Shown: piece after piece, positions 1 to 64,000 of the stretch
Layout of the letters: each line of letters starts with the position of its first letter
Numbering within the stretch: the stretch's first letter is position 1
NCBI GenBank assembly: GCA_028716565.1
Contig: JAQUPL010000007.1
Location: 10,819-74,818, forward strand
DNA length: 64,000 nt
From: Candidatus Omnitrophota bacterium
GTDB taxonomy: Bacteria > Omnitrophota > Gorgyraeia > Pluralincolimonadales > Pluralincolimonadaceae
Reading direction: 5' to 3'
Made by a program: the position numbers and the translations under genes
The notes under the pieces: model-generated
What the model was told of the DNA's origin: nothing
Seen by the model: the letters and a program-made list of their open reading frames with translations, nothing else
The model's database searches: none

Positions 1-238
1 TACGCCGCCTCTTGGGGTCGGGCGCGAACCTGCCTGCCTGAGGATACGGCGAGATATGCATATTATAGAGAAAAAGCTCGTCATCGTCTATCCTGGCAAA
101 ACTGTCCTTCAGGTTTGCCTTCTTGTCCCTCAGGGACTTCACCTCCGCGCCCTGAAGGGCTATACCCGCCTCGAAGGTCTCGAGGATGTGGTAATTATGA
201 CGGGCTTCCCTATTTGTGGCAACTGTCTCGTCTGCCAT
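1..238 (-). CDS. smpB: SsrA-binding protein SmpB (N-terminal part; gene runs off window start)
   Basis: Minus-strand translation from ATG at 238..236 gives [50 protein letters not shown]..., the canonical SmpB N-terminus. No stop before position 1. Confidence 0.8.
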
Positions 239-323
239 TTTGTTTTTATAATATATCACATCAAGGCGGATAAATCAATCCCGTCTCCCGCCGCCAGTGC
301 GGCGGGACCTTCGACTTTTTAGG

Positions 324-352
324 TTGAAAAAGGCACCGATAATCGGTATAAT
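324..352 (+). promoter_or_regulatory. sigma70-like promoter for the phosphorylase gene (TTGAAA, 17 nt spacer, TATAAT)
   Basis: TTGAAA at 324..329 and TATAAT at 347..352, about 25 nt upstream of the start at 378. Confidence 0.45.
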
Positions 353-377
353 TTATTAAGTTTTTTAAAAAGGCCAT

Positions 378-2390
378 ATGGAAAACTACCTTAAACAATT
401 CTTAGATCTCGTCAAGGTCCACCGGTTCGAGGAGTTATATTCGAAAGATATAACCGCTGAAAACTACTTCGGCTTCCCCCTGCGGAGCATTGTCGAGGCG
501 GAGAAGAGGCTGCTCTCCGCGGAAGAACCGTCAGTGGCCTATTTCTCGATGGAATACGGCCTCGGGACCAGCATCTACAATACATTTATCCCGGCGAAAC
601 CTGTTTCAGAATCCAATATCCTCCCCAGACAGAACATATTTTCGAATATGAGGATACGGGATTATTACTTCAGTTTCAAGGTGGATCACAGGATAATGGA
701 CCTGCCTATCTACAGCGGCGGCCTCGGCGTCCTCGCCGGCGATACGCTCAAATCCTCGGCGGATTTAAACACATCCCTGTCGGCGATCGGGATACTATGG
801 CGCAAGGGCTATTTCAAGCAGAACTTCTGGTACAAGGACGGGCAGGTGCCGGAAGCGCTAAACTGGGACCCGTATTCGTACCCGGGCCTCATCCCCCTCG
901 ATACGGTCGTTAAGATACCGCTAAACGGCGGCGACCTGCTGCTCCGGCTCTGGAAATATTACGTATACAGTTTCGACAAGAATCACGTCATACCGCTTAC
1001 CCTCCTTGATTCCGACGTCGAGGGGAATAACCCGGAATTCAGGAGGCTCACCGACCAGCTCTACAGGAGCGATAATTCCTATATAAAGATCGTTCAGCGG
1101 GTGATACTCGGTATAGGCGGGATAAAAGCGCTCGAGGCTCTCGGCTACTCGATAAAGAAATACCACCTAAATGAGGGGCACGCGGCTCTCGCGCTCGTCC
1201 AGAAGGCGGACGCGTTGCAAAAAGACGGCCTGGCCTCGCTCGAAAAAGATTTTATTTACACATGCCATACGCCGGTCGCGGCCGGCCATGACCGTTTCCC
1301 GATAAAAGAACTTGAGAAGATCCTTCCCCGGGAGAATATCGATTTCATAAGAAATAACGGCCTCGAGGGAGACGACACCGCGAATTTCACGCAGCTCCTC
1401 CTTAATTGCTGCGACCATGTGAATGCGGTCGCGAAAAAACACGGCGAGGTAACCCGGCTGCAATTCCCGCAGCACGCGGATAAGATACAAACGATAACCA
1501 ACGGCATCCACATCCCGACATGGATATCCGGCAGTTTCTCCGATCTGTTGAAAAAATACGGGAACGATATCGGCCAATGCGCCTCCGGGCACGCGGAACC
1601 TGCCGACCTCGAGAAACTCAGGAACAATAGCGAGTTCAGGCTTGATCTCTGGAAAGCTCACCAGGAGAACAAGCGCAACCTGCAGTCGATATTCGAGAGC
1701 TGGGACATCAGGGAGAACGTCTTTACGGTATGCTGGGCGCGAAGGATAGCCGCTTACAAGAGGCCGAGCCTGATATTCCAGGATCCCCGGCGCCTGGTCG
1801 ATATAGCGAACAGGGTCGGCCCGGTCCAGGTGATCATCGCCGGGAAGGCGCATCCCAACGACAACCTCGTCGGGACATTCATAAATAACATAATGAACAC
1901 AATAGACGCGCTGGGGACACAGGGCTCGTCCATCAGGATAATAATGCTCGAGAATTACGACATATTTTTCGGGAAGATCCTCAGCAACTCGGTCGATGTC
2001 TGGCTTAATAATCCCCTCCCCCCGTTCGAGGCCTCCGGCACGAGCGGTATGAAGGCTATACTAAACGGCGTCGTCCAGCTCTCCACGCTCGACGGGTGGG
2101 TCGTGGAAGCCGCGGACGCGGGTATGGGCGAGATATTCGGGTACCGGCACAAGACAGGCGAGCCGATAGGCAATGAACTTGACCTTCGCCTTGACGCCGA
2201 TTCCGGCGAACTCTATAACGCGTTGGAGAAGCTGGTAAAACTCTATTACGAGACAAACCGGAACGGCAACGCCAATGCGGGTTCCAAATGGATCGATATT
2301 ATGATAAACTGTATGATACAAAGCCATTACTTCAACACCTGCAGGATGGTCAAGGAATACCGCGACAGGATGTGGTTCGATAAGAATTAG
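378..2390 (+). CDS. glgP: alpha-glucan (glycogen/maltodextrin) phosphorylase family protein
   Basis: 670 aa; FSMEYGLG and GGLGVLAGD motifs typical of the alpha-glucan phosphorylase (GT35-related) family. Confidence 0.8.
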   Translation: MENYLKQFLDLVKVHRFEELYSKDITAENYFGFPLRSIVEAEKRLLSAEEPSVAYFSMEYGLGTSIYNTFIPAKPVSESNILPRQNIFSNMRIRDYYFSFKVDHRIMDLPIYSGGLGVLAGDTLKSSADLNTSLSAIGILWRKGYFKQNFWYKDGQVPEALNWDPYSYPGLIPLDTVVKIPLNGGDLLLRLWKYYVYSFDKNHVIPLTLLDSDVEGNNPEFRRLTDQLYRSDNSYIKIVQRVILGIGGIKALEALGYSIKKYHLNEGHAALALVQKADALQKDGLASLEKDFIYTCHTPVAAGHDRFPIKELEKILPRENIDFIRNNGLEGDDTANFTQLLLNCCDHVNAVAKKHGEVTRLQFPQHADKIQTITNGIHIPTWISGSFSDLLKKYGNDIGQCASGHAEPADLEKLRNNSEFRLDLWKAHQENKRNLQSIFESWDIRENVFTVCWARRIAAYKRPSLIFQDPRRLVDIANRVGPVQVIIAGKAHPNDNLVGTFINNIMNTIDALGTQGSSIRIIMLENYDIFFGKILSNSVDVWLNNPLPPFEASGTSGMKAILNGVVQLSTLDGWVVEAADAGMGEIFGYRHKTGEPIGNELDLRLDADSGELYNALEKLVKLYYETNRNGNANAGSKWIDIMINCMIQSHYFNTCRMVKEYRDRMWFDKN

Positions 2391-2394
2391 ACGG

Positions 2395-2481
2395 GCCGAA
2401 GTGGCGGAACTGGCATACGCGCTGCGTTCAGGGCGCAGTGACCGTAAGGTCTTGAGAGTTCAAATCTCTCCTTCGGCACCA
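2395..2481 (+). tRNA. tRNA-Leu (anticodon CAG), 87 nt including CCA
   Basis: 7-bp acceptor stem GCCGAAG/CTTCGGC; anticodon stem CTGCG/CGCAG with loop TTCAGGG (anticodon CAG); long variable arm; T-loop GTTCAAATC; 3' ACCA. Confidence 0.85.
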
Positions 2482-2496
2482 TTTGATCTAACCTGA

Positions 2497-2985
2497 ATGA
2501 AAGGAGGCATGGAGATGGCGATAGCGGCGAAGTTAAAGAAATACCTGGACTCGAACAAGGTCAAATACAAGGCGCTAAAGCACAAACTCGCCTACACCGC
2601 CCAGGAGATAGCGGCCGCGCAGGAAGTGCCGGGCAAACAGGTCGTAAAATCGGTTCTGGTAAAAGCCGGCGACAGGTTCGTCCTCGCTGTCCTGCCCGCG
2701 ATACACCTCATCGACGCGAAGAAGCTCAAGGCCGTCCTGAAGTGCAAGTCCATAAAGATCGCCACTGAAAAGGATATCAAGAAGGTCATCCCGGATTACA
2801 AGCCCGGCGCGATGCCGCCGTTCGGGAACCTCTTCGGCCTCGAGACCTGCGCAGACAAGATGCTTAAGGAAGATGTAGAGATCGTATTTAACGGCGGGAC
2901 TCACACCGATACGGTGAAGATGAAATACGCGGATTTTGAAAAACTGGCGAAACCGAAGATCTCGGATTTCGGCAAACACGTCTAG
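2497..2985 (+). CDS. YbaK/ProX-like aminoacyl-tRNA deacylase domain protein
   Basis: 162 aa; size and sequence pattern resemble YbaK/EbsC trans-editing domain proteins. Start may be an internal Met. Confidence 0.55.
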   Translation: MKGGMEMAIAAKLKKYLDSNKVKYKALKHKLAYTAQEIAAAQEVPGKQVVKSVLVKAGDRFVLAVLPAIHLIDAKKLKAVLKCKSIKIATEKDIKKVIPDYKPGAMPPFGNLFGLETCADKMLKEDVEIVFNGGTHTDTVKMKYADFEKLAKPKISDFGKHV

Positions 2986-2993
2986 ATAATCTC

Positions 2994-3041
2994 GGTGACA
3001 GTATACTTATTTCCCGGACAATAATTAAGTATACTGTCACC
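2994..3041. repeat. REP/MITE-like palindromic element copy 1 (GGTGACAGTATACTTA ... TAAGTATACTGTCACC)
   Basis: Perfect 16-bp inverted repeat with a 16-nt loop containing TTCCCGG, between convergent genes. A near-identical copy lies at 44886..44935. Confidence 0.8.
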
Positions 3042-3050
3042 ATAATTATT

Positions 3051-3530
3051 TCAGAAACCCAGATTCCTGTCCAAGCTCCTGTAATTTATCGCCTCGGAGA
3101 TGTGTTCTGCAGATATTGTCTCTGCTCCCGCGAGGTCGGCTACCGTCCTCGCAATCTTGAGCACCTTATCATAGCCCCTCGCGCTCAGGCCTAGCTCCAG
3201 GATCGCCAGTTTCAAAAGTTCGGCCGCTTCTTTATCTATGCGGCAGAATTGCTCGAGGTATTTCGGGGAGAGATGGGCATTACAGAATATACTCAGCCCT
3301 TTGTACCTTTCCCCCTGCATCTTCCTCGCCTTATCCACCCTTTCTTTTATATCCGCCGAACTTTCTCCCCTGCTCTTGTTGGAGAGCTCCTTATACCTCA
3401 ATGACGGGACTTCGAGATGTATATCTATCCTGTCCAATAGCGGGCCCGAGACTTTAGAAAGGTAACGTTGGATCGCCGGCGGCGCGCAGTGGCATTCCTT
3501 CTTCGGGTCGGTAAAATATCCGCACGGGCA
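3051..3530 (-). pseudogene. comM: comM (YifB/Mg-chelatase-like ATPase) C-terminal fragment, separated from its N-terminal part by the island
   Basis: CPCGYFTDPKKECHC ... LSARGYDKVLKIARTVADLAG ... ISAEHISEAINYRSL matches the ComM/YifB C-terminus and resumes exactly after the NPCP that ends the fragment at 18092..19156. Confidence 0.85.
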
Positions 3531-5074
3531 CCCGTGTCGCTTGAATCCACACACAAGCCTGAATCTTGAGCACGGCTGATGATTTTAGGCGGAATTTGAA
3601 TAGAATAATCGACGAAATGCTTATCAATTTTGATTTCAGAGAGCAGATTGCGAAGCAATTCCTTCCTGTCTGGCATATCTAGCTCATCAAACACCTCTTT
3701 CATATCCTGACAAAGCCCAATGGTCGAATCTATATCATAATAATCAATATCGAGACTAGTAGGCTTGTCCCTCAATACTCCCAGCCTTTTGGCTATACCC
3801 GCTTCTTCAACGTCAACTAATTGCTTCCTCTCAAGGAACTCTGACTTGGTTATATTGCCACTTTCATAAAGCTCAAAAATCCTTTGCCTTTTTGCCATAG
3901 CTTTGTCCAACTGCGCCTGTAAGACTCTTACTTGCTCCCTTGTAGCTTCCGCTCCTTTATCATTCGAGATTACTGTCTCTTCCAAGGATTTCTTCACACG
4001 GTTAGAATCAATCGAGAGATTCTTAAGATTTCCGGTTATCAAGCTCTCAAGGCTATCTGCCCTTATGGAGCTTCCGCTGCATTGGGCATTGCCTTTCTGT
4101 GTGTGACCTGAGCATTTATAATAAGCGTATTTTGCCCCGTTAGGTTTGGTATACAGCATTCCGTGCATCCGGACTCCGCACCTGCTGCAGTAAACTAATC
4201 CAGTCAAGAGGTACTTTGCATTCGCCTTGGGCGCTATCTTAGACTGCTGCCTAACGATATCTCGTACCTTGTCAAATAGTTCCCGTGTTATCAAAGGCTG
4301 GTGTGCTCCCGCCCCCCTTATGTATCTTTCCACAGGGTTGTGTCTCAATTCGCCCCTGTAAGTGTGGCTCCTCTTGTTATAAACCACTTCGCCGTAGTAA
4401 CAGGGATTCGTCAAAATCCTCCTGACGGAAGTCGGGGCCCACATTCCGCCTTTCCTTGTCTTAATCCCATCTTCGTTTAGCTTATGCGTGACATACAGGA
4501 TTGACCTGTGCTCAAGATAAAAACTGAAAATTTCCCTAACTATGTCGGCCTCCAAAGAATTCACCCTAAGAGACTTGTTCTCGGACAAAAAACCGTATGG
4601 GGCAATGCCGCCGTTATACTTTCCCTGCTCTGCCCTTGAACACATCACATCCTTGACTCGTTCTGCCGTGGTTTCCCTCTCGAACTGGGAAAAAGCGGCC
4701 CTCATTGTGGAAAACACCCTCCCTGCTGGGGTGGAAGTGTCTATGTTGCCTTCCAAGCAGACGAACATTACGTTCTTTCTTTCAAAATTCTCAGTTGTAT
4801 CCAGAAAGTCTTTCGTGTTCCTAAAGAGACGGTCTAACTTGGTACAAAGGATTACGTCAAGCCTACCTGCTTCGATATCATCCATCATCCTGATGAACTC
4901 TGGCCTATTGGTGTTCTTTGCGGAGATTCCAGCATCCTTATACATAGCCACAACAGACCAGTCTTCTTTCGAGGTGACATAGGCTTCCAAACGCTTAAGT
5001 TGCACATCTAGCGACTCGCCCCGCTCCCTCTGCATATCAGTCGAAACCCTGATATATAAGCCACATCTCATCAT
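3425..5074 (-). CDS. large serine recombinase (integrase)
   Basis: N-terminal resolvase domain with GLYIRVSTDMQ (Ser nucleophile), a recombinase domain and a zinc ribbon (CSRCGVRMHG ... YYKC). The C-terminal Arg-rich tail (about 35 aa) is encoded across the island/comM junction. Confidence 0.9.
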   Translation of the reverse strand: MMRCGLYIRVSTDMQRERGESLDVQLKRLEAYVTSKEDWSVVAMYKDAGISAKNTNRPEFIRMMDDIEAGRLDVILCTKLDRLFRNTKDFLDTTENFERKNVMFVCLEGNIDTSTPAGRVFSTMRAAFSQFERETTAERVKDVMCSRAEQGKYNGGIAPYGFLSENKSLRVNSLEADIVREIFSFYLEHRSILYVTHKLNEDGIKTRKGGMWAPTSVRRILTNPCYYGEVVYNKRSHTYRGELRHNPVERYIRGAGAHQPLITRELFDKVRDIVRQQSKIAPKANAKYLLTGLVYCSRCGVRMHGMLYTKPNGAKYAYYKCSGHTQKGNAQCSGSSIRADSLESLITGNLKNLSIDSNRVKKSLEETVISNDKGAEATREQVRVLQAQLDKAMAKRQRIFELYESGNITKSEFLERKQLVDVEEAGIAKRLGVLRDKPTSLDIDYYDIDSTIGLCQDMKEVFDELDMPDRKELLRNLLSEIKIDKHFVDYSIQIPPKIISRAQDSGLCVDSSDTGARADILPTRRRNATARRRRSNVTFLKSRARYWTG

Positions 5075-5088
5075 TTTCTCTTTATCCC

Positions 5089-5250
5089 TATCAGTTTCTT
5101 AATGTGGTAAGCCTGAATTTTGTTTGGCTTTTGATGCCCATTAAACCATCGGTTAACCGTGACGAAACCGACACCCAATATTTCCGCCAGTTTTTCTTGG
5201 GTTATTCTCCGCTCCAACCTATATTCTTCCAGCTTTTTTATTAAGTCCAT
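5089..5250 (-). CDS. small XRE/Xis-like HTH protein (53 aa), translationally coupled to the recombinase
   Basis: Manual translation: MDLIKKLEEYRLERRITQEKLAEILGVGFVTVNRWFNGHQKPNKIQAYHIKKLIGIKRK. Its stop TGA overlaps the recombinase ATGATG. Below the ORF-track size cutoff. Confidence 0.55.
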
Positions 5251-5402
5251 ATATACTATTATATCGTTTTATATCTACTTGTCAAGTCATTTTAAACAGG
5301 CCCAGGATTTCGCCTATTATGCTATACAAGAGCCTCTGCTTCTTCTTTTGGTTTGCCTTAAGAATAAACCGAATCAATGCTTTTTCTTGGAATTCGGGTT
5401 CA

Positions 5403-6101
5403 TTATGGTCTTTTATCGGAGCTTCCATCTTGGGCCCTTAATGACCTTGTCTTAATCTCATTTGCTAATCTTCCGAAAATATTCTTGCGAATTTGCGCAT
5501 CTTTAACCTCGAATTTTATTATCTCGATGAGATTAATTATATTCTGTCTCATATCCTTGGCTTTGGCTTCAATATCCACCCCTCCCGAAAACACTAATTT
5601 AAGCGCATCTTCTCCGGCAAGTCCAAACCTATCCCAAATCTCAAGCATCGTAAGGAGCTGCTGCTTAAAAATAACGAGGTACCGCTGCTGTGTGCCGTGA
5701 ATTGCTAGAAGATTCCTTGACAATCCGGTTACCTCTGAAATACTGGCCGGCTTTGTATCTGAACCTGCCCTATTCGACTCTTGCACTTGCCTTAATATGG
5801 CTATTGATGTGGCCGAGAGTTTTTCAAGCTCATTGTATTTTCTCCAGGCTTCCTCTATTTGTAAATCCAGCTGCATAGTCAGCATTATCATATGGTTAAT
5901 AATTTTATTATTGATTCTGAGGTCTTTTTTGATTTCATTTAAGACATCTTCTTTGGCCGCATTAACATAATTATAGACCTGGCTTTTATGGCAGCCTAAA
6001 GACCGAGCTATTTCCTCCACGCCCCTGCGTAGGATACAATACTGCCTGACTGCCTCTTTCTTTCGTTCCTGCCTAGTCAATTTATTTCCAATGTTTTCCA
6101 T
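5403..6101 (-). CDS. HTH-domain protein (sigma-70 region 4 / terminase-small-subunit-like N-terminus), function unknown
   Basis: 232 aa; N-terminal RQYCILRRGVEEIARSLGCHKSQVYNYV resembles an HTH, with a coiled-coil rest. No confident family. Confidence 0.4.
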   Translation of the reverse strand: MENIGNKLTRQERKKEAVRQYCILRRGVEEIARSLGCHKSQVYNYVNAAKEDVLNEIKKDLRINNKIINHMIMLTMQLDLQIEEAWRKYNELEKLSATSIAILRQVQESNRAGSDTKPASISEVTGLSRNLLAIHGTQQRYLVIFKQQLLTMLEIWDRFGLAGEDALKLVFSGGVDIEAKAKDMRQNIINLIEIIKFEVKDAQIRKNIFGRLANEIKTRSLRAQDGSSDKRP

Positions 6102-6176
6102 TTTTCATCTCCGCTTTAATATTGACCGCCGATATCGCCTTCTTGACACCCCTTTTTCCGCCGGAGTCCCAAGATA

Positions 6177-6212
6177 CTATCTATATATAATTAGATATAT
6201 AGTTATATATCT
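6177..6212. promoter_or_regulatory. AT-rich overlapping palindromes (AGATATATAG|TTATATATCT) upstream of the 5403..6101 gene; candidate operator
   Basis: Near-perfect 20-bp palindrome at 6193..6212, overlapped by CTATATATAATTAGATATATAG, lying in the 5' region of the minus-strand HTH gene. Confidence 0.35.
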
Positions 6213-6342
6213 CAGTCTCTAGCCTTACTCTTTATTCCTACCAGCATATCTCTATTAATAAAGCTAAGCTCCTGTATGCTGTATAGGCCATCGTTGAGAG
6301 AGTAAGAGCTCAGAGCGATAGAAATAAACAGGAGCTCAGCCA

Positions 6343-6648
6343 TTATTCGGCCTTCCTAACGAAATATTCGGTCTTACTCTTTTCACCCGTCCTTTTTATG
6401 CAAATGAATTCCCCGTCTGATATCTTGGCCATCTGTTTTGCTAAGGACCTTGAGCTTCTATCCCAGTATTGCTCAACGCCGTTTACTTCCAAATGATATC
6501 TGATAAGAATTGTCTTTCCGCCGTCAAAGTTATTAGGCACTTCTTCGGCATAAAGATACTTCACTTTCATTTCTTCCCCATCCGGCAAATCAAAATATTT
6601 TGACTTCGATGAGGCAAATCTTTTAAGTACTTCACTGCTGTTACCCAT
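6343..6648 (-). CDS. hypothetical protein (island cargo)
   Basis: 101-aa ORF in an AT-rich region, no recognisable motif. Confidence 0.35.
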   Translation of the reverse strand: MGNSSEVLKRFASSKSKYFDLPDGEEMKVKYLYAEEVPNNFDGGKTILIRYHLEVNGVEQYWDRSSRSLAKQMAKISDGEFICIKRTGEKSKTEYFVRKAE

Positions 6649-6997
6649 CTGTCACCTCTTCTTTCTTTTTCTTTACTTTTTCAATTAATTTTAAATAGGT
6701 TGCTGTAACCTGTTTTTCAATATCCTCCGCCACTTGGGAATTTATGGGATGGAAACAGTTTACTCTAAGACCGTTCTTCAAAATCTTGATTGGATAAGAA
6801 AGCCTGAAGCCTTTCCCGCTTAGGAGAGAATACAGCGCAATATCGCCGACATAGAAAGATTTATTTATGACGAAACTGACGAAGGCGAGTAAACCATTTC
6901 GGGGTTTAATTGGGATGATTTCTATTTCAGAGAGAATAATTTCCATTTTCTTGATTGACTCTTTCATTATCTTCAAATTAATAGTTGTATAGAACAA
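6641..6997 (-). CDS. hypothetical protein (island cargo; start probably the internal Met MKESIKK)
   Basis: 118-aa ORF whose listed start is TTG; an ATG lies 10 codons downstream. Confidence 0.35.
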   Translation of the reverse strand: MFYTTINLKIMKESIKKMEIILSEIEIIPIKPRNGLLAFVSFVINKSFYVGDIALYSLLSGKGFRLSYPIKILKNGLRVNCFHPINSQVAEDIEKQVTATYLKLIEKVKKKKEEVTDG

Positions 6998-7037
6998 AAA
7001 ACGACATCCCGATAACCTTGTGGTTACCAGAATGTCG
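6996..7037 (-). terminator. Rho-independent terminator-like hairpin with U-run (minus strand)
   Basis: Minus strand has an imperfect 16-bp stem (CGACATTCTGGTAACC ... GGTTATCGGGATGTCG) followed by TTTTTTGTTCT. Confidence 0.4.
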
Positions 7038-7217
7038 CCAAATTTTCCCGTGTTTAGGCGGGTTTGTAATTACTGCTTTCGCAACGACGACTAATAAATT
7101 TTCAAAGACAGTTTTAGTTTATCACATTCTGATATTATGTCAAGTAGTATTTTCATAACCCTTTGTTGTGCCTAGTGTTATATATTATAATATATTATAT
7201 TAGGTTTGTTGATAACT

Positions 7218-8324
7218 TCAGAAGCCGGAAACACCCTTTAATTTTGCCCCTGTCACATCTGCTGTTCCTGACATAAGAGGCACGGCCTGAAACTTCCATA
7301 TGCTATTAGGTTCAAGATTATTTATACTATCTAATGCTGTGCCAACGTGGTTGCCGTCTTTATCATAAAGATTGAATTCTATTTGCACGTAAGAGTATCG
7401 CTTATTTGAATTATTTTTGACCTTGCCTGCTATGTTTTTATTTCCTACTGTGTAAGTCTTTCCACCGACACTTGCTTTATATGTAACCCAATCCCAATCC
7501 AGCACGGTAAAAGAATCGGTTTTGGGCATTGCTGGAACCACGCTTTGTTTAACGCTTGGGATAGGTTGATGTTCTATCCTGTAGTAACCTATAAGACACA
7601 TTATTACAAAAATCGCTATTGCTATGCCTACCCCTCCGGCAATCCTGAAAATGCTTTTCTTGTCGAAGCCGGATACCTTATCGAGTTCTTTACCGCTTCT
7701 CATTAAGTTCCCATATGATTTTAACCCAAAGGGCCCTTTTTGTTGCGATTGACCTGCCTGATGTTTCATACTGTTTTTCCGCCTTATATCCATAATAATG
7801 CCGATAATCATCCCGATTAAAGCAAATCCCCAGAAAGGCAGGCTAAATACTGACTGGAAAACAGATTCAGTTGGGAATAAAAAATTAAATAACAAGATGC
7901 CACCTATAAACCCTAATAGGCTATAAAAAGGAAAAAGCCCCCCTGTCTTGCCACAGTGAGGACAGGTAGTCGCATCTATACTCATCATTTTCTTACAGGA
8001 AAGGCACTGGATATATACCGCTCCCTTTTGGCCGTCATCAAATACCTCTCTGATTGTTTTTATCTGTATAGGATTTTTAGAAGCCAGTATTTCTGCCGCC
8101 TCTTCAACATTCTTGGCCTCTACGGTATCGGCGAAGCTTCCTTTCCAAGTCACCCATTCGCACTCATACTTCTTTGAGCCTGTTTTAGCCCCTTGTTTAT
8201 CAAGCATTTCTCCGCAATGCTTGCACTTAATAGCATCGTCTTGTATTTCTTCGGCACAGTAAGGACATTTTTTCATTTTAGCCCCCTTTTTCGTAAAATG
8301 AAGTATCTGTATAGATTGTATCAC
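7218..8324 (-). CDS. membrane protein with two N-terminal zinc ribbons (likely start MKKCPYC at 8276)
   Basis: [13 protein letters not shown] and CLSCKK..CPHCG ribbons, then hydrophobic helices and a C-terminal extracytoplasmic domain. No family assignment. Confidence 0.55.
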
Positions 8325-8372
8325 CCACTATCGTGGGTGTCAAGGTAAGGATACTTATGGGAGAATTAAGGC

Positions 8373-8588
8373 GTGGAAAACATTAATATAAGATTCGGAA
8401 ATAGGCTGAGGCAACTACGGAAGAGGAAGAAACTGACTCAGGAAAAACTTGCCGGTGCGACTGGTCTAGAATACAAATACATCCAGAGACTGGAAGGCAA
8501 GAAACCGTCGTCTCCTACCTTAAATACGTTAGAAAAACTCGCCAAAGCCTTTAACATCAGCGTATCTAAACTATTAAACTTCAAATAA
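8373..8588 (+). CDS. XRE-family HTH transcriptional regulator
   Basis: 71 aa; LRKRKKLTQEKLAGATGLEYKYIQRLEGKKPSSPTLNTLEKLAKAFNISVSKL is a classic HTH_XRE. Divergent from the zinc-ribbon membrane protein gene. Confidence 0.75.
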   Translation: MENINIRFGNRLRQLRKRKKLTQEKLAGATGLEYKYIQRLEGKKPSSPTLNTLEKLAKAFNISVSKLLNFK

Positions 8589-8590
8589 GA

Positions 8591-9514
8591 TTAGAGAACG
8601 CTTGCTTTTATTCTGTTGACTAATTTAATATGCAAATCTTCAGCATCTTTCCATAAAATATGGTTATATTGCCGAGTGTCAAAATGTAACTCATCCTTTT
8701 CGCTATCCTTACAAATCCAAATTACTTTAATTCCTAATCCTAATGCAAAACCTGCTTCAAAATAAACATTCTGTCGTTGCCCAGTAAAATCGGCTATTAG
8801 CAATCGTGATGTTTTAATTTCAGCAATAATTTCATCGCAAATTTTCTCATTATGCTCTATTAAATCAATCCTTACGGCACTCAAGCCACAATCTTCGCAA
8901 GCCTTTGCTATCGCCGCTTTGAAAATATCTTTCAAAGCGGCATCTTTAAAACTCATTGCTATAAAAACCTTTCTACTATGAATATTTGGTTCTTTAATAT
9001 GCTCGTATTCTTGCCAACCCCTGACTGTCAATCGTATTATGGAATATTGTCTACCAGCAGTAGTAAAATCTACGAAACCATTGTCTTTAAGATAGATAGC
9101 CAGGTTTTTTAATTCCTCTGGGTTTTTACAGAAAAATTTCGTGAATTCAGTAGAATACTCTACTGTGAATTCTTGTCCAATATAGTCTGAACGCCGTGCA
9201 AAATAAGATATAAGCATATCAAGTTTATCTTTAACTGCCAACCTCTTGTAATAAGCCACTTTCTCTGGAATTTGCATTATATCAGAAGACAGTAATCGCA
9301 AGATAATTCCTTGTTCGGCATTCTCTCTTATATATCCTGAAAATAGAATTTTATCTTCCTTAGATATGCTATCAATTATCTTATCGGATAATGCCTCATA
9401 TGAAACAATATAACTCACGCATAAAGGACAAGTAATCCTTTTGGCTTGACGCTCTGGCATATCGGTTATTTCTTTGGGTTGGCTACCACATATTATACAG
9501 ACTTCTTCTTGCAT
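8591..9514 (-). CDS. zinc-ribbon protein with C-terminal nucleoside 2-deoxyribosyltransferase-like (SLOG superfamily) domain
   Basis: N-terminal CIICG ... CPLC. The C-terminus KVFIAMSF ... LLIADFTGQRQNVYFEAGFALGLGIKVIWI matches the D-x-[ST]-G ... E-x-G-x-A ... GK-x-V signature of the Nuc_deoxyrib_tr / DNPH1-like fold. Confidence 0.5.
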   Translation of the reverse strand: MQEEVCIICGSQPKEITDMPERQAKRITCPLCVSYIVSYEALSDKIIDSISKEDKILFSGYIRENAEQGIILRLLSSDIMQIPEKVAYYKRLAVKDKLDMLISYFARRSDYIGQEFTVEYSTEFTKFFCKNPEELKNLAIYLKDNGFVDFTTAGRQYSIIRLTVRGWQEYEHIKEPNIHSRKVFIAMSFKDAALKDIFKAAIAKACEDCGLSAVRIDLIEHNEKICDEIIAEIKTSRLLIADFTGQRQNVYFEAGFALGLGIKVIWICKDSEKDELHFDTRQYNHILWKDAEDLHIKLVNRIKASVL

Positions 9515-9619
9515 ATAGCCCCCTACTATATAATAAGTTGTCCCGCCTTTACAGGTGTAGGCTCATATTCAAAGAATACTTCTAACGGCTTGTCTTTTGG
9601 ATTTATTTTCTTCATATTG

Positions 9620-10369
9620 CTATTCTGTTGAATTAACATCACACCTATCTATTATCCGCAATAAATAATTAGCGAAGAGTATAATCTCTGCCGCTTCATT
9701 TGGGTCACTTAAATTAACCTTGCGATGGCTTGATGGATTTTTAAACAACCCTATGCTACCAGCAAAGAGGTCAGAAGTCGCTTGTCGTTCTGCAGGAAGA
9801 GAGTCCACATCTGTCAGCCTGCCGTTGTCTGGATTGAACGCTGTTCTCATTAAGTTGACGCCTAATAAATCATCTGGTAAGCCCGCTTTTTCTCTCACCC
9901 TCACTTCAACTTCCTTATAGGCTCTAAAGACCGCCGTGTCATAGTCGCCTCGTATAAATAAGTTATAAACATTGTCAAAAAGATTACCATCTAATGCCTC
10001 TTTATGGAGTAAGTAATTTTTTTTGTAAGTGTCTAAGTCGACCTTTTTGCGATACTTGAAACCTTTCTTGGTTACATATCGCCAATCACTGCCTGACATA
10101 TTCGGGGTAGGGGCAATCATTCCCTCTTTTTCAAGCCAACACCACGCTTCCATAATCGCTTTTCCGACTTCATTTGTTTTGTCACCAGCATATCTTGAAA
10201 TGTTTTCATTTAGCGTAAAATTATGTCTATTCAGATGTCCTCTTTGCTGTTCCACGCTACCACAAAGGTAGTCCAATAGAAAAGCGGCGATTTCTTCTGG
10301 TTCAAGAAGCAACAACTCATCTGGAGGAAGTAATACGTCTTTAAGTTCGCTTGACATTCTAAACCTCAC
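9620..10369 (-). CDS. HEPN-domain protein of the Ymh (TIGR02391) family; putative toxin of a HEPN/MNT pair
   Basis: C-terminal YDTAVFRAYKEVEVRVREKAG ... GVNLMRTAF ... LFAGSIGLFKNPSSHRKV ... EAAEIILFANYLLRII fits the Ymh HEPN pattern, with an [R/K]NxxxH catalytic-type motif. Its start overlaps the MNT stop (ATGA). Confidence 0.65.
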   Translation of the reverse strand: MRFRMSSELKDVLLPPDELLLLEPEEIAAFLLDYLCGSVEQQRGHLNRHNFTLNENISRYAGDKTNEVGKAIMEAWCWLEKEGMIAPTPNMSGSDWRYVTKKGFKYRKKVDLDTYKKNYLLHKEALDGNLFDNVYNLFIRGDYDTAVFRAYKEVEVRVREKAGLPDDLLGVNLMRTAFNPDNGRLTDVDSLPAERQATSDLFAGSIGLFKNPSSHRKVNLSDPNEAAEIILFANYLLRIIDRCDVNSTE

Positions 10370-10701
10370 CCTTTTTCATAAATCACAATATTGCCGACGT
10401 CCAATCCCTTTTTAACGGTAGGGGTTTCTTCCGCATCATACCATTCCAAATCTACTTGATAATTCAACAGTTCGGTCAATTGCCCTTGCAACTTACTTCC
10501 TTGAGAGCACCAATAGCCAAATGCAGTATCCCCTTCTTTATCCTCTATTTCGATGGCTATATCAATATCGCTTGGACACCCGATTCTTCCTGCTGCGTAA
10601 GAACCGAACAGATAAATTCTTGTAATGCGTGGGTGACGAGTAACCCACTCTAAAAGTATTTTTTTTACTGAATCAATATCTGGAATTTTAATTATATTCA
10701 T
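10366..10701 (-). CDS. minimal nucleotidyltransferase (MNT, Pol-beta superfamily); putative antitoxin
   Basis: YLFGSYAAGRIGCPSDIDIAIEI is the GS-x(n)-DxD nucleotidyltransferase motif. Located immediately upstream of, and overlapping, the HEPN gene. Confidence 0.8.
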   Translation of the reverse strand: MNIIKIPDIDSVKKILLEWVTRHPRITRIYLFGSYAAGRIGCPSDIDIAIEIEDKEGDTAFGYWCSQGSKLQGQLTELLNYQVDLEWYDAEETPTVKKGLDVGNIVIYEKG

Positions 10702-10766
10702 CTGTCCCGACGCTTGGCTAACTATTTAATATCGGCTTCAATACAGAAATGGCGAGTCCTTTAGTT

Positions 10767-11261
10767 TTAGTATAGAACACCTCCTCCGAAAATTGCTATA
10801 AATAATATGCCGAAGAAAAAAGACCATTGGTGTATTGGAAGGATAACTACTATGACATCATTTATTATCTTAAATCTCTTATTTGCTTTTTTAATTACAC
10901 AATCATCGTGTTTCAATATGTCCTTAACTTTAGTCTTTTTCCCTCCCCTTTCTATCTCCTCTTCGGGATTGTTATTGCTTAGACCGCTAATTTCACTTTT
11001 TGCTCTTAAATCTATTAGTTCATAATACAGGGCATCGATTCGTAATCTCACAAATATAACTCCAGTAATAATATTGAGGACTAAAAAGCCTAATCCATAA
11101 ATTAATATGGAATTCAAATATTGGGGCGTTTCAGGCTTTATGAATCTAACTGAAAAAACAATTGCTCCTGTAGATAAGCCTATCATCCATTTAGATAAAT
11201 TTATATATTCTCTATTGGTTTCTTCGACAAGTCTATTTTCTATATTATCTTCGTTATTCAT
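10767..11261 (-). CDS. small membrane protein (about 3 TM), unknown function
   Basis: Hydrophobic helices; no motif. Confidence 0.4.
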   Translation of the reverse strand: MNNEDNIENRLVEETNREYINLSKWMIGLSTGAIVFSVRFIKPETPQYLNSILIYGLGFLVLNIITGVIFVRLRIDALYYELIDLRAKSEISGLSNNNPEEEIERGGKKTKVKDILKHDDCVIKKANKRFKIINDVIVVILPIHQWSFFFGILFIAIFGGGVLY

Positions 11262-11572
11262 CGACTACTCCTTCTGCTATTTTCTTTCCACCCTTTAACC
11301 CTACCGTCCTTCATATAAAAAGTAATCGTGTCTCCCCGCTCTTTGGACGTCCAATTGCTGAAGGTAATCCATTCGTCTGTGCCTTCTTTGTGGTAGCCCA
11401 TCTGGAGGTATTCGGTATAGCCAGCCTTCGCCAAGTCCTCTTTGGGCATACCGACATAGACCACACCATATTCGGGCAGCTTCTCGGCTCTTTTGAGATA
11501 TTCTGGGTCATACTCCCTGCTAGAGCAACCAAATATAATAAATATTAGCACGACTGGAATCAGATATTTCAT
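11258..11572 (-). CDS. lipoprotein (signal peptide plus lipobox IFGCSS)
   Basis: MKYLIPVVLIFIIFGCSS lipobox; start overlaps the upstream gene stop. Confidence 0.5.
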   Translation of the reverse strand: MKYLIPVVLIFIIFGCSSREYDPEYLKRAEKLPEYGVVYVGMPKEDLAKAGYTEYLQMGYHKEGTDEWITFSNWTSKERGDTITFYMKDGRVKGWKENSRRSSR

Positions 11573-11754
11573 ATGCGTTTCTTTTTAGGTTGCCCGCCGT
11601 CAATCGAGTCAGTCAATGCCTTCAACTTGACTTGAAGGTGTTCGGGATTGCAACAGATTGCCTTTTTCAGGGTTCTGTGGGACAGGAAATAGCAGATTCT
11701 TCCGTTTTTTCTACCCCAGCCAACCAGTATCCTTTTAGATTCGCCTATTTTCAC
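11569..11754 (-). CDS. small hypothetical protein (61 aa)
   Basis: Co-directional and overlapping start/stop with neighbours; no motif. Confidence 0.3.
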   Translation of the reverse strand: MKIGESKRILVGWGRKNGRICYFLSHRTLKKAICCNPEHLQVKLKALTDSIDGGQPKKKRI

Positions 11755-11785
11755 AATACTCTCCTTTTTAAAAACTCTCGGTCGT

Positions 11786-12673
11786 TTATTTTAGAAATTT
11801 TCTTTGCTTTATTAATTGCTCTTCTTCTACTGTCCAGTTAGGTTCATAAACGTTTGGAATATCGAAATCTGTGTCCCTATCCCAGTCACCCTTCATCTCA
11901 AGTTTAATTATCTGAAAGGCTATTATAGACACCTGGTCTTCTTTACCATCAGGCAAAGGAATCTTCTGAATCGTTGGGGTTCCGATAGATGCATATTTTG
12001 ATGTGAAACTATACCAATAAGTTTTAGTGGTTGCATTTTCTTTTTCTCTATAACCCTCGTAAGCAATAACTACGTTGAAATAAATTCGTTCTGCCACAGA
12101 TGAACAATCAGCACCATAATTAAACTTTAAGTTTTCTTGCTTTGGAAATACGATAGTCGGATAGGGGTAAGAACCCAGATTGTCAATAAAATACTTCGGA
12201 GTATCAAGATTCCTTTTATCGGCACTGGTAGTTACAAAATATGAAACCTTGGTAACAACTGCTGGTATGATTCCCTCGTTCTTAAATTTAACTTCGGCTA
12301 TAACCATATAATAAGTTGAAATTTTGCCTGTTTTGGTATCAACCTCTATGCGTGGTTTAATGGAGACATTTTCAATCTCAACATATATATATGGTCTCTT
12401 ACCAAGACTTAACTCTTTTATCTGAATGTCTACGCTGTCTTTTTGTGCCAAAACCGAGTTTCTTAATATCCGTGCCTGCCAAAACATAAATCCTGCCATC
12501 AAGAATGTTGCGATAGCAAGAAATAGTGTAACTACGGTAAGGGCAAATTGAACTTGAAGATGTTTCTCATCTACCCATTTAAGGAATGTTTTCCAAATGT
12601 TCAAGTTATGCTCCATAAATAAAAAAAGCGTTATCCTACACTTCAAGCCTGACGCTTGCGACTTTTTGAGCAA
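11786..12673 (-). CDS. membrane-anchored protein with about 230-aa extracytoplasmic domain, unknown function
   Basis: One N-terminal TM helix (LFLAIATFLMAGFMFW) followed by a beta-rich domain. Confidence 0.45.
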   Translation of the reverse strand: MLKKSQASGLKCRITLFLFMEHNLNIWKTFLKWVDEKHLQVQFALTVVTLFLAIATFLMAGFMFWQARILRNSVLAQKDSVDIQIKELSLGKRPYIYVEIENVSIKPRIEVDTKTGKISTYYMVIAEVKFKNEGIIPAVVTKVSYFVTTSADKRNLDTPKYFIDNLGSYPYPTIVFPKQENLKFNYGADCSSVAERIYFNVVIAYEGYREKENATTKTYWYSFTSKYASIGTPTIQKIPLPDGKEDQVSIIAFQIIKLEMKGDWDRDTDFDIPNVYEPNWTVEEEQLIKQRKFLK

Positions 12674-12859
12674 ATTTCCACAACGTCTTTTTCCTTCGCT
12701 TACTTAGACTTTTTAATCTTTTGAACTATTGCAGTATTTTTCTGGCTTTTGGCTCTTGCTACTGACATAAACTTTCCTGTTATAGCACTTCTACCGATTT
12801 TAAATGTCTTGCCCATTCATTACCTCCTTTTGTAATGTTGCCTAATTCATATTCCTGGA

Positions 12860-13228
12860 TTAGTAAGTCTGTAGTTTGATAGTAATCAAAATAGCAATAA
12901 TAAAAACTGTCATTGATGCAACAAATAAAACAATAAATGTCCAATAAAGTCGTTCAGCCCATATTCCCCATCTGCTATTCCTAAAGTCGTAATTTTTAAT
13001 TTTCCCGTCTATCACAAGCTCATAATGCTTGGAGGAGCAGATGCTACTAACAAGATGAACACCTATTGTCAAGATAAACCCTAAAAGTGTTATTAAATAC
13101 CAACTTTGAATTCCATATTTATCACATATGATAAAAATTGATGCGAGAACGGTCAAGGAGAGGGTTATTACCCTATTGCTTATTTCTGAATTTATTTTCT
13201 TATATTCTTCAATTAACTGATTACTCAA
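12860..13228 (-). CDS. small membrane protein (3 TM), unknown
   Basis: Hydrophobic helices; TTG start overlaps the stop of a 51-aa basic ORF upstream. Confidence 0.4.
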   Translation of the reverse strand: MSNQLIEEYKKINSEISNRVITLSLTVLASIFIICDKYGIQSWYLITLLGFILTIGVHLVSSICSSKHYELVIDGKIKNYDFRNSRWGIWAERLYWTFIVLFVASMTVFIIAILITIKLQTY

Positions 13229-13380
13229 CGTGCCCTCCTCGGGGGTCTGGGTGCTGTAAATTTACCTCCCCTGCTGCTACGCCCAGACATTTTCCCACGA
13301 CATTGCCCAGTTTGTTTATCAATGTAGTATAAATAACCTTTTCGACGTTTAATCTCTTTCTTCATTATCTTTTTCTTCAT
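13225..13380 (-). CDS. possible small basic protein (51 aa; below ORF-track cutoff)
   Basis: Manual translation MKKKIMKKEIKRRKGYLYYIDKQTGQCRGKMSGRSSRGGKFTAPRPPRRAR; its stop overlaps the TTG start of 12860..13228. Confidence 0.25.
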   Translation of the reverse strand: MKKKIMKKEIKRRKGYLYYIDKQTGQCRGKMSGRSSRGGKFTAPRPPRRAR

Positions 13381-13626
13381 ACTATCTCTCCCTCAATGCC
13401 CACTATGCATCCTTATTCAATTCCTTTTTATGTTCTATAATATTATCGAGTTTGTTACTAATGTCGTTGAGGTATTTATTTGTAGAGTCGACATTGTTAA
13501 CGAGTTTTTCTATATTAAGCCCGATTAGTATTAGGGCTACAATTGCAATCACTCCTATAGCAATCATATTCACCTCATTTCTTCAATACAGTTTTAATGC
13601 CCAAGCAACTATTAATTGTTTTTTAT

Positions 13627-14061
13627 TCATTTGTCTACTTCTTGCCCACAATTAGAGCAAGCATCCTGAAATACTTTATTTTTCTCATTACAAGAAGGAC
13701 AAGTCCAATATCCATCCTTAGAAGACACCTTTAGAATTTCATTTTTCTTCAAATTCTCATTAGGTATCATATTAGCTGGAGGTTCTCGTTTATTTATCTT
13801 TTTATATTCCTTATACCAAATTATTCCTATCGCTATTGCGAGGATAACTTCGAGAGTATCTGTAAAATCACGAGATATGTCAGGGATGGAGTTAAGAAAA
13901 CTAAACAATTTTTTGAATAGCACAGCCAATACTATTACGGTTAAAAATTTTATTAAATACATTTTGGTTTCTTTAAGTTTCCTCCAGTTACAATGTTTTC
14001 CATAAAGAAATATCCCCATAAAAAATAATACAGCTGATGGGACGCTTCCAAAGTAAATCAT
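13627..14061 (-). CDS. small membrane protein with C-terminal zinc ribbon
   Basis: Two or three TM helices, then CPSCNEKNKVFQDACSNCG. Confidence 0.45.
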   Translation of the reverse strand: MIYFGSVPSAVLFFMGIFLYGKHCNWRKLKETKMYLIKFLTVIVLAVLFKKLFSFLNSIPDISRDFTDTLEVILAIAIGIIWYKEYKKINKREPPANMIPNENLKKNEILKVSSKDGYWTCPSCNEKNKVFQDACSNCGQEVDK

Positions 14062-14447
14062 TTATTGTCCTCCAGGGTCATCTTTTTACGATAATTATTC
14101 AACCTATGTCCAATTACTGCACTCATAATATAAATAGCGGAGACTAGTGATAAAATTCCCACTAATCCTCCTTTTACTGAATTCGGCTCACCGTCCTCAT
14201 TAGTTCCTAATGTCCAAGACTCGGGAATAAAAAAGAACGCTCTATCCAATCCAATATATAAGATTAACAACAATGAAATACCCGCTCCAATAATAATCGC
14301 AAAAGTGATTCTTCCTCGTCCATAACCACACTCGTCATAATCTAACCGCTCGGGCTTGAATATCAAATTCCAAACAAATATAAGAGACGACAGATAGAGA
14401 AAAATATAACACACGGTTATAGCGATATTTACAACAAGTTCCATCAT
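14058..14447 (-). CDS. small membrane protein (3 TM), unknown
   Basis: Hydrophobic; start/stop overlap with neighbours. Confidence 0.45.
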   Translation of the reverse strand: MMELVVNIAITVCYIFLYLSSLIFVWNLIFKPERLDYDECGYGRGRITFAIIIGAGISLLLILYIGLDRAFFFIPESWTLGTNEDGEPNSVKGGLVGILSLVSAIYIMSAVIGHRLNNYRKKMTLEDNK

Positions 14448-14481
14448 CCCTCCCTAAGAAGGTTGTTAAGTTAATTGAGAA

Positions 14482-14694
14482 TTAGTTTTTCTTTTCTGGA
14501 CGAAGTATGGAATTCAGTTTAACAGCAACCACGAGTCCAATCCAGCCAACGATTGCACACATCCATTGCTTTAGGAAAACTCCCCCGCCTCCCAATAATC
14601 CTGTCCCGAGCAAGTAGAGGGAAACAAAAGCAAGACCGCTAATACATATCATTAGATGTAACTCTAGGAGCTCTTTTTTCGTTGGAAGTCTCAT
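14482..14694 (-). CDS. small membrane protein (2 TM), unknown
   Basis: Hydrophobic 70-aa ORF; overlaps the next gene by 4 bp. Confidence 0.4.
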   Translation of the reverse strand: MRLPTKKELLELHLMICISGLAFVSLYLLGTGLLGGGGVFLKQWMCAIVGWIGLVVAVKLNSILRPEKKN

Positions 14695-14999
14695 CTCTTC
14701 ACCGATTTAATAAAATAAACAATAAAAATGATGCCCCCAATTAAATCTGCAATCCTCCACGCTTCTTTTCCGAAATAAAACTTCATAAATGGATTAAACA
14801 ATAAGGCAACAATCCCTAATACCCAAGCCCAGCCAAATTCCTTTTTTTGGTAAGTCAAATATGCCCCATAAGCTCCTACTCCACACACAAAGAACCTCAA
14901 TAATTGATAATACGAATACGGTAAATCTCCCAATGCTATAAATAACACTATGCCTGCAATTAAAAATATAGGATTTCTTTTCATATAAGCAAACCTCAC
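14691..14999 (-). CDS. small membrane protein (3 TM), unknown
   Basis: Hydrophobic 102-aa ORF. Confidence 0.4.
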   Translation of the reverse strand: MRFAYMKRNPIFLIAGIVLFIALGDLPYSYYQLLRFFVCGVGAYGAYLTYQKKEFGWAWVLGIVALLFNPFMKFYFGKEAWRIADLIGGIIFIVYFIKSVKR

Positions 15000-15006
15000 T
15001 TTTTAA

Positions 15007-15420
15007 CTAAATTTTAAATTGGTTTTGCCATTCTCTTGAAATATTCTTTGTTCTTGCCGAAACTATAAACATAGTTATTATGAGTAGGGGTATAATCAAT
15101 AATTCCCAATCGTTTACTCTGCCTAAAACACCAAGAACGAGGAAAATAATTAAACTAAAGCGTTTATAACCGCAAACCTTAGAACGCTGGTAGCTAACAT
15201 TAAAAATTGAAAAATATAAAGTGAATTGTATTATTATTAACACCCACACAAACCAAAGTGGAGCAGTAGCACGAATAGCATTTAACCATAACGTTACACC
15301 AATATAACCTATAAGAATACTAAGAATGCTAACAACAAACATTCTTCTCTCAATTTTCAAACCTTTTGTTTTAAGAAATTCGCTTAGATTCATTTCCCCT
15401 TCAATGTCCTTATCGCCCAA
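15007..15420 (-). CDS. small membrane protein (4 TM), unknown
   Basis: Hydrophobic 137-aa ORF. Confidence 0.4.
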   Translation of the reverse strand: MGDKDIEGEMNLSEFLKTKGLKIERRMFVVSILSILIGYIGVTLWLNAIRATAPLWFVWVLIIIQFTLYFSIFNVSYQRSKVCGYKRFSLIIFLVLGVLGRVNDWELLIIPLLIITMFIVSARTKNISREWQNQFKI

Positions 15421-15593
15421 ATGACGAAACGAAATACGAGGTAAATAGGATAACCAAAAAAGAACAACATATAGCCTGCATTCGAAGTATTAGCGTTGCT
15501 TCCTGGTATGACCTCAGCCGTCATAATAAACGCTGCTAATATAATCCCTATTAATATTAATCCTTCTCTTGCTACGATTTTCTTAATGTTCAT
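15390..15593 (-). CDS. small membrane protein (2 TM), unknown
   Basis: 67-aa hydrophobic ORF. Confidence 0.35.
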   Translation of the reverse strand: MNIKKIVAREGLILIGIILAAFIMTAEVIPGSNANTSNAGYMLFFFGYPIYLVFRFVIWAIRTLKGK

Positions 15594-15633
15594 TCCTTGC
15601 TCCTGTAGTCATTTACCGAGAATTAAATCAGTA

Positions 15634-15828
15634 TCATCTGAGATATAATATAATAACTGCTATCAACAATATAAATACAAGACAGCCCATACAACCACCA
15701 TCTCCGCTACGATGCAAGCCATTTTCGAGGTCATCTACTTTGCTCTCAAGGCCGTCCACCCTGCTTTCTACGTCATCTATTCTATCTCGTGGCTCATAAT
15801 AATCAGAATCTTCGGTTTCGTCTTTCAT
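15634..15828 (-). CDS. small tail-anchored protein (acidic coiled-coil N-terminus, C-terminal TM)
   Basis: DDVESRVDGLESKVDDLENG followed by CLVFILLIAVIILYL; first gene of the co-directional array. Confidence 0.35.
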   Translation of the reverse strand: MKDETEDSDYYEPRDRIDDVESRVDGLESKVDDLENGLHRSGDGGCMGCLVFILLIAVIILYLR

Positions 15829-15883
15829 ATTATTTCTCCGATTTCTTTTCTTCGTATATTATCCTGCCATCTTCTTAATTAAA

Positions 15884-15913
15884 AAGGTAACCCCCTATTT
15901 AGAGGGTTACCTT
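15884..15913 (-). terminator. perfect 10-bp inverted repeat (AAGGTAACCC / GGGTTACCTT) with U-run on the minus strand; terminator or insulator upstream of the small-membrane-protein operon
   Basis: 10-bp stem, 10-nt loop; the minus-strand sequence continues TTTTAATT. Confidence 0.4.
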
Positions 15914-16301
15914 ACGAATTTAACCTGATTTTGACCTCATAACTGCCCCTTTGCGGTTGGAGTCTCATTATCCTACTAAGAGAGCCTCAATTCAACCCTT
16001 TTTTGGCTGTTCTGGGGCATTTGTAAGCACTCTTGGGTCTTTTTAGGGATAGACAATTTAACTTCGTTTTTTGCTTAATTTTAGGGTATAATTTGTGCTT
16101 GGATACCTTGTTGAACTTCGCATTCTGTATAAATTACGAAACAAAATTCATTTGATTATTTATTAGTTCATACGTATGATGAATAGGGATGACTCTAATG
16201 ACAATTTTTTATTATTAAAAGATGGTAAATATGTTTGATTTCTCAATTGATTAAGAGTATGATAAATTCCAGATTAGTGTTTGTTAAGGGAATATACTTA
16301 A

Positions 16302-17519
16302 ATGGTAAATAAAACAATATTATTATTGCTATTTATTAGCCTTATCTGTGGTTGTAGCTATGCTAGTAATGCTATCTCAGAAAATCCATCCCCCAATCCT
16401 GCAAATAAGAATATTGAGAGCAACAATACGCCTTCGGATATCTCTAACCTTATAGAAGAAAAAATAGATGCGAAAATAGGCAAATTAAAGGATGCATATT
16501 TAGAGAATGGCATTTTATCTAATAAACAATATTTAGATAGCTTAGGTAGAATAGAAAATAATGTTGATACGGATTTAGGCCGAATTTGGAAGCTTTTAAG
16601 TGCGGTCGGAATAGTAATCGCTATCCTGGGAATATTTGGATTTTCTAACTTAGCAGAATTATATAGGTCAATACATAGAGCTAAAGGCGACCTTGACCAA
16701 ACAGGTAAATTGTATAAAACTATGGAAAATAAGCTACGTCAACAATCTCAGGAGTTAGAAGAAAGATACGGATACCTCACCGACCCATCATTAACAACAA
16801 AAATAGCGCCTACATTATTAGATGAAAATAAATTTCTTAATTACGACCACCAGTTATATTTTATGCCCGTGTTTTTACCTATAACAAAAAATTTTAACTT
16901 ATATAAAAATTCTTTACTTAAAATTGGTATTTTCTTCTTATGGCAAGGTAATTATGCGAGAGCTATTTTACGCTTTGAAGAAATAGAAAAATTAACAGAG
17001 ATAGAACACAAAAAATTTATATTAGGTAAAAATATTTTGGGGGATAAAACGGACGTATTTTTAAATGCTTATGGAAATGCTTGTTCATATTATGCTACAG
17101 AAAAATGCACTAAAGGCTCATCTGAATGGAATGAATATATAGTTAAAGCTGAGGATTATTACAAAAAATCAATAAAAATTAATAAATTTTTTCAAAAACC
17201 ATACTATAATCTTGGCTTATTATATGCTGTGGATAAATACAACTTGGATAAAAATAAGGAGAATTGTCAAAAAGCACTTGAATATTATACCCTTGGACTC
17301 AAATATACAAAAGAACCAAACGATGTTTATGCTATTAAATGGAATATGGCTTGCAGTAAGGTTAAATTAGAAGCTCCGATTGAAGAAGTTATGGAACTGC
17401 TTGAATCTATCCCTGTGAACAACCACTTTTGGCCAAAAATACAAGAAGATTCCGTCTTTAATCCAATAAAAAGCACGCCCGAATGGCGTGCTCTTATAAC
17501 TAGAAAAACTTCTAATTAA
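16302..17519 (+). CDS. lipoprotein with helical/TPR-like repeats (island cargo)
   Basis: Signal peptide with LICGCS lipobox; low-complexity N-terminus; Y/N-rich helical repeats. Confidence 0.55.
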   Translation: MVNKTILLLLFISLICGCSYASNAISENPSPNPANKNIESNNTPSDISNLIEEKIDAKIGKLKDAYLENGILSNKQYLDSLGRIENNVDTDLGRIWKLLSAVGIVIAILGIFGFSNLAELYRSIHRAKGDLDQTGKLYKTMENKLRQQSQELEERYGYLTDPSLTTKIAPTLLDENKFLNYDHQLYFMPVFLPITKNFNLYKNSLLKIGIFFLWQGNYARAILRFEEIEKLTEIEHKKFILGKNILGDKTDVFLNAYGNACSYYATEKCTKGSSEWNEYIVKAEDYYKKSIKINKFFQKPYYNLGLLYAVDKYNLDKNKENCQKALEYYTLGLKYTKEPNDVYAIKWNMACSKVKLEAPIEEVMELLESIPVNNHFWPKIQEDSVFNPIKSTPEWRALITRKTSN

Positions 17520-17859
17520 CCCCGTTATACGCTTTTTGTATTCTCGCTATACATTTTAATCACCTTCCTGTACTTAAAGTATATCTCAAAAATTAACTAA
17601 AATCAATGCCTCTATTGTTTTTTAAGGAAGTGTTTTCTCTATAGACAATTATAGCCTCGGTCAATACCAAGGCTAATTTTTAAGATTTTTAGGATATAAA
17701 TATAGTTTTTTGGCAAAGCTTGCTTTCCCATAAGTGCTTTCTATTTTACTAACCTTAAGATACTCTGTCAAGCGAAATATCATACGAAACTCCTCTTCCC
17801 AATTTTACAATCCCCTTTCTGTCTGCACCTAAAACAGCTCAAACCGACTGTCGTGACAA

Positions 17860-18053
17860 CTAAGACTTTATGCCCAAATACTTTAGTCTGTTTCTATACC
17901 TTTTGACTGGCCTTGTCCTATCTTTCTCCCAATTAACAATAGTCATTTCATCTACTCCGAGTCTCTTTGCAAGGTCTACCTGCCTTAACCCCTTCTCGAG
18001 CCTACACTTGCGTATCTTTTCTCCGGATGTCTTGTCTGAATGACGAGAAACCC
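17860..18053 (-). pseudogene. XRE-type HTH reading frame without a canonical start codon (possible remnant or non-canonical start) at the island right end
   Basis: Minus-strand frame encodes IRKCRLEKGLRQVDLAKRLGVDEMTIVNWEKDRTRPV (HTH_XRE-like). The only ATG is within the HTH (MTIVNW). Confidence 0.3.
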
Positions 18054-18091
18054 TGAACCAAAGCTTGATAGGCTGTGTGTGGAATGAGTGG

Positions 18092-19156
18092 TCACGGGCA
18101 GGGGTTCATCGCGGCGACGAGCATGAATTTGGCCGGGTAACTGAAATTATACGCGGCCCTCGAAACGGTGATAGTCCCGCCTTCAAGCGGCTGGCGCAAA
18201 GCCTCCAAAGCATCGCGATGGAATTCCGGGAGTTCATCCAAAAATAGCACGCCGTTATGCGCGAGGCTTATCTCCCCGGGCTTTAAAACCTTGCCTCCCC
18301 CGACAAGGCCGGCATATGAGACCGTATGGTGCGGCATGCGGAACGGGCGCCGCGAGACCAGGAAGTTCCTGCTGTCGAGCAGCCCCGAGACGCTGTGGAT
18401 CTTTGTCGTCTCGAGCATCTCCCCGAAGGATAGCCCTGGCAATATAGTTACCAGCCGCTGGGCAAGCATCGTCTTGCCGGAGCCGGGCGGGCCGATCATA
18501 AGGACGTTGTGGCCGCCGGCAGCCGCTACCTCGAGGCCGCGCTTTACGTGCCATTGCCCTTTTACGTCGCTGAAATCGATATCAGAACCGCCGGACGACG
18601 GCTTCGGCACCCCGGCAAGATCGACTTTCAGCGGTTCGATCTTCGCGTTGCCCTTCAGGAAATTCACCACTTCGCCGAGGTCTCTCGCCGGAAAGACCGA
18701 GATCCCGCTGACGATGGCCGCCTCCCTGGCGTTCTCCGACGGCAGGATAAAATCATTCCCCCCGTTCTCCGAAATACATATCGCGATAGGCAGGGCGCCG
18801 TTTATCGGCCTCAGCCTGCCATCAAGCGATAACTCGCCGCAAAATACTTTTCCGTCCACATGGCCCTGCTCCAGGTCCCCGGCGGAGACGAGCAAGCCCA
18901 ACGCTATGGCCAGGTCAAAAGAAGCCCCTTCTTTCCGCAGATCCGCCGGCGCCAGGTTTATCGTTATCTTTTTCGGATGCAATTTAAAACCGGAATTTTT
19001 TATCGCCGAGATGACCCTGTCCCTGCTTTCCCTGACCGCGGTATCCGGGAGGCCGACTATCGTAAAACCCGGCAGGCCTCCACTGGTATCCACCTCAACA
19101 TCCACTTTTTTCGCTTCTATCCCCAACACTGTCCTGCTCTCTATTTTCGCAAGCAT
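18092..19156 (-). pseudogene. comM: comM N-terminal fragment (Lon-like N domain plus AAA+ Walker A GPPGSGKT), truncated after AAMNPCP by the island
   Basis: [48 protein letters not shown] ... [14 protein letters not shown] ... [11 protein letters not shown] then stop. The continuation (CGYFTD ...) is at 3051..3530. Confidence 0.85.
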
Positions 19157-19157
19157 T

Positions 19158-19526
19158 TTAGCTCCAGAATGCGTCCTTTATGATTTCAGTATCCTTTATA
19201 TTGCCCTTTTTGTCGAAGACCACCGAAACACAGTCAAATCTTGAATCATGGTCCGAAAGACCATATTTCATCTGAAAGGCGGCCGCGACCCGCCTAATAT
19301 GCTGTCTCTTGGTATGGTTTATCGTCTCGTACGGAAGCCCGTACCCGTCATCCGACCTGGAGCGGACCTCTATAAATACAAGCGTCCCCCGGTCCATCGC
19401 GATTATATCTATCTCCCCGAACCTGCAGCGGAACTTCCGCGCGATTATGCTGTAGCCTTTTAAGGCGAGGGACCTCGCCGCGTGCGTCTCGCCGAGGTCC
19501 CCCAGTTCCTTATTCCCCACTTCCAA
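19158..19526 (-). CDS. yraN: YraN-family (UPF0102) endonuclease
   Basis: [21 protein letters not shown] matches the YraN signature. Confidence 0.8.
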
Positions 19527-19773
19527 AGGCTTCCATCACAACCTTATCGATCTCTTTCTTGGCTTCGTCATTTAACGGGTAGGCCGTAGGGTACCATTTG
19601 CCGTCGTTACCGGCCTGCTGGGGGCCGGATACGAATAATCCGTTCTTACCCTCAACCACCCTGAACCCCTTCACCAGAAACTCCTCGCCGATGGCGACGT
19701 CCGCGAACGCCTTGAGCGAGCCTTCTCCGTCGAACCTGTACAGCCTCTTTACGCTGAAATTGAGCATCTGCAT
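19510..19773 (-). CDS. spoVG: SpoVG-family protein
   Basis: AFADVAIGEEFLVKGFRVVEGKNGLFVSGP ... [19 protein letters not shown] is the SpoVG pattern. Confidence 0.8.
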   Translation of the reverse strand: MQMLNFSVKRLYRFDGEGSLKAFADVAIGEEFLVKGFRVVEGKNGLFVSGPQQAGNDGKWYPTAYPLNDEAKKEIDKVVMEAFGSGE

Positions 19774-19863
19774 GCCCTCCTTTCAGCTATATAGACGTAA
19801 GTTTTGGGTAAATTCTTTCAATTATTTTTGAAATATTTTCGGAAGGCGGAAAAAGAAGTTACG

Positions 19864-20892
19864 CTAGAACCTGCAATAAAGCCCCAGGGAGGTGATGGAG
19901 CCGGAGTATTTCTGGGTAGGGTTATTAGAGAGGTTTTGCCTGTATGAATAGCTGAGGCCTAAAGTCGCATTCTTGTAAATATCGTAAAAAACCGACGCGG
20001 ACGAGACCCAGGTCCTGTCTTTCTCCGCGTAAGTGGGATCTCCCGGGATAGTCCTGCCCGAATAATTCCTGAATTGCCTGTAATATGAAAAAGAGGCGCT
20101 CATCTTTCCGGTCAGGAGGTATACCATAGAGGAGCCTAACCTCAGGGATTCATAATCGTAATAATCGAGGAAACTGTCGTTGGAGTCGTTGTAGTAATAT
20201 TCGCCGAAGACCTTGAACATCGTCTTTTTCAAATAGACGCCCAGGTCGTAGTAGACGGTGTTCCTGCTGTCCTGCCTCTTATGGTCGGATATCATGCCCG
20301 AGGCGTCGAACGTCCTCATGTCGGAATAATGCCTGTAGAAATACTCATAATTGAACGAATGGAAAAAATTATTCGGCAGCTTCTGTTTCAGCACCAGCCC
20401 GACCTTGTCGCCGAGGTAATTGCCGTCGGCGTTCGCCTGGTATTCGACCAATTCGACGTCATTGTAGGCCGTAAGCGTCATGCCGCCCGGGAGTTTCCCG
20501 TCGAAACCGAATTTTAAGTCCACATCCGTAAGGTTGGCGTCGGTCTCCTTCCAGTAAGTTATGTTATGCGCCGATATCCCGCCGGTGACATCCCACCTGC
20601 CGCTTAACGGATATGAGACGCCGGCGTCGACGATGGCCTCTGAGAACGTGTCCTGGGCCCTGCGCGGGTCAAGGAAGACGTTATTATCGTATCCCTGGAT
20701 CGCCGCGGCCAGCAATTTCGTCCGGTATCTCTGCCCCTCTTTTACTGCCTCGACCTTCTTGTAGGCCTTCTCTTCCGACTTTCCGAGGTATTTTTCGGTC
20801 GTCTGCTCTTCCTTCATGTCAGCCGCATTTACAGGAAAAGGGAATATCAATACTAAAAACAGCGCGAAAAGAAACATTGATAACTTATTCAT
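19864..20892 (-). CDS. outer-membrane beta-barrel protein (putative; C-terminal F)
   Basis: Signal peptide from MNKLSMFLFALFLVLIFPFPVNA, alternating beta-strand pattern, terminal ...LYCRF. The ORF-track start at 20961 is likely too far upstream. Confidence 0.55.
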   Translation of the reverse strand: MNKLSMFLFALFLVLIFPFPVNAADMKEEQTTEKYLGKSEEKAYKKVEAVKEGQRYRTKLLAAAIQGYDNNVFLDPRRAQDTFSEAIVDAGVSYPLSGRWDVTGGISAHNITYWKETDANLTDVDLKFGFDGKLPGGMTLTAYNDVELVEYQANADGNYLGDKVGLVLKQKLPNNFFHSFNYEYFYRHYSDMRTFDASGMISDHKRQDSRNTVYYDLGVYLKKTMFKVFGEYYYNDSNDSFLDYYDYESLRLGSSMVYLLTGKMSASFSYYRQFRNYSGRTIPGDPTYAEKDRTWVSSASVFYDIYKNATLGLSYSYRQNLSNNPTQKYSGSITSLGLYCRF

Positions 20893-20920
20893 TATCTCCC
20901 TATGCGGCATTATGGATATG

Positions 20921-21757
20921 TTAATAATGCGGGCCTCCGACTTGACCGCCGCCGCCTCCAACCGTCCCCTCTTGCCGGATCCTGTCGTTTATTATCTTTT
21001 TATCTTCCGTTTCCCGGAGGTCCTGCTTAAAATCGTCCCGTTTTTCGGTCGCCGCTTCTAACGCCTGGATATCATTAAATTCGCCGGACCTGTCTATTTC
21101 TTTTTCGCCGCCGGGCTGCAGGCGGTCGTTCAGGTCGTCGCGCCATGAGTTCCAGTCCTGCTTGTCCCTATCCGCCAGCTCAATGAGTTCGCCGGGCGCC
21201 TGGAACCTGTCTATCATCACCTCCCACCCTTCCCTGACCAGGATCTCTTTTATTAATCTACCGTCCTGGTCGTAAGCCTGGACGAATATCTCATCCTCAA
21301 AGGCCTTGACGTTATCCCTTTTTTCGGAAGCGGAGACATCCCATCCGCTTCCCCTTGCCCCGGCGATGATGGTGGGTGTTTTTATCTCAAAGGAAGTCTC
21401 TTTATCAAGCTTTTTGACCAGCGAGCGTATCCTGCCCTGGGGCAATTCGATCTGTTTAAGCATCTTTCCGCGCAGGACAAGTGTCGAGCTCTCCTCAAGC
21501 CTGACCAGGTTCTTGTTCTCGCTATCAAAAGAGATCTCTATGGCCGCGCCCTTTCCTGTCTTGGCGGTATCGCCGGCGGCTAGAAGCATGTCTTTTTTCG
21601 CGGAGACCCATTCGGCCTTGCCGGCCCTCTGGACTTTAGCGTCGCCTTTGGCAAAGATCACCCTCGCTTCCCTTTCCAGCTCCTTGGCGCAAAGGGACAA
21701 GGGGCTAAAGAACAGGAAACTGAACAACAAAAAATATACCGGAAATTTAAGCCTCAT
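20921..21757 (-). CDS. FecR-domain secreted protein
   Basis: Signal peptide plus FecR-like region (VQRAGKAEWVSAKKDMLLAAGDTAKTGKGAAIEISF ... VLRGK). Confidence 0.55.
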   Translation of the reverse strand: MRLKFPVYFLLFSFLFFSPLSLCAKELEREARVIFAKGDAKVQRAGKAEWVSAKKDMLLAAGDTAKTGKGAAIEISFDSENKNLVRLEESSTLVLRGKMLKQIELPQGRIRSLVKKLDKETSFEIKTPTIIAGARGSGWDVSASEKRDNVKAFEDEIFVQAYDQDGRLIKEILVREGWEVMIDRFQAPGELIELADRDKQDWNSWRDDLNDRLQPGGEKEIDRSGEFNDIQALEAATEKRDDFKQDLRETEDKKIINDRIRQEGTVGGGGGQVGGPHY

Positions 21758-21775
21758 ATCCTTCCTCTTCTGTTA

Positions 21776-22435
21776 TTACTTCTTGGGACCGGACTTTGGC
21801 GGGACTTCCTTGCCTTTCATGAGAAGCTTCCAGGGATTCCGCTTCACTTCGTCGCTGAATTCCTTTAAGTTCTCGGAAGAGTCCTTGAGGTTTGCGGATG
21901 AATCCTTGAGGTTCATTATCGTAGCCCTAATATCGTCCTTATTTTCTACGAGGACGGTGTCGGCATCGCCCATAAGCTTCTGCAAATCCTGCACCGCGGA
22001 ATCCACTTTAGCTATGAGCTCTTCCATAACGAACGGGTCGATCCCTGTCAATGTCTTGCCTTTTTCGACGACTGGCGAACCTTTTTTCCCGCCGGTTATC
22101 TCGATGTATTTCTCCCCTATCAGCCCGGTCGTGCTTATCATTATCTTTGAATCTTCCCTGACTTTGGTACCGCCGTTGAGGGTGAGCTGGACAAGAACCT
22201 TCGTCTCGTCATTATCATAGATATGCGCGACCTTATTCACCTCTCCCACGTTTACGCCCGCAAGTTTTACCGGTGCCTTATCTTCAAGGCCGTTTACGTA
22301 ATTGAATATGACATTAAGGTCGTAGCCCCCGACAACCTTCTTCCCGCCGCCCATCATCGCGGAGATATACATAAACACTAATACCGCGGCCACGACGACT
22401 ATGCCTGTCTTTATCTCGTTATTGAATTTAGCCAT
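21776..22435 (-). CDS. mlaD: MlaD (MCE-domain) lipid-transport protein
   Basis: N-terminal TM plus MCE domain (VKLAGVNVGEVNKV ... ), downstream of mlaFE. Confidence 0.75.
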   Translation of the reverse strand: MAKFNNEIKTGIVVVAAVLVFMYISAMMGGGKKVVGGYDLNVIFNYVNGLEDKAPVKLAGVNVGEVNKVAHIYDNDETKVLVQLTLNGGTKVREDSKIMISTTGLIGEKYIEITGGKKGSPVVEKGKTLTGIDPFVMEELIAKVDSAVQDLQKLMGDADTVLVENKDDIRATIMNLKDSSANLKDSSENLKEFSDEVKRNPWKLLMKGKEVPPKSGPKK

Positions 22436-22447
22436 GTCATTGCTCCT

Positions 22448-23251
22448 TTATTTTGTCAACTCTTCGAGGTATCCTTCATCAGGCGCAAAGAACTGCATCG
22501 GGCCTTCTATGGTCCCGTTTATGAACTGCTGGATATATTCGTTCTTGGAATTCCTTATCTCGTCTTTCGTCCCGATCTGCAGGACCTTGCCTTTATACAG
22601 CATCACTATCCTGTCGGCTATCCTGAAGACGGAATTCATGTCATGGGTGACCACGACAGACGTGATAGATAACGCGCCGCCGAGGTCGACTATCAGCTTG
22701 TCGACGACCGCGGTAACGACCGGGTCGAGCCCGGCTGACGGCTCATCATAGAATATAATTTCAGGGTCTAATGCTATGGCGCGGGCGAGGCCGACACGCT
22801 TCCTCATGCCGCCGGAAAGCTGCGACGGCATAAGATGGCCGAAACCGCGAAGCCCTACCTGGTTCAATTTCATCTTTACCATTATCTTTATGATATGCTC
22901 GTCGAGTTTGGTATGCTCCCTGAGCGGGAGGGCAATGTTCTCCTCAACGGTAAGAGAATCGAACAGCGCGGCCGACTGGAAGAGCATGCCGAAACGCTTC
23001 TTCAGCCGGTCCATCTGGTTCTCCTTCAGGCGGGTTATATCCTCTCCGAAGAGGTGGATCTTCCCGGAGTCGGGCTTCAACTGCCCTATTATATGGCGCA
23101 GCAGGGTAGATTTGCCGCAGCCGGACCCTCCGACGATGACCAAAGTCTCACTTTTACAGACCTCGAGGCTTACGTCGTCCAGGACGCGGCGCCCGTCGAA
23201 CGCTTTCACGAGGTTCTCGATCTTTATGACTGTTTCCATCTTATCCGCCAT
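22448..23251 (-). CDS. mlaF: ABC transporter ATP-binding protein MlaF
   Basis: Walker A GGSGCGKST, signature LSGGMRKRVGLARA, Walker B IIFYDEPSAGLD. Confidence 0.85.
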   Translation of the reverse strand: MADKMETVIKIENLVKAFDGRRVLDDVSLEVCKSETLVIVGGSGCGKSTLLRHIIGQLKPDSGKIHLFGEDITRLKENQMDRLKKRFGMLFQSAALFDSLTVEENIALPLREHTKLDEHIIKIMVKMKLNQVGLRGFGHLMPSQLSGGMRKRVGLARAIALDPEIIFYDEPSAGLDPVVTAVVDKLIVDLGGALSITSVVVTHDMNSVFRIADRIVMLYKGKVLQIGTKDEIRNSKNEYIQQFINGTIEGPMQFFAPDEGYLEELTK

Positions 23252-23252
23252 T

Positions 23253-24047
23253 TTACACGTTCGCGAAATAGAATATACCGGTCAATATCGCGTCGGCCAG
23301 GATTATGAGTATAAAACTAATGACGACGCTCAGGGTGGTCGAGCGCCCGACACCCTCGGCGCCGCCTTTAGTATTAAGGCCCTGGTAGCACCCGATTATC
23401 GATATTATTATGGCGAAGACGACGCTCTTTAAAAGGCCGGTCATCACATCCTTCGCCACGAGGAATTCAAAATTTGTCTTTATATAAAGGCCCGGGCTTA
23501 TCTTGAGGTTATAGACGCCGACCAGATACCCTCCGAACATCCCTACCAGGTCGCCCATTATCGTAAGGGCGGGAAGCATGACGAGGAGGGCTAAAAATCT
23601 CGGCACGACCAAAAACCTTACCGGGTTGAGGGCCATCGTCTCCAGCGCCTCTATCTGCTCGGTCACTTTCATGGTACCTAGTTCCGCCGCTATCGCGGAA
23701 CCAACTCTCCCTGCAACCACGAGCGCTATCAGCACCGGCCCCATCTCACGGCACATGGAGACGCTGATAAGGGCCGCCACGAACCTCACCGCGCCGAGCT
23801 TATCCAACTGGTACGCGCCCTGCATCGCGAGGACTATTCCTATGAACAACGTGACAAAAAATACTATCAGGATGGACTGAACGCCGACGAAGACCATCTG
23901 TTGGAAGATGTACCGCCTCCCGATAAATTTGCCTATAAAAGGCGCGAATAACAGCCAGTAGAGGGTGTTAAAAAATAACGCGAACACGTCCCATATGGCC
24001 GTACCCGCGCTCAGGGTAGCCCTGCCTATAGCTTGCAATATGTTCAT
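23253..24047 (-). CDS. mlaE: ABC transporter permease MlaE
   Basis: Typical MlaE/TTG2 permease (264 aa, multi-TM), in an operon with mlaF and mlaD. Confidence 0.85.
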   Translation of the reverse strand: MNILQAIGRATLSAGTAIWDVFALFFNTLYWLLFAPFIGKFIGRRYIFQQMVFVGVQSILIVFFVTLFIGIVLAMQGAYQLDKLGAVRFVAALISVSMCREMGPVLIALVVAGRVGSAIAAELGTMKVTEQIEALETMALNPVRFLVVPRFLALLVMLPALTIMGDLVGMFGGYLVGVYNLKISPGLYIKTNFEFLVAKDVMTGLLKSVVFAIIISIIGCYQGLNTKGGAEGVGRSTTLSVVISFILIILADAILTGIFYFANV

Positions 24048-24063
24048 ATAGCCTTCATCCTCT

Positions 24064-24396
24064 TTAAGCGGACTTTAAGGCATCCTCTTCTGTGGCGTAT
24101 ATCTCGAAAAGTTTCTCTAATTTGGTTATTTCAAACAAGCTCTTCACCTTAGGAGTGAGGCTGGCGAGCTTAAGCTTGCCGCCTATGCTCTTTATCTTCT
24201 GGTGCGCCTCGACGAGCGTTGCCAGTCCGGACGAGTCGACATAAGCCACTCCGGCGAGGTTTATGACGGCTTTCTGCGCCTTCGAATCCAGGACCTTAAT
24301 AAAGGCCTTCCTGAAATCCGGGGATGAGCTGAAATTTATCTCGCCCTCTACTTCCAGCACGACCGCGTCTCCGACCTTCCTATCTTTTACTACCAT
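24064..24396 (-). CDS. STAS-domain anti-sigma-factor antagonist (RsbV/MlaB-like)
   Basis: 110 aa; STAS pattern (AVVLEVEGEINFSSSPDFRKAF ... VDSSGLATLVEA). Confidence 0.7.
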   Translation of the reverse strand: MVVKDRKVGDAVVLEVEGEINFSSSPDFRKAFIKVLDSKAQKAVINLAGVAYVDSSGLATLVEAHQKIKSIGGKLKLASLTPKVKSLFEITKLEKLFEIYATEEDALKSA

Positions 24397-24808
24397 GGGC
24401 TTTACCTCCGCTTATAAATTTTATCATTTTTATCTCGTTTCCGCTATCATTATATCTGACCTCGTCCATGAGGTTATTTATCAAAAAAATGCCGCGGCCG
24501 CCGTGCTTGAGTATATTCGCGTCGGAGCGAGGGTCAGGCGTGGCCTTGTAATCGAAACCCGCGCCCTGGTCGCGGACGGTTATCTCGATCTTCCCCCCGG
24601 AAAACGCGTAGCTGATAACGACCGGCAGCCTGTCGTCGAGCTTGTTGCCGTATTTTATGGCGTTTATGACCGCCTCTTCCAGGCAAAGCCTTATGTCGAA
24701 GAGCGTCTCCTTGTCCAGCTTGAGTTCCCTGAGCGCGCGGAGCAGTTTGGCTGAAGCGCGTTTTATATACTTAGGATCACTCGGTATCTCGAAGACGAGA
24801 TCTTTCAT
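24380..24808 (-). CDS. anti-sigma regulatory factor serine kinase (RsbW-like HATPase_c)
   Basis: [12 protein letters not shown] ... DQGAGFD ... [15 protein letters not shown]. Confidence 0.7.
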
Positions 24809-25764
24809 TCCGTTGAGAACGCTCCTATCTTCCTGTATTTTTCGTATCTGGCTTCTATGAGAACAGCCGGCGCCAGGGCCGAAAGGTCTTTAAGATATCT
24901 TTTTATGGCTTCTTTTATCGCGGCCGCTGTCATGGCCGGGTCGCGGTGGGCGCCGCCCAGAGGTTCGTGCACTATTTCATCGATAAGCCCGAGCCCCAAA
25001 AGGTCCTGCGCGGTCAATTTTAGGGCCTTCGCCGCGTCCGGGGCCCTTGCCCTGTCCTTCCAGAGTATTGCGGCACAGCCTTCGGGCGAGATCACGGAAT
25101 AATACGCGTTCTCAAGGACGCATATCCTGTCACCTACACCTATTCCCAACGCGCCGCCTGAACCGCCCTCGCCGATGATGAAACAGATGATCGGCACCTT
25201 TATGCGCGCCATCTCCATGAGGTTCAACGCTATCGCCTCGGCTTGTCCCCTCTCTTCCGCGCCGATGCCGGGATAAGCGCCGGGCGTATCTATGAAGATT
25301 ATCACAGGCAGCTTGAACTTCTCACCCATCTTCATCACCCTCATAGCCTTCCTGTACCCTTCCGGATGCGCGGAACCGAAGTTCCTCATTAGGTTCTCTT
25401 TGGTATCGCGGCCCTTCTGGTGGCCCATGACGATGGCCTTCTGTCCGTCTATCTTCGCAAAGCCGCATATAAGGGCCTTATCATCGCCGAAGACCCTGTC
25501 CCCGTGTATCTCGGAAAAATCGGTCATGATAAGCCCTACGTAATCTAAAGTATAAGGCCTTTTGGGATGGCGGGCGATCTGGACCCTCTGCCAGGGAGTG
25601 AGCCCTTCGAAGACCTCTTTTTTTACCTTGTCGAGCTTGTCCTCGAGTTTCTTTATCTCCGTGGAGAGGTCTATGTTCTCCGAGGAAGTGAATTTCTTGA
25701 GCTCTTCGATCTTGCGTTCGAGCTCAAGTATGGGTTTTTCGAAATCCAGGCCGATTCCGTTCAT
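24805..25764 (-). CDS. accA: acetyl-CoA carboxylase carboxyltransferase alpha subunit
   Basis: Full-length AccA pattern ([17 protein letters not shown] ... [25 protein letters not shown]). Confidence 0.9.
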
Positions 25765-25773
25765 ATGGGCTCT

Positions 25774-26676
25774 TTAGTCGACTATCGTGACTTCTGTGCC
25801 TTCCGGCAATATACCGTAAAGTTCCTCGACTTCGCTGTTAAGCATCCTTACGCAGCCGGCCGTCACCTGTTTTCCGAGGGAGGACGGATCGGTCGTGCCG
25901 TGAATACCGTATCCTTCCTTGGAAATGCCCATCCAGCGCGTCCCCAGTATATTCTCCGGGCTTCCCGGAGGGACGGCCGCGCCCGTCTTATACCAGACCG
26001 GGTCGACCAGTTTCGTCGTTATCTTGAAAGTGCCTACGGGCGTGCAGTTATTCAGGCCGGTGGCGACCTTGTAGGTCTTCATCACGTTATCGTTCTGCTT
26101 GAGCATGAGTATATTCTGCGATTTATCGACTACTACGCTGAACCTCGAGGTCACGACCTTCAGCCTCTGCCCCTGCCTTATGTTATCGCCGGTAAGGTTA
26201 TTGGACTTTCTGATAAGGTCGACGGTCGTACCGAAGACCCTCGCTATCTTGACCAGCGTATCGCCGGCCTGGACGGTATATTCCTTGCTGTCGCTGTCCA
26301 CGATCGGAGAGAAGAGTATCTTCATGCTGAGCTCTTCCGCCTTCGGCTTCGCGGTATTCACTATTCCCGGGTCTGGATATGACTCGTATGCCTTCCTGTA
26401 GGAGTCCCTCGCCTCGGAGAGCTTGCCTTGTTTCTCGTAGAGCGCAGCGAGCGAGATGAGCGCATCCCCGGACTTCTTGCTGTCGGGGTATGCGGCGATG
26501 ACCTTTTCGAGCTCCTTTATGGCCTCTTCGGACCTGCCTTCCTTATCAAGCGCCCGCGCCCCGCTTATCAGGGCCCCTTCCTTGGAGCCGAGCTGCATCT
26601 TCGGCAGGAATATCACTAACAGTCCTATTATGGCTACCGTGATAACTACCGCGGGCAAAAAAGCTTTGATCTTCAT
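25774..26676 (-). CDS. L,D-transpeptidase (YkuD) with LysM domain and N-terminal TPR-like region
   Basis: LysM YTVQAGDTLVKIARVFG; YkuD catalytic GYGIHGT ... AGCVRM. Confidence 0.8.
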   Translation of the reverse strand: MKIKAFLPAVVITVAIIGLLVIFLPKMQLGSKEGALISGARALDKEGRSEEAIKELEKVIAAYPDSKKSGDALISLAALYEKQGKLSEARDSYRKAYESYPDPGIVNTAKPKAEELSMKILFSPIVDSDSKEYTVQAGDTLVKIARVFGTTVDLIRKSNNLTGDNIRQGQRLKVVTSRFSVVVDKSQNILMLKQNDNVMKTYKVATGLNNCTPVGTFKITTKLVDPVWYKTGAAVPPGSPENILGTRWMGISKEGYGIHGTTDPSSLGKQVTAGCVRMLNSEVEELYGILPEGTEVTIVD

Positions 26677-26695
26677 GTTACAGCGTCTCCCCTTT

Positions 26696-27145
26696 CTACA
26701 GCATTATGATTGCGGCGATCACTATCCCTATCAACGAACCTACAAATACTTCAAAAGGCGTGTGCCCGATGAGTTCCTTGAGCCTGCTTTCCTGTATCTT
26801 ACGGCGCCAGTAGATGTCATCCATAATCTTGTTGAGGATCTCGGCCTGCTGGCCTGTGGCGCGCCTGACACCCTGCGCGTCGAAGGCTATGACAACGGCG
26901 AAGACCAGAGTGGCGACAAAAAGCGCCGAATCGAATCCCTGCTGGATGCCGACGGCGGTAGCCAGGGCCATCACTCCCGAAGAGTGGGCGCTGGGCATTC
27001 CGCCGGTGCTCACCACCCAGCGGAAGTTAAATTTCTTCTCCCTGATGCTGTTTATGACTATCTTTATGGTTTGGGCGGTCACCCAGCCAAGGAGCGTGGC
27101 CAAAAAAACCTTGTTCTGGAAGACCAGGAAGACTGAGTTATTCAT
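26696..27145 (-). CDS. divergent PAP2-family membrane protein (YuiD-like)
   Basis: STGGMPSAHSSGVMALATAVG ... FDAQGVRRATGQQAEILNKI ... LKELIGHTPFEV closely parallels B. subtilis YuiD. Confidence 0.65.
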   Translation of the reverse strand: MNNSVFLVFQNKVFLATLLGWVTAQTIKIVINSIREKKFNFRWVVSTGGMPSAHSSGVMALATAVGIQQGFDSALFVATLVFAVVIAFDAQGVRRATGQQAEILNKIMDDIYWRRKIQESRLKELIGHTPFEVFVGSLIGIVIAAIIML

Positions 27146-27193
27146 ATTTGGTATGTATTATACTATATTTTTGCCGGGCTTGATAATAAAAAA

Positions 27194-27751
27194 TCACGAT
27201 TTCATCAGGGAGAGCGCCTCGGAGCGCGTCTTTTCGTTGGAGCGGAATACGCCCCTGACCGCGCTCGTGACGGTCGATATCCCGGGTTTCTTCAGGCCCC
27301 TCATCGACATGCAGAGGTGTTCCGCCTCTATCACGACCATGCATCCGCGCGGCTTGAGCTCGTGCATTATCACCTCGGCGATCTGGGTCGTAAGCCTCTC
27401 CTGCACCTGCGGCCTCTTGGCGAGTATATCGATCGCCCTTCCCAGCTTGCTTAATCCGGTCACCCTGCCCTCTTTGGGGATATAGGCGATATGGGCCCTC
27501 CCCAGGAACGGCAGCAAATGGTGTTCGCACACGGAATAAAGAGGAATATTCTTAAGGAGGATTATCTCCTCGTGTTTCTGGTCGAGGACGACCTCGAGTT
27601 CCCTGGCCGGGTCCTGCCTTATTCCGGCGAATATCTCCTCATACATCTCCGCGACCCTGCGCGGGGTCTCCTGCAAATCCTTGCGTTTAGGGTTTTCGCC
27701 GACAGCCTCGAGTATCATAGTCACGGCCTTCATTATCTTCTTCTTGTCCAT
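27194..27751 (-). CDS. folE: GTP cyclohydrolase I
   Basis: [21 protein letters not shown] active-site region. Confidence 0.9.
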
Positions 27752-27778
27752 GTCGTTTCCCGGCCTTTCCTTTCTGTC

Positions 27779-29164
27779 TTATTTTCCGATACAAAATTGC
27801 GAGAATACTTTATCGAGTATATCGTCGGTCACGGTCTCTCCGACCATCTCGCCTATGCAATCCAGCGATTCCCTGAGCTCTATCGCTATCAATTCGGGCG
27901 AGAGTCTTCCGTCTACCGCTTTGATCGCCTCCGTCAGCGATTCGTACGAGCGCCTCAGCGCGTCCTTCTGCCTGGCGTTTGCGACTATTGCGCCCTCAGG
28001 CGCGCGCACCCCGCCGCCGAAGACCTTTTCAGACATCTTCTTCTCAAGCCCGTCTATCCCCTCGCCTGACTTCGCCGATACCTCCGCGACCGTTTCATTC
28101 CGGGGGGCAGCCAATGATATCTTCCTCGGGAGGTCGATCTTGTTCAAGACTATTATCCTCTCCCTGCCTTCCGTATCCTCGAGCAATACCCTGTCCTCGT
28201 CCGTAAGGCGGGAACTCGCGTCGAGGACGAGCAGGACCAGGTCGGCGGCCTCGATATGTTCGCGGCTCCTCAGCACGCCCTCCCTTTCCACTATGTCCTC
28301 GGTAGGGGTGATGCCGGCCGTATCCGCCAGTTTGAAAGGGATCCCCAAGATACTAATGAATTCCTCGATGGTATCCCTCGTCGTGCCGGGTATGTGAGTG
28401 ACTATGGCCCTCTCCCTGCCGATCAGCGCATTAAGGATGCTTGATTTCCCGACGTTCGGTTTGCCGCATATGACGCAGGATATCCCCTCCCTGAGCATGA
28501 TCCCTTTCTCCGCCGTCTCCAGCAGCCGCAGGACCTCCCGTTTTACGGATCCAAGGCGCGCGCCTATCTTCGCCTCTGATATTATCTCTATATCCTCACC
28601 GGGAAAATCTATGGAGGCCTCGATGTTCGCCGATATCGAGATGAGTTCGTCCCTTATTTTGTTAAGTCCGGACGATAGCCTGCCGTCGAGCTGGCCCAAC
28701 GCAGCCCTGAGAGAGGCGTCGGTCTTGGCCCTTATTATATCGAGGACCGCCTCGGCCTGCGTGAGATCGAGCCTGCCGTTGATAAAAGCGCGCCTTGTGA
28801 ATTCGCCGGGTTCGGCGAGCCGCGATCCGCGTTCCAGCACGAGCGCCAGCGACCTCCTCAACGGCATAACGCCGCCGTGGCAGCTTATCTCTACCGTATC
28901 TTCCCTGGTATAACTGTTAGGGGCGCGCATCACGGTCAATAAAGCCTCGTCGATGACCGTATCCTTATCATGGACATGGCCGAAATGCGAAGTGAAAGAA
29001 CGGAAGCTCGACGGAAGTTTGCCTTTTTTTGAACGGAATACGTCGTCGGCTATTTTGACGGCGTCCTTGCCGCTCAGGCGTATTATCCCGATAGCGCCTT
29101 CCCCTAACGGCGTCGAAACAGCCGCTATGGTATCTTCGGTATCTACCCTATGCTGTTTTTTCAT
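27779..29164 (-). CDS. mnmE: tRNA modification GTPase MnmE
   Basis: G-domain GKPNVGKSS, C-terminal CIGK motif. Confidence 0.9.
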   Translation of the reverse strand: MKKQHRVDTEDTIAAVSTPLGEGAIGIIRLSGKDAVKIADDVFRSKKGKLPSSFRSFTSHFGHVHDKDTVIDEALLTVMRAPNSYTREDTVEISCHGGVMPLRRSLALVLERGSRLAEPGEFTRRAFINGRLDLTQAEAVLDIIRAKTDASLRAALGQLDGRLSSGLNKIRDELISISANIEASIDFPGEDIEIISEAKIGARLGSVKREVLRLLETAEKGIMLREGISCVICGKPNVGKSSILNALIGRERAIVTHIPGTTRDTIEEFISILGIPFKLADTAGITPTEDIVEREGVLRSREHIEAADLVLLVLDASSRLTDEDRVLLEDTEGRERIIVLNKIDLPRKISLAAPRNETVAEVSAKSGEGIDGLEKKMSEKVFGGGVRAPEGAIVANARQKDALRRSYESLTEAIKAVDGRLSPELIAIELRESLDCIGEMVGETVTDDILDKVFSQFCIGK

Positions 29165-30500
29165 ACGGCACGCCCTTCCTGCCTAAACATCTCAATGCCT
29201 CGCCTGCCACGAACAGCGAACCTGTGACAAGTATAAGGTCTTCCTCTCCCGCGTGGCGCCGGGCCAGTTCCACGGCTTCCTTCACGTTGAATGTCGCGAC
29301 CGACCTCTTCTCGTAATCAGGGAAACCTTTCCTGATCTTATCGGGTGATATGGCCCGCGGCGTATCGGCTTTTGTGAAAAATATCTCATCCGCGAGAGGA
29401 AAAAGGTTGCGAGCCATCCCCTTTATATCTTTACCCGACGATACGCCGAAGACCAGGTAGAGTTTCTTGTAAGCAAATATGCCGCCCAGCGCTTCCTTCA
29501 GCGCCCGCGCCGACGCCTCGTTCTGCGCGCCGTCGAGTATTATCCACGGCGCTCTTGAGACGACCTGGAGCCTGCCCGGCCAATTGACGTTCCTTATGCC
29601 GCCGGTTATATTATGCGAACATATCGTTATGCCGCGCGCCCTCAGGGATTCTATCAGCCCGATGGCGGCTGCGGCATTCGCGGCCTGATGCCTCCCCAGG
29701 AGAGGAGTTGTCAGTAAAGCGTATTCGCCGTATAGGCCGCGGACATTGAAAGTCTGTTCCTCCGGGCTCGCCGTAAGCGTCTCGTAAGATATATCCTTGC
29801 CCACGAGGTAAAGTTTCGCTTTCCTGTCAGCGGCCGCCTTGCGTATGCAATTCAATACCGCCGGTTCCTGTTCGGCGGAGACGACGGTGGAATTCTCTTT
29901 TATTATGCCGCACTTCTCCTTCGCGATCGCCTCAACGGTCTCTCCGAGCCTGTCCGTATGGTCGAGGCTTACCGGGGATATCCCTACAGCCAGGGGATCG
30001 AGAGTATTCGTGGCGTCGAGCCTGCCTCCCATCCCGACCTCTATCACGGCGATATTCGTTTTCTTTATGCTGAAGAAGAGGAAGGCCAGCGCCGTATAGA
30101 CCTCGAAGAAGGAGGGCGGACCGAACCTGGATGATTTTGAAAAATTGTCGAGGAACTTCTTTATCCTCGCCACGAGGGCCGCGACCTCGGCCTCTTCGAT
30201 ATTCCTCTCTTTCGGGAAGGATATCCTTATGCGTTCCTTGAAATCCAGCAGATGCGGGGATGTATACAGGCCGGCCCTTATCCCGCCCTCTTTCAATATC
30301 GAATATACGAACGCGCAGGTCGAACCCTTGCCCTTGGTCCCGGCTATGTGTATCGACCTGAAATTGCGCTGGGGGTTCCCCAACCCGTCGAGCAGTGCCC
30401 GCATCCTGCCCAGTCTCATCGCGGCGCGGTAATCGAATGCGGCGCGTTTCTCGTAGTCTATAAATGAATCGAGGTATTTTAGCGCTTCCTGATAGGTCAT
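29148..30500 (-). CDS. folC: folylpolyglutamate synthase / dihydrofolate synthase
   Basis: IHIAGTKGKGST P-loop; Mur-ligase family architecture. Confidence 0.85.
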   Translation of the reverse strand: MTYQEALKYLDSFIDYEKRAAFDYRAAMRLGRMRALLDGLGNPQRNFRSIHIAGTKGKGSTCAFVYSILKEGGIRAGLYTSPHLLDFKERIRISFPKERNIEEAEVAALVARIKKFLDNFSKSSRFGPPSFFEVYTALAFLFFSIKKTNIAVIEVGMGGRLDATNTLDPLAVGISPVSLDHTDRLGETVEAIAKEKCGIIKENSTVVSAEQEPAVLNCIRKAAADRKAKLYLVGKDISYETLTASPEEQTFNVRGLYGEYALLTTPLLGRHQAANAAAAIGLIESLRARGITICSHNITGGIRNVNWPGRLQVVSRAPWIILDGAQNEASARALKEALGGIFAYKKLYLVFGVSSGKDIKGMARNLFPLADEIFFTKADTPRAISPDKIRKGFPDYEKRSVATFNVKEAVELARRHAGEEDLILVTGSLFVAGEALRCLGRKGVPYEKTA

Positions 30501-30506
30501 ATGAGG

Positions 30507-32105
30507 TTAATGCCTGAAATGCCTTACACCGGTCGTCACCATCGCGATCCTGGCCTTATCCGCGGCCTTGACCGAATCCTCGTCTTTTATCGAGCCGCCC
30601 GGCTGTATTATAGCGGATATGCCCGCTTTACCGGCTAATTGCACCGAATCCGGCTTCGGGAAGAACCCGTCGGTCGCGAGGCAGGAATCCTTCGCGCTCT
30701 TCCCCGCTTTCCTGATCGCTATCCTCGCCGAATCGACCCTGCTCGGCTGCCCGCCGCCTATACCCACCGTCTTCTCCCCCTTAGCGATGACTATCGCGTT
30801 CGACCTGACATGTTTCGCGACTTTCCATGCAAAGAGCAGGGATCTCACCTGGCTCTCCGACGGGCTTTTTTTCGTCACCGTCTTCAGGTCCGCCTTGGCG
30901 ATCTCTAGCGTATCCTGCTCCTGGAGAAGCATCCCGCCCTCGATCTTCTTTACATCGCATGAATAGACGCCGCGTTCAGGCCCTTTTCCAATATCTTTAT
31001 ATTCGATTATCCGCACGTTCTTCTTCCCGGCCAGGACCTTGAGGGCGCCGGCCTCATAAGAGGGGGCGATCACGCATTCCAGGAACCCCGAATCCGATAT
31101 CGCTTTCGCGGTCTTTACGTCGACCTTCCTGTTGAGGCCCACTATGCCGCCGAACGCCGAAAGGGTATCGCAGGCAAAGGCGTCTTTATACGCCTGGTAG
31201 AGCCTCGGGGATGAAGCGACCCCACAGGGAGAATTATGCTTGACGACGCACGCGGTGGGAGCCGCAAAATCCTTTACTATCTGGACCGCGGAGTGCAGGT
31301 CCAGGAAGTTATTGAACGAGAGTTCCTTGCCATGGAGCTGTTTCATATTCCCGAAACCGTAAGCCGGTTTTACCGCGTCTGCGTAGAAGGCGGCCTTCTG
31401 GTGCGGGTTCTCGCCGTAACGCAGGCCCTGCGCCCTCTCGAAGACAAGATGGAGCAGGTCGGGGAATTTGTCCTTTGTCCGGCCCAAACGTCCGCTTAAA
31501 AAAGCGTATATCGCCGCGTCATACTTCGCCGTATGGCCGAATGCCTCCAACGCGAGCGCCTCGCGCGTGTCATCCGAAAGGGAACAATCGTTCTTCTGCA
31601 ATTCCATCAGCACGCAGAGGTACCTGTCGGGATTGCATAAGACGGCGACATCATCGAAGTTCTTGGCGGCCGAGCGTATCATCGCCGGCCCGCCTATATC
31701 TATCATCTCTACGGCCGCATCGAGCTTGACCCTGGGATTCCTGACCGTATCCTCGAACGGGTAGAGGTTCACGACGACCATGTCGATCAGGCCTATTTTG
31801 TGCTTCCTGGCCTGGGACATGTGTTCTTTGTCGCCGCGCCGCGCGAGTATCCCGCCGTGGATCTTGGGGTGCAGGGTCTTCACGCGCCCGCTCAGCATCT
31901 CGGGAGAACCCGTCACGTCCGAGATGGCGCGGATCTTTATCCTGTTCTCTTTCAGGACCTTCGCGGTCCCGCCTGTCGAGATGATCTCCACACCGAGCTT
32001 CTCAAGCCCCCTGGCAAAATCAATGATGCCCTTTTTGTCGGAAACGCTGATAAGCGCCCTCTTTATCCTGGTCATTTTCAACCTTTCTGATGTGTACCCC
32101 TGCAA
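30507..32105 (-). CDS. purH: bifunctional AICAR transformylase / IMP cyclohydrolase
   Basis: MGS-like N-terminus (ALISVSDKKGIIDFARGL ...) plus AICARFT domain. True start likely MTRIKRAL at about 32075. Confidence 0.9.
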   Translation of the reverse strand: MQGYTSERLKMTRIKRALISVSDKKGIIDFARGLEKLGVEIISTGGTAKVLKENRIKIRAISDVTGSPEMLSGRVKTLHPKIHGGILARRGDKEHMSQARKHKIGLIDMVVVNLYPFEDTVRNPRVKLDAAVEMIDIGGPAMIRSAAKNFDDVAVLCNPDRYLCVLMELQKNDCSLSDDTREALALEAFGHTAKYDAAIYAFLSGRLGRTKDKFPDLLHLVFERAQGLRYGENPHQKAAFYADAVKPAYGFGNMKQLHGKELSFNNFLDLHSAVQIVKDFAAPTACVVKHNSPCGVASSPRLYQAYKDAFACDTLSAFGGIVGLNRKVDVKTAKAISDSGFLECVIAPSYEAGALKVLAGKKNVRIIEYKDIGKGPERGVYSCDVKKIEGGMLLQEQDTLEIAKADLKTVTKKSPSESQVRSLLFAWKVAKHVRSNAIVIAKGEKTVGIGGGQPSRVDSARIAIRKAGKSAKDSCLATDGFFPKPDSVQLAGKAGISAIIQPGGSIKDEDSVKAADKARIAMVTTGVRHFRH

Positions 32106-32181
32106 CTAAACGCTTCGAAAATTTGAAACAAATTTTCTCGCAGTTGCGGGGTTAATCATATTAAATGTAAAATAGGGATGA

Positions 32182-32769
32182 TTAATATTTTAGCAGGTTT
32201 AGTTCCTGCCTGTAAAGCTGGATTTCGCGGCGGAGGGAGGTTATCTCTTCTTCGAGAAGCGCCAGTTCCTGCTTCGCTTTCTCCACATTGTTCTGCAATT
32301 CGGCTTGTTCCTGCGTCGAGAGGCTTAATTTCTTATTATCGAGCAGCCCCTTCTGGTTTTTTATCGAACTCCTGATGGATGATGCCCTAGCTTCCTTGCC
32401 GGCCAGTTTCACCTTAAGTTCTTCGGCCTTGCTGTTTATCTTCTGCCTCTCGGGGTCAAGGTTGGCGTTAAGGTCGCGGGTCTTCGCGTAAAGGTCCTTC
32501 CTCGCGGCCTTGAGCTCCTCTTCAAGTTCCATTATCTTCGAGTTTATCTCGCCCTGTTTCGCGCGGAATTCGCCGTTCATTGTCTCTATCCCGGAATCTA
32601 CCTGGGCCTTTTTATCGAGGGCAGCCTTGAAAGAGGGGTCGAATTCGAGCAGCGCGGCCTTTATCTCTTCGGGTTTCTGCTGGGGCCCGCAGCCCAGGAA
32701 TAATAACGGCAAGGCGGCGGCCGCGGCGATCGATATGAAGAGTTTTTTTGCGCCCATGCTTATCATCAT
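32182..32769 (-). CDS. coiled-coil lipoprotein (OmpH/Skp-like?)
   Basis: Signal peptide plus LGCG lipobox; heptad-rich K/E/L remainder. Confidence 0.45.
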   Translation of the reverse strand: MMISMGAKKLFISIAAAAALPLLFLGCGPQQKPEEIKAALLEFDPSFKAALDKKAQVDSGIETMNGEFRAKQGEINSKIMELEEELKAARKDLYAKTRDLNANLDPERQKINSKAEELKVKLAGKEARASSIRSSIKNQKGLLDNKKLSLSTQEQAELQNNVEKAKQELALLEEEITSLRREIQLYRQELNLLKY

Positions 32770-34030
32770 GCGGCGGCTGGTTTCGTCTCAGCCGTCTTTA
32801 CGTCCTTCTTGCCCTGAGCCGAGGCGTAGGGCTTCGCGGTTTTTCCCTGATGATTGACCCTTACCACTTCGCCTTCCTCTACAGGCTCATGATAGGTGAA
32901 TATCTGTCCGGCGAAATTCCTCAAGGTAAAGGAGCCTTTTGCCTGCGATATGACGTAGTTCGGCGCCACGGGTATCTTTCCGCCCCCGCCGGGCGCGTCG
33001 ACGACATACGTCGGGACCGCGTAGCCCGATGTATGGCCGCGCATCTTCTCCATTATATTTATCCCGGTCGCTATCGGTGTCCTGAAGTGGCTAATGCCCT
33101 TCGCCGGATCGCACTGGTAAATGTAATACGGCCGCACCCTGGCCTTAAGGAGCTCGTGCATGAGCCTGCGCATCGTAGACGGTCTGTCGTTTACGCCTTT
33201 TAACAGCACCGTCTGGCTCCCGAGCGGCACGCCCGCGTCTGCCAGCATATCGCACGCCTTCCTGCAGCGTTTTGTCAGTTCCTTCGGATGGTTGAAATGG
33301 AGCGATATCCATACCGGGGAATATTTCTTAAGCATCGATACCAGTCTCTCGGTCACCCTCATCGGTACCGTAACCGGCATCCTCGTCCCGATGCGGACGA
33401 ATTCTACGCTCGGGATATCCTTCAAATTCTTAATGATATCGTCCAGCGTCTCGTCCGGGAGCATGAGAGGGTCTCCCCCGGAGATCAGGACGTCGCGTAT
33501 CCTGCGGTTGGACCTTATATATTCATACGCCTTCTCGAAATTCTGCGGGCTTGTCAGGTGCGCCTCCGACCCGACGATCCTCCTCCTCGTGCAATGGCGG
33601 CAATACATCGCGCATTTCTCAGTCGCCAGCAGGAGCACCCTGTCCGGATACCTGTGGACGAGCCCGGGGACAGGCGAGTCCTTGTCCTCCCCGCACGGGT
33701 CCTCCATATCAAAAGCCGAGACATCGAACTCCTCGGCCGTCGGTATCGCCTGTTTCCTGATGGGGCAGGTCGGCCTCATCTCGTCTATAAGCGAAAGCCA
33801 ATATGGCGCTATCGCCATCAGGAGCCGGCCCTTCGACCTTTTGACCCCGATCTCTTCGGACGGGGTGAGCTTAATGACCTCTTTAAGGCCGTCATAGGTC
33901 ATTATCCTGTTCTTTATCTGCCAATGCCAATCCTCCCAGTCGCTTTCAGGCACGTCCTTCCAGTGCTCTGCCAAGGAATTAGAGGCGTTTATCAACGTGA
34001 ACTCCTTTCTTGTAGGGCCAGCTTCTTGTT
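32766..34030 (-). CDS. kamA: lysine 2,3-aminomutase (KamA-family radical SAM)
   Basis: Collinear with B. subtilis KamA from HWKDVPESDWEDWHWQ through CAMYCRHCTRRR (CxxxCxxC), PYYIYQCD and AVPTYVVDAPGGGGKIP. The start is uncertain; the ORF-track start at 34100 is probably too long. Confidence 0.85.
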
Positions 34031-35041
34031 TTTGTTGTGTCTTTCGACAGCAACTTCGAGTATCCTGTTCATCAGGTCCGGATAATTGAGCCCGGCGCAT
34101 TTCGATATATAAGGGAAATTAGAATCTACCGGGTCCAATCCCGGCAGCGGGTTCACTTCCAGGACATACGGGACGCCGTCTTTCCCGAGCATTATATCGA
34201 CGCGGGAAAGGTCGACACAGCCTATGGCGCGGAACGCCTTGAGGGCGGTCTCTTTTACCGTCTTAGCCTCGGCCGCGCTCAAACGCGCCGGACAATGCCA
34301 GTTCGGGGTCAATCCCTTACTCTCCTCTACTTCCTTCTCGAACTCCTTGACCTTCCATGTATAAAAAAATTCGCCCGAGGCCTTGCAGTTCGAGAAATCT
34401 ATCTCTAGTATCGGCATCGCGGCGGCCGGATAATTGCCGAGGATGCCAACGGTCAGCTCTTTACCGTCGATGAATTCCTCGACGAGCGTCTCCTGCTGGT
34501 AGATGCGCGCGGTCCTCTCGGCCTCGCGGATGAGCTCTGTCTTATTCCGGACGACGCTGGCCATAGTTATTCCCTTGCCCGAGCCCTCGCTGTTAGGTTT
34601 CGCTATAAGCGGATATTTAAGCCCTTCGTCGGAGACGGACGCCGGATCCGTCACAAGCCTGTATTTCGGCGTCGGTATCCCCGCTTGCTCGAAAAGTTTT
34701 TTCGTAAGCGTCTTGTTCAGCGAGACGCTTAAAGCCATGACTCCCGAACCCGTATACGGTATCCCGAGAAAATCGAGTATCGCCGGCACCTGCGATTCCC
34801 TCGATTCGCCGTTAAGCCCTTCGGCTATATTGAATACCATGTCTACTTTATTGTTCTGGAACCAGTTCAGCAGCCCCTTGTCCGCCTCGACCAGGAATAC
34901 TTCATTGCCGCCGGAACGGAGTCCGCTTGCTATCGCCTCGATCGTCTCCTTACTGTCAAATTCAGAATAATAATCATCGGGAAGGCCGGTATTGCCGGTC
35001 TTCCTCTTCAGGTTATATGTAAGGGCTACCTTAAGTCCCAT
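33992..35041 (-). CDS. D-alanine--D-alanine ligase family ATP-grasp enzyme (copy 1)
   Basis: FNIAEGLNGESRESQVPAILDFLGIPYTGSGVMALSVSLNK is the Ddl N-domain pattern, followed by an ATP-grasp C-domain (VEEFIDGKELTV ... LEVNPLPGL). Confidence 0.75.
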   Translation of the reverse strand: MGLKVALTYNLKRKTGNTGLPDDYYSEFDSKETIEAIASGLRSGGNEVFLVEADKGLLNWFQNNKVDMVFNIAEGLNGESRESQVPAILDFLGIPYTGSGVMALSVSLNKTLTKKLFEQAGIPTPKYRLVTDPASVSDEGLKYPLIAKPNSEGSGKGITMASVVRNKTELIREAERTARIYQQETLVEEFIDGKELTVGILGNYPAAAMPILEIDFSNCKASGEFFYTWKVKEFEKEVEESKGLTPNWHCPARLSAAEAKTVKETALKAFRAIGCVDLSRVDIMLGKDGVPYVLEVNPLPGLDPVDSNFPYISKCAGLNYPDLMNRILEVAVERHNKNKKLALQERSSR

Positions 35042-35042
35042 C

Positions 35043-36089
35043 TTATCTAATCCCGTACCTTTCCAGCGCGTGATCGAGTATCCTGCTTATTATGCTGTTA
35101 TATGATATCTTCATGTTCCTGGCCACTGTCATGAAGACATCCTCGGTAGAGAGCGACGGCAGCGGGTTTATCTCGAGCACGAACGGGTTGCCGTTCTTAT
35201 CCACCCTTATATCTACCCTGCCGAAATCGCGGCATTCTACCGCCTTATAGGCCTTTAAAGCTACGGCCTTGAGCTTTTTGTCGAGGTCCCTGGTGATCTT
35301 TGCCGGGCATACATAGCTCAACGTGTCCGACTTTATCCTCGAGAAGGTGTAGCAGAGGTCGCCTAGGTTTGTCTTTCCGTCTATGCTGATCTGGACCGTC
35401 GGCAGCACCTCGGGGTTTTCGGTTCCTATGATAGGTACGGTAAATTCCGAGCCGGTAATAAATTTTTCGACGAGCGCCGGCTGTTTATAAGTCCGTATTA
35501 CCCAACCCGCCCGCCTTTTTAGCTCGCGGCGGTTCTTTACGATAGATCTGTCGCTTATCCCCTTGCTCGAGCCTTCCTGCTTCGGCTTGACTATCAGGGG
35601 ATAGTCTATTCCTACGCCGTCGATATCCCTGACATCGGAGACTTCGAAGAACGCGGGCGTAGGCACACCTTCGGAGATGAGGATCTTCTTTGCCATTATC
35701 TTGTCGAGCGTCAGGCCCAGCGTAAGCCCGTCGCCCCCGACGAACGGGATTCCGGCCATCTCCAATATCACGGGCACCTCGGATTCCCTGTTCCGCCCGG
35801 TTACGCCCTCGGCTATATTAAAGACGATGTCGACATCGAGCTTTTTCAACCGGCGAAGAAGGTTACGCACGTTGCCGATCTTCACGACCTTATGGCCGCC
35901 GGATTCTATTGCGTCCTTTATGACTTCGATGGTATCAGGATGGTCAAACTCGGCATTGGCGTCTTCCGGATCGCCTTTCTTTAATACATAGTCGGGCTTG
36001 ACGTCGTAGGTCAACCCCACTATTTTACCCCGCACCTTTGAGGTGCGGGGATTGTGCCCCATTCTGCGTTTCACCGCAACATTTGCCAT
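35043..36089 (-). CDS. D-alanine--D-alanine ligase family ATP-grasp enzyme (copy 2)
   Basis: Paralogous to 33992..35041 (FNIAEGVTGRNRESEVPVILEMAGIPFVGGDGLTLGLTLDK ... LEINPLPSL). Start possibly the internal MGHNP. Confidence 0.75.
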   Translation of the reverse strand: MANVAVKRRMGHNPRTSKVRGKIVGLTYDVKPDYVLKKGDPEDANAEFDHPDTIEVIKDAIESGGHKVVKIGNVRNLLRRLKKLDVDIVFNIAEGVTGRNRESEVPVILEMAGIPFVGGDGLTLGLTLDKIMAKKILISEGVPTPAFFEVSDVRDIDGVGIDYPLIVKPKQEGSSKGISDRSIVKNRRELKRRAGWVIRTYKQPALVEKFITGSEFTVPIIGTENPEVLPTVQISIDGKTNLGDLCYTFSRIKSDTLSYVCPAKITRDLDKKLKAVALKAYKAVECRDFGRVDIRVDKNGNPFVLEINPLPSLSTEDVFMTVARNMKISYNSIISRILDHALERYGIR

Positions 36090-36109
36090 AATTTATCTTC
36101 CCGGGGTAC

Positions 36110-36147
36110 AAAAAAAGAAGGGACTTCCCCGTTTAGAAGTCCCTTCT
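36110..36147 (-). terminator. Rho-independent terminator (12-bp stem AGAAGGGACTTC/GAAGTCCCTTCT, U7 on the minus strand; A/T runs on both sides)
   Basis: Perfect 12-bp stem, 8-nt loop, flanked by AAAAAAA (36110..36116) and TTTTAAAAA. Separates the TM protein gene from the ATP-grasp/KamA operon. Confidence 0.65.
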
Positions 36148-36198
36148 TTTAAAAACCTAGTTGAAATTATCCAACTTTTACTGCTCGTTCCTCCGGAA

Positions 36199-36882
36199 TT
36201 ATCTCTTTTTCCATTTGTCGACAATTTCCGACGTTATCTTGCCGGCAATATCCTTCGAGCCGAGGCCGAACGCCAAGCCCAAAGCTAATCCGGTCGCCGC
36301 CAATGCCACCACTACCACGGTATCCAATATGAACGTCCTGACACCGAGCATCGGGAGGACCGTAAGTACCGTTATGACGATTATGACTACCTGCGCTATC
36401 GATCCGAGGTTCTTTGCTGTCGCTATCCCGGCGTTTGAAGCCATGGTCCTTACTATCGAACCTATCAAAGCAGCAAAGAAAAGACCCAGGACCAGAACAA
36501 AGATCGAAAGTACTACCCTACCGGCGTATTCAACCGCCTGATCGAGGAAACCGGACGTCTTGAGGCCCACTACGTTCAGTGTTATGATCACAAACACCAG
36601 AACCAGCAGCCAATAGACCACCATACCGATCAACTCTGACAGGGTATGCTTGATCTCGCCTTTGGCGAGTATGCTCGCGATACCTGCCTTTTCAGATAAG
36701 ACATCAAAGCGGGCGACCTTAAGTACCTGAACAATGGCCTTCTCGACGATCTTCGTGATGATCAGGAAGATAACGAGAAGTATCAATCCGCCTACGAGAA
36801 GTATCAGGTAATTAGCCAAATTCGACCATACCTGGCTCCAGGTGGTGACGATCAAATTCAATGTCGTCTGCCCTTGACCCAT
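36199..36882 (-). CDS. membrane protein with conserved TM-helix repeats (MscS-associated TM_helix-like)
   Basis: 227 aa, five or six TM helices with repeated (L/I)GSI(A/V)..V pattern. No C-terminal MscS beta domain. Confidence 0.5.
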   Translation of the reverse strand: MGQGQTTLNLIVTTWSQVWSNLANYLILLVGGLILLVIFLIITKIVEKAIVQVLKVARFDVLSEKAGIASILAKGEIKHTLSELIGMVVYWLLVLVFVIITLNVVGLKTSGFLDQAVEYAGRVVLSIFVLVLGLFFAALIGSIVRTMASNAGIATAKNLGSIAQVVIIVITVLTVLPMLGVRTFILDTVVVVALAATGLALGLAFGLGSKDIAGKITSEIVDKWKKR

Positions 36883-37041
36883 CTTACCCCTCCTTTCAGG
36901 TTTTTATTCCCTAAAATGATTCCCTGTTTGATTTAATATTAACATAAAGAAAATAATTGTCAAGCACTTTTTCCAGATTTAGCAATAAATTTCTATTCCG
37001 CGGCCGCGGCATTATGATATAATCATAAAAATTAAACGGAG

Positions 37042-37608
37042 ATGAAGATGAAAAGACTTTTTGATCCCAAAGCGTGGATTTTCGTCACTATTATACTGGT
37101 CTTTTGTAATACGCCGGCTTTTGCGGCCGGCAACAAGAAGGTGGCGCAGCTTTTGACGCAGGCAACCCGGTTTTTAAGCGCCGGTGACTACGATAAAACT
37201 ATAAAAACATGCGATGATATAGCGTCCATGGACCCGAATTGCCCGGCCGCCTATTATCTTCGCGGATTCGCTCACCGCTACAAAGAGGAATATGAGATCG
37301 CCATCATGGATTTTACGCGCGCGCTTCAGATAGACCCTAAATACGCGGCCGCCTATCAAGGGCGCGCGCTGTCATACGCATATACGGGGGATTTCAGGGC
37401 CGCGTTGGCGGATCTTGACACGGCGATCGCCATAGATCCCCGTTATACCGACGCATATATAAACCGCGCGAGGGTATATTATGAGATGGACGAATACGGC
37501 AAGGCGTGGGACGACGTGCATAAGGCGGAATCCCTCGGCGTATCCGACGATATGCTATACAAAGGATTTATCAATAAACTGAAGGAAGCTTCGGGAAGGA
37601 ACCGATAG
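37042..37608 (+). CDS. periplasmic TPR-repeat protein
   Basis: Signal peptide; repeated AxxYxxRGxAxxxxGxYxxAIxDxxxAIxxDP TPR units. Confidence 0.7.
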   Translation: MKMKRLFDPKAWIFVTIILVFCNTPAFAAGNKKVAQLLTQATRFLSAGDYDKTIKTCDDIASMDPNCPAAYYLRGFAHRYKEEYEIAIMDFTRALQIDPKYAAAYQGRALSYAYTGDFRAALADLDTAIAIDPRYTDAYINRARVYYEMDEYGKAWDDVHKAESLGVSDDMLYKGFINKLKEASGRNR

Positions 37609-37642
37609 CGGCGTGCGGGATCCAGGCCCGTCTTTTTTACTT

Positions 37643-37915
37643 TTAGGTCTTTTTCCTGTTGGGGAATAATACCAGTATAGCAAACCCGAAGATGCTTAAA
37701 AGCCCGAGTAATCCCCAGGCGCCTTTGTAGCCTTTGCCTTTTGCGTAATTCCACAGGCCCCATATCAGCAGCAGGAATCCGCCGTAGATAAGGATAGCCG
37801 CGCACCAGAGGACTATCCCGATATGGACATAATAACTTGCCAGAAACCCGATTATCTGCGCCAGTATCCCGAACCCCACTCCGATATTCGTCTTTATCCT
37901 GTACTCCCCTATCAT
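37643..37915 (-). CDS. small membrane protein (90 aa)
   Basis: Three hydrophobic helices; stop/start overlap with the glycosylase gene. Confidence 0.4.
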   Translation of the reverse strand: MIGEYRIKTNIGVGFGILAQIIGFLASYYVHIGIVLWCAAILIYGGFLLLIWGLWNYAKGKGYKGAWGLLGLLSIFGFAILVLFPNRKKT

Positions 37916-38754
37916 GCTTTCCCCCTCCCGTGCCTTAAATAATGATATAAGTATTCCTGCGCGTATCCGGCGTAGGCGCCGAAACGTTCCCGCGCGAACT
38001 CCGCGGCTTTCTTAGGCGCCACGGTCTTCCCGTCAAAATATAACTCCTCGATGCCCCTCTTTATCCACACATCTACCGGAAAGGCCTCATATTTCTTGAA
38101 CGAAAAGAGCAAAACACAATCCGCGACCTTCCCGCCCACGCCCTTAAGCGACATCAGCCTTTCCTTCGCTTCCGTATAGTTTAAATCCTCGAGCGCATCC
38201 AAGTCAAACTTTTTCGAGGAGACCTTCTGCGCGGTATCCTTTATATACGCGGCCCTGAAACCGAGCCCCAATCCCTTGAGGGCCTTTATACCGGCCCCGG
38301 CGATACGCGAGGCAGGAGGAAAGGAATAACCTTCCGTCCCGCCAAAGGAGAGCCTCTTGCCGAACCTTTTCGAAAGGCCTGCTATCATCTTTTTTATGCG
38401 CGGGATATTGGTATACGATGAAAGGATGAACGAGGCGAGGCACTCCCACCGGTCCTGGTTCAATATCCTGAGGCCGCGGTATTTTTTTATGGCCTTTTTG
38501 ATGTGCGGGTCTGCGCCTATTTCCTTATATATGCGTGGCAAGTCCTCATTGAGCCCAAAATAATCGGCTATCTTATCCCTGTTGACGGGGGAACCGGTTT
38601 CTATGGCGAGAGCGCGGCCGTCAAACGCGACTTTGACAAGCGCTTCGCCTATCACACCGGCGTAAAAATCACCGGAGCGCTCCCACCGGAACGCCTGGCC
38701 GCATTCCAACGTATGTTCGAGGTTAAAATCAGAGACGGGTAAGCTTAATCTCAT
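37912..38754 (-). CDS. 8-oxoguanine DNA glycosylase / DNA lyase (Ogg-type HhH-GPD)
   Basis: N-terminal [15 protein letters not shown]; Hh[19 protein letters not shown] ... FPVDVWIKR. Confidence 0.7.
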
Positions 38755-39302
38755 TTTACTTTAGGAAGGACTATCCCCTGTTGCGCCTGGTATTTTCCTT
38801 TTCTGTCCCTGTACGTGACTTCCGGCGCTTCGTCGCATTCGTAAAAGAGGAGCTGCGCGATGCCTTCTTTGGAATAGATCTTTGCGGGATGCGGCGTCGT
38901 ATTGCTTACCGCCATGGTGAGGTAACCCTCCCAGGTCGGTTCGAGCGGACTGATATTCACGATCACCCCGCAACGGCAGTATGTGGACTTGCCGAAGCAG
39001 ATGGCGATCACCCTTTCCGGCATCTTGAAGTATTCCAGCGAACGCGCGAGGACGAACGAGTTCGGTGGGATGACGCACTCTTTTCCCTTAAAGTCGACGA
39101 AAGAGTGCGGGTCGATATGCTTTGGGTCTACTACGGGATTTCCAGTGCCGACGAATACCTTGAATTCGTCATGGACCCTTATGTCATAACCGAAACTCGA
39201 GAGGCCGTAACTTATACCCTCTGAGACCTGATGGTCGATAAAAGGTTCAATCATCCCGGCCTCGAGGGCCATCTTTTTGATCCAGCGGTCAGGTTTGATC
39301 AT
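38751..39302 (-). CDS. dcd: dCTP deaminase
   Basis: [21 protein letters not shown] ... GYDIRV dUTPase-fold Dcd pattern. Confidence 0.85.
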
Positions 39303-41630
39303 TTAACCGCACTTGGAATAGCCGCACGCTTTGCAGACCATACAGCCTTCTACATGCTGGAGCGCGCCGCCGCAATCCGGGCAGACGCCTACGACATTGC
39401 CGAGTTTGCTCTTCGTCTTCACGGCGGGTAATTCTTCGGCCTTTACTTCAGGTTCTGTCTGGCCGGCCTGGGCGGCTTGGGCATCCTGCGCTTTCTTGTT
39501 CAACAGGCGCCTTTCGACGACCTTGGCGATAGCGTCGGCGCAGGAGAATATCCTTCCGCCTTTCTCCCAAGAGGGATTAGGGCATCTTATCCCGCTCAAC
39601 TGCTCTATTATAGAATGAGTATCGAGTCCGCAGCGCAGCGCAAGGGAAACAAGCCTGCTTATCGCCTCGAGCTGGCTTGCCGCGCAGCCGCCGGCCTTGC
39701 CCATCTGCGTGAATACCTCGAACGGCATCCCGTTCTCACCCTCATTTATCGTGATATAAAGGTTACCGCAGCCTGTGAGTATTTTCGTGGTCGTACCCCT
39801 GATGACCTCAGGCCTGGGACGGGGCGAAGTGCGCGCCTTCTCTTCGGGCTTCGCTGCCGTGGCCTCGACCCCTTCGGCGTTCTCCGCGTCAGGTTTCTCT
39901 TTAGTGCGGGCGATATAAAGGACTTGCTCTTCGCGGCTGCCGTCGCGGTATATGGTCACGCCCTTGCATCCCATCTTATAAGCCAACAGGTATACTTCGT
40001 GCACATTGTCCGGCGTCGCGTTATGCGGGAAGTTGACCGTCTTCGAAACGGCGTTATCCGTATACTTTTGGAAAGCTGCCTGCATCCTGATATGCCAGAT
40101 CGGCGTTATGTCATGCGCCGTGACAAATACCCTCTTTATGTCCTCGGGGATCTCCTCTATATCGTGGAGCGTCCCTTTCTCGGCGATCTTCTGCATCAGC
40201 TCTTCGGAATAGAAACCGCGTTCTTTAGCGACGCCCTCGAATAACCTGTTGACCTCGACCAGTTTCGTCTTATCCATTACCTCGCGGTAATAGGATATGG
40301 CGAAGACCGGCTCGATGCCGCTCGAGGTATCGGCGAGTATGGAGAGTGTCCCGGTCGGGGCGATAGTGGTCAGTGTGGCGTTCCTTAAGCTGGGCCCGTC
40401 GGAATAGACGGAACTCGAGAAGTTCGGGAACGGCCCGCGCCTTAACGCGAGCGCGTGGGCTTCCCTCCTCGATTCTTCCTGGATGAACGACATAACCTTT
40501 TCTGCCAATTCTATCGCTTCGTCGGAATTGTACGGGACGCCGAGCTTTATGAGCATCTCGGCGAATCCCATGACGCCGAGGCCGATCTTCCGGTTGGTCT
40601 TGGTCATCGTCTCGATCTGCGGGAGCGGGAACTTGTTCATGTCGATGACGTTATCGAGGAAATGGACCGCGAGTTTCGTCGTCCGGCGCAGCTTCTCCCA
40701 GTCGAGCTGTGGAGAAGCGGCATCCATGTCCACCATCTTAGAGAGGTTTATCGAGCCGAGGTTGCAGCTCTCATAGGGAAGCAGGGGCTGCTCGCCGCAC
40801 GGGTTCGTCGATTCGATCGCGCCGATCTTCGGCGTCGGGTTCGACTTGTTTATCCTGTCGATGAATATTATTCCCGGCTCGCCGTTCTTCCAGGCCCTCT
40901 TGACTATCATTTCGAATACTTCGCGGGCCTTCAGGTGCCCGAAGACTTTCTTGTTGTGCGGGGCAATGAGGTCGTATTCCTCGTCGCGCTCGACCCTCTT
41001 CATGAACTCTTCGGTGATCGCGACCGAGATGTTGAAATTCGTTATGTCCTTGTCCGTCTCTTTGCATTTTATGAAATCGAGGATATCCGGATGGTCGATA
41101 CGCAGTATGCCCATGTTCGCGCCGCGGCGCGTGCCGCCCTGTTTTACGGCGTGGGTGGCAGCGTCGAATACTTTCATGAATGACACCGGGCCGCTCGCGA
41201 TGCCGCCGGTCGTCTTTACCATCGAGTTGGCCGGGCGCAGCCTCGAGAAAGAGAACCCGGTGCCGCCGCCGGAACGATGGATGAGCGCCGTGTTCTTTAT
41301 CGCCTCGAATATCGATTCCATGGAATCTTCCACCGGCAGGACGAAACACGCCGACAGTTGCTGCAGCTCGCGTCCGGCGTTCATCAGGGTCGGTGAATTA
41401 GGCAGGAAGTCCAGGTTGTATATTACGGAGTAAAATTCATCCTCAAGCTTTGCCACCTTATAATCTGGATCATAATATGAGTCCGCTGAAGCTATGTTAT
41501 GCGCTACGCGCCTGAAGAGCTCCTCCGGGGTCTCTATGACGCGGCCTTCCGAGTCCTTCATTAGATAACGTTTTTCCAGGACTTTTTTGGAATTGGCTGA
41601 TAAGCCATTCTTGATACCCGTATCCCCCAT
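39303..41630 (-). CDS. nrdJ: class II (adenosylcobalamin-dependent) ribonucleotide reductase
   Basis: About 775 aa with NrdJ architecture and C-terminal zinc ribbon (CPDCGG ... CMVCKACGYSKCG). The ORF-track start is TTG at 41666; the ATG at about 41630 (MGDTGIK) sits behind SD GGAAAGGAGGG. Confidence 0.9.
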   Translation of the reverse strand: MGDTGIKNGLSANSKKVLEKRYLMKDSEGRVIETPEELFRRVAHNIASADSYYDPDYKVAKLEDEFYSVIYNLDFLPNSPTLMNAGRELQQLSACFVLPVEDSMESIFEAIKNTALIHRSGGGTGFSFSRLRPANSMVKTTGGIASGPVSFMKVFDAATHAVKQGGTRRGANMGILRIDHPDILDFIKCKETDKDITNFNISVAITEEFMKRVERDEEYDLIAPHNKKVFGHLKAREVFEMIVKRAWKNGEPGIIFIDRINKSNPTPKIGAIESTNPCGEQPLLPYESCNLGSINLSKMVDMDAASPQLDWEKLRRTTKLAVHFLDNVIDMNKFPLPQIETMTKTNRKIGLGVMGFAEMLIKLGVPYNSDEAIELAEKVMSFIQEESRREAHALALRRGPFPNFSSSVYSDGPSLRNATLTTIAPTGTLSILADTSSGIEPVFAISYYREVMDKTKLVEVNRLFEGVAKERGFYSEELMQKIAEKGTLHDIEEIPEDIKRVFVTAHDITPIWHIRMQAAFQKYTDNAVSKTVNFPHNATPDNVHEVYLLAYKMGCKGVTIYRDGSREEQVLYIARTKEKPDAENAEGVEATAAKPEEKARTSPRPRPEVIRGTTTKILTGCGNLYITINEGENGMPFEVFTQMGKAGGCAASQLEAISRLVSLALRCGLDTHSIIEQLSGIRCPNPSWEKGGRIFSCADAIAKVVERRLLNKKAQDAQAAQAGQTEPEVKAEELPAVKTKSKLGNVVGVCPDCGGALQHVEGCMVCKACGYSKCG

Positions 41631-41655
41631 AACCAAACCCTCCTTTCCAACCGCC

Positions 41656-41684
41656 AGTATAGTCAACCGCTAGTATCGTGTCAA
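41656..41684 (-). promoter_or_regulatory. sigma70-like promoter for nrdJ (TTGACA, 17 nt spacer, TATACT on the minus strand)
   Basis: RC of 41679..41684 = TTGACA; RC of 41656..41661 = TATACT; SD and ATG follow. Confidence 0.5.
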
Positions 41685-41691
41685 GGAAAAA

Positions 41692-41707
41692 ATACTATAT
41701 ATTGTGT
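41692..41707. promoter_or_regulatory. NrdR-box-like palindrome ATACTATATATTGTGT (14/16 to the ACACTATATATAGTGT consensus)
   Basis: Immediately upstream of the -35 of the nrdJ promoter. No second strong box and no nrdR in the window. Confidence 0.3.
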
Positions 41708-42014
41708 TTTCCGTCGGCAAAAACCCCCTATTTTGTGTTTTTCGCGTTATATAGAGGGCTTCTGCTCCCCGTTTTCACGGGGACAAATTTTACTTGCCCT
41801 TTTAGGGTAGGTTACTTCTTGGGTTTCTTCTTTCCGCAACCGCATGATCCGCACATCGCATCTTCTCCTCTGGTTCGACTTCGCTCACCATCCCTTGAAC
41901 TATCCCGAACGCTCCGAGGGATTTTTAGCCCTTGCGTGTCCGGCCATAATTATACCATCTTTTTTCAATTCCGCAATAATATCTTTTCCCCGCCGCTTCT
42001 TCTTCGCGGGCCTT

Positions 42015-42764
42015 CTATTTTTTGGCTTTGCCCTGGTTGGCGACGGCTTCCATGGCTTTCTTTACTTCTTCAGGATCGCCGAGATAATAATGTTTGATCG
42101 GCTTCAGGTCGTTGTCGAGTTCGTAGACAAGCGGCAGGCCTGTAGGTATATTAAGTGCGACTATGTCCTGGTCAGATACGTTATCGAGGTATTTTACGAG
42201 CGCCCTTAAAGAATTGCCGTGCGCCGCGATAATGACGCGTTTGCCGGATTTCACGACAGGCGCAATCGTTTCGTGCCAGTAAGGAAGGAATCTAGCGACC
42301 GTATCTTTGAGGCACTCGGTCAACGGTATTTCGTTCGGATTTAAGTCTTTGTAGCGCGGGTCTTTCGCCGGGCTGCGAGGGTCGTCTTTTTCTAATGCCG
42401 GAGGCGGCGTATCATAGCTGCGGCGCCACACCAAAACCTGCTCTTCGCCGAACTTCGCAGCCATCTCGGATTTATTGAGGCCTTGTAGCGCGCCGTAATG
42501 CCTCTCGTTTAAGCGCCATGAATTATATACGGGTATCCACATCAGGTCCATCCCGTCGAGGGTTATCCAGAGCGTCCTTATCGCCCTCTTGAGGACCGAT
42601 GTGAACGCGACGTCGAATACGAATCCTTCCTTCTTTAATACCTCTCCTGCCTTCTTCGCTTCGTCGAGGCCTTTCTCGGATAGGTCGACGTCTGTCCAGC
42701 CGGTGAAACGGTTCTCCTTATTCCAGGTACTCTCGCCGTGGCGAAGTAATACGACTTTATACAT
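42015..42764 (-). CDS. gpmA: 2,3-bisphosphoglycerate-dependent phosphoglycerate mutase
   Basis: [27 protein letters not shown] and the rest collinear with GpmA. Confidence 0.9.
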
Positions 42765-42889
42765 TTAATTCTCCTTTATGAAATATGGTCTAGGGTTGCT
42801 GCGGGTGACTGCCGACGGAGCCCTTGGCCCTGTTGCACGAAGCAACAGGGACGAGGTGCTCGGCAGGCAGGACCCGCTCGTACCTTATA

Positions 42890-44875
42890 TTATATCTTAA
42901 ACGCTTCCTCAAATTCAATATCATCTAAACCCTCTCCCGCCCGTTCTACATCCATAAACCGTTCCAGGATACTTCCCTCTTTGAGAAACCGCGAGACCTC
43001 GGTGAATATAGATCCGGTATTGCCGCCGGCATAACTCTTCATCCAGCGGGCAGAGCGGTCTATCGCGGGTTTCAGGAGGACTAAGTTCTCTTTCGCGCGC
43101 GTAGCTGCCACGTAAAACAGGCGGCGCTCCTCTTCTATCGCGTCGTTATCGTCCATGGACTGGTACGACGGCAGATGTCCCTCGGCCACGTATATGACAA
43201 AAACCGTGTGCCACTCGAGCCCCTTCGCCGAGTGTATCGTCGAAAGCGTCATCGCGTGGTCGTGTCTGCCCCGTAAGCCCGCCTCGAGGACGCTCTTCTC
43301 CGGCGGCTCGAGCGCCATGTCGGTCAGGAAAGTCTCGAGCGATTTATACCTCGAGGCGATGCGCTCCAGCGAATTCAAGTCCGGCGCGCGCCTGTGGAAA
43401 TCGTCGTATTTCGCCTTGAGCAGAGGATCGTAATATTTCAGGAATTCTTTCAGGAGTTCAACGGGCGGGTATTTCCCGGGTTTCAATTCTTTCAGCATAT
43501 CGATAAGGTTTACCAGGTCTTCTGATTTTTTTAAAATGTCCTTGTCGACCTCCAGGCCCTTATTTTTTTCTATCATCTGCTCGGTTATCTTCGCGGCGGT
43601 CTTCTGCCCGATGCCGCGCATCAATAACAAGGCCCTGTGCCAGCTCACCTGGTCGTCAGGATTTTGAGCGATACGCAGGTATGAGATGACGTCCTTTATA
43701 TGCGCCGCCTCGACAAACCTCTGCCCGCCGTATTTTACGAACGGGATATCGTGGTTGGCAAGCTCGATCTCAAGGTCGTTCGAATGCCAGCCTGCGCGGA
43801 AGAGCACTGCGATCTCCTTGAGCATGACGCCCTCATCTACCAGTTCGATTATTTTCTGGACGATATACCTGGATTGGGTGTTTTCATCGCGCGCTTCGAC
43901 GAATACCGGGGATTTCCCTTCGCGCTTCTTGGTGAAAAGGACCTTCTCGAACTTCTCCTCGGCGTTCTTTATGACCTCATTGGTCAGGTCGAGTATCTGC
44001 TGGGTCGAACGGTAGTTCTCCTCCAGCATTATCACCTTCGCGCCCCTGAATACCTTCGGGAAGTCTATGATGTTCTTGAAATTCGCGCCGCGGAACGAAT
44101 ATATGCTCTGGGAATCGTCGCCGACAACCATGACATTATCGTGCTCCGATGCCAGCAAGCGCACGATATCCGCCTGCAGCCTGTTCGTGTCCTGGTATTC
44201 ATCGACCATTATATACTGATACTGTTCCGAGAGCCTCGAGCGGACGTCTTTGTGTTCATGGAGCAGCCTTTTTAAAAACACCAGCAGGTCGTCGTAATCC
44301 ATGAGCGACTTCTCGCGCTTGTATTTGATATAGCCCTCTTTTATCTTCTTTATCGCGCTCTCCCATTCGACGAACTGCGGGTATTCGAGCTCGAGGACCT
44401 TTCCGATGTCGTCTGATTTGTTGACGGATTTTGAGATGACGTCAAGGAGCGCCCCTTTGCGCGGGAAGTGCTTCTCGAGATGGTCGAAGCCGAGCTTGAC
44501 GCGCACGATATTTACCGCGTCCTCGGCGTCGGATTCGTCCATTATCGTGAAATTATTGGGATATTCGACCAGCTTCGCGTATTTGCGCAGGACCATATTG
44601 GCGAATGAGTGGAAGGTGCCGCCGGCGACCCTTTCGCAGCGGTCGTCCAGCAATTTCGCGGCGCGGCGGAGCATCTCTTCGGACGCCTTGCGGGTAAAGG
44701 TAAGCAGTAATATCCGGTCGGGCTTGATTCCTTTTTCAACGAGGTAGGCCACGCGGTAGACGAGCGTGCGCGTCTTCCCGCTGCCTGCCCCGGCGATGAC
44801 AAGATGCGGCCCTTCAGTGGACTCGACCGCTTTAAACTGGGCGGGATTTAATTCTCTTTTATAATCTATCTTCAT
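42890..44875 (-). CDS. ATP-dependent DNA helicase (UvrD/PcrA/Rep family)
   Basis: LNPAQFKAVESTEGPHLVIAGAGSGKTRTL ... helicase motifs I through VI. Confidence 0.9.
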   Translation of the reverse strand: MKIDYKRELNPAQFKAVESTEGPHLVIAGAGSGKTRTLVYRVAYLVEKGIKPDRILLLTFTRKASEEMLRRAAKLLDDRCERVAGGTFHSFANMVLRKYAKLVEYPNNFTIMDESDAEDAVNIVRVKLGFDHLEKHFPRKGALLDVISKSVNKSDDIGKVLELEYPQFVEWESAIKKIKEGYIKYKREKSLMDYDDLLVFLKRLLHEHKDVRSRLSEQYQYIMVDEYQDTNRLQADIVRLLASEHDNVMVVGDDSQSIYSFRGANFKNIIDFPKVFRGAKVIMLEENYRSTQQILDLTNEVIKNAEEKFEKVLFTKKREGKSPVFVEARDENTQSRYIVQKIIELVDEGVMLKEIAVLFRAGWHSNDLEIELANHDIPFVKYGGQRFVEAAHIKDVISYLRIAQNPDDQVSWHRALLLMRGIGQKTAAKITEQMIEKNKGLEVDKDILKKSEDLVNLIDMLKELKPGKYPPVELLKEFLKYYDPLLKAKYDDFHRRAPDLNSLERIASRYKSLETFLTDMALEPPEKSVLEAGLRGRHDHAMTLSTIHSAKGLEWHTVFVIYVAEGHLPSYQSMDDNDAIEEERRLFYVAATRAKENLVLLKPAIDRSARWMKSYAGGNTGSIFTEVSRFLKEGSILERFMDVERAGEGLDDIEFEEAFKI

Positions 44876-44885
44876 CCCTAATTAT

Positions 44886-44935
44886 GGTGACAGTATACTT
44901 AATTCCCGGTTATCCATAATTAAGTATACTGTCAC
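44886..44935. repeat. REP/MITE-like palindromic element copy 2 (GGTGACAGTATACTTAATT ... AATTAAGTATACTGTCAC)
   Basis: 18-bp stem, 13-nt loop with TTCCCGG. Same core as 2994..3041. Overlaps the NUDIX stop codon and precedes the helicase gene. Confidence 0.8.
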
Positions 44936-45366
44936 TGAATTTCCTTTCGGGCTTTTTCGACCATCTGGCGTTCGGAGGGATAAGTCATTATCTTTAAGGC
45001 CTCTTCTACCGGCATCCAGCGGACTTCTTCGGCGTCCGTGTCGTGGTCCGCGGTGTTCCCCGATTCGAATCTTACGAGGTAGAAATATACCGTCTTGTGG
45101 ACGCGGGCCTTGTCCTCATCCGAGTAGAACCAGTAATTTATCTTCCCGAGTTCCTTCCCGATGGAGCCGGTAAGGCCTGTCTCTTCCTTGATCTCGCGGA
45201 GGGCCGCCTGCTGGGGGGTCTCGAGTCTCTCTATCTTTCCTTTGGGAAGGCAGAATATCTTTCCTTCGCCGCGGGTCAGGACAATGACCTCCGTTTCGGC
45301 GCCTGCATTGCGGTATACTACGCCGCCCGCAGAAAATTGTAATTTAGTATTCATATGTCCGCTCAT
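44932..45366 (-). CDS. NUDIX hydrolase
   Basis: NUDIX box GKIERLETPQQAALREIKEETG. Confidence 0.8.
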   Translation of the reverse strand: MSGHMNTKLQFSAGGVVYRNAGAETEVIVLTRGEGKIFCLPKGKIERLETPQQAALREIKEETGLTGSIGKELGKINYWFYSDEDKARVHKTVYFYLVRFESGNTADHDTDAEEVRWMPVEEALKIMTYPSERQMVEKARKEIQ

Positions 45367-45390
45367 GGTTGTCCCCCCGGGACAACCATG
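45364..45390 (-). promoter_or_regulatory. perfect 12-bp hairpin (CATGGTTGTCCC ccc GGGACAACCATG) sequestering the NUDIX start codon and putative SD
   Basis: On the mRNA: CAUGGUUGUCCCGGGGGGACAACC-AUG. The AUG and the G-rich SD are inside the stem-loop. Confidence 0.45.
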
Positions 45391-45415
45391 TCGTCATAAC
45401 TTCCATAAAGGGGAC

Positions 45416-45533
45416 TCCAAAAAAAAGGCCTCCTTCATTACCTCTGAGGTGAGCCGACATACAGCACCACCGGGCAGCTTGAAACCGCCCAACCGTCGAC
45501 ATTCTAGTCGAAGGCAATGAAGGAGGTCCGGGG
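45416..45533 (-). terminator. structured RNA-like element closed by an 11-bp long-range helix and followed by U8 (minus strand); terminator or small ncRNA
   Basis: Minus strand: CCUCCUUCAUU (45526..45516) pairs with AAUGAAGGAGG (45439..45429) enclosing 76 nt with internal hairpins (UCGACUAGAAUGUCGA; GGGCGGUUUCAAGCUGCCC). UUUUUUUU then follows (45426..45419). Confidence 0.35.
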
Positions 45534-45540
45534 AGACTTA

Positions 45541-45747
45541 TTATTGCTTCTCTTTCTTCTCTTCCAGGGAGTCTTTTATCTCGCCGATCCCCGCGAAGAC
45601 CGCGAGCAACCCGCCGAGTAAAAGTATTATGACCAGCCCGGATTTGAGGAAGCCTACTATATAATCTTCCCACCAATTTATCAGGCCAACCACTCCGAGG
45701 ACGATGGCGATCAGTCCGCCGATTATTGAGAGATATTTGCTCACCAT
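45541..45747 (-). CDS. small membrane protein (68 aa, 2 TM)
   Basis: Two hydrophobic helices, K/E-rich tail. Confidence 0.4.
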   Translation of the reverse strand: MVSKYLSIIGGLIAIVLGVVGLINWWEDYIVGFLKSGLVIILLLGGLLAVFAGIGEIKDSLEEKKEKQ

Positions 45748-45809
45748 CTGCCTCCTAAAACGTCCATTTCAAAAGAACCATTAGAATTATATCACCCAAA
45801 AAAGCTTTG

Positions 45810-46295
45810 TCAAGGGATTTTATAACCGATTTTTCTTAAGAGGTCCTTCCGCCATTTGATCCCGGCTTCGTCCTCTATCCCCTTCGGTTTCGCGCCGTCT
45901 ATCACGCCGAGGATGCCCCTGCCGTTCTCCGATTCGGCGATGATAAGCTCGACCGGATTGGCCGTCGCGCAATAGATCCCGCATACCTCCGGGATATTTT
46001 TTATCGCGTTGAGCACGTTTATCGGATAGGAATCCTTCATTATTATAATAAAGCAGTGCCCCGCGCCGATCGCGAGCGCGTTCTTCTCTGCGAGCCTCTT
46101 TAGCTCCTCATCCGTGCCTGTGGACCTGACAAGGCACGCGCCGGAGGATTCGCAGAAAGCCATGCCGAATTTTATTCCCGGCACAGCGCCGGCCATCGCC
46201 TCGTGGATATCCTCGACCGTCTTTATGAAATGCGACTGGCCGATTATGATGTTATATTCCGCGGGTTTCTCTATTTTTACGGTCTTCGTTTCCAT
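45810..46295 (-). CDS. adenosine-specific-kinase-like family protein (tentative)
   Basis: 161 aa; the overall pattern (VKIEKPAEYNIIIGQSHFIKTVEDIHEA ... ) recalls the archaeal/bacterial adenosine-specific kinase family. Assignment from memory only. Confidence 0.4.
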   Translation of the reverse strand: METKTVKIEKPAEYNIIIGQSHFIKTVEDIHEAMAGAVPGIKFGMAFCESSGACLVRSTGTDEELKRLAEKNALAIGAGHCFIIIMKDSYPINVLNAIKNIPEVCGIYCATANPVELIIAESENGRGILGVIDGAKPKGIEDEAGIKWRKDLLRKIGYKIP

Positions 46296-46305
46296 AGGTC
46301 CCTCC

Positions 46306-46761
46306 TTACCCTAATTTCGCGAGCTCTTCGGCGACCATCTGGCTGAGCATCTTGCCGTCAGCGGCGCCCTTTGCTTCCTCCATCGCGGCCTTCATGACCT
46401 TGCCCATGTCGGCGCGGCCCTTCGCCTCTACTGACGCGATCGCGTTCTTGACGATCGGTTTTAGCTCATCAGCAGACAGCATCTTGGGCATATACGATTC
46501 GAGTATCTTAAGTTCTGCCGCCTCTTTTTCAACGAGGTCCTGCCTGTTCCCCTTCGTGAAACCGTCGATGGAATCCTTATGCTGTTTTATCTGCTTAGAT
46601 ATGATGCCCGTCACGTCCTTGTCCTCGAGCTTTTCTGCCTTCTTCTCTATCTCGAGGTTCTTTATCCCCGCTTTGAGCATACGCAGGGTCGAGAGCCTTA
46701 TCCCGTCCTTGGCCTTCATCGCTTCCTTTATGTCAGTGTCGATCTTTTCCGCAAGAGTCAT
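46306..46761 (-). CDS. GatB/YqeY-domain protein
   Basis: MTLAEKIDTDIKEAMKAKDGIRLSTLRMLKAGIKN parallels YqeY. Confidence 0.8.
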   Translation of the reverse strand: MTLAEKIDTDIKEAMKAKDGIRLSTLRMLKAGIKNLEIEKKAEKLEDKDVTGIISKQIKQHKDSIDGFTKGNRQDLVEKEAAELKILESYMPKMLSADELKPIVKNAIASVEAKGRADMGKVMKAAMEEAKGAADGKMLSQMVAEELAKLG

Positions 46762-47471
46762 TTCTTGTCCCCCTTTTTATATACGAGTTTCGATATCCAA
46801 ATGGAAAGTTCATACAAAACCAGCATCGGCACCGCCATCAGGCACTGGGTGAACGCGTCCGGCGTCGGCGTTATTACCGCGGCGGCTATGAATATTACGA
46901 TTACCGCGAACTTCCTGTTCCTGTTCAGGAATGAAGGAGTGACTATCCCGAGTTTTGACAGTATCATCACAACGACAGGCAGTTCAAATGCTATCCCGAA
47001 GGAGAGAAGCATCATTATCACGAAAGACAGGTATTCCGATATCGAAAGTATCGGAAATACATTATGGTCGGGGAAATTGATAAGGAACCGCAGGGCCCAC
47101 GGAACGACAAAACTATACGCAAACACGACGCCGCCTAAAAAAAGCGTGGCGGAAAACGGGAGCGCGAACATCACTACCTTTTTTTCTTTTTCATTAAGAC
47201 CGGCCGAGACAAAGGCCCAGAGCTGGTAAAGTACGACCGGTGACGCCAAAAAAAGCCCCGCAATAAACGCCAGCTTGCAGTATTCCAGGAAGGCTTCGGC
47301 AGGAGAAAAGAAATTCAAGTGGTCTACCGATGGGAACATGAGCAATGACAGGATAAGCCGGACTTTCCAGAAAGCCAGTGCCGAGCAAATTACCACAGCC
47401 GCCGCCGATACCAATATGCGCCGGCGGAGCTCATCGAGATGCTCCACGAGTGTCATCTTGCTGTCAGCCAT
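46758..47471 (-). CDS. tatC: twin-arginine translocase subunit TatC
   Basis: LVEHLDELRRRIL ... six TM helices; TatC family. Confidence 0.9.
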   Translation of the reverse strand: MADSKMTLVEHLDELRRRILVSAAAVVICSALAFWKVRLILSLLMFPSVDHLNFFSPAEAFLEYCKLAFIAGLFLASPVVLYQLWAFVSAGLNEKEKKVVMFALPFSATLFLGGVVFAYSFVVPWALRFLINFPDHNVFPILSISEYLSFVIMMLLSFGIAFELPVVVMILSKLGIVTPSFLNRNRKFAVIVIFIAAAVITPTPDAFTQCLMAVPMLVLYELSIWISKLVYKKGDKK

Positions 47472-47483
47472 TTTAAAGGAGGG

Positions 47484-47648
47484 TTATTCTTTTTTGGATG
47501 ACTGGGAATCGTCGTCTTTCATCGCCTTCTTAAACTCATTGATGGCCTTGCCTAATGAGCGGGCGATCTCGGGAAGACGCGCCGCCCCGAAGACGAGGAG
47601 GACGATGATAAGGATGATGATCAATTCCGGGAAACCGATATTGAACAT
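47484..47648 (-). CDS. tatA: twin-arginine translocase subunit TatA/E (54 aa; below ORF-track cutoff)
   Basis: Manual translation [54 protein letters not shown], with the canonical F-G hinge and amphipathic helix. Immediately upstream of tatC. Confidence 0.8.
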
Positions 47649-47661
47649 TTATACCTCCGTG

Positions 47662-48915
47662 TTATCTACGGAGATTATAACACAAGGACAAAAGCGAGGC
47701 AAGGAATAGAAAGACCGTTGGAGGTTCCGGGACGAGGCCGTTCATCGCTTCCGCGTTAGACATTATGATGCCTATGGTAGAGGCGTCGGCCGGATAGAAT
47801 ACCCCGAACCCGTCGTTATGGCCCGAGCCGTCGGCTTCCAACATCCAAAAATTAGAGCCGGCCATAGAACTCCCCCTGGCAGCGGCCTCATAGACCGCGG
47901 CGAGATACGCCCGGTACCATGTATCCCTTACGTCTGCGGGCAGCTGTTTGCCGAACTCCTCGAAGATGAGCGGCTTATTCAGGATGTCGGCGTCGGAGAC
48001 GTGCTGCTCTATCCAGGCAAGGGCCTGCTGCATATCCCAGTTCCAGAAATCGGAATATACATGGAGCGTCGCGAAATCTATATTGGCGAGATTATGGTCC
48101 CCCACGAAATCCCCTCCTGTCGAACCGTTCTGGTACCACTGCGATCCCCTGTCCTTATAGAACCCTTCCACGCCGGTCGTGACGAGATGGTTCGCGTCGT
48201 TGGCCTTTACATAAGAGCTCATCTCGTCGAGCCAGTTGCGCAGTTTCGCGCCGGTAGGGTCTGATTCCGCCCTCGCCTCGTTAGCCAATTCCCACGCCAT
48301 GATGGTCGGGTCGTCTTTATAGACCCTGCCGTTATAAGTATTCGTCCTGTTCATGACGGTAGTGACGTAATCCTTATACCACTGCCTGGTAGCAGGATCG
48401 GTATAAAAATCATCATGGCTTGCGGCGGACGGACTGAAGCTGTTATACCAGTTCATCCCGCCGTAATCGTCCCAGTTGTTGACGAGGGTGGGAAGGACGC
48501 GTATGCCGTAGCTCTCGGCCTTATACAGGACATAATCAAGGCCCTTGAAGGCGCTCTCATTGTATACGCCCGGGGCTGTCTGGTAAGCCCACGAAACCGG
48601 ATAACCGTCCCTGTTCGCGCCGCCGTCATTAAAGGCCCATGTCCTGATGACGCTCAGCCCCATCTCCTTGGCCGACGACAGGACCCGGTCTACCATCGGC
48701 CGGTAAGTTTCGTCCTCGGCGAAATAGCTCAGGTAAAAATTGTTCGTGCCCGTGTAATAGAACGGCTGGCCGCCCGAATAGAACTGGCTACCGCTTCTCG
48801 TGACAAAGCTGTCTATCTCTGCCCGGCAGGAATAAGCCGTTATCAGGCTGATTATAACCGCGAAGTAAAATAGTATACTCTGGTATATCTTTACTGGGCA
48901 TTTTTTTAGCAACAT
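47662..48915 (-). CDS. glycoside hydrolase family 5 (beta-mannanase/cellulase-like), secreted
   Basis: Signal peptide; IRTWAFNDGG and catalytic WELANEAR (NE acid/base). Confidence 0.75.
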   Translation of the reverse strand: MLLKKCPVKIYQSILFYFAVIISLITAYSCRAEIDSFVTRSGSQFYSGGQPFYYTGTNNFYLSYFAEDETYRPMVDRVLSSAKEMGLSVIRTWAFNDGGANRDGYPVSWAYQTAPGVYNESAFKGLDYVLYKAESYGIRVLPTLVNNWDDYGGMNWYNSFSPSAASHDDFYTDPATRQWYKDYVTTVMNRTNTYNGRVYKDDPTIMAWELANEARAESDPTGAKLRNWLDEMSSYVKANDANHLVTTGVEGFYKDRGSQWYQNGSTGGDFVGDHNLANIDFATLHVYSDFWNWDMQQALAWIEQHVSDADILNKPLIFEEFGKQLPADVRDTWYRAYLAAVYEAAARGSSMAGSNFWMLEADGSGHNDGFGVFYPADASTIGIIMSNAEAMNGLVPEPPTVFLFLASLLSLCYNLRR

Positions 48916-49056
48916 TACTATCTCCTGGTTACATTAAGGAAGGAACTGCGGGATGCTGCCGATATAGCCGGCTTCCAACCCGCGAAGATTATACCATAAA
49001 AATCAAATACGGCAATTAAAATTATTTGCTTTTTTGTAGGAAATTTTATTGTTATA

Positions 49057-51339
49057 ATGCTGTCTATGAGACGACCCTTATATCTTGCGGTCTTTATCTT
49101 CGGTTTCGCGGCAATGGCAGTCCAGATCCTGCTGATGCGGGAACTCCTGGTGGTCTTCTACGGCAACGAGCTATCCGCGGGAATAATGCTCGCCTCGTGG
49201 CTCTTCTGGGTCGCGGCGGGAAGTTTCGCGGCGAGATTTAAAAAATTCCGGGAAGGGATATTCCACTTACTCCTCCTCTCCGTCGCTGTGATCGTACCCG
49301 CGACGATATACCTTATAAGGGACATGAGGAACATCCTCGGCGTATCCGCCGGCGAGCTGATCGGGCTTGCGCCGATGGCTCTCTCCGTCTTCATCCTGCT
49401 CGCGCCGGCGTGCTTCGTCTTCGGTTCCCTTTTTGCCGTAAGCTGCCTTCTCGCCTCGCCGGAACCGGGCTCGGCGCCGTCAGCCGCGGGAAAAATATAC
49501 ATGATCGAATCGCTCGGCGCTGTCGCGGGAGGCATCGCCTTCAACCTGCTTTTGATCTATATCTTCGGCCCTTTACAGATAGCTTTATTTTGCGGTTTAT
49601 TAAGCATCATCGCCGCTCTCATCATGGCTGACAGGAGGAAAGCTCCGGTAAGATGGGCCGCGACAGCCGTCTTCATGTATTCCGTTGCCATCTATATCCT
49701 CTTCCCTTCGGGACTGGCCGATTTCCGCATGAGGGAGATGCAATGGAAGGGCCTCGAGTTGATCTCCGTAAAAGATTCCAAATACGGGAATATCGCGCTC
49801 ACCAGGCTCGGGCCCCAGTTCAACCTGTTTGAGAACGGCCTCCTTACCGCGGCGACCGGCGATCTTCTGACCGCCGAGGAGTCGGTCCATTACGCGATGC
49901 TTGAACATCCCGCGCCCAAAAAGGTCCTGCTTATAGGCGGGGCGCTGAACGGGGCGCTCGACGAAGTTTTAAGGCATCCCGTCGAGTCGGTCGATTGCGT
50001 CGAGCTTGATCCCGAATCGGTGGAGATGGCAAAAGAAAGATATGGGGACACCCTGTCCAAAGGCGGAGTGTACCCTTTACTGGCTTGCCTCTCCGACCCC
50101 AGGGTAAAGATGCATTATCTTGATGCCAGGCTCTTTGTAAAGGAAAGAGCCCTGGCACTGGACGCGCCTTCCTCGCGATACGACGTAATAATACTTACCC
50201 TCCCGAACCCTTACACGGCGCAGATAAACAGGTTCTACTCCTTCGAGTTCTACGGCGAAGCAAAACGCATCCTCGATGAGAAAGGGATATTTTCCTTCGG
50301 GGTCTCTTCCTCCGCGGATTACATCAGCGCCGACCTGGCGCGTTTTTTGAAGTGCCTCGTCCTTACCCTTTCAAAACATTTTTCCGATATAAAGATAATT
50401 CCCGGGGAGAACGATTATTTTCTCGCCTCTACGGCCGCGGGGATACTGACATATGACTATAAGACGCTTATCGCCAGGGCCAAGGAGAGGGGTCTCAACC
50501 TGAAATACGTAAATGAACATTACCTGCCGGATAAGCTGGACCCGATGCGCGTAGAATACCTTGAGGCCGCGATAAAAGGCGCGAGGGGCGCGAAGATCAA
50601 CTTCGACCTGCGGCCCGTCGGATATTATTATGACATGGTCCTCTGGTCGGAGCGGGTCGACCCGCGGCTCAAGTCCTTCTTCCGGGGATTGAGTACCTTC
50701 AATTGGGGGATAATGCTGGGCATCGCGGGTTTTGCCTTCATCGGGCTGGCGCTTCTGCGCGGGAGGAACGCCTCTTTAAAACGAATGCCGTATTTCGTCT
50801 CTATCGGGACGTCCGGTTTCTCGACAATGCTGCTGCAGGTAGTCCTGATACTCGCCTTCCAGTCGGCATACGGCTATGTATATTATAAAATAGGGCTTAT
50901 ATTCGCCTCGTTCATGCTGGGGCTTGCCGGCGGCAGCTTTATAGGCACGAATTTGATAAAAAATGACGGGCGGCTCGCGAGGCAGTACTTCAATATCCAG
51001 GCCGGCCTATGCGCATACTGCCTGCTCCTTCCCGTCGTATTCCGGCTGGGCTGGATATCTGAGGGCCTCTTCCTGCTGTTGCCGGCGGCCGCGGGACTTC
51101 TGGGAGGGCTGCAGTTCACTATGGCGAACAGGATATGTTCCGGCGGCAGCAACGGGAATGCGGCGCCGGCGATCTACGCGGTCGATCTCCTGGGCGCGTG
51201 CGCCGGCTCGCTGATAACCGCCGCGATAATGATACCTGTCAAGGGGATCGAGTTCGCGTGCATCTCTGCGGGATTCGTGAATCTTGCGGTATTGGTATTA
51301 CTCGCGGGCGGGGATCAACTCTTCCGCTCCAGGACATAA
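49057..51339 (+). CDS. polytopic membrane protein fused to a spermidine-synthase-like (aminopropyltransferase/methyltransferase-fold) domain
   Basis: About 8 N-terminal and about 6 C-terminal TM helices flanking VLLIGGALNGALDEVLRHPVESVDCVELDPESVEMAKERYG ... VIILTLPNPYTAQINRFYSFEFY. Confidence 0.7.
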   Translation: MLSMRRPLYLAVFIFGFAAMAVQILLMRELLVVFYGNELSAGIMLASWLFWVAAGSFAARFKKFREGIFHLLLLSVAVIVPATIYLIRDMRNILGVSAGELIGLAPMALSVFILLAPACFVFGSLFAVSCLLASPEPGSAPSAAGKIYMIESLGAVAGGIAFNLLLIYIFGPLQIALFCGLLSIIAALIMADRRKAPVRWAATAVFMYSVAIYILFPSGLADFRMREMQWKGLELISVKDSKYGNIALTRLGPQFNLFENGLLTAATGDLLTAEESVHYAMLEHPAPKKVLLIGGALNGALDEVLRHPVESVDCVELDPESVEMAKERYGDTLSKGGVYPLLACLSDPRVKMHYLDARLFVKERALALDAPSSRYDVIILTLPNPYTAQINRFYSFEFYGEAKRILDEKGIFSFGVSSSADYISADLARFLKCLVLTLSKHFSDIKIIPGENDYFLASTAAGILTYDYKTLIARAKERGLNLKYVNEHYLPDKLDPMRVEYLEAAIKGARGAKINFDLRPVGYYYDMVLWSERVDPRLKSFFRGLSTFNWGIMLGIAGFAFIGLALLRGRNASLKRMPYFVSIGTSGFSTMLLQVVLILAFQSAYGYVYYKIGLIFASFMLGLAGGSFIGTNLIKNDGRLARQYFNIQAGLCAYCLLLPVVFRLGWISEGLFLLLPAAAGLLGGLQFTMANRICSGGSNGNAAPAIYAVDLLGACAGSLITAAIMIPVKGIEFACISAGFVNLAVLVLLAGGDQLFRSRT

Positions 51340-52295
51340 TCGGCGATCTCACAAAAGGTCTTCCGGAGCATGCCGTCGCCGTCGGCGAGCTTCTTCTTGG
51401 CCAGCTTCACGTAATCCGACGCTATGCCCTTTGAACGCGATATCGCCCCGGAGCTCAACGCCTTCTCCCTCAGTATACGGTGGGAAGATTTTCCGCCCGA
51501 AGTGATGAGTTCGACTATACCCATCCTGCCCTTCCTGCCGGCGTTCTTTAATAGGAATATTATGGGCAGGGTGAGTTTTCCCTTCTCCATGTCCTGCCAG
51601 ACGGTTTTCCCGAGCTGGCTCTCCTCCCCGACGAGGTCAAGGCAGTCGTCCGTTATCTGGAACGCCACGCCCAGATAAAGCCCGTAAGCCGCGAGCCGGT
51701 TTATCTTATCCTCGCTGAGGCGCCCGAGCATGCCGCCGGCTGCGCAGCAGTCCGAGATGAGGTACGCGCTCTTCCTTTTTATTATATCGAGATAATCGTC
51801 TTCGGTAATATCGAAATTATAGGTGTTCGCCAGCTGGGCAAGCTCCCCCTCGCACATCCTGGCGGCCGTCTTGGAGAACACGGTCATTATCCCCGGCTCG
51901 TCGAGCTTCGAGACTATGTCGAAGGCACGCGCCAAAAGATAATCACCGGCTATCACTGAGACGGCGTTGCCCCACTTGCTGTTTATCGTCCGCTGGCTGC
52001 GCCTTAATACCGCCTCATCTATTATATCGTCGTGCACGAGGCTCGCGGCATGTATAAGCTCTATCGCCACGCCGAGCGATACGGCCTTCTCCATATCGCC
52101 TTCGCCCAATTTGGCCGAAAGCAGCACGAGCGTAGGCCTGAAGAATTTGCCGTGCGCCTTCGACAGGTAACTTCCTATCCCCCGTATCGGCTCGGATTGC
52201 CATTTGAGCTGGTGCGAGTAATTGCTCTTCACCGCGGCGAGTTCCGCGGCGACGGGCCTTATTATCCTCTCAAGTTCTTTCGCGCTGTCTTTCAT
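51315..52295 (-). CDS. ispB: long-chain polyprenyl diphosphate synthase
   Basis: First DDxxD LVHDDIIDEA and second FQITDDCLD aspartate-rich motifs. Confidence 0.85.
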   Translation of the reverse strand: MKDSAKELERIIRPVAAELAAVKSNYSHQLKWQSEPIRGIGSYLSKAHGKFFRPTLVLLSAKLGEGDMEKAVSLGVAIELIHAASLVHDDIIDEAVLRRSQRTINSKWGNAVSVIAGDYLLARAFDIVSKLDEPGIMTVFSKTAARMCEGELAQLANTYNFDITEDDYLDIIKRKSAYLISDCCAAGGMLGRLSEDKINRLAAYGLYLGVAFQITDDCLDLVGEESQLGKTVWQDMEKGKLTLPIIFLLKNAGRKGRMGIVELITSGGKSSHRILREKALSSGAISRSKGIASDYVKLAKKKLADGDGMLRKTFCEIADYVLERKS

Positions 52296-52477
52296 CAGCC
52301 GGCCAATCTCCTGTAATAACGGCCTTCTTTATCCGAGACATTGCTGCCGTCCGCCTTGCTCTTAAAAACACCGGCAAACGCTTTTAGCGGCGAGCCGAAC
52401 AAGGCCAGCGCGGCAATGATCAATATGTTCCTTTTCAGGAATTCCCTCCTGGTCATCCCTTCTTTGCGCGTATCCAT
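52295..52477 (-). CDS. small Tat-signal protein (likely start MDTRKEGMTRREFLK)
   Basis: Twin-arginine motif RREFLK plus hydrophobic region and AFA cleavage site. The upstream part of the ORF-track call overlaps the radical SAM gene. Confidence 0.4.
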   Translation of the reverse strand: MDTRKEGMTRREFLKRNILIIAALALFGSPLKAFAGVFKSKADGSNVSDKEGRYYRRLAG

Positions 52478-52490
52478 CTTTCCTCCTTTG

Positions 52491-53474
52491 TCACTGCCAG
52501 ACTCCCGGGATCGCCTCATTGCAAGAGGAACATCTTCCGTTTGCGACATTATTTTCCAGCACATCGTAGCCGATGCGCTTTATTAAAAGCTTCCCGCACT
52601 TGGGACAATAGGTATTATTCCCGTCGTGTGAGGGGATATTCCCGACATAGGCGTAACGGACGCCCCTATTTTTTGCCATCTTCCACGCCGCGTCAAGCGT
52701 CTCTTCCGGGGTCGGCGGCAGGTTCTTTAACTGGTACTGCGGCCAGAATTTGGAAAAATGCAGCGGGACATCGGCACCCACATTCTCGACCGTCCAGTCG
52801 ATAAGGCGGGCCAGATCATCTTTTTTGTCGTTTAGCGTCGGGACTATCAGGTTGACCAGCTCCATCCAGACCCTGCGTTCTTTGATCGCCTTTATCGTGT
52901 CGAGGACCGGTCGAAGCCTACCAAAAGAGACCTTATTGTAAAATTCTTCAGTTATCCCCTTGAAATCCACCTTTATCGCATCGACCGCCGAGCAGAGGTC
53001 ATCAAGCGGCTTAGGGTTGATATATCCGGCGGTAATAAATACGCTTTTGATGCCCGCTTTCCGGCCGATCTTCGCGGTATCCAGGACATATTCCAAATAT
53101 ATGACGGGATCATTATAAGTATACGCTATCGACCTGCAGTTATACGCAGCCGCCCTTCGCGCCAATTCCCCCGGTGGGAGGTCGATATTGTCGGTCTCTT
53201 CCGGATCCGACTGCGAGATGTCCCAGTTCTGGCAGTATTTGCAGTGCAGGTTACATCCGGCCGTTCCTATCGAGAACGCGGATGAGGCGGGAAGAAAATG
53301 GTAGAGGGGCTTCTTTTCGATGGGGTCCACGTGGACGGCGCACGGCTTTCCGTAGACGAGGCTTATTACCTTGCCGCCTCTGTTCGACCTCGCCCTGCAG
53401 TTACCCTTTTGTCCTTCATCGAGGACGCATCCGTTGGGGCATAACTCGCATTGTACGAGATCTCCCTTTGCCAT
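52491..53474 (-). CDS. AmmeMemoRadiSam-system radical SAM enzyme (PflA-like activase family)
   Basis: N-terminal CELCPNGCVL ... GNCRAR cluster plus CNLHCKYCQNWDIS (CxxxCxxC). Confidence 0.8.
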   Translation of the reverse strand: MAKGDLVQCELCPNGCVLDEGQKGNCRARSNRGGKVISLVYGKPCAVHVDPIEKKPLYHFLPASSAFSIGTAGCNLHCKYCQNWDISQSDPEETDNIDLPPGELARRAAAYNCRSIAYTYNDPVIYLEYVLDTAKIGRKAGIKSVFITAGYINPKPLDDLCSAVDAIKVDFKGITEEFYNKVSFGRLRPVLDTIKAIKERRVWMELVNLIVPTLNDKKDDLARLIDWTVENVGADVPLHFSKFWPQYQLKNLPPTPEETLDAAWKMAKNRGVRYAYVGNIPSHDGNNTYCPKCGKLLIKRIGYDVLENNVANGRCSSCNEAIPGVWQ

Positions 53475-53492
53475 ACTGACCCCTTTACCGGC

Positions 53493-54887
53493 TTATTCTT
53501 CGTCGGAGACAAAAAGCTCGGGGAGGAACTTCTTAACTTTCCTCAGCATCTCCTGGTTAGAGATTACGGTCGTCCGGCCTTTGGCGTATTCGGAATCGAC
53601 CCACTCCTTTATCTTGATGACCCCGGGGTTATCTTTCGTGACCTGCTCATCCTTGCCCAAGTTCAAATAAAGGTTAAGCCACTTGGCTATCCCGGCTACG
53701 CCGGATTTGTCGTTTATCGCGACCGTGACCTTCTTCTTGAGGATCTTCTCGGTATTAAATACGTTGTAGATCTCCTCGTCCTTCATCAGGCCGTCGGCGT
53801 GGATACCCGCGCTCGTCATATTGAAACTCCTGCCGACGAACGGCTGGTTATGCGGGATCTCGTAGCCTATCTCTTTAGTGAAATATTCGGCGATATCGGT
53901 GATGGCGGTCGTATCTATGCCGTCCTTGACGCCGCGGAGGGCGAGGTACTCCATCACGAGGCCCTCGATAGGGGTGTTGCCGGTCCTCTCGCCTATGCCC
54001 AGCATAGCGCCGTTAGCAGCGCAGCAGCCGTAAAGCCAGGACGTGGTCGCGTTGATAAGCCCGTGATAGAAATCGTTGTGGCCGTGCCACTCGAGCTGCT
54101 CCGAGGGGACTTCGGCGAGGTTCACCAGCCCGTAGATTATCCCTTTGACGCTCCTCGGGAGCGCGGTGCCGGGATAAGTCACGCCGTAGCCCATGGTATC
54201 GCAGGCCCTTATCTTTATCGGGATCTTCGCCTCCTTGGAAAGCTCCATCAGCTCCTGGACGAACGGGACGACAAAGCCGTAAAAATCGGCGCGGGTTATA
54301 TCCTCGAGGTGGCACCTCGGGATGATCCCCATGTCGAGCGCGGACTTGACGATGCCCAGGTACATGTCCATCGCCTGTTTCCTCGTCTTCTTGAGCTTGA
54401 GGAATATGTGGTAGTCGGACGCGGAGGTAAGTATCCCGGTCTCTTTAAGGCCCATCTCCTTGACGAGCTTGAAATCTTCTTTTACCGGCCTTATCCATCC
54501 TGTAACATGGGGAAATTTATAGCCGAGCTCCTGGCACTTCCTCACCGCATCCTTGTCCTTATCGGTATAAAGGAAGAACTCGCATTGCCTTATGAGCCCC
54601 TGCGAACCGCCGAGCCTGTGCAGCATCCCGTAGAGGTCGACTATCTGCTTTACCGTGAACGGCGGGAGGGACTGCTGGCCGTCCCTGAATGTCGTATCCG
54701 TGATCCAGATATCGTCGGGCGGGTTCATGGGGACTATCCGGTGATTGAACACGATCTTCGGGACATCGGTATAATTGAATATCTCCCTGAAGAGGTTCGG
54801 GTCATCGATATCCTGGAGCTCGTACCTGTAATACTCTTCCTCGAGGGTGTTCGTCTTCTTATTAAATTTTATCTCGCCTTTTCTCAT
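53493..54887 (-). CDS. HMGL-like (DRE-TIM) acyl-CoA:2-oxoacid condensing enzyme of the LeuA/homocitrate/Re-citrate synthase family
   Basis: ITDTTFRDGQQS and HGHNDFYHGLINATTSWLYGCCAANGAMLGIGERTGNTPIEGLV. Carries an N-terminal extension absent from typical LeuA. Confidence 0.7.
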   Translation of the reverse strand: MRKGEIKFNKKTNTLEEEYYRYELQDIDDPNLFREIFNYTDVPKIVFNHRIVPMNPPDDIWITDTTFRDGQQSLPPFTVKQIVDLYGMLHRLGGSQGLIRQCEFFLYTDKDKDAVRKCQELGYKFPHVTGWIRPVKEDFKLVKEMGLKETGILTSASDYHIFLKLKKTRKQAMDMYLGIVKSALDMGIIPRCHLEDITRADFYGFVVPFVQELMELSKEAKIPIKIRACDTMGYGVTYPGTALPRSVKGIIYGLVNLAEVPSEQLEWHGHNDFYHGLINATTSWLYGCCAANGAMLGIGERTGNTPIEGLVMEYLALRGVKDGIDTTAITDIAEYFTKEIGYEIPHNQPFVGRSFNMTSAGIHADGLMKDEEIYNVFNTEKILKKKVTVAINDKSGVAGIAKWLNLYLNLGKDEQVTKDNPGVIKIKEWVDSEYAKGRTTVISNQEMLRKVKKFLPELFVSDEE

Positions 54888-54904
54888 CGTCTTGCCTCTT
54901 CCCG

Positions 54905-55846
54905 TTAAACCAGACCGGATTTTTTTAGGTAACTTATCCCTTCCCTGACCTGTTCAGCAGACCAGCGGAGCGCCGCCAGTTCCTTGTCCGAAAGTTTCAA
55001 TTCCACCGTTTCTTCGACGCCGTCCTCCCCTATCCTGGCAGGGACGCCGCAATAAAGGTCCTTGATCCCGTATTGCCCGTCCAGATAGGCGCTTACCGGG
55101 AACATCTCGTTCTTATCCTTGATGACCGCCTCGAGCATTTCGCAGACCGCGCTCGACGGAGCGTAAAAAGCGCTTCCCGTTTTAAGGAGCGAGACGATCT
55201 CTGCGCCGCCGTCGCGCGTCCTTTGTATTATGGCCTTAAGTTCGCCTTCGGGTATCAATTCTGAGACCGGCCCGCCTTTCACCTTGGTGTATTCGACAAG
55301 CGGGACCATCGAATCGCCGTGGCCTCCGAGGACCATAGCCTCCACTTCCGACGGCAATACGCCGAGCTTTTCCGCTATGAAATATTTGAACCTCGCCGTA
55401 TCGAGCACCCCGGCCATCCCGAAGACCCTCCTGCTCTCAAAACCGGAGACCTTGTAAGCCAGGTATGCCATTATATCCAGCGGGTTCGTCACCATTATTA
55501 TAATAGATCCCGGGCAATATTTGCGTATATTCTCAGCCGCCTCCTTGACGATTGCCGCGTTCTTGACGAGGAGGTCCTCGCGCGTCATCCCGGGTTTGCG
55601 GGCCAGGCCGGCGGTCACGATGACCGCGCCCGAGCCTTTTATGAGCGAATAGTCCGAGCCCCCCTCTATCTTAAAATTATACTCTTCCGTCGAGGCCGCC
55701 TGGCCGAGATCTAAGGCCTTGCCCTTCGCCAGCCCTTCGGCGATATCGACGAGCACGACATCGGCGAGTTTCCTCTCCACTATCCTCTGCGCGCATGTCC
55801 CGCCGACCTGTCCGGCGCCTATGACAGCGACCTTGAGATTATTCAA
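54905..55846 (-). CDS. mdh: L-lactate/malate dehydrogenase family (likely malate dehydrogenase)
   Basis: Rossmann VAVIGAGQVGG; LDH-like MDH pattern (IIIMVTNPLD, GGHGDSMVP). Confidence 0.8.
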   Translation of the reverse strand: MNNLKVAVIGAGQVGGTCAQRIVERKLADVVLVDIAEGLAKGKALDLGQAASTEEYNFKIEGGSDYSLIKGSGAVIVTAGLARKPGMTREDLLVKNAAIVKEAAENIRKYCPGSIIIMVTNPLDIMAYLAYKVSGFESRRVFGMAGVLDTARFKYFIAEKLGVLPSEVEAMVLGGHGDSMVPLVEYTKVKGGPVSELIPEGELKAIIQRTRDGGAEIVSLLKTGSAFYAPSSAVCEMLEAVIKDKNEMFPVSAYLDGQYGIKDLYCGVPARIGEDGVEETVELKLSDKELAALRWSAEQVREGISYLKKSGLV

Positions 55847-56339
55847 TCTTGAAATCCCCGTGTTTCTTTATATGGTCTACGAGCCCGCCGTCCCCGAGTA
55901 TCTGCGTCATCGCTTTCGGGAGTGGCGCGAATTTCAGGTCGATCTTATTTGTCACATCCCTTATCACGCCCTTCTCAAGGTTCACCTCGAGTTCGTCACC
56001 GGCGGAAATTTTATCGGTATCGCACTCTATTGCCGGCAGTCCTATGTTTATCGCGTTCCTGAAGAATATCCTCGCGAACGATTTTGCGAGCACGCACGAA
56101 ACGCCCGCCAATTTTATAATGGTAGGGGCGTGTTCTCTCGACGAACCTAGGCCAAAGTTCCTACCCCCTACCACTAGATCGCCCTTCGCGACCTTCGAGG
56201 CGAACTGCGGGTCCGCGTCCTCGAGGACGTGTTTCGCGAGCTCGTTAAGGTCAGACCTGAGGTGGAAATATCTTCCCGGGGCGATAAGGTCGGTAGATAT
56301 ATCGTTGCCGAACTTCCACGCCTTTCCGCGTAATATCAT
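55839..56339 (-). CDS. LeuD-type small subunit of aconitase-family dehydratase
   Basis: MILRGKAWKFGNDISTDLIAPGRYF ... archaeal-type small subunit. Its ATG overlaps the large-subunit stop (TAATG). The ORF-track call (to 56705) is an upstream over-extension. Confidence 0.8.
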   Translation of the reverse strand: MILRGKAWKFGNDISTDLIAPGRYFHLRSDLNELAKHVLEDADPQFASKVAKGDLVVGGRNFGLGSSREHAPTIIKLAGVSCVLAKSFARIFFRNAINIGLPAIECDTDKISAGDELEVNLEKGVIRDVTNKIDLKFAPLPKAMTQILGDGGLVDHIKKHGDFKIE

Positions 56340-57592
56340 TATAGATACTCCCTGGGGTCGGTTACCTCGCCCTTGATCGCCGAGGCGGCCGCAGTTGCCG
56401 GCGAAGCGAGATATATGGAACTCTTGGGATTGCCCATCCTGCCGAGAAAATTCCTGTTGGATGTGGAGATACAATTCTCGCCGTCTCCCAGTATGCCGCC
56501 GTGCACCCCGACGCACGCGCCGCAGCCCGGGGTAGTCACCGTCGCCCCGAACTCTATGAATGTCTCGAGCAGCCCTTCCTTGGCCGCCATAAGGTATACG
56601 TCCTTCGACGCCGGCGTCACGATGACGCGCGTATCCGGATCGCGCTTGCGGCCTTTCCATATCGCCGCGACCAATTTCAGGTCCTCTATCCTGCCGTTCG
56701 TGCACGAGCCGATAAAGACCTGGTGTATCTTTACCTTCCCGATCTTATCTATAGGCTTGGCATTATCGACCGTATGCGGAAGGGAGACCATAGGCACCAG
56801 TTTATCGACTTCGATATTTATCACTTTCTCGAATTTCGCGTCCTTGTCCGATTTCATCTCGCGGTACTTCTCTTCCCTGCCGTGCTGTTTAAGATATGCC
56901 TTGGTTACCTTATCGGAGGCGAATATGCCGGCCTTGGCCCCGGCCTCGACAGCCATATTAGATACTACCAGCCGCTCCGACATCGGGAGTGATACCATCG
57001 CCTCGCCGGTAAACTCGAGGGCCTTATAAGTGGCCCCCTCGGCACCGAGCGTGCCGATAAGATACAACATGAAATCTTTTGCGTATACGCCGGGCTTGAA
57101 TTTACCGCTGACCGCTATCTTTATCGTCTGAGGGACGCGGAACCACGTCTTGCCGAGGCCCATGGCGACGGCCACATCTGTAGATCCCATCCCTGTCGCG
57201 AAAGCGCCCAATGCCCCGCCGGTGCAGGTATGGGAATCGGCGCCGACAAGGACGTTGCCCGGCGAGGTGAAAAGCTCGCTCATTATCTGGTGGCATACCC
57301 CCTCGCCTATCTCGAACAGGTAACAGCCCGTCTTCCTCGCGAAATTCCTCAACGTTATGTGGTCGTTCGAAAGCTCTTTCCTGGGCGACGGCGCCGCGTG
57401 GTCGAGAAATACGGCAATGCCCTGCGGGTTGACGACTTTTTTTATCCCCAACTGCTCGAGCTGCTTTACCGCGAGCGGCCCGGTGCCGTCCTGCAGGAGG
57501 CAAAGGTCCACCTTGGCAATGACAAAATCGTCCGCCTTTACGTCCTTCCCGGAATGCTCGGACAATATCTTTTCGGAAATTGTTTTTCCCAT
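56339..57592 (-). CDS. LeuC-type large subunit of aconitase-family dehydratase (3-isopropylmalate dehydratase / homoaconitase / aconitase)
   Basis: 417 aa; archaeal-type LeuC/HACN pattern with Fe-S cysteines (GSCTNGR, PGCGACVG). Confidence 0.85.
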   Translation of the reverse strand: MGKTISEKILSEHSGKDVKADDFVIAKVDLCLLQDGTGPLAVKQLEQLGIKKVVNPQGIAVFLDHAAPSPRKELSNDHITLRNFARKTGCYLFEIGEGVCHQIMSELFTSPGNVLVGADSHTCTGGALGAFATGMGSTDVAVAMGLGKTWFRVPQTIKIAVSGKFKPGVYAKDFMLYLIGTLGAEGATYKALEFTGEAMVSLPMSERLVVSNMAVEAGAKAGIFASDKVTKAYLKQHGREEKYREMKSDKDAKFEKVINIEVDKLVPMVSLPHTVDNAKPIDKIGKVKIHQVFIGSCTNGRIEDLKLVAAIWKGRKRDPDTRVIVTPASKDVYLMAAKEGLLETFIEFGATVTTPGCGACVGVHGGILGDGENCISTSNRNFLGRMGNPKSSIYLASPATAAASAIKGEVTDPREYL

Positions 57593-57665
57593 ATGTGTCT
57601 TATTAGGTATAAAGCCCGGGGGATTCGAAGGTCCCGGGCTTTATTTGAGATTCAAAGAAATGCTT

Positions 57666-58034
57666 TTATTTCTTTTCGGCTGGCCAGGATTCCTCTACGG
57701 ACTTTCCGGGCATCTCTGCCGTACCCACGACCCCGGTCTTTACCGTATCTGCCGTCCCGGTAACGGGAGTTGTAAGTATCTTTTCAGGCGCGCCTTTCTC
57801 GCCTGTTAACGTCCCGCCTACAGCTTTCCCTTCGTCCGCCACGGTCCCGACGGCCTTCATACCCGTATCTCCAACGACCTGGGCGGAATCCTTAGCGGCA
57901 TTGAACGGCCAGTGGAACACGCCGCGCCAGAACTTCACAAAACCGTTCTCCTGCTGCTCTGCCGCGCATGCCGAACCGGCTACCATGCACGTTACGACCA
58001 TTACCGCCAATACCAACAATGCTAACTTCTTCAT
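57666..58034 (-). CDS. secreted hypothetical protein
   Basis: Signal peptide MKKLALLVLAVMVVTCMVAGSACA; G/T-rich repeats. Confidence 0.4.
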   Translation of the reverse strand: MKKLALLVLAVMVVTCMVAGSACAAEQQENGFVKFWRGVFHWPFNAAKDSAQVVGDTGMKAVGTVADEGKAVGGTLTGEKGAPEKILTTPVTGTADTVKTGVVGTAEMPGKSVEESWPAEKK

Positions 58035-58104
58035 CTACTTCCCCCTTTTAATGAGCCCGACGATCGGGGCGAATTATGTCCGCCAAGATATTTGGCGGAC
58101 TTCC

Positions 58105-58293
58105 TTACTCTTCTATCGAGATAGCTTCAACAGGACAGCTATCCTTGGCTTCTTTGCAGGTTTCCTCGGCTGCTTGTGGTACCGGATTGACTTTCACGGA
58201 AGCGATATCACTTTTCATCTCGAAAACTTCCGGGCATATATTAGTGCAGAGCTCGCATCCGGTGCAGAGATTCGGATCTACCTTCGCTTTCAT
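58105..58293 (-). CDS. 4Fe-4S ferredoxin
   Basis: CTGCELCTNICP plus a second Cys cluster CKEAKDSCP. Confidence 0.7.
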   Translation of the reverse strand: MKAKVDPNLCTGCELCTNICPEVFEMKSDIASVKVNPVPQAAEETCKEAKDSCPVEAISIEE

Positions 58294-58985
58294 CTGGTCA
58301 CCTCCTCCATACCCTCCATAAGCAACTCTTCGGCTAAACGCCCTTCTTTATCCGTAATCTGTCCTTCGAGGAATTCAGCCTGTAATTGTTTAGAGAGGCG
58401 GTTTATGAATATATTTAAAGCATTATTATACGACCATTTACGCCAAACGTCAAGTGGCAAACTGACCTCGCCCTGGTGCAATACGACCCCGAACCTGCGC
58501 CTCTGGGCCGCACCGGCTATCTTCTTGCCGCGAGAGACTACATCCGACCTGACAGGCAGGGCAAAACACGAACCGAACGCTTTGGCCGGGACCGAAACAG
58601 GGACATAAAGCTCGGCCTCAAGGCCCAATTGTTTCACCGCGGCGGCGACGCCTTCGTGTATATGGCGGTATGACGCGGCGGTCCCTTCCGGCATCACGCC
58701 TGAGCGCTCGCCGAAGACCAGGGAATACGTGATCCCTAGCTCGTCATGGTATACCGAACCGCCGCCGGTTGGCCGCCGGACGATCGGGACGCTGCTCTTA
58801 AGGAACGGGCTATCGTCAAGCCGCTGGAATTTCCCGATAGAGACGCATGGGTATGTCCAACGGTATACTCTCAGGGTGGGTGCTGACGGTTCTTCCGCCA
58901 TAGACTGCATGATCGCCTCGTCGAGGGCCATGTTGGGCCCCGGCTCGCGGGCGCCGTCTATTATCAGGCGCCAGATTTTTTCCAT
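58290..58985 (-). CDS. lipoate/octanoate-protein ligase (BPL_LplA_LipB family)
   Basis: 231 aa; LplA/LipB catalytic-domain pattern. Adjacent to gcv genes whose H-protein needs lipoylation. Confidence 0.65.
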
Positions 58986-60418
58986 CTTAAGTTAAGCTCC
59001 CTTGCGGCGAGGACTTCATCGAGCCTGCGGACAGGGGTTATATGCGGCGCCCCGGTCAAGAGCGAAGCGTCAGACCTGGCTTCCGCGGCTATCTTTATCA
59101 TCGTTTCGGCGAAGGCGTCGAGCGTCTCTTTCGACTCGGTCTCGGTCGGCTCTATCATTATCGCCTCCTCGACTATAAGCGGGAAATATACCGTCGGCGC
59201 GTGGAACCCGTAATCCAGGAGGCGTTTCGCGATATCGAGCGTCTTTACGCCGAACTCCTTCTTATCCTTCCCTGTTAGGACAAATTCGTGCATGCACGGT
59301 TCGTCTTCGACGGCGAGCTGATAGTCGTTCTTGAGTTTCGCTTTCAGGTAATTCGCGTTAAGGACCGCCTCGAACGTGGCATCCTTCAGGCCGTCCGAGC
59401 CGAGAGACTTCATATAACAATATGCCCTTATTATCACGCCCGTGTTCCCATAAAAGGCGCGGACCTTGCCGATCGACCTCTTCTGGTCGTAATCGAGCGA
59501 GAGCTTGTTTCTCTTCTGTTTTATCCTGGGAATGGGAAGGAAATCGGCCAGATGGGCCTTTACGCCGACCGGCCCGGACCCCGGCCCGCCGCCGCCGTGC
59601 GGCGTGGAGAAAGTTTTATGAAGGTTCACATGGCATACATCGAATCCCATGTCCCCGGGCCTGGCCACGCCGAGAAGCGCGTTCAGGTTCGCGCCGTCCA
59701 GGTAAAGGAGCGCGCCGGCCTTATGGACTATATCGGCTATCTCTTTGACGTTCTTCTCGAAGAGGCCGAGCGTATTCGGGTTTGTAAGCATCAGGACCGC
59801 GACCTCATTGTCCATCGCGGCCTTCAGCGAGTCAATGTCTATGCGGCCCGCCTTATCGGACCTTACCGTGACTACCTCATATCCACATAACGCCGCGGAC
59901 GCCGGGTTGGTCCCGTGCGCCGAATCGGGTATCACGACTTTCTTGCGGGGACTGCCTTTTGAAGTATGGTATGCCCTGACGATGAGCATGCCGGTAAGCT
60001 CTCCGTGCGCGCCGGCCGCGGGCTGGAGAGTGAAAGCATCCATCCCGCAGATCTTGCAAAGGGCCTGTTCCGTCTCATAAAGCACCTCCAGCATCCCCTG
60101 CACGCTCGTTTCCGGCTGGTACGGGTGTAGCCCTGTAAATTGCGGCAACCCGGCCATCTTATCGTTTATCTTCGGATTATATTTCATCGTGCATGAACCG
60201 AGCGGATAGAAATTCGTATCGATGGAATAATTCAGCTGCGACAACCGCGTAAAATGCCGCACGCAGTCGAGCTCGCTGACCTCGGGAAGGTCCGGCCCGT
60301 CCTTACGCAGGCATTCCTGCGGGATAAACGATTTTATATCGGCGTCCGGCACGTCAAGTTTCGGGAGAGTATATCCCTTCCTGCCGGGGCTGCTTATTTC
60401 GAATATAAGTTTTTCCAT
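58964..60418 (-). CDS. gcvPB: glycine dehydrogenase (decarboxylating) subunit 2
   Basis: PLP-dependent GcvPB pattern ([19 protein letters not shown]). Confidence 0.9.
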
Positions 60419-61752
60419 CAGTGTTTCCCCAGGAGTTCCGCGAACCTGTCGAGGTCATCCTTCGACTTAGTCTCGGTCACGCAGATAAGCATACAATTCT
60501 TCATATCGGCGCGGAACCTGCCGAGCGGCAGGCCGCCTATCATGCCGTGCTTGAGCAGATCGCCTATTATCTTATCCGTCTCTTTGCCGCACCTCACCAC
60601 AAATTCGTTGAAGAACGGCGCGTCGAACATCAGCTCGAACCCGCTCAATTTAAGTATCTTATCCTTAAGGTAATGGCTCTTTAGGACATTCTGTCGCGCG
60701 ACTTCCTTTATCCCTTCCTTGCCTAACAGCGAGAGATGGATGCACGCGGCCAGGGCCATGAGCCCTTCATTGGAGCAGATATTCGATGTCGCCTTCTCCC
60801 TGCGTATATGCTGTTCGCGCGCCTGCATAGTCAGGACGAAACCGCGCTTTCCCTCTATATCTTTCGTCATGCCGGCGACCCTGCCCGGCATCTTGCGCAT
60901 ATGTTTTTCTTTCACCGCGAAGAAACCCAGGTATGGCCCGCCGAAACTCATCGGTATCCCCAGCGGCTGTCCTTCGCCGACTGCGATATCAGCGTTATAC
61001 CCGCCCGGAGCTTTTAATATGCCGAGCGATACCGGATTTACGCAGGCGATCAGGAGAGCGCCGCAGGAATGGCAGATGGATTCAACCTCGTCGACCTTCT
61101 CGATGCAGCCGAAGAAATTCGGGTTCTGGACGATCACGCAGGCAGTGGAATCGTTCGCTTCTTTTTTTAACGCCGTTTCGTCGAAGAGGCCGCCTGCATG
61201 CGGTATCTCGACAAATTCTATCTTATACCCTTCAAGGTATGTCTTTATTACCTGCCTGTACTCGGGATGCAGGGAGCTTGAGAATATGACACGGCTCCTG
61301 CCGGTCTCTTTTACGGCGAGAATGACGGCCTCGGCCAAAGCTGATGCGCCGTCGTACATCGAGGCGTTGGCAACGTCCATTCCGGTCAATTCGCAGATAA
61401 GGCTTTGGTATTCGTATATCGCCTGAAGTGTTCCCTGGCTCGCCTCGGCTTGGTACGGCGTATACGCGGTAAGAAATTCCCCCCTTGAGATCAGCGATTC
61501 GACGGCCTGCGGGATATAATGCTCGTACGCGCCGCCGCCAAGGAAGGAAACCAGTTTCTGGGTAGAATAATCCTTCCCTGCCTTATCAAGCATGAGCTTT
61601 TTCAGCTCAAGTTCGGAGATGCCTTCGGCCAGATCGAGCTTCTGCAGGCGAAACTCTTTGGGGATGGCGCTGAAAAGATCTTCTGAGGATGCCGCTCCTA
61701 TAACGCCGAGCATCTCTTTCTTATCTTTATCGGTATGGGGCGAGTACTTCAA
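60418..61752 (-). CDS. gcvPA: glycine dehydrogenase (decarboxylating) subunit 1
   Basis: GcvPA pattern; stop overlaps the gcvPB start. Confidence 0.9.
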
Positions 61753-61753
61753 A

Positions 61754-62143
61754 TCAATGCGCTCCGGTCTTTATGAATTCCAGGTAATCCTTTTGCGTCA
61801 TCAGTGAATCTGCCTCGGACTTGTCCTTTATCTCGATCGCGAAGAACCAGCCCTCTTCATAGGGCGACTTGTTGACCAGAGAAGGGTCCTTTTCGACCGC
61901 ATCGTTCGCTTTTATTATCTTCCCGGACACCGGGGCGTATATCGAGAAGGCGGCCTTTACCGATTCCACTACCGCGGCTTCGCCTGCCTTCGCAACTTCT
62001 TTACCGATTTTAGGAAGTTCGACGAAGACAACGTCGGTTATCTCTTTCTGGGCGTGGTCTGTTATGCCTACGTAACCGGTGTTGCCCTCGACCCTAAGCC
62101 ATTCATGCGTCTTCGTAAAACGCAGTTTCTCCAGATCGACCAT
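61754..62143 (-). CDS. gcvH: glycine cleavage system H protein
   Basis: Lipoyl-lysine context ESVKAAFSIYAPVSG; 129 aa. Confidence 0.9.
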   Translation of the reverse strand: MVDLEKLRFTKTHEWLRVEGNTGYVGITDHAQKEITDVVFVELPKIGKEVAKAGEAAVVESVKAAFSIYAPVSGKIIKANDAVEKDPSLVNKSPYEEGWFFAIEIKDKSEADSLMTQKDYLEFIKTGAH

Positions 62144-62169
62144 TATTTCTTCCTCCTGCTTGTCCCGCG

Positions 62170-63270
62170 CTAATTTTTGGCGCGGCGATAAAATGGCGTC
62201 TCAACAACTACGGCCTTCTTCTTTTCGCCGTGGACTATCACATCGAAAGTCCCGCCGGTCTTGGAATCTTCCGGCGCGACATAAGCAAAACCTATATTTT
62301 CTTTCAAGGTGGGCGAATAAGTCCCGCTCGTAACTATGCCGGCACTCTTCCCGCCCTTTTCTATGGCATATCCGGTGCGAGGAATGGCTTTGTCGAGCAT
62401 CTTAAATCCCACCAATACCTCTTTAATCCCCTTCGCCTTCCTCTCGAGTATAGCTTTTTTGCCGATGAAATCCTTGCTGAGGTCGAGAGTCCTCTCCAGC
62501 CCCGACTCTAACGGCGTCTTTGATTCGTCGGTATCGACGCCATAAAGCGGGCATCCCGCCTCGAGCCTTAAGGTGTCCCTCGAGCCCAGCCCGGCCGGGA
62601 TGAGGCCATATCCTTTCCCGGAGGCCAGGATATCGTTCCAGACCTTTATGCACTTGCCTGCCGGTATGAACATCTCGAACCCGTCCTCGCCTGTGTATCC
62701 GCTCCTCGAAAGGAGCGCGTAAGAACCGTAGACTTCGGTCTCGACAAAATGGCGGTGTTTGAGCTGGTCGATGTAGGCTTTACAAAAGTGAGACAATATC
62801 TGCTGCGAGGCCGGCCCCTGGATAGCTATCCCTCCGAGCGAATCGTTTATATCTTTTATATCGACCCCTTCCGTTTTATGGGACCGTATCCACGCGAGGT
62901 CTTTTTCGAAGGTCGAGGCGTTCACGATAAGGATATACCTGTCTTTACCCGCGTTATATATGAAGGCGTCATCAAGGGTCCCGCCGTTATCGTTACATAA
63001 CGGGGAATAGACTATACCTCCCGGGAGGGCCTTTTCTATATTGTTAGTGAAGATCTTCTGAAGGAATTCTTTCGAGGACTTTCCGGAGACTTCGAGCTTT
63101 CCGAGGTGGGAGATATCAAAAAGCCCGGCTTTTGTGCGGGTGGCGTTATGCTCCTCAATAATGCTCGTATACTGGATGGGTAAAAGCCAGCCGTGGAAAG
63201 AAACGATCTTCGCGTTAAGACCCTTGTGCGCCTCGTAGAGGGGGGTCTTCCTGTCTTCAGTGGAAGTCAT
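62170..63270 (-). CDS. gcvT: glycine cleavage system aminomethyltransferase T
   Basis: TPLYEAH ... GWLLPIQY ... DISHLGKLEV GcvT pattern. Confidence 0.9.
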   Translation of the reverse strand: MTSTEDRKTPLYEAHKGLNAKIVSFHGWLLPIQYTSIIEEHNATRTKAGLFDISHLGKLEVSGKSSKEFLQKIFTNNIEKALPGGIVYSPLCNDNGGTLDDAFIYNAGKDRYILIVNASTFEKDLAWIRSHKTEGVDIKDINDSLGGIAIQGPASQQILSHFCKAYIDQLKHRHFVETEVYGSYALLSRSGYTGEDGFEMFIPAGKCIKVWNDILASGKGYGLIPAGLGSRDTLRLEAGCPLYGVDTDESKTPLESGLERTLDLSKDFIGKKAILERKAKGIKEVLVGFKMLDKAIPRTGYAIEKGGKSAGIVTSGTYSPTLKENIGFAYVAPEDSKTGGTFDVIVHGEKKKAVVVETPFYRRAKN

Positions 63271-63273
63271 CTA

Positions 63274-64000
63274 TTATTCTTCTAGCTCTATGCTTATCCT
63301 GGCGTCTATCGCCATGCTTCCGCCTTTCCCTTCAGCCGGGAAGACCTTAAGCGGGTTTATGTCGAGCTCTTTTATCATGGGGAAATCCGTGACCAGTTGC
63401 GAAAGCCTGAGCAGCCCTTCTTTTATCGAATCTATATCCGCGGGTTTCTCGCCGCGGGCGCCTTTAAGGAGCGCGGCCGATTTTATCGAATCTACCATTT
63501 CAGCAGCCTCGCGCGGCAGTATCGGGGCTATCCTGAAAGACACGTCCTTGAGCACCTCGACGTAGATGCCGCCGAGCCCGAACATAAGCATCGGCCCGAA
63601 TTGCGCGTCTTTCGACATGCCCAGTATGACCTCTTTCCCTCCCGAGACCATCTCCTGGACGAGGACGCCGAGGATATTCGCGTTCGGCACCGCAGCCTTG
63701 GACTTCTCTATTATCTCATCAAACGCCGCTTCGACTTCCTTCGCATCCTTGAGCCCGACCTTGACCCCTCCCACGTCCGATTTATGAAGTATATCAGGCG
63801 AGGATATCTTCATCACGACCGGAAAACCGGTCTTCTCGGCCGCGGAGCGCGCCTCGGCCGCAGTCTTAGCAAGGGTACTCTTAGGCAGCCTGAACCCGTA
63901 ACTTTCTATGATATCGCGCGCGGTATATTCGGGAATCTCTTTCTGCCCGGACTTGGCTGCCGCGTCGAGGATCTTTTTTACCCTGTCCTTGTCGACCTTG
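63274..64000 (-). CDS. acyl-CoA synthetase (NDP-forming) / acetate--CoA ligase (ADP-forming) family protein, C-terminal part (gene continues beyond the window end)
   Basis: ATP-grasp_5-like ... MKISSPDILHKSDVGGVKVGL ... Frame stays open to position 64000 (KVDKDRVKKILDAA ...). Confidence 0.55.
   Translation of the reverse strand, partial: KVDKDRVKKILDAAAKSGQKEIPEYTARDIIESYGFRLPKSTLAKTAAEARSAAEKTGFPVVMKISSPDILHKSDVGGVKVGLKDAKEVEAAFDEIIEKSKAAVPNANILGVLVQEMVSGGKEVILGMSKDAQFGPMLMFGLGGIYVEVLKDVSFRIAPILPREAAEMVDSIKSAALLKGARGEKPADIDSIKEGLLRLSQLVTDFPMIKELDINPLKVFPAEGKGGSMAIDARISIELEE

Follow-up and report, generated by a model that had tools for sequence, protein, structure and literature searches.

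The 64-kb window analysed here, meaning the whole stretch of DNA, carries three coupled genes, grA, grB and kamA, which on balance we favor as encoding a previously uncharacterised ATP-dependent pathway to a β-lysine-containing di- or tripeptide or short oligomer. What this pathway makes and what it is for are inferred, the substrates being assigned from gene context and residue substitutions, and no product for a partnership of KamA with Ddl-like ligases is described in the literature searched. The locus comprises the following features.

36199 to 36882, minus strand: MscS-TM-like small membrane protein, 227 aa (PF05552 at 2e-9); possible accessory gene
36108 to 36150, minus strand: intrinsic-terminator hairpin, 16-bp stem (approximately 36150 to 36113) with T-run, separating grA from the MscS-TM-like gene
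35043 to 36089, minus strand: grA, which opens the unit, ATP-grasp ligase with Ddl fold, 348 aa
33992 to 35041, minus strand: grB, ATP-grasp ligase with Ddl fold, paralogue of grA, 349 aa
34002 to 34007, minus strand: Shine-Dalgarno-like AAGGAG, 6 nt 5' of the proposed kamA TTG, read from the sequence
32766 to 33995, minus strand: kamA, lysine 2,3-aminomutase, 409 aa from TTG 33995
32182 to 32769, minus strand: coiled-coil protein carrying a signal peptide and a lipobox-like LFLGC, with its ATG start and the kamA stop sharing ATGA

Organization of the locus

The three open reading frames described in a sequence-only reading of this DNA are all present on the minus strand at these coordinates, and their description as an apparent operon was borne out by inspection of the sequence, in which grA and grB lie 1 nt apart and the kamA TTG overlaps the grB stop codon TGA. 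The kamA gene of that reading stands, with a probable correction to its start. The longest kamA ORF in the ORF list begins at ATG 34100 (444 aa, 109-nt overlap), and both 2A5H and distant homologues align to it only from approximately residue 40. Because AAGGAG with a 6-nt spacer precedes the TTG, and the TTG overlaps the grB TGA, kamA most likely starts at 33995 rather than at ATG 34100.

The strong terminator that had been proposed ahead of grA is likewise evident as a stem and T-run in a 121-nt intergenic stretch with a predicted folding energy of -43.1 kcal/mol (z = -4.7). Approximately 18 nt remain between the terminator and the grA ATG, with no promoter evident in that interval, and the stretch matches no Rfam family at threshold. 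Hairpins of differing sequence occupy the same place in related loci (L002-L004, L006, L007, L009 and L047). The membrane protein beyond the terminator had been called MscS-like, which holds for its TM-helix repeats and not for the channel itself, as the 227-aa protein contains no full MscS channel domain (NF033912, 44 bits vs a cutoff of 100). Its family (family 14) is encoded upstream of grA both here and in 11 related loci, and downstream of kamA in L024 and L055, and is absent from the remaining related loci; it thus accompanies the triad in only 13 of 80, albeit at two different positions. The coiled-coil protein has no Pfam match, and its gene (family 19) follows kamA only in close relatives of the window and in L047.

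Within 6 kb we found the coiled-coil protein, purH-like, folC-like and mnmE-like ORFs, the MscS-TM-like gene and a TPR protein; the MscS-TM-like and TPR neighbors were scanned with profiles, and the others were named by reading the ORFs and by reference to the Pfam-annotated locus L086, which is syntenic. A lysine fermentation cluster (kamA-kamDE-kdd-kce-kal) was considered and rejected, there being no downstream catabolic genes within 6 kb.

KamA retains the determinants of a lysine 2,3-aminomutase

The assignment of kamA as a bona fide lysine 2,3-aminomutase was upheld by profile scores and by the retention of every lysine-specific residue. The product matches the Pfam Radical_SAM and LAM_C families and narrowly passes the NCBIfam AblA model TIGR03820 (534 bits, cutoff 525.4); it fails the models for glutamate aminomutase (465 vs 650) and arginine aminomutase (401 vs 600) and scores below cutoff for EpmB (238 bits, cutoff 369.3). 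Alignment with the C. subterminale enzyme 2A5H, which gave 503 bits over residues 6-370, revealed that the CxxxCxxC cysteines (C125/C129/C132), the PLP-binding lysine K337, and R134, D293 and D330 are all kept, the last three also in the KamA partners of L081, L085 and L086. From the 2A5H work we take Asp293 and Asp330 to hold the lysine ε-ammonium group and to differ in glutamate 2,3-aminomutase, and Arg134 to bind the carboxylate.

In the same alignment the clostridial structural Zn site (Cys268 and the C-terminal Cys cluster) is absent from KamA, with Cys268 replaced by Arg; the match to the AblA model ends at position 367 of 417 and is followed by a low-complexity tail. Because EpmB likewise has no clostridial-type Zn site, this site is probably not essential for catalysis by KamA.

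GrA and GrB are Ddl-fold ligases with altered pockets

That two paralogous Ddl-like ATP-grasp ligases precede kamA was corroborated by PF07478 (Dala_Dala_lig_C) matches at 1.3e-34 for GrA and 8e-36 for GrB, by 38.8% identity between the two over 335 aa, and by the AlphaFold model of GrA (pLDDT 79, pTM 0.83), for which the top Foldseek matches are solved Ddl structures at TM 0.7-0.8. Both proteins nevertheless score below the cutoff of 243 for the best Ddl model, NF002378 (174.7 bits for GrA, 199.3 bits for GrB), and fall still further under the cutoffs of all other Ddl and Van models. More than 560 genome matches were obtained for GrA.

Residues were compared in DdlB numbering across 40 grA and 40 grB sequences, and the pocket role assigned to each Ddl residue is presumed from DdlB structures. 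The ATP/Mg set (K97, K144, E180, E187, R255, D257, E270, N272) is invariant in all of them, and S150 is kept in both proteins. The amino-acid pocket is changed: H63 is replaced by Glu in GrA, in GrB and in almost every module of this ligase family, and the GGxSxE motif at the N terminus of Ddl is replaced in both, with the alignment of the Glu15 region being ambiguous. GrA carries S281D, invariant across its clade, together with G276S and L282V; its K215 is replaced by Ile, or by Arg in the phmmer alignment, and Y216 is lost. GrB carries an invariant Y216E and an 8-residue insertion in the omega-loop, has S/N or D,E/S at the S281/L282 pair depending on the alignment, and keeps K215, R255, G276 and probably S281. 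Substrate residues of a true Ddl are therefore not conserved at H63, Y216 and the S281/L282 region, and we regard GrA and GrB, as judged from their residues and scores, as probable ATP-grasp catalysts that are not Ddl.

Conservation of the triad and its fusions in other phyla

The arrangement is conserved far beyond chance. Among 80 Omnitrophota loci, 68 contain the full triad, 11 are ended by a contig edge and one has grA directly followed by kamA, such that the order grA-grB-kamA holds in 68 of the 69 loci that reach far enough; the co-localization with KamA on which the sequence-only reading had staked its proposal is thus kept in relatives, and it recurs in other phyla. The genes flanking the triad differ between Omnitrophota clades while the triad is constant. 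No GNAT next to the triad was detected by tblastn across the 80 loci, a weak test for a divergent family, and no peptidase or dedicated transporter adjoins the Omnitrophota triad.

According to record titles the triad is found in groundwater, lake and marine Omnitrophota alike, a spread that is a poor fit to a purely salt-induced osmolyte.

In Myxococcota, Desulfobacterota, Elusimicrobiota and unassigned metagenome contigs, KamA adjoins one or two such ligases, often together with a small GNAT, in the following arrangements.

L085 (Myxococcota): KamA, fused ligase, GNAT
L089 (metagenome contig): KamA, fused ligase, GNAT; sigma-54 activator upstream
L088: fused ligase, KamA
L086: ligase, KamA
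L081 (Elusimicrobiota): ligase, with KamA 4 kb off
L093 (Desulfoferrobacter): KamA-ligase fusion, ligase, GNAT; sigma-54 activator upstream
P0188: ligase-KamA fusion
P0207: KamA-ligase fusion, then ligase-GNAT fusion
P0375, P0379, P0380, P0388, P0392: further KamA-ligase fusions
P0338, P0357: ligase-ligase-GNAT proteins
L083, L087: S58 peptidase directly 3' of a fused ligase

Ligase-ligase fusions account for approximately 40 of the 149 top family representatives. The GNATs of these clusters are 159-180 aa long, with a weak RimI-like best match and no AblB model among the matches listed, and S58 is a family that includes β-aminopeptidases. No KamA lies within ~8 kb in three of the 11 non-Omnitrophota contexts (L083, L087 and L090) or within the shorter record of P0155; because of these cases, either the ligase family is not strictly tied to β-lysine or kamA is located elsewhere in those genomes.

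Comparison with known systems

The AblA/AblB system makes N-ε-acetyl-β-lysine, a compatible solute of methanogens and some bacteria, and is represented by kamA-yodP in B. subtilis. The triad resembles it in using an AblA-type aminomutase for the first step, and the modules of other phyla also include a GNAT acetyltransferase. In contrast to AblAB, no acetyltransferase lies beside kamA in the window or the 80 Omnitrophota loci, where the kamA neighbors in the window are grB and the coiled-coil gene; the GNATs of the related clusters are short and do not match AblB as noted above; and the triad adds two ATP-grasp ligases. A KamA-family enzyme also supplies β-lysine for an ATP-dependent amide bond in EpmB/EpmA, but EpmA is a LysRS paralogue and not an ATP-grasp enzyme, KamA fails the EpmB cutoff, and no efp is nearby.

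With Ddl and the Van D-Ala-D-Lac and D-Ala-D-Ser ligases, GrA and GrB share the three-domain fold and the residues for ATP, Mg and phosphoryl transfer; they differ in their scores and pocket residues, in forming a conserved pair or fused proteins, and in being linked to KamA and not to mur and fts genes. The Ngg enzymes, a GNAT and an ATP-grasp protein, make the osmolyte dipeptide N-acetylglutaminylglutamine amide (NAGGN), and the ligase-GNAT fusion in L092 and the ligase-ligase-GNAT proteins P0338 and P0357 may be likened to them in architecture. Here, however, the building block would be β-lysine supplied by a radical-SAM mutase, the ligases belong to the Ddl type and occur in duplicate, and no partner amidotransferase was evident. 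Carnosine synthase (CARNS1/ATPGD1), whose acyl donor is a β-amino acid, BacD/YwfE and BL00235 are likewise ATP-grasp enzymes that make free dipeptides, but they are far more distant than Ddl and act as single enzymes with no aminomutase partner; BL00235 (3VOT) is the only solved non-Ddl/Van dipeptide-forming ligase among the matches (1.6e-8 and 3e-8).

Alternative explanations

Repeated ligation could instead yield oligo- or poly-β-lysine, or a branched, cyanophycin-like nitrogen store with the S58 peptidases as depolymerases, an outcome we consider rather unlikely. Two ligase modules per system recall a backbone-plus-branch logic, S58 peptidases adjoin fused ligases, the sigma-54 activators upstream in L089 and L093 are consistent with nitrogen-type regulation, Asp occupies the acceptor-carboxylate position of Ddl, and the minimal systems of KamA plus one GrA-type ligase would suit self-condensation of β-lysine, chains of which are carried by streptothricins. 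Ddl-type enzymes, however, have a lid that closes over a pair of small substrates, and none is known to act processively; primer-binding or extra domains of the kind present in cyanophycin synthetase or RimK are absent, and nothing else points to granule formation or export. A role in the cell wall, in which one or both ligases would be a working D-Ala-D-Ala or D-Ala-X ligase or would add β-lysine to a peptidoglycan precursor in a terminal dipeptide or as a cross-bridge residue, has analogues in VanA-type ligases and the enterococcal ATP-grasp D-aspartate ligase, and it seems to us improbable. The closest solved structures and profiles of GrA and GrB are all Ddl or Van, GrB keeps several Ddl residues (S150, K215, R255, G276 and probably S281), and glycosyltransferase-like and O-antigen-ligase-like genes, identified by sequence reading, lie upstream in some loci. 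There is no third Ddl-like gene in the window or the related loci, which says little given that those loci span only ~15 kb per genome, and all 176 of the complete Omnitrophota genomes surveyed in a preprint are reported to carry K01921, a count that might itself rest on grA or grB. Against these points, both ligases fall under every Ddl and Van cutoff with Y216, H63 and the GGxSxE motif replaced, and none of the loci has a neighboring gene for a Mur ligase, a racemase or a Fem-type protein. Moreover, Desulfobacterota and metagenome contigs have members of the family fused to KamA and GNAT, and in Myxococcota the family stands beside both; Desulfobacterota and Myxococcota are expected to have a canonical Ddl of their own.

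Homologues of KamA feed EF-P modification in γ-proteobacteria, and many Omnitrophota loci have an EF-G paralogue and a near-bare YchF C-terminal domain protein after kamA, such that the ligases might place β-lysine on a protein side chain in the manner of EpmA or of RimK- and LysX-type tagging. We consider this very improbable: KamA is AblA-like rather than EpmB-like (238 bits vs 369.3), efp was found neither in the window nor in any of 93 loci, the translation-related neighbors are missing in the clade of the window and in other phyla, and the GNAT and S58 partners, together with a Ddl-type fold suited to small substrates, speak for small molecules. The genomes of Omnitrophota are compact and mostly co-directional, and purH and folC also remain near the triad, yet a mere conserved synteny of genes with no shared function is scarcely credible when the flanks vary between clades and the triad does not, start and stop codons overlap, and the partnership reappears in unrelated phyla in other gene orders and as physical fusions, the fusion proteins contradicting it directly.

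Proposed pathway

In the favored pathway to a small β-lysine-containing peptide, KamA would use its radical-SAM and PLP chemistry to convert L-lysine to β-lysine. GrA and GrB, as putative descendants of D-Ala-D-Ala ligase whose amino-acid pockets have been rebuilt with new acidic residues, would each use ATP to activate a carboxylate as an acyl-phosphate and then couple it to an amine, and two ligases would form the two amide bonds of such a peptide. In other phyla the small GNAT probably caps the free amine by acetylation, and in some of those modules the S58 peptidase probably recycles the product; neither is near the Omnitrophota triad. The constant triad, the cross-phylum co-localization and the fusions support the earlier suggestion that β-lysine is passed to Ddl-derived ligases and not to AblB or EpmA, and we infer that it is the direct substrate of GrA and GrB. 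The ligase that accompanies KamA singly, or that is fused to it, is of the GrA type, with Asp at the position used by Ddl for the acceptor carboxylate. Speculatively, GrA may join β-lysine to an amine with no adjacent carboxylate, for example the ε-amine of a second β-lysine, and GrB, in which positions Ser281 and Lys215 are retained, may attach a conventional amino acid. An osmolyte role is weakly hinted at, and the product would presumably stay free in the cytoplasm as a solute, whether an organic cation or a compound resembling an osmolyte.

Gene cluster and its boundaries

Three consecutive minus-strand genes, here called the triad, encode two paralogous ATP-grasp ligases with the fold of D-alanine–D-alanine ligase (Ddl), grA and grB, and a lysine 2,3-aminomutase, kamA (all coordinates are window positions).

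36089..35043, minus strand: grA, 348 aa, Ddl C-terminal domain at 1e-34
35041..33992, minus strand: grB, 349 aa, Ddl C-terminal domain at 8e-36
34100 to 32766, minus strand: longest ORF of kamA as read, KamA family
33995..32766, minus strand: kamA as taken here, 409 aa, with a TTG start, an AAGGAG and an overlap with the grB stop
~36150..36108, minus strand: hairpin terminator (stem and T-run) after the MscS-TM-like gene

A single nucleotide separates grA from grB. We place the start of kamA at the TTG at 33995, which lies 6 nt past the AAGGAG and overlaps the grB stop within the string GTTGA, and not at the ATG at 34100, because the ATG would mean a 109-nt overlap with grB and because homologues and the lysine 2,3-aminomutase structure from Clostridium subterminale (2A5H) can be aligned only from about residue 40 of the longer ORF. 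The kamA stop in turn overlaps, as ATGA, the ATG of the next gene, whose coiled-coil product bears a lipobox.

The strong terminator that had been read ahead of grA from sequence alone is indeed there as a hairpin with a T-run, and the 121-nt intergenic stretch holding it folds at -43.1 kcal/mol (z = -4.7); the hairpin reappears in relatives with sequence changes. No promoter-like site was found in the approximately 18 nt between the T-run and the grA ATG, and the triad would be expressed either by read-through of the terminator or from a promoter overlapping the hairpin. Close relatives also keep a second small hairpin (AGTTGGATAATTTCAACT) on the minus strand of 36085..36205. When 31500..37700 was compared with Rfam for a lysine leader or riboswitch, it gave nothing but sub-threshold chance matches. 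The gene upstream of the terminator had been described as encoding a membrane protein with MscS-like TM-helix repeats and a possible osmotic function; the small protein does have the repeats (PF05552 only), which do not make a full channel. The window and 11 related loci have this gene 5' of grA, and L024 and L055 have it 3' of kamA, a placement that weakly hints at linkage with the triad.

KamA as a lysine 2,3-aminomutase

KamA consists of Radical_SAM and LAM_C domains (Pfam) and scores 534 bits against a cutoff of 525.4 on the equivalog model for AblA, the aminomutase of the N-acetyl-β-lysine pathway, whereas the models for glutamate aminomutase, arginine aminomutase and the EF-P-pathway enzyme EpmB all failed. 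Aligned to 2A5H (503 bits across 365 residues), it retains the PLP lysine, the three cysteines of the cluster and also Arg134, Asp293 and Asp330. The Zn-site Cys268 of the clostridial enzyme is missing, as is its cysteine-rich C-terminus. The AblA score, the 2A5H alignment and the kept cluster, substrate and PLP residues together make β-lysine the expected product, in agreement with the sequence-only reading of a bona fide KamA. In place of the clostridial C-terminus, the 3' end of the gene (32766..32900) encodes a low-complexity Lys/Ala/Gly-rich tail whose conservation is limited to close relatives.

Two ligases that depart from Ddl

GrA and GrB are 38.8% identical to each other, and the nearest solved relatives of both by sequence are exclusively Ddl or Van enzymes; for the predicted fold of GrA (pLDDT 79, pTM 0.83) Ddl and Van enzymes are again nearest, with TM scores of 0.7-0.8. 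The broad Ddl model, however, has a cutoff of 243 bits, of which GrA reaches 175 and GrB 199, and both score far under the cutoffs of the remaining Ddl and Van models.

To compare residues, 40 GrA and 40 GrB sequences were aligned to E. coli DdlB, with reference residues 24-305 taken from alignment output and supplemented by positions 1-23 and the last residue of the DdlB sequence. The residues for nucleotide, magnesium and phosphoryl transfer (K97, K144, E180, E187, R255, D257, E270 and N272) are invariant throughout. The position of DdlB His63 is Glu in both ligases, E94 in GrA, and a conserved EFD motif stands in place of the glycine-rich GGxSxE motif. In GrA, Ser281 is replaced by Asp at about D317, Gly276 by Ser and Leu282 by Val, and the Lys215-Tyr216 pair is lost, with Arg at position 215 under an alternative alignment; in GrB, Tyr216 is replaced by Glu and the lid loop carries an eight-residue insertion. 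The pocket that each Ddl residue presumably lines is assigned after the DdlB structures. A cationic substrate, for instance β-lysine, would be well matched by the acidic side chains gained. With H63 and Y216 changed in both proteins and S281/L282 in GrA, where a true Ddl would be expected to conserve its substrate residues, the earlier reading of both as Ddl-like ligases is supported, and judged by their sequences grA and grB are not ordinary Ddl genes.

Conservation across Omnitrophota

The scan covered one genome per species, and more than 560 genomes with a GrA relative appeared among the matches listed. The best protein match, at 96% identity, likewise bears an Omnitrophota name. We examined the best 80 loci, nearly all of which carry Omnitrophota labels. 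The order grA-grB-kamA is found in 68, and 11 end at a contig edge inside or just after the ligases; in the last, L077, on an Omnitrophota-type contig, kamA comes straight after grA and grB is missing (L077:856-3055). Identities to the window proteins across these loci are 58-87% for GrA, 49-89% for GrB and 60-87% for KamA. When all ORFs of the 80 loci are clustered, the triad is the sole constant element.

The neighbours differ on both sides. Upstream lie a UPF0280-like protein, HypE, a HAD hydrolase, a PAC2-family protein, an M20 deacylase or genes of envelope type, judged by eye to be glycosyltransferase-like and O-antigen-ligase-like. Downstream lies an EF-G paralogue, a protein consisting mostly of a YchF C-terminal domain, or a coiled-coil protein, and then purH and folC. 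The EF-G paralogue (~650 aa, all five EF-G domains) sits between kamA and purH in L013, L025, L031 and ~30 other loci, and the 233-aa protein after it has the YchF C-terminal domain (DUF933) as its sole Pfam match and no GTPase domain. A tblastn search of the 80 loci found no GNAT or S58 genes near Omnitrophota triads.

Relatives in other phyla

Searching 1.84 billion representatives with a profile returned 2316 proteins below 1e-30. Of the 149 that rank next after the window's own cluster, ~40 are ligase-ligase fusions and 2 are KamA fusions. Loci and proteins outside the 80 are arranged as follows, with the taxon where it is given.

L085 (Myxococcota): KamA, double ligase, GNAT
L089: sigma-54 activator, KamA, double ligase, GNAT
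L088: double ligase, KamA
L086: single ligase, KamA, then purH-folC-mnmE, in the order of the window
L081 (Elusimicrobiota): single ligase, with KamA 4 kb off
L093 (Desulfoferrobacter): sigma-54 activator, KamA-ligase fusion, ligase, GNAT
L091: ligase-KamA fusion
L092: KamA-ligase fusion, ligase-GNAT fusion, then Na/H exchangers
L083 and L087: double ligase, then directly an S58 peptidase, with no KamA within 8 kb
P0155 (protein representative): double ligase, GNAT, no KamA
L090: single ligase, methyltransferase, no KamA

Fusions are seen in every pairwise combination, and a further search added KamA-ligase fusions and ligase-ligase-GNAT proteins under the labels Gammaproteobacteria, Spirochaetota, Planctomycetales and Deltaproteobacteria. 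The lysine-binding aspartates are kept in the aligned partner KamA proteins of L081, L085 and L086. The absence of grB from L077 and the single ligase in L086 and L081 indicate that a one-ligase version of the system exists. An AblB-like identity for the cluster GNATs was not upheld, no AblB model being among the matches listed. The S58 peptidase belongs to the DmpA/BapA family, which includes β-aminopeptidases.

In a rough NJ tree, Omnitrophota GrA clusters with ligases that occur singly next to KamA or as fusions with it, GrB lies near both L092 modules, and the halves of the fused ligases split into a conserved and a divergent half; each half is ~25-40% identical to either GrA or GrB. In L081 the ligase and kamA are separated by an HTH gene and by a gene for an internalin-like, leucine-rich-repeat protein of 1086 aa (L081:9095-12355). 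Sigma-54-dependent activators stand just 5' of the KamA/ligase/GNAT clusters on two unrelated contigs (L089:4892-6349 and L093:6284-7702), which suggests regulated expression there.

Other features of the window

A low-GC island at 3400..19200 (GC 0.32-0.43, against ~0.53 in its flanks) looks like an integrated mobile element. At one end is a large serine recombinase (3425..5074, minus strand) and at the other a short 354-aa ComM/YifB-like Mg-chelatase ORF of truncated appearance (18092..19156); the ORFs are mostly without a Pfam match, and they include one Hypoth_Ymh protein and one zinc-ribbon protein. The stretch at 51-63 kb was considered as a cell-division or cell-wall cluster with ddl and rejected, its actual genes being gcvT/gcvP, aconitase-family, mdh and synthase genes. 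At 52491..53474 lies an AmmeMemoRadiSam-system radical SAM enzyme (TIGR04337, 392 bits), with central-metabolism genes around it, namely gcvT/gcvPA/gcvPB, aconitase-family subunits, mdh and a homocitrate/isopropylmalate-synthase-like gene.

Discussion

The invariant gene order, the start/stop overlap, the linkage across phyla in shuffled orders and the fusions leave a shared pathway as the only reasonable reading. KamA would form β-lysine and each intact ATP-grasp enzyme would make one amide bond via an acyl-phosphate, so that KamA and two ligases should yield either a short oligomer or a β-lysine peptide containing two amide bonds. Where other phyla have the GNAT, it would probably acetylate a free amine, and the S58 enzyme would probably degrade the product. 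The sequence-only reading had likewise proposed ATP-dependent ligation of β-lysine into a dipeptide or oligomer and had pointed to genome context as a check; the KamA-ligase linkage recurs, both within Omnitrophota and across phyla, and the predicted product follows from the enzyme families. A cytoplasmic solute role would be favoured by the precedents of N-acetyl-β-lysine and of NAGGN, an osmolyte dipeptide made by a GNAT and an ATP-grasp enzyme (Ngg), and it also points that way that some loci have ion-transport or MscS-like genes next to them and that others elsewhere are under sigma-54 control. A simple salt-stress role is disfavoured, because Omnitrophota with GrA come from groundwater, lake and marine sources alike.

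The ligases may instead serve the cell wall, but both fail the Ddl cutoffs, their substrate residues are replaced, mur neighbours are absent and their counterparts in other phyla are fused to KamA and GNAT. We give very little credence to a new Omnitrophota peptidoglycan chemistry in which the pair makes a β-lysine dipeptide or adds β-lysine to the muropeptide stem or cross-bridge. A third, canonical Ddl was not found in the window and the surveyed loci, which are a small fraction of each genome. The Ddl orthologue K01921 is reported in 176 of 176 complete Omnitrophota genomes (preprint 10.64898/2026.06.07.730766), with no gene specified behind the count and no per-gene KO breakdown. That count could include, or consist of, grA and grB, since pipelines name such ligases 'D-alanine-D-alanine ligase' (the other names in the sources being 'ATP-grasp domain-containing protein' and 'hypothetical protein'). 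Synthesis of a polymer is possible, although Ddl-type enzymes offer no known precedent for it. Modification of a protein with β-lysine, as EpmB and EpmA carry out on EF-P, is unlikely, given that efp was found neither in the window nor in any of the 93 loci, that KamA is not EpmB-like and that the partner genes indicate small molecules. We retain a β-lysine peptide as the most likely product.

The enzyme families and the logic of β-lysine solutes and ATP-grasp dipeptide ligases are already known; the combination of KamA with Ddl-derived ligases, and its product, are uncharacterised. Full-text searches of the literature gave no description of the gene set, with an earlier mention possible in the ATP-grasp context survey of Iyer et al. 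2009.

'D-alanine-D-alanine ligase' labels from JGI and other pipelines can inflate calls of cell-wall pathway completeness, and claims of complete D-Ala-D-Ala supply in Omnitrophota should be rechecked; if the cell-wall reading were true, 'D-Ala-D-Ala ligase present' calls in surveys of the phylum may rest partly or wholly on grA and grB. If the β-lysine peptide reading is true, the triad represents a widespread, uncharacterised route from lysine to β-lysine peptides, which the GrA type alone places in at least 560 species-level genomes and which fused proteins extend to Myxococcota, Desulfobacterota, Spirochaetota, Planctomycetota and Gammaproteobacteria. The triad would also be a clear example of the recruitment of Ddl to a new job, and its product a new class of β-amino-acid metabolite acting as a solute, polycation or nitrogen store, made by what is seemingly a near-constant feature of Omnitrophota, a phylum whose physiology is almost unknown.
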